Source of the DNA: Lingula anatina
Taxonomy: Eukaryota; Animalia; Brachiopoda
Assembly (NCBI GenBank): GCA_051362555.1
Contig: CM120640.1
Span: forward strand, 4,216,001-4,280,000
DNA length: 64,000 bases
Direction: 5' to 3'
The stretch's first letter is position 1; each line of letters begins with the position of its first letter. A program made the translations under genes and the position numbers. Of the stretch, positions 1 through 64,000 are shown piece by piece. Below the pieces are notes generated by a model. It was not told the DNA's origin. It saw only the letters and a list, made by a program, of their open reading frames with translations, and ran no database searches.

Positions 1-944
1 CTTTAAAGGTAAACAGATGGATTGTTTTGAAAAAGAAGTTCGCAGTTATAGCTTGTAATATATTTTGTATTTTTTTAATGTTAACATCGATGGCCTGTGT
101 GTATTTTTATCGCATTTTAAGATAATTTTTATTACTCCAAATTATCTTTTTGTCCGACACTGGCTGCATGCACTGTTAGACTTGAGTAGCGCAGCATGGT
201 TGGGTATACAAAAAATAACAAGCAGTGAAGTAGTATTGAGCTGGTGCTCGACATGCTTTGAAAATTGCACACTTGGAATTTTATAGTTCATCTTTTAAGG
301 CAAATAAATTAAAGATATTTGATTATTATTATTATTATTATTAATTTATTTTCAATTATTTCCAAATTGAAATAAAATAAGTTTGATGCTTGATCATTCT
401 TCAATTTGAAGTCCTTTGCAAGACTTTGTTAAGCTTTATGTAAAATACTTGTAATGAAAATTTCAAAAACGGAGATAATGCTCAGAGCATGTAATATGCT
501 GACAAGAAATGTTGATGAAATTGGAGGGTTCAACTGTCTTATGATGCGAAGATTGCCATCAGATAACAAACAATGTGGGAAAATACACTTCTGAAAGCAT
601 GATAATATTATTATTTTTTTATACAAACAATTTCATTTATTTTTAGTGAAGTTTCATTAGTTCATTGTATATAACCTATTCATATAATTTTGTGTTAGAT
701 TAAAAGACTTTTAAGTAGGCATTATAATTAGCTTTCATTTTATCTCGTTGGTTTTTTCTGTGGATTAGATTTTTACTGTGTATTGTTTAGGCAATCTGCA
801 AAAAATGGGCAATTACTTTTCTGTAAGAGACATGTTTATGTTCCTATTGATTTTTTCTTGTTGGTATGCATTCAGTGCACTGACTTATATATAAATTCTG
901 AGTTTTTTTTTTTTTTTTGTTCCAGGTTCGCCACAAACAACAAA

Positions 945-2129
945 ATGGAAGTGCTGCATCACAGTTCTGTTTTCACTGTAGCTGCTTTCACAGTGTTATG
1001 TCTCTCTGGTTGGGGGATCAGTGCCCTGCCCAACCTCACCTGTCCCAAGGACCTGCCACAGGGGTGCTCATGTAACGACACCACAGCCACATTTACTTGC
1101 CGAAACACAAACTTTCAAAATGCTGATGTTCTAAAACAAGTGCCACTGAATGCAAGGACAGTTGTGTTCACTGGGAACAACATCCAAGAGCTTCCTATCA
1201 ACGTAGTGGGAAACTGCTCCCATGACAGCACACTGCAGCATAAGAACTTAACCAGTCTGGATCTTTCCAATAACAGCATCAGAGTGATACCAGGCCAGTC
1301 ATTCCATTGCATTCCTAATCTAAGAATCCTCACATTGAATGAAAACAACTGGATGCTGGACAACCACACGCGGGTGTTCAGCAATTTGGGCAGTTTAGAG
1401 ACTTTGAACTTAAGGAATGCATTGCAGGATAATCCTAGCACACAGTATATGACTTTCATGCGTTTTATTTTGACTGATAGTAATATAATTCAGTTGAAAT
1501 ACTTGGATTTATCCAAGAATGAGATAGAAATTTTTCCCATTAATGCACAGGATATGTTGTGCAAGATCCCGAATCTCCAGTGGTTGGATCTGTCTAACAA
1601 CAAGATTGGCTCAATAGGCACAATGAACCTGAATGTGACCTGCTCTAGCAAACTGAAACATCTTAATCTGACTCAGAATAATATCTCAGTGTTGAAGTCA
1701 GAATTCCTGACTGCTCTGAAAAAACTGCAGCTCACCAATGTATATCTTGGTAACAATCCATTTCTCTGTGATTGTGACTTACAGGATTTCTATAATTGGC
1801 TGAAGGTGAGTAACAGCAGTCACTTCGTTATTGACAAACAAACACTCCAATGTGAATTACCAATACAACTGGCTGATCACAAGATTTTAGATCTGACCCA
1901 GGGTGAACTGGTCTGCTCAGAGGACTTCCCTCAGAAGTCACTGCCTGGCTCCTATGTGGCACTTAGTGTGGTCTGTGGCATCCTGGGCGTACTGACACTA
2001 GCCGTTATCTACATGAACAGACACAAGGTCCAGGCATGCATGAAAAGGATGACCAAGCCATTCAGACTTACAGAAGACACCCACATCGGCTACGCAGCAG
2101 TGCAGACCTCTCAGACAGGACAGGTGTGA
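945..2129 (+). CDS. Leucine-rich-repeat type I membrane protein, trophoblast glycoprotein (5T4/TPBG/WAIF1)-like, 394 aa, single coding exon
   Basis: Polypyrimidine tract + CAG acceptor ending at 925, ATG at 945. Signal peptide (MEVLHHSSVFTVAAFTVLCLSGWGISA), LRRNT (CPKDLPQGCSC), several LxxLxLxxN repeats, LRRCT (NPFLCDC...C...P...C). TM helix SYVALSVVCGILGVLTLAVIYMNR resembles the TPBG TM segment (SYVFLGIVLALIG...LYLNRK). Short cytoplasmic tail. Confidence 0.85.
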   Translation: MEVLHHSSVFTVAAFTVLCLSGWGISALPNLTCPKDLPQGCSCNDTTATFTCRNTNFQNADVLKQVPLNARTVVFTGNNIQELPINVVGNCSHDSTLQHKNLTSLDLSNNSIRVIPGQSFHCIPNLRILTLNENNWMLDNHTRVFSNLGSLETLNLRNALQDNPSTQYMTFMRFILTDSNIIQLKYLDLSKNEIEIFPINAQDMLCKIPNLQWLDLSNNKIGSIGTMNLNVTCSSKLKHLNLTQNNISVLKSEFLTALKKLQLTNVYLGNNPFLCDCDLQDFYNWLKVSNSSHFVIDKQTLQCELPIQLADHKILDLTQGELVCSEDFPQKSLPGSYVALSVVCGILGVLTLAVIYMNRHKVQACMKRMTKPFRLTEDTHIGYAAVQTSQTGQV

Positions 2130-2229
2130 TTGAGATATAGACAGTGTTGACTGTTCTCTTGCAGATTTCCTGTACATCTCAAAATATATGTAAAAGAGTA
2201 TTTTATTTGTAATGAGGATAGATGTCATT

Positions 2230-2232
<3 letters not shown>

Positions 2233-2296
<64 letters not shown>
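2233..2296. repeat. (AT)n microsatellite in the LRR gene 3' UTR
   Basis: Perfect AT dinucleotide run. Confidence 0.95.
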
Positions 2297-2301
<5 letters not shown>

Positions 2302-4449
2302 AACTGTTAAAGCTAAATTTTAAAAGGTGGTGATGTTTTTTTAAACACAGCATTTAAAACTGGAGTCTGCACCCTCTCTTTGAGTAGTTCCATCAATTTT
2401 ATGTCAATTTAATGCATGCTCTAGATGTATAAAATATAGCATTTCAGTATTGAGGGTTAGAGCACTGCAATGAATTCTAATGGAACCTTGAATGGTATCT
2501 ATTTGGTGATTGACATTTTTCAATAATTGGCTATTTGACTATTACCCATGATCATTTCATTATCTCAATCACATTTCTATCAACTAGTATTATTGAATCA
2601 TTTTCATTGTGTACTTATGTGCCTATTTCTCAGAAAATTGCCATTTTGATATATTTGTCTGTGTCTAATAATCATGTTATTAGATGCCAGTCCTGAGTTT
2701 TATATTCTTGCAGATTATCGGCTGTTGGGGTCAACTAGCCTACTCTATGTACAGTACTTAAAACCATCGCCTTCCTTTTATTCATAGTTACCAATTACAA
2801 TCAGTTATTTTTTCATTGGTATTTCTGCCATCTTACAAGAAAGTATCTGGATTAGATTGACACCAGATTGGGTACCATATAGATTGGAGTCTGTAAAAGG
2901 CAAGGTTTCAGTTTTTAAATGAACCTGGCAGCTGTATTGGGCTCTAAAACTTGGGGGGAAAAACATCACTAATCTTAATTCACAGTACAGGGTTGTCGTG
3001 ATATTACCCTTCACAACTATTGATTCTCAGTCATACTTTATAGTAGCTCATAAGAACAAGGCTAATGAAATTGTCCTTAATTAATAAGTAAGGTTATGCC
3101 CTATCTGATGTCTTGGCAATAGACATTTACAGCTTGTAATTTTCTTTTCCTTTCATGCAAGCTCCAATACATGTGTGAAAATCTCTATATGCCATTGAGG
3201 TGTTTTATCATTATCATTTTTTATGCTGAGAAGTGTTGTGGTACATTTGTATTTATCACAGAGATTTGTGTTGATGAGGATTTTGCATGGCACTGTGTGT
3301 GTTGATTGTATTGCAAGGTGGAGTAAAACCTTTGAATCATGAATAATGTACATGTAGATAAATGTGCTGTTTTGGAATACAGAGATGCTGTGATTTTTAT
3401 GTATTGATTTGAAATCTACCTTTATATATGTATATATACAGGCTTTAATGTTAAGAAATATAATTGTAATTGTCATGGTTAATGTAGATTAGTGTAAATA
3501 TGCTGTTTTTAACCAAAAATATTAACTTATGACTTTATTAGCAACATTTTAACCTTTTTATTTAATGGGAGGGGTTTAAAGTATTATAAATGCATTTGTT
3601 ACTTGTTTGAGTATTGAGCCATCAGAAGTATTTAAACATAAATCCTGTTAGATCAATCCATCTTTAGATCAAAACTGACATATTTTGAGAATGAAGAGTA
3701 AAATTTTTAGAAAGATCTCTGTAGATTTTTCATCAAAGACTGATATTATAGCTATTATCTTTGTCCATTTCCTTGATTGGTCAATTGGCATCACATCCCA
3801 AGTTGAAAAGATGCTGAATTGAAGGATATGATAGTTTAGACAGTAATCAGCATTATGGGAATGTTTTTTTTTTTACCATTCAGTGCTTGTATCGTGCCCC
3901 TGTGCACACTCCAGGCAAATGAGTTATACTTAACAGATAACATTCAAATGCATGAAGTAGGATAGCATAATATCAAGCAACTTTGGGGATATTATCTTTT
4001 TCATTGGTTGATGGAAAATACCACGGAACAATTGTAATCTGTGTTTAGGGAATATTGGGAAGTTAGAAATTCATGAAACAGTAGCTAATTACATAGTACC
4101 ATATCTGCCCCATGAGACTAATATGTCAATATAAGATAATTGTGTAATCATGTTGCAGTTTTTGGAATACTTAAGAGGGAAAAAAAAGATTAAGCAGAAG
4201 TAGCTAGAGAAATTGACAACAGCATTGCAAATATGCAAAGCGTAGTTCTGTAGTTATACATTTTTTTTTTCAATTGAGAAACTGAAAAATGCTATTTTGT
4301 ATAAGTATATGGCACATCTTAAGTTTTGATTCAAGAGTGACTCATTTTTTTTTTTTATGCATTTTACTTTCATTTTTGCTTTAGAGTTTGTGAAGCACAA
4401 GATCTTAAAAAGGCATTAGATTTACTCCAATGTTCCATGTCTTCCTGAG

Positions 4450-4455
4450 AATAAA
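4450..4455 (+). terminator. Probable polyadenylation signal of the LRR gene
   Basis: AATAAA followed about 30-90 nt later by a GT/T-rich tract (ggtttttctgatcttgtgttttgttcttttt). Confidence 0.45.
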
Positions 4456-7400
4456 CTGAATGCTAATTTTTTATTAATTCATGGTTTTTCTGATCTTGTG
4501 TTTTGTTCTTTTTACAGTGTCTTTTGTATTTCTGTCCTTGAACCTCCACCTCGGTCTATTTTACAATGATCACTTCTCATTTGTTATCATATGATAATAA
4601 AACTACAATACACTAGAACTTATTACACAAACTGAACAAATACAAACAAGGACCCTTATAAATGATAACAAAACATTCCTGTATTGTAGTTTAACGTCAT
4701 AATTTGAGCTTGGATTTAAAGATAACATTATTGTTGACTAATGCACCTAAAGCTTTAGAATGTATGTGGGAGCGTGTCCACATCACTGATTAAAAATCAC
4801 TTTGCAGTCTGAACTCGTTCTGCTGCAGGTTAATATGTATTGCTCATATTCTACTCAGCTCACTGGCAAATGTATTTGGGATAGGCATTGATCTTCACAA
4901 ATTAATTGCGTGATACATATCAATTCATAATAGGTTTTAAGAAAATGAGTACATTTGAAATCTTAATGAGTTTCATCAATTTTCTGCTTTCGATAAATTT
5001 AGTTTGTTTTTCTGATCAATGTTTTAGTACAAACACATTCTTTTTGCAAAAATCATAAAAATAAGTAACGCTCAAGTAATCCAACAGTTTTTATTTTATC
5101 ATAAATTTCATTAGCTTGAAGAAACTACCCTGGTAATGTGTGGGTTAGAAAATGCTCTGAGCTATCTTTGCATGTCACTTATGCTTGACAAAAAGCATCA
5201 ACTAGTTGAAAGTTAATGGTTCATAAGTCCCAAGTGTACTGTATTCTCCAGATCACCTCCTAACAGGGCATTTTCCTTTAACTGTTTGCTTTACTATAGC
5301 CTCTTCTGCAAGTCAAACATGGTTATCTAATGTATTTGTACATCATACAACTGTCAGACATGTCCTAACCTCTTCTGCAGGTTCTACGCCCAAAAAGCTT
5401 CCAAAATATATACACAATAGCCTTTTTCCTCAATGTACAAAAGCGCCATTACATTTCAATGAAAAAGCTACCTGTGTCAAATAAATTGTGAATTATGTCA
5501 ACAACCAGTCAGTGCAGGTTATGTATTCTAATATTTTTGAACATGAATACAGCCTGCTGTTATCTTTACCTTGGTGTATTATAACAGGCTTGTTGTGACA
5601 GGCAGACAGATGTGAAGTTTCATTATTTCACCCTGCAAAAGAGAGTAAACGGGCAACAAGAGCTGGTAATATTTGCAGTAGAACACCTGGAACCAATAAT
5701 AATATTGCAAATAGCAGTGATAGGTGAGATAAAGTGGATAGTAAATGGGCAGAGGAACTGTATCTAAGATGTATTCACAGTGAAGTTCTTACACACACTG
5801 ACACTTACAAGCTGAGTGTCAGACGGCACATGGTGTACAGACGTCACTACACATTCCACACTGGAAAGTGCACCCCCTCTTCTCATAAAGAAACTCCAAC
5901 ACAGTAGTTGATTATTTTATTTACAGACCATAAGTATGCACCCCTCGTAAAGATGTAATCTTGAATCGATGAAAAGAAACCACAATTACCAAGGGCAAGT
6001 ATGTTTTATCTTAGACTATGAAAAATGAAGCTACTATGGAATATAATGTTTTTTTTTATATTGGCCCAGTACATATTGCTGAAGAATGTCTGCAAGCTGG
6101 TTAAGGGGCAGCTCTTGTACATTGCCGTGTAATTGAGGGTAATTTTGGAGACAGTAAAGCAAAATAATAGAATAAATATATACAATGGTGATTCATATGC
6201 AGCTTTACACATCTGTTGGTTGCAAATATCAATCACAAAGTCTGCCCACATCAAACTGATTTTTCATTATTAATAACCATATTGCAGCAAAATAAATTTG
6301 CAGCCATGTTATTTGCAAGTCAACTCAGACATGAAATTGGAGACTAGTGCCAGGTTAAAAACAGGTTACATCATTTCAATATAATTTTGCATCCTTGTTC
6401 ACCACCCAAAAGTCTTGCAAATACCTTGCTCAATAGATTATCTTGGCAAATTAATTTTGTATTCAGGGAATATTTGTGATATAAATGTAAGTAATGTACT
6501 TTCGTGACATCAAAATTATAATGTGATTTTAGGACCACATAAAAAGGTCATGAGACCACAGAACCATATTTTTTGCACATTCATCTTCAGTAAAACTGCA
6601 TCATTGGGGCAGGGTATTACAAAAGCATAACTTGTGAAACTTTTACTTATACCTTTATCCTCACAATGGCTATGTTATGTGTGAAACAATCAAGCAAAAG
6701 GTTTGCAATACTGGTAAGCACATGATAAATGTCACAATAAAAATCATTACTGCAGCCAATTCGAAGAAAAACTTCCTTTTCATGTTTAGAAATTCAGATG
6801 AATACAGCTACCCAAAATTTTTTCCATAAATTGCTGTTGGAAACTTAAAGTGACCACTACCAATCTCAATTTACATTTAAGGCCCATGATTTACACCATA
6901 GAGATTAATGGAAAAGTTTTCAAGTCGGGATACTTGGAACTTCATTCGTACAACTATTAGTAAGTAGCATCAATTTATTTGCAACCAGTAGTAAAAGATG
7001 TTATATTCAACATAAGTACCTCCTTGGTATAACAAATAACAATGAATATTATTGTTGAACGTCCAGGACCATCAAAATATTGAAGTGAAAAACAAATCCA
7101 TCCAAGTTTTAATTCATGTACAAATGTTTGGATTTATTTCATTGTTTTTCCCAAGTATACAGATTTCAATTCTAATATTAAACTTCTTCACAAAATGGAA
7201 GAACCAATACCAGTTTTGTTGATATTTTGCCCATTAATCTTCTTTAAAAAATTTAACTACACACAACCTCAGGTAATATTAGTTGCAGTAGTAAAATATT
7301 CATCTCTACCAATTAGTAGCACACAATATTTGTCATGAAACCACTGGCTACATTTATAGCTTAGTAAATCATGATTATGAAAACTATTTTATACACCGGC

Positions 7401-8012
7401 TGTTGCAACAGTGTGCTATCATTATTTCGTCATTTAGAGATGTAAATTCTTGCATAAATGGTGGGAAAAACAATCCATTCTCATAAGCTCTGTGCCTCAA
7501 AAGTATTATATTTGCCTGAGGCACTTGCTTTGAAATGACAATTACCATAGAAATAACTGTACAAAATATTGTAAATACTGCAAATGGGAATGCATCGAGT
7601 TTAAAAATCCAATTTCACGTCCTATTTAAATCTAAGGCATGATGAGTGACCCAGAAAAGAAATGAACCAACTATTTCTGTTTAATATAAGCATATTACTA
7701 TATATTAATTAACACTTCACTGAGCATATGGAATTTGGAAGCATAATTTATATAAATATGTAACGATACAATAATCTGTAAATGAAAATATTTTATCTTA
7801 GCTGGTAAAGCAGTTAATCTGTAAAGTTCAATTCTAATTTACCTCTACAGTTACTTGGATTGAGTAGCTTTTTGAAATTTATAAAAATGGTTGGCTGCTG
7901 TAATTGTTTCCATTTGTTGCTTTGTAATAATACACAGCATATCTGTCCAGTTTGATCAGCAATGGAATAAAGTGGTTTCCCTTAAAATATTATTTACAAA
8001 ATGTATATTTTT

Positions 8013-11000
8013 TTATTCCTGAAGTTCCACATAATTTGCTGGAAAAAGTCCAGATTTGCCATTAAACTCTCCTTTCCACCATCCTTCATCAATCTGAAAT
8101 GTAAAAATAACCACATACAAAACAATATACTGAATACCAAACCAATGTTACATCATCTTACTAATTTACAGAACAAAATTAATAAATCAATGTTTTTCCA
8201 CTGTTTTCTTGCCATAATAAAGGATTCAATATCTACTATAATGATTAAAAATTTCTTGACTGTAATTATCTACATTACCTTCTTTGGTTTATGACTTTCA
8301 AATACCAATGGTCTTGCTCATACTTAACTAACTACTTCATTCATAAAATGAAAAGTCTTATCTTTTAATATGCGCATATGCAAAACTAAGTTAAGATATC
8401 ATTTCTTGTATTCATTACTTACCATTTCAATATTTGTAATAATATCATCTGGATCAAATGTTAGTTCATCATCATCCGCTGTAATAGAAAAGACAATTTT
8501 GTCAATCTAATTGTTGACATATTGTTGCAAACATGTAACAAGAAATACATAATTTCAGTTATGGGTCTTCCACAAAAAGACTGAGTCGCATAAATTTGTA
8601 TAATATTTCTGTTCTATAATCATATCACTTCAATTACTGTTAATATATTTCCACATTGGAGGGTACCATAGTACAAACCAACAAATATAATGGGGCATGT
8701 CAGAATAATGAAAATATAACACAAAATGTGTGCATCATTGAGAGTAACTTTTTTGTGAAATGACCATTATATGATTGTATCTAAATAGAATGCTAAATTG
8801 ATTAAATACATGCAGTATCATTCAAATTACCTGCTTGGTAATCATACAATGCAACAGCTGTGCGACCCTTCCCAGCTGCACTTGGCACATTGTCTGGTGG
8901 TGCTTCGTAATTGTTGTCTTCTTCCTCTTCTTCCTGATAGACAGGTTCTGGCTCTCGTTTCTGGGGTACTTCTTCAGCCTCGTTGTACACTGGCTCTGGC
9001 TCGTAGCTGGGCTGCCCTGCCTCTTGGTATTCCGACTCTTCTGGTTCATAACTGGGCTGCTGGACAGGTTCTGGTTCATACATGGGTTCTGGGGCTTCCT
9101 CTTCTTCTGGCTCTTCCATTGGTGGTTCCTGTTGTTGTTCTTGCTCGCGTCTCCTTGCCTCCTCTTCTCGTTCTCTTGCTCGCCTTTCCTATGGTAAAAA
9201 ACAACACAATAAAGGTTTCTTTCAATTCGTTGTATATATTTTAAATACTGCTCACCCAACCCCCGTCAAAGTACCAAGAAAATGTCAAATATTTAAACCA
9301 AGTATGAAGATGAAAAGGAAATTACCATGAACAATAAATAACAGTTGACAAATGAATCTGTTCACCAGTTCTAACATCAACTACCAATCTTGATTACTGA
9401 TATCTGCAGTCAGGCTGACATCCAGCGGATATACACTGCCTACTGTGACAGTTTTAACATTAAAATGACCATGACAGAATTTTTATTAATTACATGTAAA
9501 TTACATATTCCATGAAGATGAATTATTATTTATTACTTAAAATGAAGATGTTCTTTAAGTTGGAGCTGTGGTTTAAAAACATTTTCCTTAACCCCTGGTA
9601 GCAGTTGAAGCTTTCAAAGACAATTACAACTGCCTTATAACAACATTTTGTTTCTGTTATACATAAAGAACCCACCTCCTCTTTTTTCTTTTGTTCCTCT
9701 CTTTCCCTCGCTTCCCTTGCCTCTCTTCTTGCTCTCTCTTCTTCTGCTCTTTTCCTAGACTCTTCATCATTTTGTTTAGCTAGATTTTCAAATCTAGCTT
9801 TAAGACTTTTAGCACCATCTGAACCTAATAAACAACAACAACTGTCATTCATTTCTCTTTATATCTTTAAATGTCATCACATATACTGCAAATAAGTTAC
9901 ATAATATACAACTGGTGTAACAGTGAAGCTCTAGATACTTTTTATTGGCTTAAATGCCTTTTATGATGGTGCCAAAAAAATCAACATCCCCAAAAAAATA
10001 CCAGCTACATTATTTCAACTTACTCCCAGTTCCTTTCTGTTTCTGATACCCAGAAGTTGGTCCTTTCATATCTTCAAAGGATCCAGCAGACTGAAATCAA
10101 AATACACACCATACAGATTATCAAACATATTCAAAGACTAAATCATAATGCAAGCACAAAATACACAAACACACTTTACATGTAAACCATAAAATAACCC
10201 ACATTCGTTCATTCATGATATTTATAACATGGCATTGCATTACATAGAATTTATGCAGTCACAAAGTAACCACAAACCTGATCTTTTCTGTCTGCCTGCA
10301 CTCCAAATTTGCCGCCATAGCCTTGTTTAGCCTCAGTTTGCGATGGATGCAATTCTGTTTTACTGACATCATCAAAACCCTTGGCAGACTTATCTTGTCT
10401 ATCTGTCTGGACTCCATATTTACCCCCAAATCCAGTGGAATAATCTACACAAAATTACAAAAAAATGTCTGTTTTCATCGTATATAACCAACATAAGAAC
10501 AGTTATCCTGAAATACATATTTTTTTCAAAATAATATTTTTTAAATCAAAAAATGAAAATTTCTTTCATATGCATAAATGATATTAGTTGCACATGAAAA
10601 TCAGAAAAAAAATATCAAAAATACTCCATAAAACATCATTTCATTTGTGTTCAGAGTTTTGTAGAACATCTTCACCATTCATTCATTGATTTTCATACCC
10701 TTCTGAGAGGCATGCTGTGCAAGTTTCTCTTGATGCTCATAACCCAGAGCCGATGCATCAACCCTGTCTTTTTGGATGCCATATTTACCACCAAAACCTG
10801 TTGCATAATCTGTAATCCAAACAATTATCTTTACAGATCAAAAGGGCAAATCATAATTCAATAATCAGGATGAGGATTCATTAATTTATTGCCACTATTT
10901 TCTGCTGCCAATCATTTCATTTGCCACATGACTATAATTAAATAATTTCCAGAAATCAATAACATCATTTTACCATTGCAGTAATCAAATGCACTGATCA

Positions 11001-14000
11001 ATTCTCATAATTAATTTATTTATTTGTATCAATGTGATACAAGGTAAATTTGAAGGATAATGATTGTCTTGATTGTCACCTTTCTGTGAGGCGTGTTTGG
11101 CCAGTTTTTCCTGGTGTTCCCAACCCAGTGCTGATTTGTCAACTCTATCTGTTTGTACACCAAACTTTCCTCCATAACCTGCTGCACTATCTAAATAAAT
11201 CACGTCCAATTCACAGGTAAATTTAACAATTTCAAACTTTCATACTGTTATGGTGCTTATTCAAAAAATAATTCAAAATATCAACGACTCACTCAAGAGA
11301 TATACAATCTTCTAACAAAATAGCAATGTGCAGGTGAAAATGGTGAAAATAAATCACTACCACTTAATGTAAAAGGATGAGGTTAAAAAGAGTGCTCAAA
11401 ATCAAGAGGACACTTTTTGTAAATTTTGAACGCTATTCTACCTTTCTGTGATTCATGTTTTTCTGTTTTGCCTTCATAATCCCAGCCAACAGCAGCCTAA
11501 AAATCAAATCACGTGTTACAATGATGACTGTTTTTGAAATTATTATTGTAATTGCACAAGAAGAGATAACATTTAACATCTACCTCAGCAATCTGTAATC
11601 AAATATTCATATCCCTTGTCATGGGTTAAATGAAATGTTCTATGGTTTTACCTTGTCTACCCTATCTTTTTGTACTCCAAACTTGCCTCCAAAACCTGTT
11701 GTATAATCTGAAAAAAAAATTAAATGTGAACAGTAATTTCAAATATATAATTTTATAACAAGTTGTACAGTCATATTTTGTAATGTATCTTACTTTTAAA
11801 CATTTAACACTATCTAACTTAAAATGCTGTTTTGAAACAAGTGGAAAAATAACTAATTACCACTCGAAAATGTCAAAATGATATCAATAAACAGGACAAT
11901 TTTCTCACCTTTCTGTGACGCATGTTTAGCAGTCTTTCCTTCGTATTCAAAACCAACAGCAGCCTTAAATAGCACAAAAATGTATTAATATTTCCACCTA
12001 CATGTTTGGATAAAAAGCATGCAATTTCCTGCATTTTTTTCCTGGTATAATGCATCTATGATACATATTTCAAATATCTTATTCTTGTCTAACATTAATA
12101 AAAGAAAAAATTCTAGAAATACACTTTTTTTTTGTTCTACCAGAAAGACTCACCTCTGTCTTGATGAGAAAATAATCATGCACAAGATTTTTAATTTATC
12201 TGTGAAGCATTCAAAAATTGAAGTCAACAAAAATTCTGAATCATCCTTGCAAATGCTTCTAGAGACCACCACTAAAATCACTAATTTTACACAGACATAG
12301 ACAAGACTATATTTGAATAATTAGCTGTTAAAAGTGAAACCACTTTACAAACTTAGTTACGGTACCAGGATACTATAGTATCATGAAGACAAATTCAACA
12401 CAGAATGTTGGCTCAACAGCACCAGTTGTCAAGGTCTATATAACAACTTCTAACATGCAAACCAATGTCAGTAAAGGGTCTCACTTTATCTTTTCTATCT
12501 GCTTGAACACCAAATTTGCCACCAAATCCTTTGGATGCATCAGTTTGGCTGGAATGTTTGGCTAAACTTGCTGTATATTCATGCCCCACTGCAGCCTGCA
12601 GAACAGGAAACTCCATAGGTCAACATGCTGAACACTATAATACCAACACCATGGAACACAAAACATTTCTCCCCCCATGCATGGCCAATATGAGCCAAAC
12701 AAATATTAAAAAGCAAACATAATGATATTGAATTGGATATCTATCTTTCCTAAAAAAAGACTGTCCATTTTTTTTCTTTTTAGAAAATCAAGAATGAAAT
12801 ATTTAGAAAATCCAAATTTACTGAAAGAATGAATCACATGATGGTTATAAACTGATTTAACTGTATTTGTAATTTTGTCGATGATCAAATACTGAAGTTT
12901 TGCTGAAACAAAAAACAAACCAAGAATTCAAAATTGTCACGTTACATAAAAAACCATACCCAGAATTTACTCAACAGCCAATATCACACTGGCTTACATT
13001 ACTGTACATGTAACATTAAAAAAAAAGAAATACCATCCCTACATTTAAATTATGAAAGCATGATCGATTATGCTGTGATTGTATCAAGAAATAATAAATT
13101 TTAGATATCCAAGTATGACTGGCTTACACATTCAGAACCTTCCTGTATATATGAGGCATTTCAAAACAGCATTCCTCAATGCCATGCAGGGTAACAGCAT
13201 GTGTAAACTAGTGTATAAACTAAAGCACATAATGAAGGACAAAAAGCTATTTCTGAAAATGTGCAAGGAAGTGAAACCCAACAATATAAAGGAAACAGCT
13301 CTCAAAAGTCATAAATTAGTTTGTTAATGTTTTAACAAATGAAATGTTTGTTAAGTGATGACAACAGTGTCAACTGTACTGAACATATCAACAATATCAA
13401 TAACTGTCGGCCACAATCTTACTTTGTCCATTCGGTCGGTCTGGACTCCATGCTGACCGCCATAACCATAGGATGCTTTTGGACCTGCATCATACTGCTG
13501 TTTCTTAAATGTGGTGTCATCAGTTTGTACCTCCTGTCTAAGCTGCTTCAAACTGTATGAATAATACATAGCATTCACCAATAAGTTTTGAATAAATAAC
13601 AGAAAAATGTTATGTGAAGTGGTAACATCATTTTAACTTCATTCCACACTTGAGCATTTAATAAAAGATGAAGCACTAAAACAACCAGTTATCAGAATGT
13701 TTTTCTTTTGTTCTCTTTGTTTTTACTACATTTTCAGTAATAATCTTAAGACCATGACCACAACACTGTTCACTCAATATACAAATCTATAGGCCACTAA
13801 CAATGCAGGCCTGTAGCCAGGGGGGGTTCGGGGGGGTTCGAAAGAACCGCCCCTTTTGCTGGGAAAAGGTCCATTTGGGTAAAATTTGATCCAGGTACAC
13901 GAAGTTTTTATGGGAAAAGGTTCACTTTTTCAGAAAGAGAACCCCCCTTTTGAAATTGCTGGCTACGGGCCTGCAATGAATCTCACACAACATACCAGAC

Positions 14001-15186
14001 TGATATTACACGCAGATAAATGTTTACAATTAGTAACACTCTACAAATTTCAGTAATTAAAATCTTACTCAATGGAACCTTGGTGACCCGACCCCTCAAT
14101 AGTTTTAGCACCCCATCGTTGTTCTTGCTCACTGACATCATTCTGAAGACACAAAGGAAATTTCAACATTTAATTTAATAGTATGATATATGAAATTAAA
14201 ATACTAGTATGAATAAACCATTTGCAGATGATAAATGTAAAGTCCTTGAGATGACATCACAGAGGACATGAATACAAGGGCTTTTCAGCTCTTCCTTGCC
14301 ATTTAAGCTTGTTTGCGAAAGGAGTAAGAGCCTCTCTTAACCCCCCCCCCCCCCCCGCCCTTTTGAGTCAAAATGGTGATTTGAAGTATTGTAATAAGAA
14401 ATACATTTAGATGAAACATGACTAAGGTAAGCAAAACACATTGCCTTTGTAATAACTTTGTCTTATTATGCCGAAAAAAAAGCTCTCAAATAAGCATTGC
14501 AGTGTACTGTACGCAGTTATCAAGACCTACTGACAAAGTAATCCAACTTGTTTGTTGTAATTTATATCATTGTCCTCTATATCTGTAATGTCATTTTAAG
14601 GATGCTTTTTTGACTTCAAAATCTGCTATTAGTAATAGCCTGTTTCTGTCTGAACTCTCATAAATAATCCAGTAAAACAAAGAAGACTGTAACATACAAA
14701 AAAAGCTGTAACAGAGGTAAAATTTTAGTATTTTGATAAGATAAATACATAAGGGTAGTCTAGAGAAGATCTGAACTTGCTAAAGCTTCGCTTACTTAAA
14801 AGACATGAGGTGCATAATCAGTAAGTAAATTCTTAGCTTCACAGCTCAAGAAAACAATGTTATCTGAGATTTCACAATGATAACACTGTTGACAAGTGTA
14901 ATGGTGCTATAACATGCAAACAGGAAGAGATTTTAAATTATAAATTTATGCAAATTAATGTGACTTGACGTCCATTTCTGATACATTGTGTATTAATTTT
15001 TGTGTACAACAAACAAATAACATTCTTTGATTTTTTTCTTATATTCAGCAATCTCAAGATATGTTTGATTGCTAAAGCATACTTAAGGGAAATTTATAGT
15101 CAACCTACCACAAAATCTGGGTCAGTCTCCCAGTCATCATCATCATCATTAGCAACAGTTTTGATGTCCACTCCAGCCCTCCACAT
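8013..15186 (-). CDS. CTTN: Cortactin (Src substrate, Arp2/3 activator), ~552 aa, 15 coding exons
   Basis: Exons in transcript order: 15186-15109, 14142-14069, 13552-13423, 12595-12485, 11963-11909, 11707-11652, 11496-11442, 11190-11080, 10809-10699, 10444-10278, 10090-10024, 9824-9676, 9188-8831, 8478-8423, 8093-8013. All GT-AG and phase-consistent (1659 nt). N-terminal acidic [10 protein letters not shown] motif, 6.5 HS1/cortactin repeats ([19 protein letters not shown]), coiled coil, Pro/Glu/Tyr-rich linker, C-terminal SH3 ([14 protein letters not shown]...IDEGWWKG...[10 protein letters not shown]). Confidence 0.97.
13806..13973. mobile_element. MITE (non-autonomous DNA transposon) in a cortactin intron
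   Basis: Terminal inverted repeats CAGGCCTGTAGCCAG / CTGGCTACGGGCCTG, flanked by a CAATG direct repeat. Second copy at 18835-18954. Confidence 0.8.
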
Positions 15187-15888
15187 CTTGTCACTGTGAG
15201 TTTGATCTCCAGACTAAAATAAATCAAATCTTGAGTTAAATGTTTGGAAATTCTGCATATCTCCTCTTTGAGAGTGACAGGTTATATGTAACCCAATAAA
15301 ACTGAATATACACTATACAACAAACAATAAATAAAGTTTTTGTTTACACAAACAATACTGGTAGATGTGTGTTGTGCAGCCCATTTTCTACTAAACATGG
15401 AGTGGAGTTAGAGGTATAAAGACCAGGGCTAAGACAGGTTGCTCTCTCTATAATAACATTCGCTTCTTGTGAAGTCACAGCACTAAATGTATGTACCAGT
15501 ACAGTGCAGTACAAATTAATTAAGCTATCCTACAACTTAAATGGCAAAACAATATAAACTATGACCCCTGTACCTTTACCTAATGAACATTAAAACATAT
15601 ATTTATATCATTTTAAAAGCCGACAAACAATCTAAATTTAGTGACCAACAATCATTAACTGAGTCAGTGACTAAATGATTCATTCATGAAAGAGACAGAC
15701 TTGAATGTTAAACACACCACCCGGTGTACCAAACACTTCCTCACTATAATCGCCATAAGCCGTGTATAAATCAAAATTTCGATACAATATGCAAGTGGGA
15801 GCGATTTAAAGAAGCCATCTGTTCATACTATTCCATGCAATTTGAACATTCAAATGCGTTTAATTAAAACACGTCGACTTTACTTACT

Positions 15889-16540
15889 CTTACCGTGTTC
15901 AATCCAACGACCACACTTCCTTATTGCTGTCACGTGATCGACAGTACTTCCGCAGTTTCTTTAGACAGAGATTGTAATTTTGTATAACTTTGATTTACTG
16001 GGATTATCTATTCTTAACTTTAATATGAACACTATTTTTCCCAAAATAGATAAATACCAAAATATTACGGGCTTTGTTGAGTAACCGCCCACTTCGAACT
16101 ACTTGAAGCGATTTACTGGCGCCACCTACAATCATCAAGATAAGCTCGTGCAGCACCAGGCTGCTCCTCTGACTACAGCACATTGCAACAGGTGCGTTAT
16201 AATAATGTTATGTTTATAGAGCTGATTGAGTCTAGATGTGATAAGCTTTGTACAGTTGAACATCGGTATGGACGTCACACATCGTCAGTGACCTGAAGGT
16301 GGGATTATCTTAAGGGATTATCTGAAGGGGAATATCTGGGCCACAAAGACGTTTTTTTCTCTCAGGATTAGAGGTCTTGCAGGAGATGTGCGCCGGAGAA
16401 ATCTGACTAGCGACACAACAACAATATCATTGCGTTTTGCAACAACTGAAAGCATAGTAATCGGAGTCGACAAAAAGAAATTTACACATGCTCGGAGCTT
16501 TTGCAGTGAACAATTAAACCGCAAGTTTACGTAAGTCTGC
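15889..16540. promoter_or_regulatory. Putative shared (head-to-head) promoter region of cortactin and the GMC oxidoreductase
   Basis: Minus-strand donor G|GTAAGA at 15894-15889 (likely non-coding cortactin exon 1). E-box CACGTG at 15931 and ETS-like ACTTCCG at 15946. Local CpG enrichment. Plus-strand donors at 16192 (CAG|GTGCGT) and 16531 (GTAAGT). Confidence 0.45.
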
Positions 16541-16779
16541 AAAAGGTATTTTTCTATGAGTAAATGGTGTGCATTAATATCTGCTTTCAGGAGTAGGATA
16601 TTTGTGTATGCCTTTGGCACTGTAGTGTATGTTTTTTCGCCGGCTGAACCATTGTAGTTCTCAACACTGGTACTAATGGAAGTACAGGTAAAAGAGACCT
16701 GCTGACTCGCCTTTTATAGGCCTACCCTGAGACTCCCAACAAAAAAGTAGGCCTACGTCCTGTACTTTATATATATATT

Positions 16780-16780
<1 letters not shown>

Positions 16781-16832
<52 letters not shown>
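16781..16832. repeat. Compound (AT)n(AG)n microsatellite
   Basis: Seen directly. Confidence 0.9.
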
Positions 16833-16835
<3 letters not shown>

Positions 16836-18834
16836 TTGATTTAATTGCTTTTAATTGGTTTTCAGTGTTTATCTTTAGATTTGAAAGATTGATGTTTTTT
16901 TAACAGTAAGCTCCATTGTTTTCTGTATTACTTTTCAGTTTGATTTTGAAATTGTGTTGACTTGAATGACTTGAATCGATGTAATATATAGGGCCGACCA
17001 AATAACTTGATTGAAGCCAAAAAGTTCAAAAGCACAGTTTACTTTATTTTAGGAAAGAGCATAATTAACTAAAAAAACTTATAAGGATGTGTTGTGACAA
17101 AATGTCGAATGGCTAATTGATATGATTCTTTTTTGTTCATAAGGACATGGAATTAAGTAATCTGCTGGTTTTGAAGGATACACACTCATTTTTTCATGTG
17201 TCTTTTATTATTAGAATTGACTCAAATTGCAGCTTTTGTATGGGGATGTTGTTAAAATCCCTGAATTTGTTGACTTTTAATGCATACATTTTATTTTTTA
17301 TTTTTTCTTTCAAATGTCCATTGCAGCTACGTTTTTATCAGTCTTCAAGAGAGGTTTCATAGTATAAATTACGAGGGTTTATTAATCTGGAATAAACAAG
17401 TGATTAATTGCTGTCTGAATAGGATGGATCTTTTGTTCTTGACACTTGTCATTGTATATTAACAAACCAACTCTAAGACCAGTGGTCATTACTGACACTA
17501 ATTAGGTTATCCATTGCATGGGCATAATTCTAGTTGTCTTCATTCCTGCAAATGTATTACTTATGATCTATATGAATTATAGTTGATATTCTAGTCTACT
17601 TTATCATGAACACTTGGAGAATTTATGATTCCCTGTTGTTATTATAGAAACATCTTGAGTAGTTTTCCTTCATTTGGAGACAGGTAATATGCAGGTCTGG
17701 TAAATAATAGATATCATGAGGATAGAGGTAACTGATATTTTGATTGCTTGGCTGAACTTAAAAAGAAAATTGAGGTGAGATGTTGATAGTGAACACTAAC
17801 CTTTGTGAAAGCCATAGGGAGCCAATTATTGGCACGAAATGCTCAATAAATCTGATTTTTCTTTATTGTCTTATGTCAGGACTTCCTCATTTATTCCTTC
17901 ACTGGAAGAACTGTACCCAACTGGGTATGTCAATTTTTTTTAGTCCTCAAATTATTTCTTTACCACCCCTCCATTGGTTTGCCTGATTTAAAGGTTTGAT
18001 GGTTTTTTACTAACAGAGTCTATATGATGTAGAAATGATATGCTGGCCTTTTACACAGTTGATCAATTACAAAACTCTTTTAATTTTGATAAGAAAAGCC
18101 CCCTTTGAAAAATACTATTCATAAAATAAAGAGGGAATAAAAACAACAAAAATAAATTGGTGTGCCTAATTCAAGCAGTGGATGGAGGCTGCGATATCTA
18201 TTTTCTCCCTGCCTGTTCCTGTCACCATACCAGTTGTTTGATGATAAATGTGAGAATTCTCATCTTACAGTGCTTCCTTGGGAAAACAATTTTCTGGGAC
18301 AATTGATTTAAATGTCACGATTTCTTGGAAAACTCTTTTATATTGCATGCTTGCCATGATCAATCTTTTTAAATGATTTGACGCATTCCTCTGTTGTTTG
18401 CGTTTCCTTGGGCAAATTTATACTTCATTCTTGAAATAAAAAGATGTTAGTAAATAAGAAGTCATCTGAATTAAACTTGGTTTTTAAAACGGGCTATAAT
18501 CAAATAGTGTTGATTGATAAATTGCCAGTTCTCTTTCATTCTTATGTTAATTTGGCTGTGTATATTGCAAATGAAAGTTTACATAATTATTAAAGTGTTT
18601 TGTTTTGGCAAATTTTGTAAACTGTATAGCTTTCACTTAAAATCTTAAATAAAATTATGAATTCAATGTTTAAATAGATCGAATTGCTGAGGTCATATCA
18701 GGGCTTGAGATAAAACTATTTTCAGGCACTTGCCATTTGAAAATCTATTTCATTGCTACTTTTCTCTCCAAAATTAATATTTTTTTAAAACTTGGGAAGG
18801 GAGATTCAGATATTGGTGGTGGAGTTAGTTGAGC

Positions 18835-18954
18835 CAGGCCCGTAGCCAGGGGGGGTTCGGGGGGTTTGATCTAGGTACATGAAGTTTTTATGGAAAAAGG
18901 TCCACTTTTTCAGAAAAAAAAAACCCCCTTTTGAAATTGCTGGCTATGGGCCTG
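18835..18954. mobile_element. Internally deleted copy of the 13806-13973 MITE
   Basis: Same TIRs (CAGGCCCGTAGCCAG / CTGGCTATGGGCCTG) and near-identical internal sequence. Flanks TGAGC / TGGGC. Confidence 0.8.
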
Positions 18955-19413
18955 TGGGCATTTATATCAACTTAGTATGAAGCTCAACTGAGTAAAGTGA
19001 CCAAACCAGTCTGATGTGTAGTTATGCATATCACATCACATCACAGTAATCAACTAGTAAGGAACAGACAAAGATCCAGACAGATTGACATCTCCTGAAC
19101 ACCAACAGGTTCATTAGAAGTTACCTTAACAATTAACTCATACACTAGGCTGTTTAATTGTACTGACAGGGTGTAGCACTAGCACTTATTTTATATACTT
19201 GGATTGGACATCAATATTATCTTTATGGGTGAAAGATTTAATAAATTGAAGTAAATTGAATAGGTGAAAGATTACTGGAATAATTATGTAAGTTAGAATG
19301 ATTGCAAGTCAGGTGACCCCTGTTACCTGTCAGTCAAAGCATAACAATAAGAACTTTCCTACCCCTACTGTAAACTATCCAGTAAAAAATTAGACAGTAT
19401 CACCAAAAGTGTG

Positions 19414-19647
19414 ATTACCTCTGCCAAGGAGGTTGTTTTCACCCCTGTTTGTTTGTTTGTCTGTCTGTCTGTCATCAACATAACTCAAAAAGTTATGGAC
19501 CGATTTTGATGAAATTTTCAGGAACTGTCAGAAGTGGGCCAAGGAACAGATGATTAGTTTTTGGTGGTGATCCAGATCAATAATCAATCAATAATAAAAA
19601 ATTGCTGCCTTGGCGGACCTCTGCGCTCTCAGAGTGCTTTTCTAGTT
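19414..19647 (+). mobile_element. Helentron-associated non-autonomous element (HINE/DINE-1-like)
   Basis: 5' TTACCTCTGCCAAGG with its inverted complement CCTTGGCGGA near the 3' end, internal (GTTT)n(GTCT)n microsatellite, 3' hairpin GCGCTCTCAGAGTGC and TTCTAGTT end. This is the typical HINE layout. Confidence 0.7.
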
Positions 19648-19967
19648 ATCATTGTTCTTATAGGCAGTAGGAGATAGTTTGAAAGAAGTCCTCCTGAGAC
19701 ACTGAAGCAGACCAGACATACACTAGACCAGTGTAACTGAAATATTAAATTAACTATTTTTATTGTTGAACTACAGAAGAGTCCAGTTTTGCTCTATGTA
19801 ACACCAATAGGTATGCCAAGGCCTGCATTGGTTCCAAGTTGCATTTTATGACTGCTTAAGACCATATATAAAATAACATACTGTAGATAGAAAATAAACC
19901 AGTATTGTTGTAATAAAAGAGAAATAGTATCTTTGCCTTGGAGATGTTCTTTTATATTACAGATGGT

Positions 19968-20150
19968 ATGACAATGGGCTGGAAGTTCACAGGGTCAATA
20001 GTTGTGGCAGTGGTCGCTGTCTTTGTGTATTGGAAGGTGTTCTCTGGACCATCAAGAATTGTTGAAATCTTAGATGAGGAGTATGATTATATCATTGGTG
20101 AGAAGAATGCTTAGACTTACATAGCTTATAAAATATCGGTGACTGAATAT

Positions 20151-20231
<81 letters not shown>

Positions 20232-23200
20232 TTTAATTTATTAGCCATCTCCATTTTTAAAAAACAAGCTGATGTTATTTGAATTATAGTTTTCTCTTGA
20301 TAGGGCTACGCTGATTTTATTTTAAGGATTTTAAGTGATTTATTGTTAGAGACCAGTTACTTTAAGATTCCCCAGCAGATTGAAAAATGTGAAATCTGTA
20401 GCTGTGTACATAAATTCAGTTGCCATTCTAAATTTATCCAAAAATCAAACAAAGGTACAAAAGCATCTTTCACTTCCTGCACAGAACTATTTGAGGGCAT
20501 ACCTGTGAATAAATGTGTTTATTATATATTTGGGAGAAAAGCTTTTACAGGTACACTTTCAAAAGTTTTTGTAAAGAGTAAAAAGTTTAATTTTTTTTTC
20601 TCAGCATGATCCATTTGATTCTGTTGACTTGATAAACCCAAATGTTTTTGGCTATAACTTTCAAGCTCCCTCCACAGCATTTTCCTCATCATTGTATACT
20701 TGTATATAGTAAAACCAGATTTTTTTTTAGTTGGTGCAGGATCTGCAGGCTGTGTGTTGGCCAACAGATTGTCTGAGGATTCAGATTCCAAAGTACTGCT
20801 AGTGGAAGCAGGAGGGGAGGAGAAATGGAACCTGTTGATTGACATCCCCTTGTTAACTCCAATGACACAACTCAGTGATATTGATTGGCAGTTTAAGACA
20901 GTTCCCCAGCAACATGCCTGCAAAGGAATGCATAACAATGTAAGGATGCCATGTGTTGTTTCTTTATTAGGTACAGTTGTATTTATATGTTGTAACTCAG
21001 ATTACATTGGTCTTTATATTTTTTGTCACTATATGGACATGTCTTTTGTCTTTGTTTAGGAGACAGATAAGAAAAAAAATATCTCACAAGGTTATCAAAA
21101 TTTCCAGAATTCGGTAATTTCTGTCTGAAGCTTGATTGAATGTTACAGAAAGGTTGCATTAATAACTATATCATACTAAAGTAGATCTGGTTTAAAAGCA
21201 GCTAACTACTCTATCTGGGTCACAGCAACAGAAAGCATAAAAATTAACATCTTAAATTTCATAATATGAAGATATTTTAATATATATTTCCAAGCAATGT
21301 CGGTGGCCAAGGGGTAAAGTCCTAGGGGGCAGCAGTTGTCTTAATTACATGATTTATATTCGTGGGAGTCGACATGACTTTGACCAATGGGCTGCCAGTG
21401 GCTGTGAAGGATGGGGCTACGATGACGTTCTTCCATATTTTATGAAATCTGAGGATAACACAAATGCAGAATATGCAAATTCAGGTGATAATGCAGAAAA
21501 AAAATTTTTTCAGTGAAAAGTTTAAAGTGCACTCTCCTAGACAAGAAATAGATAAATGAACCCACAAAAATGCTTACCTTAGACTATTTGTAATTGGTAT
21601 CATATTTTAATTTTATAGGAACCAGTGCCCTGTTTGCCTAAGGTGATTTTAGATTATCTTGTTTGTGGTATAGCACAAAATTGGTAGTAACTCATATAAT
21701 TTGTTTTTAAGGTTTTCACGGTAAGGGAGGCCCTCTGACAGTGTCAGATTCCAACGTAACAGAACTGACATCTTATTTTCTTGAATCTGCCAAAGAGCTC
21801 AACTACCCAGTGATAGATGTCAATGGAGAGTCACAAATAGGTAAGTGCTGGTGCAATGGTAATAGATCAATATGAACTGTGCCTTTGAAAAATACCAAAT
21901 ATTAGTACTAGTAGGTGTGTGGTAAAGAAGGAATAGCATGTCATTAAATTAAAAACTTTTAATTTAGACCCAAAAGTGTCAAAAGTTCAAATATTTTGAG
22001 AGTTGTATTCCAGAGTTGTAACTGCTTGCAAATTAAGGCCTTTTCCACAATTTTATCAACTAATTTACATATCATGCCATTTAACTTAACTTTTAAAACA
22101 AACAAGTTATAATTCAGCATAATTCATATATACATACTGCATATGACTGATAACCTAAAAAATTGATGTCCACAGGATTTATGCACTCCCAGGCCACTGT
22201 GAATAAGGGTGTGCGCCAAAGTACTGCTAAAGCTTTTCTACGACCAGCAATGGATAGAGAAAATCTCCACATATCCATCAAATCACATACAAAAAGGGTG
22301 AATATTCACTATCTATTTACTTTGCAAGAATGTGTGTGCATGTAAGTGTGTGTGTGTGTGTGTGTTCTCTAGGCTCAGTTATAAGTGACATGTGGATGAT
22401 GGATGTCAGTTTTAGCAATGTCAGAAACTGAGGGTGCTGTATAAAACTGTCGTGAAGTGCTTTTCTTGGATATATCTTTTTATTCTCAGGTTCTGATTGA
22501 AAACAAGAAGGCAGTGGGTATAGAATTTATCAAGGATGGAACTCTCCGGAAAGTCAAAGCAAGAAAGGAAGTAATTCTGTCTGCAGGGTCAATTGGTTCA
22601 CCCCACATACTGCTGCTGTCAGGTGTTGGGCCCAAAGAACATCTGAGAAAATTCCAGGTAAAAGAATTTCTACAGCTGTGGCTTAGTCTGGATAACTATC
22701 CCATCCTTTGGATTGAAGAAAGAAAATATTTTTAAGTATCAGTTGCTAGATTTGCAGTAGCAAAATTTAATTGGTTGAAAAGATTTTGCAATAAGCATGA
22801 AATAACAATACTATTATTGTTGGAAACCATGTATAATGTAATTGAATTGAACCTGCAGATATATTCAGTTCAACAAATAAGAATGAGAAAAAAAACATTA
22901 CTAATCATTATTAGATCTCTCTCTCTGATCAGATGTAAATAAAGTCTACTGTATGTAGCAGTTATTATTATTATTATTACTATTATTACTATTATTATTA
23001 TAAAATATTTATACACAGATCCCAGTAGAGGCTGATCTCCCAGTGGGTGAGAACCTAGAAGACCACATCATGACTGACATTGCCACGTTCCTAATTGATA
23101 AACCTCTGAGCATAACAGAGGACAAAGTGCTGTCTGTTTCTTCCTTTTTTGATTACCTGCTTTATGGTAAAGGTATGGTGTCTGAGGACAACATGTTTGT

Positions 23201-26200
23201 TTGTTTGTTTTTATGTGTATGTTTTGTGTTTCAAGCATTTTAAGTGCATAGCTGAGTATTGATTAAGGTCATCAGGGAGGGTTATAATTAAATTGGCTTT
23301 GCTGTATTCCTGCATTACCTGTTTATGACTGAGGTTTTCCAGCTGTCGTGTTTTGCTAAAATTTAATATCATGTTGAAGAATACAGTTATTAATTATGAA
23401 GGATATAGAAATATTTGCCATGTATCAAATTACCCAGAAAATTGAATCAGTTTCTTGCTGATAAATATCTTATTTGACAGAAAATTGAATACACCTATTT
23501 GATGTTCAACAGTGACTGTTTTTTCATAAATGTAATTATCTTAAATATGTTCTGTTGTGTAAAAATTTCCAATAAAAATGTTGTAAAATCTGCTTTAGAA
23601 AGTGTCTTATTAGATCTAATAGGATTGTTGGATTAAATTGAATTACCTACCTGTTAGATTCCTATTTGATTCCTGTTGAAAATGATTTTAGTTATGTCCA
23701 TTAAAGTTGAGTCAGTTTTTTTAAGTACAAATTTTCATGGGTTCATATAGGGAATAATATTCCATTTCTTTTATAGATGACTGTAGGTTTCCTATATAAT
23801 TTTTTATTGGATCCAATAGGAAATTTTTTAAATAGCTGGTGTTTCTAGATTTTGTTCTAAGTCAAATTATGGATTGACCTTAATGTATGCTTAGCTATCT
23901 CTTTAAGTTGAAGTCAATTTCTTTAATTTGTCTTAGTTATAATCATCTTTATGTTTTCATCTTTTAAATTTTTCAATTTATAATTTTTTAGTCAGTCTTC
24001 ACATTTTTAAGTGTATTTGTAATACTATGTTAAACTTTCTAACATTTTGTAGTAATTTTAATTGTTATTAAAAATGATCTTTTTTATACCTCTTAATACA
24101 TATATAACCTTTGATAACCATATATTATGTACACTCTGCCTAATACATTAACCTTCTTCCATGTACATGCTTACACTCTAAGGGACCATTCCCAGACTCT
24201 ATCGACTAACTATGGATCGATCTATCTCCAAGGGTATTCTTGCTAAAGTGCAATCAACTTAAGCAGCTTATATGTCTGTCATGCCTATCGAAGCTGCTAG
24301 GGGGTAATTAATTATCATTCAGCAGCTGCAGTTGGCGTGCCAGACATCAAAGCTGCTTAAGCTGAAAGCAATTTAACAAGAAACCCCTTGAAGATGGATT
24401 GATCCTGTTAGATCGATCTAGATATAGGAACACAGTCTAACTTGCATGTCTGATGCTGTTGGACTAAACTTGGCATCGGTACTTACCAAAAAAAAAAAAA
24501 AAAAAACTAATAAATAAAACCAAGGCATTCTTCACCTTATCCACTTTGAGAGGTCCCAACAGAGCAAGAGGGATTTTTACTCCTTTACACAAGTTCATTT
24601 CTCCAAAAGTTCCCTCCCTAACTTGGCCATATCATGCAAAGGGCAGGGTCAGTTAAGGTGACTCTCTTACACAATAGGCTAGCTATTTAGTTGTCAATCT
24701 CTCAAAGTGCGTACAGGTCAAGATAAGTGTACCCTTCAATGTGAAAAGGGCCTTACTATACAGTTACGAAGTTATCTAATGTACACCATTCTTATGCTGT
24801 TGGCTGCAATTCCAGCTAAGGTAAACACAACTAGCTTTTGTCAAATAGTGTCACCTGAAAAAAAAAATACATCATCTCCTCCAGAGTTTAATCCACAATG
24901 TATTAAAAATCCACTTTTGGCATGGGAGTATTGGATGTCCTTAACCAACTTGATCTCTGCTGAAACATTAAATTTAATAACTACTGACACTAAGATCATT
25001 TTTGTCACAACTTTCCATCAGTCCTATTGTCTGGGTATTCAAAATAATGTAGCTGGGTATTTAAAATAACGTAACTGTAACCAACCCTTTTTTGCCTGGT
25101 TTCCAATGAAATAAACACAACAAATGATAATTAAAGATGCAGTGTATTTTTTAGTCTAAATGTTGCTGCCATAAATACCACATGAGAAACCATGAAGATG
25201 ATTTAGAGCTCAAGTGCCTTCTGTTGTAGGTGTGATAGGGTCTAATGGTGTAGCAGGGAGTGGGTTTGCACCATTAAAACATGTCACTCTAGCTGGTGGC
25301 AAGAATCCTGAAGTAGAGCTATTCATGATATTAGGAACATACGGGAGCTCTGGAAAAAAAGATCTTAATCCCTTTTTTCAAGCAATGCATTTTAAACCAG
25401 AGGTACAAAGGTGTATGTTTATGGTAACACAGCATGGATGTTTTTTTTTTCCTCTGAGCAATTTGTTTGTCTACTATGCCTCTTGTTACGTCAATTAAGG
25501 CTTATTGACAGATAAGTTTCCTAACCCCCTCTCTCTGGATGCATGCTTATTACAAGGCAGCTGGAATGGAAATTGCAATTACTTTACTTGATGTAACTAT
25601 GTCCCTGGTTAATAATTGCATAGTGAATGTCTTTCAGTATTAGTTGTTTTTCTATGTATGTCACCAGAATTTCTCCGAGTTGATGCTGGAATTGTTCGTT
25701 TTGCACATTTCATGTCATGCTGTTGCTTTTTAATTTGCACTTTAACATGCTGGCATGACTCAAGGTACTAAACAAAATGTCACATAGATCAGCTTGTTTA
25801 TAAATAGTTTTACTGGTCTTATTTGTTGGCATTTTCTGCATTTAGCATATTTTGATGTATTTCAATCACCTTCAAAAAGAAGGCAAATGTTTGCACATCA
25901 GTTGGAAATAGTTAATCCACTAGCTATAGCCTAGGTGGTTGAGAAGTCAAGTTGCAGTGATATAAAAAAAGTCACCATTATGCTTTTGCATTCTTTTAAA
26001 TGCTGTGTCTTTTCTTTCATTATTTTTTATTTATTCATTATTATTATTTTGATTTTTCCTGTACTCTAATGCTGCTATAGAAATCTGTTAATATCTGACA
26101 AACAGTGTGAAAATAGGCCTAATGAGGTTTTATACTAAAAGTATAACCTTCTGTTTTTATTGCCCTTATAAATAACAGGCTATTTTATGTGGGTGGCTTC

Positions 26201-29200
26201 TTGATCTATTTTTATATTTAGGATATGATCTTGAATCCATGTCTGGTTCTCCTCTTATTCAAGGGTTGTTTACCTCTATTGCCGGTGTGGATGGTCTTGC
26301 CTTTGTCCATTTAACAGAGTTATCACTCAGAGCTGTCCCTTCAACAGAGCTGATGTTTGGTGTTAGTTTAGTTGGTGCAGATAGCTATAGTAAAGGGATG
26401 TTTATAAGCCTGCTTGGTCTGCAGCAGGGGGTAATATTCTTTTTTTTTTTTTCACTTTTGCCAATTAGATGTAATATGTACTAATTGCCTCTAGTCTTTT
26501 TTTTCAAAAAGTTTTATTAAACTTCTAGATATGTATATAATACTATAATACAAAAAAATGCAAAAGAAAAAAATGCAAAATACCTAACTGAAAACCTCTT
26601 TCACACACACACACAAACTCATTTGTTAAATACATGCATGTATTAAATGTCTAACAGTATAGTGCAAAGGCATATTTCAGGCACGTATTACATATGACAT
26701 TGCCATGTATAAACTTTATGCACCCATATTAGAAGCTTATTACACCTTTGCAAAAACATAAGCATCTTAATTTACAGGTCAATATTAAAAACATTGCAAA
26801 ATATAAGCACACAGCTTACTTGAAATAACTGAAGCATGAAACTGTCTTGATTCTACTTAGAAACTAGTGTCTGCTGTAGATTATATTATTGGAATCATTC
26901 TGCCTTAAGACTTCATATAATCTGTACTTACTTTTTGTGGCTAAAAAGGGGCTTAGATTCTTATATTCAATATAAAGGGCACAAAACCCCTCTGAGGGTA
27001 TGGTTATTAGCAGGTCTGTTACATTTAGGGTGGCATTCAACCAGTGGCATTGATGGGATTGCATTTTTGAAGAAAGCCAGACAACCTTCTGAAATAGTAC
27101 CAAGTTTGCAGTTGTTTATGTTCATGGGACATGCTGGGGTGACATCTAAAACAGATGTTCCCAAATTAACAAATATGGCTAAAGAGGTAAAAATGACAAT
27201 ATTATAGGATTGTCCCCGAGACATATTTGTCAATACCCTATCAAAAATTACCAGATCCAATTGAATGTGAGAGTTAGGTACATTTTTTAAAACCCTGATA
27301 ATAAAAAAAAGGGGGGTAGCATTTTGAAGAGGAAAAGGTAACTTGTTTGTTTTCAGACTAGTCTTGGTTTACATTTGTAAATTCTATAATCTGTTTTGGG
27401 GAGTTTATGTAGCTATCTAATAATATTTTGTGGGAACGAGGCTGTAAGTGTATGGAGACTGAAGTAACTAATTACAGGACTACTGAGTACAAGTTAATTT
27501 AATTAAATTTATTCCTATACTGGTGCATACATTTTTATGATCTTGTACACTAATTAATGCATTACACTTTATGCAAATCAGAGTAAATATGTCCATACCT
27601 TAAGTTTAACAGTTAGTATAATGTAAAGGACAATGATAAGACAACAATTGATAACATCTCCCATGTTATGACATGGTCATAATTGTTATCATTTTTATGA
27701 AGGATGTCATTATATTATATGGAGTCTCCTTGTAACTTGTAAAATTACAATATTGTTTCTTTTTCACTCCAAACCCCAAATATTTCAGGCCAAATCTGAT
27801 TTAAAGAGAGTTTTATGTACAGAAAAGTCTCTCACCTAGAGTTTCATGTTTTCCTACAAGCTTCTTCAGAAACTCAGTGGAAGAGAGTCCTGAGCATGAG
27901 CATCAGGAAATGTAAATTATCTAAACTACAGCCTTGTTATTATTTTGAACCTAATTAAAACACTTGTAAAATAGGGAGTTGATTAAGGGATGTTTAAGGG
28001 GCTCAAACATACACACACAGACAAAAAAACAAAAAGGACAGAAAAACAAATTGCGAGCAAAAAATCTTGTTTTCCATATAAGCAGTTTTCTTACATTTAG
28101 GGTTACCATCAAATACTGGTCTGGAAGGAAGTGCTTTTTTTGACACAGTAAGAGAAGTTTCTGATGCAATGTCAGGAATGCAGTTACATCTTTTTGCCAC
28201 TCATTTAGGGAATGATCCACATAACCTATTTGTGGACAATGCAAATTTCAGAACTGAGGTAAAAAAATAAGTTGGTATTTATTGCAGAAAGTGAGAGATT
28301 GCTGAGGAAATTTTTTCATCAGAATTGAACAGAATCATGCAATTGTGGGTGCAATCAAGATTTTATGGTAAAGGGTAATTTTGTCATAATCTCTATTTCA
28401 AGTAGACCACCCATTAAAAATCATCCATTATTAACATGATCTCAAATTTTCAAATTTAATTCATTCACTTTAACTAATTCTTATGATTGAATTTAATTTG
28501 CTTCATGAAAGAAAGAAATCATAGCTTCTAAAATTGAATGTTAAACACTGTAAGCTTAATATTTTATGTGAAATAGTAATATATGTCAAGATTTTTGAAA
28601 TACGTTAATTTTTTTTCAGAACATTGTCAACAAACACAGCACATGACATGGCTATCAATTGGTACTAGTTTTTACCATTATCATGTAGCCTACCACCAAA
28701 AACAACTCTTACTCAAATACAATTAAAGGGATAAAAGCTCTTCATTTTGGCTGGAAAAGTGCTATAAAACAATACATCCTAGGGTAAACAATGATTTTCC
28801 CATACTTAACCAGTGGATAATGATCCTTCCCACATTCAAAGTTAGTTGATTTTTTAAAATGTGTTGTAGTGATAAATAATTATGGAGGGTACAGCCATCT
28901 ATGAAGGTCCATGTGGTTGGATGGCAAGCACAGAATTTCAGAATAATTGTGAGAACTGCCATTGTGGTGGTAAAATGGAATTGATTATATTTCTTTGTGT
29001 TGTTTGCAATGTATTTATTGTGGAATTTTGAAAATCTTTTGAATAGTTGTTATTCCTTTAAAAATAAAAAGTCAGTTCAACGTTTTTATATGATTTTTAT
29101 GTTGACTATTATTGTTAACATTATTATTACATGTGTCAAAAAGGAAAATTGCTTGATATTGCCACTTTTTTTATTTATTATTATTTTTTTTTTTTTTGGG

Positions 29201-31925
29201 GGGGGGGCGATGAGATTAAAAAGAAGAAATGGGTACCTCTGAAGCTAATAAACTAAGCAGGTGCCCCCTGTGCCCCCCTCCTCTGCTTTCCACTATCTTC
29301 CCTTAATGAAACATTAATGTTTTTAGAGCAGATTAATAACACTTATATTGATGCTTTGCAAAATATAACATTGTGACACTGATTTTTTTTTTTTATTTTT
29401 TATTTTAAGGCTTATATGATGGATTATTTGTAAATCAATATAACATTAAAAGTTGAAGGCTAGAAATTTGAATGTGCACAGGATTTTAAAGTAGATATGG
29501 TGTTGTTTGGTTCAATTTTGTGTTTATATTTGGAAGAGAACCCTGTACTGAGTATAAATAAGTTAATTCAATTAGATTTATTCCTGTACTGGTGCATACA
29601 TTTTTATGATCTTGTACACTTATTGATGCATTATATTTTATGCAAATCAAAGTAGATATCTCTATTACTTAAAGTTCACAAATTAGCAGGAGTAAAGGAC
29701 AGTGATAGACAAATGATAACATCTCCCATGTTGTGACATGAGGTCGCACTTGTTCTCATTTTTATGAAAGATTATTTGTCTCCTTGTTGCTAGTAAAATT
29801 GTAACTTTGTTTCTTTTTCACTCCAAACCTCAAATTTTTCAGGCCAAACTGAGAGTTTTATGCACAGACAGTCTCTCACATACCTTGAGTTTCATGTTTT
29901 CCTACAAGCTTCTTCAAAAACTCTGTGGAAGAGAGCCCTGTACATGAGCATAAGAAAATGTAAATTATCTAAACCACAGCCTTGTTATTATAATAATGAA
30001 CCTAATTAAAACACTTGTAAAATAGAGAGTTGATAAATGGACTGTTTAAGTGTCTCAAACACACACTCACAAAAGCACTCAGGCAGACAAAAAGCAAAAA
30101 GGACAGTGAGCAAAAAATTGTGAGCAAAAAATCTTAGTTTTCATATAAGCAGTTTTCTCACATTCAGGTTTACCATCAAATTGTGGTCTGGAAGGAAGTG
30201 CTTTTTTTGACACAGTAAGAGAAGTTCCTGATGCAATGTCAGGAATGCAGTTACATCTTCTTGCATCTCATCCAGGAAATGACCCATATAACCTGTATGC
30301 GGCTAATGTAAATTTTCAAAATGAGGTAAAATTAAGTTGGTATTTATTGTAAAAATGAAAGATTACCAGTGAATTTTTTTTCATAAAAAATTGTGGGTGC
30401 AATAAAGATTTTCAGGTAAATGTTGATTTTTTTCTCTAGATCTCCATTTCAAGTAGAACATCATCTAAAAATCGATTGTTTACTTTATCCCAAATTTTCA
30501 GATAAAACATATTTACTTTTATTCACACTTCTTTGATTTAGTTTAAATGTTCCATGAAAGAAATGAATCATAGCTTAAAAATTAAATTTTGAACACTGTA
30601 ATCATTGATTTAATATTTTATGTAAAATAGTAATATATGTCAGGATTTTTTAAATAAGTTGATTTTATTTCAGAACATTATTGTCAACAAACACTAACAT
30701 GACATGGCTATCAATTGGTACTAGTTTTTACCATTATCATGTAGCCTACCACCAAAAACAACACTTACTCAAATACAATTAAAGTGATAACAATGCTTCA
30801 TTTTGCCAGAAAAAGTGACTTACCAATGGTAAATAACATTCAGAATTAGTCAATTGTTTTTCTTTTTTCTTTAAGTATATTTTTTGTAATAATCTCTCAA
30901 GGGATCATTATGGAGGATAGCCATCTGTGTCCATGTGGTCTGATGACAAGCACAGATTTCAAAATAATTGTGATAACCGCTGTTTTAGTGATAAAATGGA
31001 ATTTATATTATATATTATATAATTATGTTAGTTTTCTTTGTGTTGTTTACAATTTATTATGGAATTTTGAATCTCATATGAAGAGTTGTTATCCCTTTAA
31101 ATATAAAAAGTCAGTTGAACATTTTCAAATGATTTTTATCATTAACATTATTTTTTATTTTATTATTATAAAAAGAAAGTATCCGTAGTTGGCAATGGTT
31201 GGGTTTTCATCAATCTCCCTGTGAATTTCCATTTAAAATTTTGGAAGATTTTTGTAGTTGTTGTGTGGACATTTTGTGACCAGTGCTTTATTTTGCAAGA
31301 TTTTGGTGCACACCATCACTGGTGGATCTTTGATTGTGTTAATAAGGGGATATAACAAAAAAAAAAAAAAAGAAAAACCAATAGATTTTTATTTCATTTG
31401 TCAATAATTAGGAAAAAATTGGTTAATATTTTCACTTTTTCAGTGGGGGAGGGGTAAAAAGGAGGAAGTGGGTATCACTCAAGCTAACATACTAAGCAGG
31501 TGCACCCTGTACCCCCCACTCTCACACACCAAACCCACCCACAGATCCACCATTGACTTTATTTTGCTTGATTTTTAAGTTGCATTTTTAACTGTAGGTA
31601 TGGTATTTGGTGTATTGTAAAAATTGGTTGGGTGTTGTTAACATGGTAATTTTGTTGTAACCATGGTCTCTGCTCTTTCCACTATCTTCCCTTAATGAAA
31701 CATTAATGATTATACAGCAGGTTAATAACACTTGTGTTAATGTTTTATAAAATATAACATTGTGACAATAACTTTTTGAAACATTTTAAGGATATTATGA
31801 AGGAGTTTTTGTTATTTCAAACATTAAATTGTTAAATTGGTTAAAGTGAAAGACTAGAAATTTGAATGGTTTTCTAAAAGGAGATATGATATTGATTCAA
31901 TATCATTGATATCATTGATTCAATT

Positions 31926-31963
<38 letters not shown>

Positions 31964-33176
31964 TTCACAATGATAATGCATGGTTTATTTTATTGCTTTT
32001 GCCAGGTATTTGAAGCTATACATGGGGGCAGAGCTGGAATGCATGGCTTCTCTATCTTTCCCATTTTATTGCACCCTAAGAGCAGGGGAACCATACGCTT
32101 GAAGAGCACGGACCCGTTTGAACACCCAGAAATAGACCCCCACTATCTGGAACACCCTGATGATGTTAAAGTGATGGTGGAAGGTAAGACAAAAAGGGTT
32201 GAAAGATTTACTGATGTAATCCTTCCCAAAAGTCATTGATTTTTAAACATTTATTTTTATTTGTTCTTTTCTTTTTTTTTTAGGTAAACATTGTCACACT
32301 TCTTTCTGTATGGTGTCTGTATATTTGCCATGTTTGCTGTCTAATATTAAAGACATATATCTATATAATGCATCTTTGTTACTCATTGCAGCAATGAAGC
32401 TGGCTATCAAAGTAGGCAATACAACAGCATTTAAGAAGATAGGAGCCCAGTTGTCAGACAGAGTACTTCCTTCCTGTAGCCACCATAAGCCACTGTCAGA
32501 TGACTACCTGGCGTGTTACATTCATCATATCACTCTGACTGTGTATCATCCTACCAGTACATGTCGTATGGGGGCACCTGCTGATGCCATGGCAGTAGTG
32601 GACCCACAGCTCAGGTAATACACTGTTCATCTCAACTAATGGCAGATTACTATAAAGCTCAAGTAGCGTGTGGCATAAAAATTTACAGTTTTGACATTTC
32701 AAAGGTCTGATTTATTTTTTGATATAGAATGTAATGAAAACTTTGCGAGAAAAACAATCACCAGAGGAATTCCACAATTTACTGCATTTGAGCAGAATTT
32801 TGTTTATTCTCATTTAAAACTTTCTAGACCATTAGGATACCAAATAAAATTCACAGACCAAGTCAAGTTACTTAGAATTGTCTGTGGCTGTGTCTCACAA
32901 AATGCTTCAGATGGGGGGAGGTTACTAGACCACACTTTTTTGAGAATAGAAAGATTGTCAAATTACATGAAAGAAAGTTATTTAAAAGTTAAGTATTTAA
33001 ATTTCAACTGTGTGTTGCTATTGTTTTCCAGAGTGAAGGGTATAGCAGGACTGCGTGTGGCTGATGCCTCTATCATGCCTCATGTTGTATCAGGAAATAC
33101 CAATGCCCCTACCATCATGATAGGAGAAAAAGCAGCCGATTTGATCAGGGGAAAGAAAATGGCAAACAAAAAATAA
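19968..33176 (+). CDS. GMC oxidoreductase (glucose dehydrogenase [FAD, quinone]/choline dehydrogenase-like), N-terminally anchored, ~601-606 aa; exon 8 present as alternative copies
   Basis: Constant exons 19968-20097, 20731-20939, 21295-21484, 21712-21840, 22176-22297, 22490-22657, 23019-23172, [one variable exon], 32006-32183, 32392-32614, 33032-33176. Motifs: [21 protein letters not shown] (FAD Rossmann fold), [59 protein letters not shown], catalytic His ([11 protein letters not shown]) and Asn ([17 protein letters not shown]). N-terminal [18 protein letters not shown]. Probable non-coding exon at 19664-19810. Confidence 0.95.
20154..20227. repeat. (TC)n microsatellite
   Basis: Seen directly. 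Confidence 0.95.
24184..24437. repeat. ~250 bp imperfect palindrome (foldback/MITE-like) in the GMC intron upstream of the variable exons
   Basis: Left arm ggatcgatctatctccaagggtattcttgctaaagtgcaatcaacttaagcagctt..atgtctgtcatgcc is the reverse complement, with mismatches, of right arm ggcgtgccagacat..aagctgcttaagctgaaagcaatttaacaagaaaccccttgaagatggattgatcc. Confidence 0.75.
25230..25402 (+). CDS. GMC variable exon 8A (173 nt, phase 1 to 0)
   Basis: ctgttgtag|GT...CCAGAG|gtacaa; open: (G)[57 protein letters not shown]. Confidence 0.85.
26264..26430 (+). CDS. GMC variable exon 8B (167 nt, phase 1 to 0; alternative in-frame acceptor possible at 26222)
   Basis: cttattcaag|GG...CAGGGG|gtaata; open: (G)[55 protein letters not shown]. 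Confidence 0.75.
27029..27186 (+). CDS. GMC variable exon 8C (158 nt, phase 1 to 0)
   Basis: ttacatttag|GG...AAAGAG|gtaaaa; open: (G)[52 protein letters not shown]. Confidence 0.85.
28101..28258 (+). CDS. GMC variable exon 8D (158 nt, phase 1 to 0); absent from the ORF track
   Basis: ttacatttag|GG...ACTGAG|gtaaaa; open: (G)[52 protein letters not shown]. Confidence 0.85.
30168..30325 (+). CDS. GMC variable exon 8E (158 nt, phase 1 to 0); recent duplicate of 8D, absent from the ORF track
   Basis: tcacattcag|GT...AATGAG|gtaaaa; open: (G)[52 protein letters not shown]. Confidence 0.85.
31317..31555. mobile_element. MITE-like element inside duplication unit 2
   Basis: Inverted termini CACTGGTGGATCT / AGATCCACCATTG. 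An internal actaagcaggtgc..ccctgt segment is also left as a remnant in unit 1 (~29250-29280). Confidence 0.5.
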
Positions 33177-33623
33177 ATGATTTGTTATCAACATCTGTTG
33201 TATTTTTGATACAATATGTACTTAAAAAGTTCATTCAGATATTTAAGAGAAGTTTTAAACCATATGCGACATTTTTGCTCAGTTCCGAAGAAAACCAGTG
33301 TTATTTTAAGCAAGTATTGATATGAGTCCTCCAGATGTCATGCGCATACAATCAATTTTTCAGTAACACAAAGATATGAACTGTCTTGAAGTGGAAACTT
33401 TTAAATATTATATTAGCTAATGATATAGTTTTATAATCAGAGCTGACAGTTTGATTTCATTGCTTGTTCATTTACCACCATTTTCGATACATTCCATATA
33501 TGTTATTGTAATCTTTGTTACTTGAATCCATATTTTGATTTTTACTCTCAGTAAGTAGCTATTATAATTTGGTATATTTCACTCGATGCTACTTAATGGA
33601 TTTTACCTCAAGCACAAAGGTTT

Positions 33624-33629
33624 AATAAA
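33624..33629 (+). terminator. Probable polyadenylation signal of the GMC gene
   Basis: AATAAA ~450 nt after the stop codon, followed by T/GT-rich sequence at ~33685-33715. Confidence 0.5.
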
Positions 33630-36600
33630 ATATATTTGAGTACGTTTCCTAGGAGACTATTTTGATAATTTACTACAATTCACGATTTTGTCTTTGGTGT
33701 GTTCGTGCTCTTTGTTAACATTCAAGATGGCTGTCTAATATTTGCATTTATATTTGAGATATGAACTAAAGAAATTTAAAGAAAAGCAAAAAAATTCATT
33801 ACACGAAATTTACTAATGATGAGTCCGCGTCAGATGGAAAAATAAGGGTCTTACATAACGTTACGTACCCACATTTATTAAAATACCTTTTTCGTTTAAC
33901 CCAAGGCAACAACGCCAAAAATTCAATGACGCAAACAATCAATGCGCACACAAAAAGCCTTATTTGTTAAAGTTAAGAAAAAAACGTTCATTTCATTGTG
34001 CTCAATCAAGTGCGCAGTTTCAACAGAGCTTGCTCCGTCTTGAGACAGGGGATTGGGGAGGCTGAGGCACATTGTACCGACATCGCCACTGTAAGATTTA
34101 CCATGTGGTATCTTTGAAACAGAACATTAACGTCCATTTGAGACGTCTTCTCAATATATTCATTTATTTGTTGTCTCTGAAGACGAAAACAAAATGTACT
34201 CCAGTTTTCCATTCGTCTCTCCCGAAAAATGGACCCAATAGCTATATTATTCTTTACACGTTTTGAGACGCCTGCATTGTTCGAAGTTTACAGGTATTTC
34301 GTGAGACCCTAGGGACTAAATTCCTTCACTTTGCATCCGGGGGCCAGGGTAAGTATTTTACTTCCAACTGAAAATCCTTTTTTTACGCATTTCATCAAAA
34401 TGTTCCAGATATGTTATTTGTCGAAGTCGAAGAAATGTGTTCAACAGTGCAATGCTGATTACCAACGTAAAAAAATTAAAATAAAAAACATGGTCGCAAA
34501 CCTTTTCATCGTCAAAAGTCGTGAAAAGTGCAATGTGTGTTTTGTAATACATGACTTACATAAGGATAAGAAGAATTTTTTTTAAAGTAAGCACGGTTTA
34601 GGGTATTAACGGGCAATTAGGAACACCTTCAGGCTAGTGCATCAGCCCGCGTTACCAATACATCACCTCGCTTCTACAAATTAATAAACTTCTAAAAAAG
34701 TATTGTTAATCGTTATCCAGAAACAATAAGTACAGAAGGTCCAGGATTGGTTTTCTACTCGAACAAGGAAGTATAAGTGAAAATTCGATAATCAAACTAT
34801 CGTACCCAGCACTGGGTCAATTATATAACATTGATTTCTATGGCATTCCTTCCTTGTTCACACAATAGTTTGGGTTAAGACTAATTCGAAGAAATTGAAA
34901 ATTTTATATCTTCGCCAGAACGAGCATCAAACAGAGCAAGGGTAAGTCGCACTGCCTTATTTTCGGAGTGCTTTTCCTTTTTTTGAGTGGTTCAACACCA
35001 TAATATTGGCATCATATGCATGTATTGAACAATCATATGTTCTAGAACAAAAGTTTTTGATCCAAATGTACTCTTTATCAAAATCAATGTGAAAAGCGCT
35101 ACATATATACAGTTGAAATACGCATGCAAGAATTAACGCACAAACTTGTAAGTCAACTTAAATAGGTTGCCATGTAATGAATCCAAAGTCGCAAACAAGG
35201 CCGCATTTTGTTTCTTAAACTGATTCTTACTGTGTTTGTGATTTTTTTCTATTGCTCATAGTTTACCCACACCTTTTGGTGCATTATAAACACCGCCGTC
35301 AGAAGTGGGCACTAAGGTTGACAGGAATATACGCGGAAACGTGTATCGATATTCTGGGTATAAAAGTTCTGCCTCTTGTTGTTAACAAAAACAGTCCTAT
35401 TTAAAAAAGGAAATTCTTATGTTAAATTACATCATTGAATTTAATTGCATCTAATTATAATGTAACTACGTAATTCTAGCCAACAGGGTTTAAATCGACT
35501 AAGTCTACCACTGTACGTATCTTTTTTACTGTTCAATAATCCACTAGGATGTTTGGGATAAATTTTGATAGCCCTATATAGATGTTAATATCAGCATAAA
35601 TTGGTTACCATCAGCAAACTCTGAGAGCTTGAACTAAAGCTAGGTGGCCTCTATAGAGATGTTAATGTTTTTTTTTTTTTTTTTAATTCATGACTCCGTG
35701 GGATAAATGCAACATATCAAACTACTACTTACCATATTTTGCACAATTAAGGTTATTTAAACATTGTCAGAGGGTTAGCATATATAAATATTAATTAACA
35801 AATAAACTTTGATTGATATTTTTGCCTCGCTGCCATAAGTGACTGCACCAGTTGGAATCTAAAGGTTTACATGACCCCTTCGATTTTTTGTTGAGCATAT
35901 TTGTAACTCTGACGGAAAAAGGGTTCTAGTTGACCTGCAGAACTGAACACGGAAGTAATGTAAAATAGCAGCTATACCAGTATGATTGTCGCACCTGCGT
36001 TGAAATGACAATAGGTTATATTGGTTTAGTTATGTTTACTTTAGGACCCACTGTTAAATGGAGGGGAATATTTGAATCAGTGCCTGTATGTTTATTAAAA
36101 GCTTGATTAAGACAATTCAAGTGGAAAAGGTCGATTTTCCTTTTGGGGGTGCATAATTTTGATATATCTGACTACTGACTACTTAAGAAATGCATTTTTT
36201 TAAATATCCAGTGTATTTCTTATTTATTTGAGAAATCAAGGGGAATTCTAAATTTTTCTAGATTTAACTACATAACATAGAATGTTTGTCGAAAAGTAGC
36301 GCTATAATTGAGTAAGGAGCACATTTAAGTTTTCAGGGTTTGGCTAAACATTAAATCAATATAAATGAAAAAGGAACTTTTGAGATGTTGAAAAATAGCA
36401 CCTAGACGACCGTTGGTGCCAACCTTAAATAACAGTGCGTTTTATTTATTCAATTATGTACACTTAGTGAGGGTCCCTTTGAGTATTTGCGTGACTCATC
36501 AAAACCACTTTTTATTTCACGAGATGCGTTGAACGTGCATTTTATTTAGCGTAAAGAATCCTATCCCCGTGACTGGTGAATACTGGTTTTCGTTACTTGT

Positions 36601-37483
36601 CATTCTTGAAACGTATTCATACTCCGTGATTCGCAGATTTCAACTCGTATTTCTTTCATGTTCTATGTTCGACAACATAAAAAGCGTTTAGGGTGGTACT
36701 AGCACACAAAAACTCAACTTGGTTTGCGCTTACCATCGCTTCACTAATACTGCCCTCCATTACTGAAGTCGAGAAAACATTTATGTGACGGCATTTTTCT
36801 TGTGAATCGGGTGGATGAAGAGTCACCCAATCATGAACCTTGCTGTCTGTGGAAATGTGGGCATATATGTACTCTATCAAGAAATATTTTACCGTCACAT
36901 GACTGCAATACAGATACCTCGTGAAACGGAAGAGAGAATGCGTTTTCGTCAATATTGTTGCAATATTCCATAATGCTTAATCATCAATTTTCAATTATGT
37001 AATTTCGGACCCGTGGAACAGATGGAAGTTCAAACCCCCACATTGATGTGAATACGTGAAAAATGAAAATTTCCAAATAATGATAATAATGATGCATAAA
37101 AATTAACAAAAATCCTGTTAATAATTCAGATATAAAGCCTTTCATTTCTGTGTAACCCCAACACTCCTCTAGTGGACTTCCGCACGTGCACGTATCAAAT
37201 ACGTAGGCCTATTTTAATTTTGTTGCATGTAGTCATTGCTAATTTCTGTGAATTGTGATTTTCAAGTTTTATTTTTTTTTAATTTGTTAATATTTCCCGT
37301 GAACAATAATGTATGCCCCCCAATGGGACCCTCTTACCTGGCTCACTCACACACACCAATGTGTTTTTTCTTTCTCATTGTGAACGGAATTTGATGTATG
37401 ATTTTTATATCGAATGCGACAGGGAAGTCACCGAACCTTCTCAGCCCAAACATTTTAAGTGTCAGAAGCATAACACTCAATTT

Positions 37484-37695
37484 CAGTGGCGGATTTAGGG
37501 GGTTGTCAGGGGGCCCTGACCCTCTCCCCCTTCGATTTCTGAAAAAAATGGTCACACCAATGGTCCCCTCTTGAAATTAAAATTTTAACTGTTCTAAACC
37601 GCACGAAATGACACCGTTCGCCCTAAAATACAAAAACTTTCGGTGCCCGCTGCGGACCCCCCTCCCCCCTTCAAATAATCCTGGGTCCGCCCCTG
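37484..37695. mobile_element. MITE-like element
   Basis: Inverted termini CAGTGGCGGA..AGG / CCT..TCCGCCCCTG with G-rich and C-rich subtermini. No clear TSD. Confidence 0.6.
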
Positions 37696-38301
37696 GTAGC
37701 ACTAAGTGACGTTTCGTGGAATTATGGTGGATACCTGCGAAATTGAAATTTAATCCTCACTCAGTGCCAAGAAGGAAACATTAGCATTTATATTCATACG
37801 TTCACGTTTACTCAGTGCCATGTAGGAATCATTAGCATTTCCATTCATATTCATTTAAGTTGCATACGCTTATTAGCTTACATATGTCATTCATCATAAT
37901 AAACACAATAATTTTGATCTAGCTGTGCCATTATTACGCTAATTATTTAATATGTTTATATAATACCAGTATTGAATTCGTATGAGAAAACCTATAGTCA
38001 TTCTTTTATGATTTTTTTCAATGGACAAGTAACAGAGGATTTTTTTTCTTTGGCTAGATATGCTAACTTTACTAGGGTCAATCTAAATCAATAAGATCAA
38101 TAAAAATATACAAGTTAAAAATATACATTTTGTTTAGTATCCTGTTTCCATACACGTCAATTTTCAAACACACACTCAGCTAGTAAATGTTAAGGGCTTC
38201 ATCTCTTTGTATGTAATTCAATGGATATTCGATGAAAAAAAAAAAAAGGATGATAAAAATTAATTTTTTACAGCAATTTCGAAGTTTCTACCTCAGTCAG
38301 G

Positions 38302-41300
38302 ATGGCTGATATCGGCGTGGATGATTTATCCACCTTGGAGGAGGTAACAGAGGATACTATCCTAGAATGCCTTCACAGCCGCTACACACACCGAGATCAA
38401 ATATACGTGAGTCATTACCATAGCTTTACATAAAAAATGACAATTAAAATTAAATATCTCACGAATATTTCAAGCATATCTAATGTTTGTTTTTAATAAC
38501 CATAATTTTTTCTATGATGATTTTATTTAATTTTCTGCATGTAGTGTACATAGAGGTTAATATATTTGAAAGTGCCACTGTCAATATGTTTCTCTTCATT
38601 TTTAGACTTACATAGGAGATGTTCTGGTTGCAGTCAATCCGTTTAAAGACTTAAAGATCTATGGAAAAAAGGTACAACTCGCCCATTTCATTTATACATC
38701 TATTCACATTTTAAACTGAATGTGAAGAAAAAGAAATGATTGACTTGAAAGAAAAATCAACGCATGTTATTTTATTCAAAGAACGTCTAATGTTATAAGT
38801 GTAATTTAGGTAGGCCTACATTACAAGAAACTAACAAAGAAAAAAGCATTCCATCAGTCGTTACCCTTGGGTGCTAATCTTTCAGGATCACGAAGAGTTT
38901 TCCGGCGGTCAACCCCCCTCTACCCGGCCTCATGTTTTCGGGGTGGGCCAGCACGCCTACCGTCAGCTGATTGGTCGAGCTAGACCACAGTGCGTCTTTG
39001 TGAGCGGAGAGTCGGGGTCTGGAAAGACAGAGACCACAAAACTCCTCGTCAAACACATCACCTGCCTCAGCAATGCTGACGTTAAGATCATGAGCGAGAA
39101 GCTGAATAAGGCAAAAATAATTCATTTTCTTTTTTCACTGGCTGTTTTATATTTTAAGGACTGAATGCCGTTTGTTCTACATTTCTTTTCGTTACGTGTC
39201 GACCCCCATAAGGAGAGAGAGAGAGAGAGAGAGTTTACTCTGCTTTGATATACCCAAAATGTCTACTTCCATAATTTCTTGTTATGTTTTCAAACTGTCA
39301 CTTAATTGCAATAATGATTTCACTCAATTTTTGTTGAAATCTTTCTTTATACACTTACTCAACAGGTGAACCCTCTCTTGGAGGTATTTGGAAACGCCGA
39401 AACAGTGATGAACAAAAATTCAAGCAGATATGGCAAATTTGTAGAGTTGTTCTTTACCAAAGAGGGACACATCATTGGAGGTAACTTCCTCTTTTTCTGA
39501 TAATAAATGTGCACTTTCTATGACATTCTCCTCGTCTGAAACTTGGATCTAAAATTATTTTACAATTTTTCTCACAATTTCAGGAAAAGTTTCAGATTAC
39601 CTGTTGGAGAAGTCCCGCGTTGTTCGCCAGGGAGGCAGAGAGCAGAATTTCCACATATTTTACACGGTGTTAGGCGGGATGCCGCAGGATCGTCTGCGTT
39701 TATTTGACCTGAAGGCACCTGAGGATTACAGGTAATAATATATTCCCAAATAATCTGAGAAGTAACCGAAAGAGATTTTTTCATATCATGCATGTATACA
39801 TATATGATACGTATGTAAGGCAGACAAGAGTGTCCAACTTGAAACAGGGAGATCAAATTTGATTCAAAGTGAAATTTGCTTATGTCATATCCTAGACATG
39901 TCATATCCTTTAAATTACAAAAACATACACAAGAAATTATGAAAACTATCGGTAGGGATACATGTAGCTGCTGGGCGTACATGTACTGGATACATTGTTA
40001 GTCTGTTGAACTCTCGAATAGGCCTATAGCCAACTAAAGGTAGCATTTTTTTTATCTAAACAAGACCCAGCATGTACACTTTGATAAAGTCTTTTTTTGT
40101 AGACTAAGTTGCCTTAGTTGCCTTAGCTAACGTGTAACAAAATTGACGACTCCATTGCAAAATATATACAGACTTGACATTTAATATGGAATATTTTTTT
40201 CGAAATAATTTTTTATCAGTTTATTCCTATTTTGCTGACTGATAAATGAAAATAAGGATTAAAATCGTGTTTTAATAACTTAAAATTATCTCTTTGATGT
40301 CATTGTGACATCAGTTCATTAATGGAATTCGCCAGAGAAGCAAACAAAAACACATTGCCTATTCTATGTCATACGACTCCCATTAAAATATATATTTTGG
40401 ATCTCCATATTTTCCAAATTATTGTCTGTAAAAGGGTAATACGCTCCACAAAAGACCCTCATGTCAGTTGCTAGTCACAGTAATGGTCGTTGTTACTCCT
40501 GGCCTCTTCGTGGCTGTTGCCAGCGCTCTCAAGCGGCAAGGCATTTCTTGGGGGTAGGTTTTTAGAGTTCAATCTGGAATAGCATTCCAGGCATCGGTCT
40601 AAAATTGTCCAATCTGGTCCAGTTTTGTTGTAGGACATGTAGGCAGTTGATTGGTGAGTAATGGTCTACCGAAATATTGTCTATGTGGCTCAAATGTGGC
40701 GATTTTGATGACCAGGGCAGCTGCTCATTCCCTTGGTTCTGTAAGTTATCTGCTATTAAAAGTGCTCTGTGTGAACCTGCAACCTCATCGTGCAACTTAG
40801 AATTGTTCCTAAGGTGCTCCCTATCAAATGATAGTCAAGTGGTTCCGAGATTATTCCTTTATTTGATCTGGTTCAGGTTTTCGTCGATGACTACCACTGG
40901 TGTTTTGGCACCAATGTGGAATCTACTCCAAATACTGACGCTGTCAATCACCCTTGTCACTTTAGACCCGGCATATGCTTCGTCGTAGGCCTCTTCTGAA
41001 TATCTGTAAACTCTGTTTTGACTAATTGGGCGGTACAGGTGAAATCTGACCTCAATAAGGAAAGCCACGCAGTTTCAGTGTTCTACCCAGAATCGTTCAT
41101 GGCCCCCAATTCATTAGAGAAACAGACGACGATGTTTTGCTGTATACAGTGGGTACCTCGGAGGTCATTTGGTGTTCTTACCTGCTAAAACCAGTTTGGT
41201 GTTCGCTAAGGGCTTTGAAAAACGCATTTTAGTGGCAATTTACCCCTCGTTCTGAACGGACTGTGTTTTTTGTTTAGTTGCAGAAGCGTATCCCGAAAGA

Positions 41301-41824
41301 CAGTGGGTCCTGTACCCTGTAGGTAAAATTTTGATACTTTGGGGGTGACCTCTGTGTAGGTACATCAGGCTGGGCATTACTCTATAAAACTGTGGGGACC
41401 GTTCCGTTTGGCGCTATGATCTGTCTGGTTATGTCTGTCTTTTTCGCGCCATTCTGCCTTAGATTAACAAATTTGTAATGCACTACTTGACTCATCGTAC
41501 GCACTGCAAAACTGACGGCTTGCATGCAAAATTTCGAATTCTTCTATGCAATAGTTGCTGAAAAATGGATACTTTTTTGACAGAACCAAGCTTTGCCTAA
41601 GCCAAGCTTTGATCAGCCCAAAGGAACACTACCCAATTAAATCACTGCAAATTACATAATGTAGCAGCGCAACAGGCATGAAAGTCAGTTAATTGGTAGT
41701 GACACACCTGACTGCACACTTTTACATTCACAAATCTTATATGAGATAGGAGTTTTTTGAAAAAAGAACGTATTTTTACCTAGGTATACCTTCGAAACTG
41801 AAATATTCCATATTAAATGTCAAG

Positions 41825-41881
<57 letters not shown>

Positions 41882-44003
41882 TAAACACATTGGTTCCATG
41901 AACTCACTACAATATTTACGTACTACCGTCAGTGTCACTATATGGATAATAGAGTTATAGCAAATTATATTATCGACTTAGTTTCAACCTTATCTTGGAA
42001 AATCCCCTTTATATGACACAAAAAGTCAATTGTCAACACAATCTCATCCATGCATATATTAGACATATATTTGTGGTGCTGGGATTTTTCCGCACCCTGC
42101 CCAGGAGGTCGACAAAACGACCAAAATCATGTTTTACAAATTCGTAGGCACCTTCAAGTTCTATGTCATGTATACCCAAATCCATTAAAACCACATCAAT
42201 GCTTGTAACAGAAATTTTGTGAAATCTAGACGAGAATGAACGGATTGCTTTTAGCAAGTCGGGAGTCCAGGAAGCCCATTTAAATATAATATTGCTCAGA
42301 CCTATCAGCTCCTTCCCATCCGGCACAGGGTGGGTTGAAATTATACCAGGAGTAATACATGGGCGTCCTGTAAACGGAGATATATGATCAAATTTCGACA
42401 ATAATTGATTCAAGTAATTACTAAGATATCTGAGGTGAGAATCTCCGAGGATTCTGAAAGTGGTTTTCCGATTATAACATTTGCAAAGGTCTGCCTCACT
42501 TATAAAATGGAAAATGCGCCTGCTTCTAGTTCCCCATTTCTAGTCTCCTCGAATATTCCACCAGCGTCCATTCATGTATTCCTCATTGTTTGTATTATTA
42601 CAATTTTTGCCTTCTGTTCTTGCGTTCAGTTTACCTGATTTTTCGTGGTAAGCATAATCAAAGGAATGGATCTTTCTGTGGATTCTACAAGGATTATTTT
42701 GTTTTGGTCCAGTACCGTGGTGTCTGAACGCAACAAAATCCGTGTAGTCCAATTGTATCGTGCGAGCCAGAGCTTTGTATTGGTCAATACACTGAATACT
42801 GTTCACGATACTTTTCTATTTTGTGGTTTGCGTAGTGTCCTGATTGATGACTTCCTGTTATTTGCCATATGACGACACTCTTTGTCTTTCTTGGAAAAGA
42901 TTGAGAAATGTATCTATGGAGACACCAAAAACTTCTGATCCATATAGAACGCGTAAACTATGTTTTGTAGCAAAAATAAAGACGTGAAAAGAATTCGCAC
43001 CGCATATGAGAACTCGACATCCATCGTAAATCATGACAATTCCATAGCCACGTGTCCTCACATTTAATGGGACACATAACAATGTGGAAATTACTTTTAA
43101 CAGATGTTGTTTTCTGCTGGAACTAAATTATTCTGTCATATCGTGGTGCCAAGCATATGCGTTTTACTTATGAGATATACTGTTTAACTAAAAGATTTCT
43201 TTCAAAGGGATATAATAACAAGGACTTTTCAGCCACCACACTAGTTTTAATTTTGAAATAATTAGTGAATTTTGGTATTCAACAAAACATTCTCAAAATT
43301 ACTGATGATTCATAATTATATTTTTTTCGCCACGATGTCTTCTTAAAAACTGAAAATGAAAAGGAAAAAAATATTAAATGAAACCAGTATGTTTACTTTT
43401 GGGAGTTCAGTCTAATACTATATATTTTACGTAATCTACTGCATACGTAAATATTTCAACAGTTATCTATATATCGATACATATGCCAAATACAGGTGTC
43501 ACATATTCAGCACTTACCACTTCTGGCAAATGTTGTGGGTACATGTAGCTGTTTACTCCAGCGTGGGGTCGTACTTTTTCAAAAGCTTAAATAAAAACAA
43601 TATTGTAGAACACAATTATTAATGAAATTTTCTGAAATACTGCTCATTAACCCATTTATTTATAAGCTTGTAACATCACAGTGGGACTTTTGGTTTCTAT
43701 GAACTATAACAGTTTCAAACACTTTGAATGGTGATTGTTTAGACACAATTATTTTAAATTTCCTCTCAAGTATTACTTTTTCATAAAATCAGTTATTAAA
43801 TCCTTTTTACTACTAGAGGTAGATATATCAAACCGCACTGATTCAAACAGTTAAAAAGAGCGGTTGCTTTCATAGTAATAATGGTATATAAAATCAACCA
43901 TACCTTTTCACATAATTCAATACATTCATCCTTGTCTGTTCGCCCATTTCCTGAATTAGATAGACATCTGTAATTTTATGCGCTTTTCCATGTCGTATAC
44001 ACA

Positions 44004-44076
<73 letters not shown>

Positions 44077-44107
44077 TCATTAAACATATATATATATATC
44101 ATCATTA

Positions 44108-44149
<42 letters not shown>

Positions 44150-47100
44150 TAATGATGTGAGGTAAGGTTAAGGTTGAAAGCTGTGCACCGGGAATGGTGT
44201 ATTAGAAAGCAATATGACAGTAACACGCAAACTTGGTAGGTACGCACTGTTGTGCGAAAGACCAATATAAATCACTTAGCAGAAAATAGCCAGAAGAAAA
44301 ATACCCATGGATGAATTATGCCAGGTCTTATTCTTTGTCCACTCCCATTAGTTATAGGCTGTCATTATTTCTGATCCGCCCCCCTCGCCTTCAAAACCCA
44401 CGAAATTTCGCTATATTTTACACTAAGTCGCCAGATTTCTTACGGATGATCCCATTACGAGCATTGTCATAACGAACACTTAGGAACATTTTATTTTTGA
44501 TCGACGCTTAATGTCTTTTAAAGGATATCCTTACTCATAAATACTGCATTGGTTTTTTAGGCAAAGAGTGCGTTCTTCTTCAGTTGTTTGAGAAACAGGA
44601 CCATGTTAGACATAGGAAACACTCACCATTGGCATCTAGATTCCCAAATTTGGCCATATCATCTTCTGTCAGTACTCCATCTTTATCAAAATCACCCACT
44701 TCAAAGAGTGCACGAGACCACAGTGGGCGAATTCTGCTATCCAGTTTGACCAGATATCTCTGTATCTCACTGTGCGTGACTTCATCATTGTCTGAAAACC
44801 CAAAGAATAATGGGTATTGGCCAATACCAATTTCACATGCAATCAATTCATAAAATTATTCTTTTAGGCCACGCAACATTGGGTGAGTTTACGACACCAT
44901 CTTGTGCAATGCTAAATTTTCGGGTATTATAAGAAAAGACAGGACATGCTAAAACTTACGGTCAAAGTCCATGTTAGCCACTATCCCAACCCATTCCAGT
45001 TTAGTGAGGATGCCATCGTTATTGGTGTCCACGGCATCACAGATCAATTTCCCAATCTCTCTTGCTGTAAGCTGAGGGTTTGCTCCATTAACAGGGGTAC
45101 AATCCCTAAAACAATGTGAAATTCAACCTTTCTGAAGGTATTTGCAAGTATGGCTTTGTTGTGTTCTTGGACGTTGATGAGGAACCAAAATAGTAGCATT
45201 TTATGAATCTGATAAATACCATCAGAGCGATCTTTTGTATTCTTAACGGGAAACCATGTTTGTGCATTTCAAAATCATCCCACATTGAACATAAATCCAT
45301 CCTAATTAAAAAAAAATTAAAAACATCTCAACGGATTTAAACAGACCCCTGAAGGACGAAAAGCAATACACCGAGAGAGAGAGAGAGGGAGAGAGAGAGA
45401 GATTTGATCATGACCACAAGTGCTTACATTTTTGTTGTCATGGAGACAACACAGCAGCCCACGATCATCATGTTTAACTTCATCTTCATTCTGCAGTTTG
45501 TGGTACTTAAACAGAATTCAGATATCAACTTAATACATGAAATACCTCGTTGTCACACGCATGTTGATTTTGAATTCACGTAGCATTACATTTTAAGTAT
45601 TACTTATAAAGGATGGATTAAGCTTTCTTTCTTAATAGCAATGCCAGACTTAAGAGATCATAAGAGAACAGGAGAATCTATTAAACAAAAAATCACCGCT
45701 ATGTAAGCGGGCACATAACTTAGAGGATAACCTGTAACCATTCGCGATCAAAATTACTCTGAGAAAGAGTTGACGCATTACAAAATAATACACTGATAAA
45801 ATTCCCTCTAAATAAGCGTTAGTCTCTATGTTTGGTTTAACTTTAAAATACATCAATTTAATTCTTGAAATTAGATGTATAATTTTAACGTAACACGGAT
45901 TAGGCAAATGAAATATATCATAGATAAGTAATATGACAACATATATCAAATAGAAATAAAATTTCGATACTTGAAAATAGGTAAAATATGGATAACATTT
46001 AAAAACTCACCTGATATCGTGGATGTTCACAACAGCAATGTTTATGAATATGATTCTGCGACTGAAATGACAACGAAAAAACACTCCACTCTCTACACGA
46101 AAAAAATTTTTGAGGGTCACATACGGGTAGCCCTACTTTGGAAGTATTCGGTGAACGTAGACACTAAAACCGGCTGTGGCTTGAAAGGTATGTCATACAG
46201 ACATGTCCGGCTTATAAGAGTGAGACTTAAATTATTACAAAAAGAAAATTTTGCCAATAACATATGTTAAAGACATACATGTAACATACATGTATACCTA
46301 ACTATAAGCATATAGGACGTTGAGATCACGTAGGAATCGAGGCTCAAAGGATATGACGCGAGATTCCAGCATAAATTTTACATGCATAAGGTAACAGATA
46401 ACAGACATATAAAAAGCAATATTGAAATGCAGCAGTGTCACATATACATATACTAGTACATGCCAGTATAACATCTTGTCACATTCAACACTACCATGTG
46501 CATTTGAAAAACGGAGTTTATTATACTTTTTTAATACTTTCAGGTAAACAGTAAACGTGTGTCCCGGAAAGCTTAAGCACAAAGCTTGTGTAATTTTGTC
46601 TCATGTTTTCAAATAGCAAGAAATATTTCGTGTTTATTTGAGTTGGGATTCATACCGCGTCCGATTATTTATCAATGTAAATAGGTGGTTTTTGGTCCGC
46701 CAGACGGACCACTGGACATTGAGACCATTCTCAGAGCCCAGAAAGCCAGACAAATTACCTATGCAAGATTGAGGGTAAAAGCTATCCAGCAAAGAGTAGT
46801 AGTCCTTTTTTCAGTCCTATATGGGTGAAAATCAAGGATCCTATGTCACCACCGTATTTGGCTATTAAAATAATTCCACACAAGATGTATATAATCGTGG
46901 TTAAAAATAGCAAGATAGGGTCACCAACCAAAAAGTGGGGGGTAAAGCCGGGTTGGCCAGTGATTAAGCACTACAACGCCTTTGTTCGGATTTCAATTTT
47001 ACTGAATGAATCAGTATTATGCTCTAGGCAATGCCTTGCTGGGTAAGACAAATCATCAGAATAGATTATAGTAGTACCCCAAGAAGCTAATGTAAGTCGA

Positions 47101-49138
47101 ATTTTAGGAGGAAGCACGTACATGTAACCGGGTAGACCAAAACTAAGACACTGAAGCAAAATCTCACAAGGCAACAGCCTCTTTCGAGGCTGGCAGAGCT
47201 ATTTTAGTTTCCAATGCAAAACACACTTGTTACCAAGCATATGGCAAGACTGATAATTTGTAATAAGTTATGTGTGTCTAAAAGGACATTACATAATGAT
47301 TAAATAACAATAAATATTGAAGGCACCATATAAGTTTTTATTTTATTGACAGTGGTTTGTAATATTTTTGTAGACGAAGAATATAAAAAAGATAAAACCG
47401 TCACAAGTACGCTGTATTTCTGCCCAATTTGTCCTCTTAAATCAGTTCAGTGCAATTTCAATTATCACTGATGTATTTATTTATTTATTTATTTATTTAC
47501 TTATTTATCATTTTGTGATGAAGAATCATCAACGGCAACAGAGGATGTCTGGAGCACATGAAGAAATTTCCCAACATCTACCAGCAAAGATTTAAAGAAC
47601 TGGAAGACCAGCTTCGCTGGGAGGGCTTTACACCGGAGGCAAGTCGTTCTCACACAACAAAAAGTTTATTTTTGAGACCATGTCTTGATATTCAAATGTT
47701 CCTAAAACTCAAGTCCGTTTCTAATCTCAAAGTCTTGGAACATTGTTTAGCCTACAGTGTACATGAAAAAGGTTAAAGTTTACTTTATAAAATAATATTC
47801 CAGGACGTTACCAACATTTACCAAATGCTGGCAGCTATTCTTCACATAACGAACATCAAATTCGTGCCAGTGGACAAAACTGAAGAAAATTCTGCCGCAC
47901 AGATTGATGATATGGAGCCCCTAGACCACGGTAAGATTTTTATTTATTTTTACTTTAGATTTTAAATAAAATGTGACTAGGTAGGCCTAATAAGCTATTG
48001 AGAAGACCTCAGTAGATGATAAGTTTCGTAATTGTGCAAAAGAATTTAAAGACTGAGAGGTAAAATCGTGTTGTTTTTCATATTTAGCATGTCGTCTGCT
48101 CTCCACGGATCCAGAGAGTATGAAGGCAGCATTTACTTCCTTTGAGTTTTGGGCTCAAGGTAAGCACAATTTTGTCTAAGTATAAATCTGGGCAGTGAAA
48201 GTAACTTTCAATTTTCTCTTGGCGCTAACAGACTAACATTCATTTTGAAGATCACGAAAGACAATCGCCCTTTTCTGTTCCTTCCTTAATGAATTTCATT
48301 TGTGAATTAGTTAAGGTGAAATTCTAAGTTAAAACACTAAATAATAGCAACTATCTTACTTTATAACTATGGTTGTACTTAAAATTAGGAGAAAAAACAA
48401 CCAGAAAAAGGACCGTACCCTGGGCAAGCGACTGTCGTGACGCTTTGGCGAAATGGCTGTATGAAAGACTGTTCGGCTGGGTTGTTAGAAGGGTGAACGA
48501 GAACATGGGCCCTCAAAGTGTAGCCGACACGTGCGTACACACCTAGCCATTTCTTAATATTATCATTCTCATTTATAAACCATTTCTTAAAATGATTCAT
48601 ATTGAAATATTTTCATTTATGAAAAAATAAACAGATAAAAGTTGTTAACTGTTGCAACATGTATAACACGACATGTATTAGGGTTAAAATCTGCAAGCAA
48701 ACTAAGCACTAAATGTATTTCATAGTTGGTGATAATTATCTTTAATACAGTTTTATAGCCCTTTTAGCTCGGTACATTAAAATGAAGTATCTTTTTTAAT
48801 CCAGGATGGTTGTCGAAATACGTGTACATTTTCACATTCCATTTTCTCAAAACATTTTATTTTATGATATAGGGACAAAATACCACACGTGATTGGCATT
48901 CTGGATATTTCTGGGTTTGAAAACCTTCAACAGAACAGTTTCGAGCAACTGTGCATCAATGTTGCAAACGAACGCCTTCATTCTTTTTTCAATGAATGCA
49001 TTTTCTCTCAAGAGCAAGAGGATTACGAGAGAGAAGGAATAGCATGGAAACACATCGACTTCCAGAACAATGAAGCCGTTCTGGAACTTTTCTATAAGGT
49101 AGACTGACGATTAATTTCATAAATATGTGTGTGTGTGC

Positions 49139-49194
<56 letters not shown>

Positions 49195-52100
49195 TCTGGA
49201 TGGGGCGGGAAATTAAAATTTACAGAATGGGATAACACAGAGATTTAGTAGTCTACCACTCCAATTTGTACCTTCTTTTTTCCAGAAACCTATCAACGTC
49301 TTCTCGTTGTTGGATGAACAGTGTCGCCTTATACCGGTCGGATCAGACGTTACCTACGTACGAAACCTAGACGACCATTTCAAAGATGACAAACATTACG
49401 TTTCATCCAAAGCTGAACTTTTATTTGGCATTCAGCATTATGCCGGCAAGGTTGGTCATCACCTGTAATTTGTAATGAGAGTTAGAAATGTTGCAAAGTG
49501 AAGGTTTTTTTTAATATCATTAAGTTGGAAATTAGTTATCTTCCACTAATCCTTACCATCGTTGTAATACTGAACTGCAGGACAGAGTCAGACGAGAAGT
49601 GAAATAAACGTATTTGCCGAAAAAACTTTATATAAGAGTGTCATGAAGGACAGAACGCATATAGTATGCGATGACATACATCTTTTTAACTCAATTATTT
49701 TTCAAGGTTGTGTACGAGGCTCAAGGGTTTGTGGAGAAGAACCGGGACAATCTTAGCCCAGATATTCTTGACTGTATGAGGGACAGCGACAATTTACTGA
49801 TAAGTGACCTTTTCTCCGCGGAACTGTCCTCCACGGGAACGATTTCTCGGTGAGGCCGCGCGTTAGACCTTAATTAAAATAAAACAATATGAAGTAAAAA
49901 AAATCCAGAAATTTCAGCAATTTCCTTCTTTATCGCCAAAGTATATCCTATCCAAAACTTATTTCCAAATTCCATGCCCCCGTTATTGGTGAAACTTCCA
50001 AATATCTACTTTTTACTAATTATTCTTCTTGGTAAATGAAAATGAGTTCAGAAGTATAGAATCTGAATCCAATTTGATGTTCTCATAGTTTAAAATCCAG
50101 GGCCGCTTTCAGTGGATTTGGTATAGCCTATTCTGTTAACATCTTTGCAGAACGAAGAGCAAAATTCGCCGAGGAATGACAACCAAGAGAGACAAAGCAA
50201 CGCCAAAAAAAGGCACTGGGTAGGTTAATAATATTGTAGCTTTATATATTGAAAATTTGGGTCGCTGAAACGCGGCATTTTATTACCTTTGGTCTGCATA
50301 CATCAGCTATTTGAATTCTAGTTAAATGGAGGTTTATTTTTCATATGCACAATTTTGATTACAACTTTCATCATTATTTCAGAGCAAACGGAAAGACAAA
50401 TCTTCAGAATTCACTGACCACCTTTTTCAGGGTAAGCTACACACAAGTAATGCACCGTTTCTTACTCACATGAGATAAAATTGACTGTAACGATTTTAGA
50501 CGCGCTTTTAAAATAGTTCTTTTATCCAGATAATTTTTATTCCAGCAATTTTGGTTTTAAGCACCCGATATAATAATTACTGAATAATTACTGAATCTTT
50601 CAGAACTCACTTAAAGAATTGGTTGATAAGATGACGAGATCAGAAACTCATTTCATACGGTAAGAATCCGTGTACTATCGATAATACTTTTAAAAAAGCA
50701 AATAAAGTTTTCGTGCCCACCGCAACTTAAATAAAAAACCTATAAACATTCCCTAATCAAATAACCAATCAACCTAAATCAATTTAACCCAATCAGGTCT
50801 AATATAAACTTATAAAAGTAATATCATTTAACGATTAAGTAAGTAAGTAAGTAAGTAATAATAATAATGATGATAATAATTGTTGTAGCTGTTTGAAACC
50901 AAATGACGACTTGGTTCCCGACGCGTTCAGAGCGGATAAAGTCCGCCACCAGTTACTCAGCAATGGGATTACAGAGGTGGTGCGCATCAGAAAACAGGGC
51001 TTCCCCGTCAGGATATCTATCGAGGAATTCAACACAAGGTTAGGGATTTTTTATTAGAAATATAAAACGGCATTCTTTATCGTTACTTAATCATTTTCGT
51101 TAAGTCTGTTTCATTAAACAATTCACTGCGGATTCAACTGACTTTTCAGATTTATAAAATGCGCACGGTGAGCGCTAGACCTTTATATAGCAAAGAAAAG
51201 TATTTCTTTTTGAATTTTTTTTAAACTTAAAAATACTTTTCAGTCTTTCACCAAGGTATACTACGTCTGAAACCGTTCACATATCTGAAATTACGATCCA
51301 TACAGAAGTCTTGAGTTCCTAGTGAATGAGTCACTTTTGTAATAGCGGAAGGGACTGGTAAATTTCCCTGGTGGCTATAAAATTAGAAATTTAGAACTTC
51401 TTATAGATGGATTGTTATATATCGTTTTTTCTCAACGGATTAAGATTTAGTATATACCTAGATTTAGAATATACCTTGGTGATAAAAAGAAATTTAAAGT
51501 AATTACCAAAAAAAAAAAAAAAAATCAATTATATTTCTAAGATTTAATACGCACTGTATAGCTTGTATTGTCTTTTATTAACTAGATATCAAGCGTTGTG
51601 CAGTAGGCCGATTTCCGGGAGAGATTTGTGTCTTCTCATTCTTGGGAAACTTGGACTTGGCAACCAGTACGCTGTTGGAAAACAAAAGGTACTGAGTACT
51701 GGCAAATTAAAATTTGGTAACAAATGGTTAAATCAGGCACCCAGGTATATAAATGTATATTGCATGTGTTTAGCTTATTTGACATCAATGTTAATCATAC
51801 AAAACAAATGAAATAGTCATTTTATTTCGCGTTTTTTCAATATGTGATAACATAGAATTGTTTTAACCCTGGTAGGTATTCCTGAAGTTGGAAGCAGTTC
51901 AAAAGCTGGATGCATTGAAGTTGCAGAAACTCCACGCTGCTGTGACAATACAGCGGTTCACCCGAGGACATTTGGCCAGATCGAGATATCGACCTCAGAT
52001 TCTTAAAAACATTGAAGAAAAGAGGCGTCAAGCAATGAAGATTGCAAGAGAGAAAGAATTACGTTATATGGAGAAACATACGGAGAATTCCTCTCAATTA

Positions 52101-55100
52101 ATTTCTGCAGAACAAGAGGTAAAAAAATCGAGCATTTATTTTTCCTCCCTCGTTTTACAGCAAAAATAACATCAAAAAATATATACAGAAAACTTATAAA
52201 TACACACTTGACAGTATAAACACTTACATTATGATTTCTCCCTTTGAACTGTTACAATACACTATACTACGTTGGGAAATACGGTTAGCTGCAGGAGAGA
52301 CCCTTCTTGTACGGATTCTTGTAGCGTTATGACCGAGAAGCATTCAAATAAGCGCGCTACTCACACAAGTAATGAAAACTACTCATAACTGTTATAGCTA
52401 AAACAAGGAATCTGTACTTACACCTTGTTTATATAAAACATGGAATCTGGCACTTACACGCATTATGGGCCCAAAGATTAATAAACTCAAAAATGGTAGT
52501 CACGAAGGTATCATGCCAGTTACAAAATATCAATAAAGAAAGGAATGGCCCCTGTGTATTCAGTGTACCTGCTACTAAAAGGTGTGAAAATAGTAATCGC
52601 ATGGGTACTGTTATTTCCCAATGTTTTTTTTTTTTTGAAAATGAATAAATTAAATAAGGATTTTCCACATGTTAACCATATAGTAATATTGATATGACCA
52701 ATAAATGGTCCTTTTTCAACAGAAACAGACTCATTATTTTTTTCAGAATTCTTCAAACACAAGAGAAACTATCCCAATGACTGCAAGATCTCCGTTAAAG
52801 ACCGGGTCTGCTTCGTATGACTCAAATGAAATAACCCCCAAAGCCCCAATAACAAATGCATCAGAGAGCAAGACTTCTACGTCCAGCAGCATCTCTGGCA
52901 CTGGGTCTACTGGAGGGTCGAGTTCTACTTCGTCTAATCAGCGCCTCAATGGTGGACGAAAACTATCTCGTCTCGACACGCAGGATGAAATCGCGATTAT
53001 CAGGATTGATGAGGAGGAGGACATGGAATCCGTTTTTGAGGATTTTGATTACGTGTATGTGTTTTTCTGTGGTGAATTGTTTTAATGTTTAAATACATGA
53101 TATATTTATTCCAGTTCCCATTAAAACCAGCAGGGGCAAATATTGTTTTTTTCAAAATGTGTAAATTTTTGACATTTTACCATAAATCGTGCCATATTGG
53201 AACATTTTCCAACTTCTGGGTCCACTGCTACATGTATTTATCTCATTGGTGTTTTAGCGATGCACGTTGGGACAGATTCAATGTGAACGACCAGGAAGAT
53301 TGGGGAGAGGGGCATTGCTATCAGAACACTCTGAAGGTTTTGAAGATATGTTTGTATCTGGTCCTGTTCCTCTTGGTGATGAGTTCAGCTTTTGTTGCCA
53401 AGATTTCCCTACTGATGATGACATCTGGCATGTACTACCTGAGACCCTTCTTACAGGACCCCAGAAATAATGGAACCATGGCTGTAAGATTTAGTATTAT
53501 GCTATCTCAATACATTCATCAATATATGCAGTAGTTTTTAATCACTCCTCTTCCCATGTTTTGAGGTAGGGTGGAGCAATTCATATGAATGTATATGTCT
53601 TGTAATCTTATGATCTTGTGAAGGAATTATGAAGGTAAACTAGTCATAAAGTTATAGACAATATCTTCTGAATTATTCAAACTTACATTTGATCAAACAA
53701 AATCTTTTGACAAAACATTTCAAGGGGCAACTTACGCTTTATTTTCTATTTTCCTCTATCTTATTTTCAGAACTCTGAGGGTTTCCATGAGATGAAGGAC
53801 ACCATCTTCACATTCCTAATTCTATGTATCACATTCCCATACTTCATCATTTTCTTGGTTTCTTTCTTCAAAACCATCTTTGGAAGTCAGCAGTGGCCAT
53901 CATACAAAATCCTTATCTTAGTAAGTATAACTACAAAGATTCTGTCGACTCATTTTCTACTGCATGAAACTAAATACACTTAAGTTGATAAGCACTTTGT
54001 TTTGCAAAAGTGAAAAAATAACAAAATTGATAGATTTTATTGTGAATAATAATAATATCACACCAAAGAGCATGTTTTTATTGTTTTTTTTTCAGGTCTT
54101 GTTCACTGAAGGTCTACATACACTGGGGCTTGTCCTGTTAGTATTCTGTGTTTTGCCATACCTGAGTCTGTTACAAGCCCTGCTGCTGGTTAATGCTACA
54201 GGTCTCATTCCTGCATTCTTCAAGTTGATTAGTCCTTTAAGGAACAACCAAGAAAAAGGAATCCGATGCACCTTGATCAAATTATTTGACTTTCTGGCAT
54301 GCCTTGCACAACTTTCTGCACCAGTTGTGTTGGTCCTCATGAAAGTCTTTGACATAGATTTTTCTGAGACAGCACTTGTCAATTTTGTTTGGCAGGCTCC
54401 TCTTGGATTGATCCTGACATCTGTGCCTCTATGGGAGAACTACACTGGCAGTAGATTTTTCGACACAAGAATAGCATTGCATGCTGGTAGGCAGAAGCTG
54501 ACCTGTGTGACCAGCTTGTTCAAATTCGGTTGCACATTCTTGTTTGCCTACTACTTGAATGTCATTAATGGCAATGAGTTGAACTTCGATATTGATGCAT
54601 TCACACTCTTGATTCAGGGGACCAACCCCAATTCAACCAACATCACCCACACCAGTGATGCAAATATATCTGTTGACCAGGTTTTCATCCAGTTGTCTCC
54701 ATTTCTGGCACAAGTGCTTGGTGTGCTGATCTGTGTGTTTTTAACACACCAGGCCTGCAAGCTGTGCATGCAGCTCATTGCCTTCTCTCTTCCAATGCTG
54801 CTGCTCTCTCCCATTGCAGTTACAATTCTTCTGGTTAATGAAACTTACAACTTCCTGCCTACTTCCCTATCTGCACCTGATGGTGCAGACAACCATGTGG
54901 TATATGTGTTTGACTTCCATCACGGACAGAAGGATTCTGTATCGTTTTCATTGACCATTATTTTGGGAGCAATCTGGTGGTTCTCCATGATGTGGATATC
55001 CAGACACATCTGGTTTCCTCAGTCCAATAGATTTGCCAGGAATGAAGAGTAAGTATTGAATTCTCCCCATTTTTTTCAAATAAATGTGAAAAAGATTGTT

Positions 55101-58100
55101 CCTTCGTCCCTTTGCATGTTTTGTATAACTTATAATTGTTCAAGCGAATACATTCTGGAAATAATGATAAAAAATTGCTCCTTTAACATGCAAGGTCAAA
55201 GAAATGTTGAAGAGTATATCTGATCTAAATCTCCTAAATGCTGGTGGATTTCTTGATTACAATTGCTGTCCTGCATATTTTCTTAATTGATATAATGATA
55301 ATGAAAATATTCATGTGTACTTTTCTAGCCTTTTTGTCTCCTCATTCTACTGTGGTGCCCTCATTGACATATGGAACATGTGTAATCGGAGAAGCCACGA
55401 CAAGGAGAAGTACCTTAAATGGAAGGCAGAAGACTTTGAAAAGTACTTCAAAAAAGAAGTGCCGAGTGGAGATTACCTCTTGGCATCAATGACCTCATCT
55501 GAGCTGAAAAGTATGAAAGGAGAGGATTCTACTGACAGTGCAGTTCCAATGATTTATGCCTGTGCTACAATGTGGCATGAAACGAGAGTAGAGATGACAC
55601 AACTGATGAAGTCCATTCTAAAGTAGGTCCACCTCCTGAGAATTAATTTAAAAAGTTAAAAACATTCAAACCTTTTTTGAAAGAAAGTTACGTTTAATGC
55701 ATTAGATACCTCGAGCTCTTTACAAAGTCTATTTTTGGATTATTGTGATGGTGCTAAGTTAACAGTACAAGTAGCAATAAATGATATTATCTGGGCATTT
55801 TCTCATCAATTGTCTTTTTCTTTCATAGAATGGACGAGGACCAAAATGTGAGGAGATTACAAAGAGAACATTTCAAGATAAAAGATCCAGATTACTATGA
55901 ATTGGAAAGTAAGTTAAAATAAAGCTTACCTGTATAACAGTAGAGACAGGTAAAAATAACATAATTACATAGTAGAAAAAATGTTGTTAAAATTATAAAT
56001 AGGCACAATATTAAAATTTAAATTCATTTCCAGCTCATATTTTATTTGATGATGCAATGGGGAAGAATGCAGAAAACCAGTGGGTGCCGAACAGCTTTGT
56101 GCAACAGTTTGTGGAAGTGATGGATGAAGTTTTGAGGTAAATGAATATTTCAAAGTCAAATAAAAAGTGCAAAGATGGTTTGTATGCTCTTGTGTATGCT
56201 TTTCCAGTGAGGAGAGGAAAAAAAAAACTACCTTACTCACAAATCTAACAGCAAAATGACTGGCCACCTATAGTCTGTACAGAGATGGTTTTATTTTGAC
56301 CATTCCAGAAATCTGAAGAATTCACATCAAAAGATGGGGCATTTAAATTAGACGTTTTTGAGCATTCTGAACTCGGCATACATTATGTTTTTCTAAAACT
56401 CCTGTTATTTCAAGAACCATGTGAAACTGCAGGAAAGAATGAATTTGTAGAATAAAGTACAGCAAGAGTTCCAAACTACCAGTACATATGAGCACCAAAG
56501 TATATACAAGAATGTTTTAAAGAGAGGGGTTTCAAGAGCATGACTCTTAATAGTTCACATAGCTATCTTATAAGTTGTATATTTTCAGTGATGTGGTATG
56601 CACGGCAGATGGCAAAGCTTTCAAACCACCCACCAAATGGACCACTCCATACGGAGGTCGCCTTGAGTGGACTCTCCCTGGAGGAACTAAACTGATCACA
56701 CACCTTAAAAACAAAAATAAAATTAGGCATCGCAAGAGATGGTCACAGGTAAAAATTGAACTTTTTAAAAATATTACAGTATGTACTACTTGTAAGAAAG
56801 ATTTTTTCTTTACTGCAAGACTGGCAGAGCATATTTGAAACAGGTGCTACTATAGTTGTAACTTGTAAATGTATAATGTAGGTACAGCTATCTTTGTTAT
56901 AGAAAAGCAATTGCATACTACACGGAATATTATCCTTAGGTGCTAGAATCAATAAAACTGTTCGATTGGCAGATAAAATTTATTCAAAATACATTCACTA
57001 AAATAACGTTAGGTAATGAAAAACATTAAAATGATACCTATAAAATCATTCTTTTCATTTTTATGTCCTTCTTATACATTAACTTTACCAATGACACTAC
57101 TTTCCAGGTGATGTACATGTACTACCTTTTGGGCTTTAAGACCCTTCAGGACAATTCAATGGGAAATTCCCACGAAATTGTAAGTAACAGTCCAAACTCC
57201 ATTTTATATTAATTTGGAGTGAGTGAAATTATAAAGTGTGATATTGTGCATTTAAGTACATATCCGCATAACAACACAAGTGAAATCTATAATTTACCTT
57301 CATTTTTTCCTCTATCTTGTCACTTCTTGATGAAGGTACCAGTAAGACTGGAGGCATATTTGTAATGATAGGCTTGAATTATGGTGGTCTTTACTGTGCT
57401 ACATGCACATAATTTCTTTCTAAATCGACATTTAAGGCTGACAATACATTCCTCCTGGCCTTAGATGGAGATGTGGACTTCAAACCAGATGCAGTCAGTA
57501 TGTTGGTGGATAAGATGAAGAAAAACCCCTTGGTTGGCGCAGTGTGTGGACGCATTCACCCTATTGGAACCGGTAGGTTTTACTTTTGTGAAGAGCACTC
57601 TCCACCTGACTAGTTTAAACAATTGCATGATACCTTATGAAGATAGCTTTATTAAACAGAATAAGTACAGCAACTCTTGACAATCAATACAATACTATGT
57701 AAGTATTGCTAAAATTAATCGGTTTCAATACTAAGGCATATCAAATATGCAGGGTAAAGTTGCCTTTCTCTAAAAATGTGAGCACCTTGAGATATAAGGG
57801 ATGTTTTATATTTTGAATTTTCTTTTGCATATTTCAGGTCCTATGGTGTGGTATCAAATGTTTGAGTATGCCATTGGCCATTGGCTTCAGAAAGCTACAG
57901 AGCACGTGTTGGGCTGTGTACTGTGCAGTCCTGGATGCTTCAGTTTGTTCAGGGGATCTGCACTAATGGATGACAATGTCATGAAGCGATATACTCAGAA
58001 GCCAGAGCAAGCATCGCATTACGTCCAGTATGACCAAGGTCTGTATAAAACTGATGAAAAACTTGCTAAATGTTTAAGTATGTAACCCAAGATATTTGAA

Positions 58101-60468
58101 AAAAGTCCAATGTTTATCCTATTTTAAAATTTCTTGCTACAGGAGAGGATCGCTGGTTGTGTACCTTACTGCTACAGAGAGGCTACCGTGTAGATTACGT
58201 GGCTGCTTCAGATGCTCTGACTTATGCTCCTGAAACTTTCAATGAATTCTTTAATCAAAGAAGGCGCTGGCTTCCATCCACAATGGCAAATATCTTGGAT
58301 CTATTGAAAGACTACAAAAATACTGTTCGCCGGAATAACAACATCAGTTATCTCTACATTGCATATCAGTTCATCCTGATGGTGACAACAGTTCTGGGAC
58401 CTGCAACAGTGGCATTGATGATTGCAAGCTCTATCCGTTCCTTGTTCCCATTTCTCGATGTTTATTTGTCAAACCTGATAGCATCTGGACCCTTGATCAT
58501 TTTCTTCATCATCTGCTTTGTTGCCAAACCTCCCACCCAGTTATTTGTGGCAGGGATCCTTAGTGCACTCTATGCTCTTCTCATGATGGCAGTCATAGTA
58601 GGGACTGTGGTGACAGCTGTGACAGATGGGTTCTTTAATCCTTCTGTGGTCTTTTTGATTGGTCTCAGTGGGGTTTACTTGGTTTCTGGACTGATCCATC
58701 CCAAGGAATTTTTCTGTCTTATTCACGGGGTTCTCTACTTTCTCTGCATTCCATCAGGTTATTTGATCCTGGTCATTTACTCCTTATGTAATCTTAATGT
58801 GGTCAGCTGGGGTACCAGGGAAGGTCCTGCCAAACAAGCTTCAGCACAAAAGGAAAGTCCAAAGTCCAAGGGACTTCTATCCCTTTTTAAAAGTGGTGGG
58901 TTACAAGAGCTGAAAGAGTTGTTTGGAGGGAAAAACAGTGATGCCCAACAAAGGATTATCAAACTGCTTGAAAACTTGGATGAAAAGGTAAAATATTTAA
59001 TTGCCAAAGACAAAAAACCCAAGAATGATGTTGAATTGGGAGACTATGACACACCTGAGAATATGAACACAGACACAATACCTGAAAAAGTGTTTGAAAA
59101 GCCCGAGTTAAAACCAAGCCAACCAGAACCTCAGGAGTCTAAACAAGAAGATGGTGATTTTTGGGCAAAGCAACCATGGCTAGGGTCAGGAAAAGAAAAA
59201 CAAATAACAAACCAGGAAAACACCTTTTGGAAAAACTTCATTGAGAAGTATCTCTATCCTCTTGAAAATGACCCAGAAGAACAGAAGAGAATTGCAGCTG
59301 AACTGAAATCATTAAGAAATGATGTGAACTTCGCTTTTTGGATGATCAACGCCATTTGGATGGTATTGAACATGGCTCTGCAAGATCAACGTACAAAGCA
59401 GCTGCTGAGCTTCAGATTGGGCGCTGACACAACTGGCAACAATATCAATGTAGAAATTGTCAGTTTTGTTTTCTTGATCACATTTGCAGTTATTCTGTTG
59501 TTCCAAGTATTTGGAATGTTTGTCCACCGCTGGGGTACCTTTGTGCATCTTATGTCCTTCACATCCCTTTCTTTGAAATCATTTCGTAGGATGGACATAG
59601 AGGACATCGATAAGAGTGAATTTGATGAAGAGGACTTGCCTCAGGTTTTAAGCTTCACAAGACAGTTGGTAAGAGAGCAGCTGTTGGAAGAACCAGAGCC
59701 AGACTACGACTGGAGCGATGAAGATGATGACAGCACGTACTGTACAAGGGGCCATGCTTATCACAATACATATGAAGATTTACCAGAGGAATCCATTTAT
59801 GAAGAAATTCCTAAAGGTCCAGATCTGCTACGTTCCTTGAAGAGGGGCATGACAGAACGCAGAAACAGAGGTCAGACGGAAAAAAGGGACGTTCGTAGAC
59901 GTCGTCTCCCAAGACGTGACTGGGATGAAGTTGGTCAGCAGCAAACTAGCTTTAAACACAGGGTTGTTCCACAGTTGAGGTTCCTGGACAATGTGAAGAA
60001 TATGATGCCTCCCCAGATTCCACAGAGAGGAATCAGTCGTAACCGCCCAACAAGATACCAATCAAGATATAATGGCCAACGTTTTGGAAATAAAAGGTAA
60101 TTTAAAATTACTTTCTCCAGAGCAAAGTAGTAAATATTAATGGAGATGACACAAATATAATTACAGCAGTTACATCAATACTGCACAAGAAAAATCAATA
60201 AAAATGCATATAAAATATTTGTCAGAAATGCACTTCGTCCAAGCACATAAAAAATATAACATTGGTTCATGAACACTGCCTTAATCTTTTTAAATTCAGG
60301 GATATCTTTGGTCGAGCATTTGAAAGAGGGCTATCCAAGTACATTCGATATTCTCAGAAGAAGGCGAGACGTAGCGTCCCTCACAATGGTAGGATTACTG
60401 AAAACCATACATCTACCAATGAAACACGCTATATGGTCAATAGTCATGACGACTTCACTTACTTGTAA
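38302..60468 (+). CDS. CHS: Chitin synthase with N-terminal myosin motor domain and IQ motif (lophotrochozoan myosin-CHS type), 31 coding exons
   Basis: Exons 38302-38406, 38606-38671, 38886-39110, 39366-39480, 39584-39731, 47524-47638, 47804-47930, 48088-48159, 48389-48530, 48873-49098, 49286-49450, 49707-49849, 50151-50219, 50383-50431, 50604-50659, 50889-51038, 51586-51688, 51876-52118, 52747-53054, 53258-53483, 53771-53920, 54096-55048, 55329-55622, 55829-55908, 56034-56136, 56589-56748, 57108-57179, 57437-57572, 57838-58038, 58143-60096, 60300-60468. Myosin motifs: [21 protein letters not shown]-loop [19 protein letters not shown], switch [17 protein letters not shown], switch II DISGFE, RCLKPN, IQ motif [14 protein letters not shown] motifs: [63 protein letters not shown]. 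Confidence 0.96.
40169..41828 (-). mobile_element. Full-length degenerate Tc1/mariner (Tc1-like) DNA transposon in chitin synthase intron 5
   Basis: 28-bp perfect TIRs CAGACTTGACATTTAATATGGAATATTT / AAATATTCCATATTAAATGTCAAGTCTG, flanked by TA. Minus-strand transposase remnants: HTH-like [26 protein letters not shown]; [20 protein letters not shown] (cf. FSDESRF..DGR.RVWR); [24 protein letters not shown]; [11 protein letters not shown] (cf. QQDNAPAHRA); [16 protein letters not shown] (cf. WPSKSPDLNPIEN). Multiple stops and frameshifts. Confidence 0.9.
41829..41879. repeat. (TA)n microsatellite abutting the right TIR of the Tc1-like element
   Basis: Seen directly; starts at the TA target site. 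Confidence 0.95.
42033..43082 (-). pseudogene. Decayed intronless fragment of a PC-esterase/NXPE-like (SGNH-type) gene
   Basis: ORFs 42858-43082, 42540-42806 and 42033-42413 share one frame broken by stops. Reading through the TAG at 42540-42542 gives [13 protein letters not shown]...[22 protein letters not shown]...[11 protein letters not shown]: a GDS nucleophile motif plus a DxxxxxxGxHD block typical of PC-esterase-like proteins. No C-terminal DxxH is visible. Confidence 0.55.
43553..45489 (-). CDS. Small secreted EF-hand calcium-binding protein (~150 aa), nested antisense in chitin synthase intron 5
   Basis: Exons 45489-45428, 45105-44960, 44791-44627, 43950-43904, 43585-43553 (453 nt, all GT-AG, phases consistent). 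Protein: [150 protein letters not shown]. Four EF-hand-like loops: [48 protein letters not shown]. Confidence 0.85.
44007..44146. repeat. Interrupted (AT)n microsatellite with duplicated CATCATTAAAC spacer
   Basis: Seen directly; explains the spurious YIYIYI ORF. Confidence 0.95.
49126..49190. repeat. Compound (TG)n(AG)n microsatellite
   Basis: Seen directly. Confidence 0.9.
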
Positions 60469-60728
60469 ATGAATGAACATGTTTCAATCTGATGATAATC
60501 AGGAAGAATTTGTAAAGGAAGAGATTGAACAGTTATTGCTATTCAAGATAAATTAGTTACAAAAAATTGTTACATGGTATATGAACATATTCATTTATTA
60601 ATCATGCGTATATTACGGAGTAAACAAATTCAATTAGTTTATACGGTAATGACTTGATCTTTTCTCTGGGAAAATTTATCTAACTTTCAGATACATGAAT
60701 TTGGAATCATTGAAAATATGTTTTTAGT

Positions 60729-61042
60729 AGCATTTGTTGTGCTTTTACTTATAGAATGGAACTACAGAGTAGCCTGCCATTTAATTTTGTTGCAACCTCT
60801 AAATAGGAATGTTGTGATTTTAAGAATTATTGACTTAAAAAATAGTATCTTTACAATTCACAATTTTCCCCATTGAAAATATTTGAAAGCATTTGTTGTG
60901 CTTTTACTTATAGAATGGAACTACAGAGTAGCCTGCCATTTAATTTTGTTGCAACCTCTAAATAGGAATGTTGTGATTTTAAGAATTATTGACTTAAACA
61001 ATAGTATCTTTACAATTCACAATTTTCCCCATTGAAAATATT
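60729..61042. repeat. Near-perfect direct tandem duplication (2 x ~155 bp, period 159)
   Basis: 60729-60883 and 60888-61042 differ at one position seen (ttaaaaaatag vs ttaaacaatag). Confidence 0.95.
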
Positions 61043-61343
61043 GAGTCATTTCTGCCTGTTAGTTCCAAAAATATATCATAGCATTTTACCTTTTTGCATT
61101 TACACATGTACTAAATAGCACTTACACAGGTACTTTCACCTGCCTTTATTGAAAAAAAACAAAATTAAACAAATATTTTCATCATAATCACCAGAAAAAA
61201 GTTATGGATGTCACTATTTATATTTATATACTGAAAATAACAATATTATAATGATGTTTTTTTTAACACACTGGCAGATCTACTGTTCTTACCACAGTCA
61301 GAGAAAAGAAATCAACTCTTAAGCTTGTAGGGAACAAAGGGGG

Positions 61344-61510
61344 GTGTTCAGAATAAAGTTATCGTACCAGCAGGAACGATCTATCTTTGCAGGGATTCTC
61401 ACTAAGGTGCATTCAATGTAATAAAATTAATTGTCTGGCATGCCCCTGCAAGAAGCTAGTTTATTAAATGAAAGTTAATTACCTCCTAGCTTTTAGTTTA
61501 TTCTGAATAC
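61344..61510. mobile_element. MITE-like element related to the 24184-24437 palindrome
   Basis: Inverted termini GTGTTCAGAATAAA / TTTATTCTGAATAC. Internal gatctatctttgcagggattctcactaaggtgcattcaa resembles gatctatctccaagggtattcttgctaaagtgcaatcaa at ~24219. Confidence 0.5.
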
Positions 61511-61920
61511 TTTCAAAGAAAACTTCATAAATTTTCTTTAATATTTTATCTGATAAATTTTTCATATTATATTTTTGAAGCACATACTATTTTTATATAA
61601 AAATTAAGTTCTTTCTCTAAACTAGTTATATCAAAATATACATATATACGGTTGGTTTTTTAACCACAATGTATTGTTCATATTAGTTAAATAAAGTAAT
61701 GTATAGTTCAACTTATTACTGTTACCTTGTTTCAAACTTTTAAGTTGTAACCTTTTATCAAAGAAAGAGATGAAAAATGAGGAGACTTAACAGTGGCACA
61801 ACTGTACTCTTAACTAAGTAAAACCAACAGTGGCATTTCAATTGAAGAAAGTGTGAAAAAATGCAAATAAATAAATGTAGTCAATTCAATCAAAAATTGC
61901 GAGGATTTTTGACATCATGT

Positions 61921-63770
61921 TCAGTACAACTTCTTTCCCAGAAGCTCTGTGTCCAGCCATTTTGCTCTCCATTCATCTGCTCCTAACAATGCATAGGATG
62001 TTAACCAACCTTCCCTTGGCAACTCGGCCATGAACACGGGGTAGAGTCTTGATACTAGTCTACATGATTCCTCTAACACTTCTGCACAATTTCCTATTAC
62101 GAAAAAGAGCCGATTCACTTAAAATGATGAGCCTCAAAAAATTATAATAAATAAACATTTCAAATATTTAATTCAATTGTTATGTAGCAATCAATGAATG
62201 TAATCCATAACATCCAATACCTATACCAATTTGGCAGATAGAATACCAAGAACAGTGATGAGATTAAGTTTTAAAACTGGACAGACAAAAAAGAAAAAAA
62301 AAATTATATTTAAGTGCAAGGTATTTTTGACTCAGTTCTGTCTTGTGTTTGGAGTTCATAAGATTTTCCAGTCCCAAGGTGAAGCATTTATGTTACAAAT
62401 AGGGAGGCTGAATCCATTCCTTCCTCAAGTACATAAATATGTACCGTAAATATTAAAGTTTGATTTTCAATCACCTACCATTTTCTGCTATAGCAACTAC
62501 ATTTTGAAAATCTTCATTAATGTTTTCCTGAAACACACACAAAAAAAAAGAAAAAAAATCCTTAATTAGTGTAACTGTGAACCATCAAGATTTTTATTTA
62601 TATGTTTTAACAACATTCATTTTAACACACATTTACCTCCTCCTAATGTTTCTTCAGTGATTCACTTAAGTCCAGTTACTGCTGAATAGAGACAGACATT
62701 GGATGCAAAGCGTTTTCCTTAAGGATATTGTGAGACCTGGATGTAAGCAGATTGGAACAAAATACCTCCATGCATGAAGTGTGACATGGCTTCCACTCAA
62801 CAATCCTTACCTATAAAGTGCTCTCACCTTTTTTCCTATTTTTTCCACAATAAAGTTTACAAGTTCAGCATGGAAACATGCCTTAATCTGGGAATCAACT
62901 GTTTGTGTTTCATGGAGAAGAATGTATATTTTTCCTGTAAAACGAGAAAAGGCTGTTATGATTTCATGTTAAAACTCACATGTAGGAGAGGTGAGTAATT
63001 AATTTGCCAAATCACTGATAAAAGTTTATAAGTCATCTGCTTTTTAGTTTTTTCCTTTATAGATAATTAACATCAAGTTAATATTAAACAACCTAAATGA
63101 ATACAATTCTAATTTTAGTCCTTCATTTACAACAAAAAAGTTTTCCTACCTGTACTAAGGTCCAGATCAAGTATATATCTATCACCAGCATAAATCTTTT
63201 TTAGTTTACTGAATTCACTGGGACTGAAATATAGAAATTATTGCATTTTGATATTCAACACTAAATATATGCTGCTATTTTGTTATACAGTTTATACTGA
63301 AGAATAATAACAAAATTAAATAAATAAATAGAGAAATAAATAATCATTTATAGTGAGATACACAACTTACAGTACCTTTTCATCATAGCTGCAAATGAGG
63401 TTCCTAGAAATATTTCTAATTTTCTTCTGGTTCCTAAAATCAAGAAAAGGTCATAAAATAGGTTGTAAGCTTCATCAAGTTGTTTTTAACACTAAAAATT
63501 GGAATCAGCTTGGTACCCTTTGTTCCTGAACATCACAGCTAGGCAAAAATATACTTACTCCATAAAACAGGTTCTTGCATGTTAACTATCTTAACAGGAA
63601 GTATATCACTACTGATGGCACCATGGAATGTCGTCTGAGCTTGTAGATAATGCTGAACAAGAATATGCAACCTGGCTTGATTCAAGGTCTCCATTTTCAC
63701 TGCTTTGACAGCCATGAAGTTGGAGAATAAGTGCAGCATAGTAAACAGGAAAAAGAGTACCCATGTCAAC
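61921..63770 (-). CDS. RUSF1: RUS1 family protein (C16orf58/RUSF1 homolog, DUF647), 3' part; 5' exons lie beyond the window
   Basis: Exons 63770-63559, 63433-63376, 63223-63150, 62934-62828, 62527-62479, 62093-61921, phase-consistent. LHLFSNFMAVKAVKMETLNQARLHILVQHYL and C-terminal GWLTSYALLGADEWRAKW match RUS1-family motifs. Confidence 0.88.
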
Positions 63771-64000
63771 CTGGAAGATGTAAACATAAAAACAACTGAA
63801 GCAACCTTTGACATCTTGTGCACTTCAGTTACATAAAAGTAATCCCATGTGATAAAAGTGTCTTTTGCAAATCACGTATCTCCCTTTGTGGAAAGAATAT
63901 TTTCTTTTACTAGAAATGAGTACCACTCAGCAACAATTAAGAAACCATAACATTTGGAAAAATATAACATGGGTATAACAATCAGTACCAGGGAAAAATA

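Follow-up and report, generated by a model that had tools for sequence, protein, structure and literature searches.

The GMC-beta4 gene of Anopheles gambiae carries four tandem alternative C-terminal exons, with ESTs supporting two isoforms in the portion of the paper cited (Iida et al. 2007, PMC1891103). In coq-2 of helminths, annelids and molluscs, the homologous internal mutually exclusive exons 6a and 6e, of 134 nt each (3n+2), remodel the enzyme core, and the resulting substrate switch was shown experimentally, according to the sections used here (PMC7434440). At the other end of the scale, Dscam1 has four exon clusters and 38,016 isoforms, as given in the part consulted of an exon survey (PMC7954323).

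We analysed a 64,000-nt stretch of Lingula anatina DNA (contig CM120640.1, hereafter the window), which contains the GMC oxidoreductase gene LOC106170227 on its + strand. An 11-exon model of this gene has AG/GT ends at all junctions, and tblastn finds each constant exon in single copy within the window. Five versions of exon 8 lie between exons 7 and 9. We read them, with a probability of about 0.7, as a tandem array of five intact exons, likely used one per mRNA, each predicted to rebuild roughly half of the substrate pocket; together they would give isoenzymes with the same chemistry and different substrate ranges. The features, in window coordinates, are:

19968..20097, + strand: constant exon 1, with the start codon and a hydrophobic helix at the N terminus, a predicted signal anchor (residues 3-25)
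20731..22657, + strand: constant exons 2-6, FAD-binding fold with GAGSAG, AG/GT ends and RefSeq protein match; singly 20731-20939, 21295-21484, 21712-21840, 22176-22297 and 22490-22657
23019..23172, + strand: constant exon 7, phase 1 at its end
25230..25402, + strand: cassette exon 8A, 173 nt, in RefSeq X2/X3 and identical across the exon; Phe at the position equivalent to R451 of CvFAP
26264..26430, + strand: cassette exon 8B, 167 nt, open and in phase, in no RefSeq isoform; Met at the R451 equivalent
27029..27186, + strand: cassette exon 8C, 158 nt, in RefSeq X6 and identical across the exon; Phe at the R451 equivalent
28101..28258, + strand: cassette exon 8D, 158 nt, in RefSeq X5/X8/X10, 1 residue apart; His at the R451 equivalent
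30168..30325, + strand: cassette exon 8E, 158 nt, in RefSeq X1/X4/X7, 2 residues apart from X7; His at the R451 equivalent
29843..29959, + strand: mini-exon of 117 nt with AG/GT ends, preceding 8E in RefSeq X1
27481..31168, + strand: recent tandem duplication, 8D unit 27481-29129 and 8E unit 29546-31168 (1.6-2 kb)
32006..33181, + strand: constant exons 9-11, remainder of the substrate sheet, presumed catalytic His532 and Asn576, stop codon; singly 32006-32183, 32392-32614 and 33032-33181

The five exons lie where the original prediction had placed them, with AG/GT ends, open frames and lengths of 173, 167, 158, 158 and 158 nt, all 3n+2. Open reading frames with a single cassette 8A, 8B, 8C, 8D or 8E encode 606, 604, 601, 601 and 601 aa, respectively, and the four full isoforms that RefSeq also lists are 1, 1, 2 and 3 residues away from the RefSeq protein. 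The further claim that zero, two or three exons break the frame held as well: skipping the cassette leads to a stop at 369 aa, and every one of the 26 combinations of two to five cassettes is truncated, with a stop at 436-441 aa. In four-exon forms the frame is restored by length, yet the ORF still stops. Because all combinations other than a single cassette truncate the protein before the catalytic His, exclusivity would be enforced at least partly by nonsense-mediated decay.

Each of the ten RefSeq isoform accessions (eight distinct proteins) contains exactly one cassette, these being automatic models with likely noise such as the X1 mini-exon and shifted donors and acceptors. X4 uses an alternative 8E acceptor 15 nt upstream, X9 and X10 use an in-frame alternative donor of exon 7 after position 23166, and the 117-nt mini-exon of X1 is likely a cryptic exon. 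Five different cassettes occur among these isoforms, namely 8A, 8C, 8D, 8E and a sixth copy, 8F (X9), which is absent from the window and resembles a mosaic of D and E; 8B is found in none of the ten. The five homologous exons are therefore likely spliced one per mRNA, as both the frame logic and the annotated isoforms indicate. The original prediction of one gene making at least five isoenzymes with swappable pockets is supported as regards one exon per transcript, with 8B in no RefSeq isoform, and a location in the substrate sheet; it went too far in that only part of the pocket is exchanged.

We also considered that the array may consist of birth-and-death relics, with one or two working exons and the rest spare copies spliced as noise. 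RNA reads came from four of nine runs chosen by species label, all shallow, with 8, 13, 16 and 9 reads, mostly intronic, over a stretch whose only exons of the gene were 8B, 8C and 8D; no joints or loose ends were listed, and 8C had no read in any of the four runs. Together with the missing annotation of 8B, a cassette copy number that is unequal between assemblies and a D/E pN/pS of about 0.6, these observations fit relics. Against them, identity among types A, B, C and D is down to ~20-28%, yet all four remain open, in phase and motif-bearing, and 8A, 8C, 8D and 8E are intact in a second assembly (RefSeq), with 0-2 residue differences. Three divergent 8B reads, from one of the four runs, come from an 8B-like copy ~90% alike, which retains the frame over the part read; they carry a 6-nt deletion, and four of their seven listed changes are synonymous (p 0.07). 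Outside the exons, 9 of the 15 intronic differences checked in the reads correspond to the letters of the 8E-side duplicate. We thus judge relics to be improbable, a little more so than the non-substrate reading discussed below.

The cassettes had been described as mutually homologous and very divergent. We built an HMM of the segment from 92 non-Lingula homologues and ranked 205 open stretches of the array intron with it; the five cassette exons occupied ranks 1-5. 8D, 8E and 8C scored 30.9, 24.6 and 20.1 bits, respectively. The scores of 8B (9.1 bits) and 8A (7.4 bits) are only about what the best of 640 control stretches reaches (8.1 bits), so the case for these two exons rests on their similarity to 8C (z 4.7 for 8A and 6.4 for 8B, 0/500 shuffles), on RefSeq X2/X3 for 8A and on the three reads for 8B. 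Homology is weak in some pairs (8A-8B, z 1.8; 8A-8E, z 2.0). Between types A, B, C and D no more than 10-15 of 52-55 residues agree, yet the frame, the phase and the G-x-x-F and [QE]-L motifs are retained. Their flanks are without similarity, except for 88 nt across the C and D acceptors. A tree of the exon (6 Lingula rows and 29 of the 92 others, 56 columns) is poorly resolved and puts the six in four places, with 8A grouping with bacterial rows on a long branch; a single origin is not rejected (p-AU 0.24). A stretch at 24518, tried as a candidate sixth exon, was rejected: it scores 7.2 bits (chance level), and a stop precedes any phase-0 donor at the expected length.

8D and 8E are identical at 40 of 52 residues, and the intron flanks of their units are 82-88% identical over ungapped columns. 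Since they form a recent pair inside a tandem duplication, the array comprises four deep exon types, not five. Their pN of 0.116 versus pS of 0.198 (ratio about 0.6) gives no sign of positive selection between them. We picture the array as the result of successive exon duplications: those behind A, B, C and D would be ancient, and those behind D, E and F would be of recent date, with turnover continuing. An assembly artefact could mimic part of such a history, if D, E and F were alleles or haplotigs, or if the copies were decayed whole-gene paralogues; the 1.6% heterozygosity of Lingula, as stated in the part cited of the genome paper (PMC4595640), and the mosaic look of the sixth exon (X9), missing in the window, speak for it. 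The D and E flanks, however, are 12-18% different, far beyond the allelic level, both types occur in two assemblies, and the constant exons are single-copy in the window. An artefact could account for 8F only, and as an explanation of the array it is very improbable.

Turning to the product, all five isoforms scanned match GMC_oxred_N (179.8 bits) and GMC_oxred_C (about 141.6 bits), above curated cut-offs of 23 and 24.6. The GAGSAG stretch at residues 45-50 corresponds to the GxGxxG motif. His532 is common to 87 of 90 homologues and Asn576 to 86 of 90, and we take them to be the GMC catalytic His/Asn pair. The 8D and 8A isoforms were modelled with AlphaFold, at a mean pLDDT of 93.2 and 94.0, respectively. 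The 8D model has the GMC fold (pTM 0.93), with TM scores of 0.80-0.83 against alcohol oxidases, choline oxidase and CvFAP (0.83 for CvFAP). The product is likely a membrane-anchored or secreted FAD alcohol oxidase or dehydrogenase.

In both models, the cassette forms two strands (375-382 and 392-401) and a helix. The loop at 381-390 has low pLDDT. Across 90 animal homologues, no exon varies more than exon 8 (2.74 bits); the nine others of the enzyme range over 1.05-2.00 bits, and exon 1 stands at 2.50 bits. We mapped the pocket by sequence alignment to CvFAP, a 33%-identical photoenzyme, rather than by distances in FAD models. The cassette aligns with CvFAP G431, C432, R451, V453, G462 and Y466 (residue count offset +60), which are 6 of the 11 positions that the CvFAP text used assigns to the active site; at one of them, the Y466A substitution widens the substrate scope of CvFAP, according to the part cited (PMC13097135). 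The strands from exons 7 and 9, as well as His532 and Asn576, are constant in all isoforms. Alignment and models thus place the cassette in the substrate-binding sheet and predict that it rebuilds about half of the substrate pocket, so that the earlier idea of a swappable pocket survives for part of it. At position 397 (the R451 equivalent), 51 of 90 homologues have His; the residue there is Phe, Phe, His, His and His in A, C, D, E and F, respectively, and Met in 8B. Isoforms D, E and F, with the family-typical His397, would bind polar alcohols, and A, B and C, with Phe, Met and Phe, would suit more hydrophobic ones; we infer that the isoforms differ in substrates. Much of the cassette variation lies in the loop and helix, which may be at the surface.

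All exons might instead be used singly to tune the reactivity with oxygen as against quinone, the stability or oligomer state of the enzyme, or its binding of partners. The loop and helix make up half of each exon and are its least conserved part, the isoforms share the catalytic His/Asn and two strands of the sheet, and among surveyed homologous mutually exclusive exons, in the part cited, 260 events were linked to protein interaction and 235 to small-molecule binding (PMC7954323). However, strand positions equivalent to CvFAP C432, R451 and V453 vary too, including His versus Phe or Met at 397, and we regard such non-substrate tuning as unlikely relative to isoenzymes with different substrate ranges.

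Searches for relatives gave few candidates. Among 2115 candidates, a five-exon profile picked out only the four Lingula clusters and neither an 8B protein nor another brachiopod, which is weak evidence. In a search of 50% representatives, no relative exceeded 54%, with ten examined, including other animals and one non-animal label. No adjacent double segments were found by HMM in 340 proteins, eight of which had two matches, all at least 340 residues apart and in fused models. The nearest proteins come from mollusc and annelid GMC genes annotated as "glucose dehydrogenase [FAD, quinone]-like"; in the aligned rows they are 41-53% identical, and the cassette segment is likewise their most variable exon-equivalent. 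They appear as many whole-gene copies, with 5-7 rows each in Ostrea, Argopecten, Mizuhopecten, Mercenaria, Ylistrum and Saccostrea echinata among the 120 matches listed, and within the same-gene isoform sets of relatives the segment is identical in 13 of 15, the other two being unreadable. The array is already present in automatic annotation. In the literature searched, neither a description of it nor a precedent for an internal exon array in a GMC gene was found, in line with the claim that none is known; the supplements of the Lingula genome paper and MetazExp may list the event, and the words "GMC" and "oxidoreductase" are absent from the main text of the Lingula genome paper (PMC4595640).

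Animal GMC enzymes beyond insects are almost uncharacterised, and mollusc GMC function is largely unknown (PMC10543319). We tentatively propose, as a possibility falling somewhat short of an even chance, that Lingula holds an expanding, gene-converting library of five to six pocket cassettes in place of the multi-gene GMC clusters of molluscs, with tissues switching cassette by alcohol class and individuals varying in cassette number. One Lingula gene would then cover what molluscs likely spread over many copies, and exon duplication would possibly take the place of gene duplication for a metabolic enzyme, the copy number of the array apparently still changing. Five to six natural isoforms that differ only within ~53 pocket residues would offer a clean test of how GMC specificity is encoded, and the exon borders, if this is true, would mark an evolution-tested swap module for GMC biocatalyst engineering.

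How does this array compare with known systems? Its exons are tandem and homologous, have equal phase, lie in one intron and occur one per annotated transcript. They would share with Dscam1 the choice of one tandem homologous exon per mRNA and a varied binding surface. Exon choice in Dscam1 relies on docking/selector RNA pairing. In a crude scan of one genome, with six shuffles a side, the best Lingula pairings (-17.7 and -15.5 kcal/mol) fell within the shuffled ranges (-15.4 to -18.9 and -14.4 to -16.9, respectively), and the other exons, single-copy in the window, provide no further clusters for combinatorial diversity. With one cluster of five to six exons and a docking site no better than shuffled, "Dscam-style" was too strong a label. 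The premise that insect GMC diversity comes from whole-gene clusters overlooks the GMC-beta4 exon array (PMC1891103), and this precedent, together with coq-2 (PMC7434440, in part), reduces the novelty of the Lingula array. GMC-beta4 is also a GMC gene with a duplicated exon array, a shared FAD-binding start and proposed variation of the substrate region; it swaps the whole C-terminal part from one shared 5′ exon, whereas Lingula swaps an internal 52-57 residues (PMC1891103, same sections). The Lingula array, internal and followed by constant exons 9-11 with the catalytic pair, is not of the GMC-beta4 type. Coq-2 has two exons in a prenyltransferase, compared with five to six exons of four deep types and a predicted substrate effect in Lingula (PMC7434440, same sections). 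Both belong to the event class of homologous mutually exclusive, or tandem duplicated, exon substitutions, whose variable residues often lie at functional sites in the surveys as cited; the enzyme examples given there (PKM, PFKP, CRMP) are discussed as two-way switches, and the Lingula array is larger, with an apparently variable copy number (PMC7954323, PMC9741552).

The intron between constant exons 7 (end 23172) and 9 (start 32006) of the GMC oxidoreductase gene carries five cassette exons exactly where they had been predicted; all are open, are bounded by AG and GT, and measure 3n+2 nt. Constant exon 10 is a 100% match to Lingula anatina LOC106170227, whose RefSeq isoforms X1-X10 represent eight distinct proteins, each isoform carrying exactly one cassette exon.

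Cassette exons (window positions, forward strand) and the RefSeq isoforms that carry them
25230-25402: 8A, carried by X2 and X3
26264-26430: 8B, in none of X1-X10
27029-27186: 8C, carried by X6
28101-28258: 8D, carried by X5, X8 and X10
30168-30325: 8E, carried by X1, X4 and X7
Absent from the window: a further D/E-type exon (8F), carried by X9; best window match 86.5%

An 11-exon model with a single cassette yields 606 aa (8A), 604 aa (8B) or 601 aa (8C, 8D, 8E). The original prediction that zero, two or three cassettes break the frame was borne out: a model lacking any cassette terminates at 369 aa, and each of the 26 multi-cassette forms (two to five exons) terminates at 436-441 aa, short of the catalytic His. 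Most likely, each mRNA takes up a single cassette; by the frame logic computed here every other combination is truncated, and such transcripts would be cleared by nonsense-mediated decay.

When 205 open stretches of the intron were scanned with an exon HMM made from 92 homologues, none from Lingula, 8A-8E took ranks 1-5. The control maximum (8.1 bits, 640 stretches) is clearly exceeded by 8C, 8D and 8E only; 8A and 8B are linked to the array through their likeness to 8C (z 4.7 and 6.4, respectively). RefSeq isoform models usually derive from RNA-seq junctions, and these look noisy in part (X1 has a mini-exon of 117 nt; elsewhere a donor is shifted 6 nt and an acceptor 15 nt upstream). That the array is partly an assembly artefact is very improbable. 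The X1 mini-exon lies at 29843-29959 (117 nt, open), and six reads of RNA run X4, named separately from the isoforms, agree in sequence with the 8E-side copy of the 8D/8E duplication. An open frame at 24518-24660 was rejected as a further copy, with a chance-level HMM score and no fitting donor; it could be a decayed copy, yet is indistinguishable from chance.

Four RNA runs from three studies (9.5-12.4 million records each) were mapped to 26150-28330, spanning 8B, 8C and 8D, and gave 8, 13, 16 and 9 reads, intronic for the most part. At 8-16 reads per run, neither splice joints in this interval nor reads on 8C were found; depth on 8D is at most 2, and this coverage extends without a break into the intron and comes from the opposite strand in one of the runs. 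On 8B there are three reads of run X7, with flanking bins at zero depth. They are ~90% alike to the window and bear an in-frame 6-nt deletion; the changes listed are four synonymous and three replacement (synonymous excess p 0.07). Because they were truncated at a repeat adjoining the donor, they fall short of proving 8B splicing; their source may be a Lingula lineage that has diverged, or another copy resembling 8B. Run X7 reads at 26264-26430 and 27442-27556 match the window at ~90-95%, a divergence far above the heterozygosity of 1.6% reported for Lingula (PMC4595640); the samples may include a cryptic species that goes by the same name, or further paralogous copies may exist. That one or two cassettes do the work and the others are relic copies is quite unlikely, all five being open and A, C, D and E intact in the RefSeq isoforms.

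The protein is a full GMC oxidoreductase with His532/Asn576 (Pfam, motifs, predicted fold) and a predicted N-terminal helix. In models of the 8D and 8A isoforms (pLDDT 93.2 and 94.0), the cassette contributes a helix and a pair of strands to the substrate domain, the adjoining strands being supplied by constant exons 7 and 9. Aligned to CvFAP, a photoenzyme of the GMC fold 33% identical to the Lingula protein (offset +60; the G462/Y466 part gappy), the cassette covers G431, C432, R451, V453, G462 and Y466, six of the eleven active-site positions named in the available text of PMC13097135; the remaining five align to constant exons, so that cassette choice would swap about half of the pocket. 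The same text describes a larger site and wider substrate scope for CvFAP Y466A. Position 397, equivalent to R451, is His in D/E/F, Phe in A and C, and Met in B; His occurs there in 51 of 90 animal homologues, and also in BetA. Across these 90 homologues, drawn from the best 120 matches listed with fused, partial and certain further entries removed, no other of the eleven exons varies as much as the cassette. That the cassettes tune properties other than substrate range is regarded as unlikely. We favour, at a probability of about 0.7, one cassette per mRNA, decay of wrong combinations, and isoforms of shared chemistry that would differ in substrate range, the His forms being predicted to prefer polar and the Phe/Met forms hydrophobic alcohols.

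Types A, B, C and D have 10-15 of 52-55 residues in common, are mutually as distant as segments from different mollusc genes, and are neither dated nor grouped by the exon tree. 8D and 8E lie within a tandem duplication (intron flanks 82-88% identical). Between the two exons identity is 95.6% over the first 90 nt, with zero synonymous changes in 20.6 sites, and 73.5% over the last 68 nt (halves differ, Fisher p 0.0001); over the whole exon, pN is 0.116 and pS 0.198. The contrast between the halves points to gene conversion or unequal crossing-over and not to positive selection, as does the seemingly mosaic X9 exon, which begins like D and ends like E. The presence of the X9 exon points to copy-number variation of the cassettes, or else to an allele left uncollapsed. 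Window and RefSeq proteins differ by 1-3 residues, and thus likely come from different assemblies or animals; unless the X9 exon is an uncollapsed allele, their cassette numbers would differ.

The proposed likeness to Dscam seems too strong: in a crude scan of this one genome, no Dscam-type docking element scored above shuffled controls. Donor type and intron length are the criteria for spliceosome incompatibility and steric hindrance; since all five donors start GTA and inter-cassette introns are ~600-1900 nt, both seem unlikely as the exclusivity mechanism.

Other features in the window
732-2126, + strand: open frame with leucine-rich repeats (Pfam) and likely signal and membrane helices
~8800-15200, - strand: cortactin-like gene of several exons, some of them repeated (repeat families D3, D5); one fragment without Pfam match
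24201-24417, intron 5' of 8A: imperfect inverted repeat, ~217 nt, 75% complementary, MITE-like
44583-45122, - strand: exons with EF-hand-like D-x-D-x-D-G motifs; a fragment without Pfam match
~47700-60100, + strand: exons resembling a myosin motor domain, followed by chitin synthase (Pfam Chitin_synth_2 at 58100-60097)
60729-61042: two direct copies, 155 nt each, 99% identical

No published description of the Lingula array was found in the main texts of the open-access literature searched. A GMC gene is already diversified by four tandem alternative exons in Anopheles GMC-beta4, C-terminal there and internal in Lingula (PMC1891103), two internal exons switch the substrate of coq-2 (PMC7434440), an oyster alternative oxidase reportedly has a duplicated exon (PMC5589949), and surveys link such homologous exons to functional sites (PMC7954323, PMC9741552). 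In molluscs, GMC genes are found as whole-gene copies; a segment swap is absent from 13 of 15 isoform sets (the other two unreadable), and none of 340 proteins scanned has an adjacent duplicate of the segment. This locus is the only Lingula one among the best 120 matches listed, which fits, and does not prove, exons replacing genes. The array is real, and is a variation on an already known type of exon diversification.
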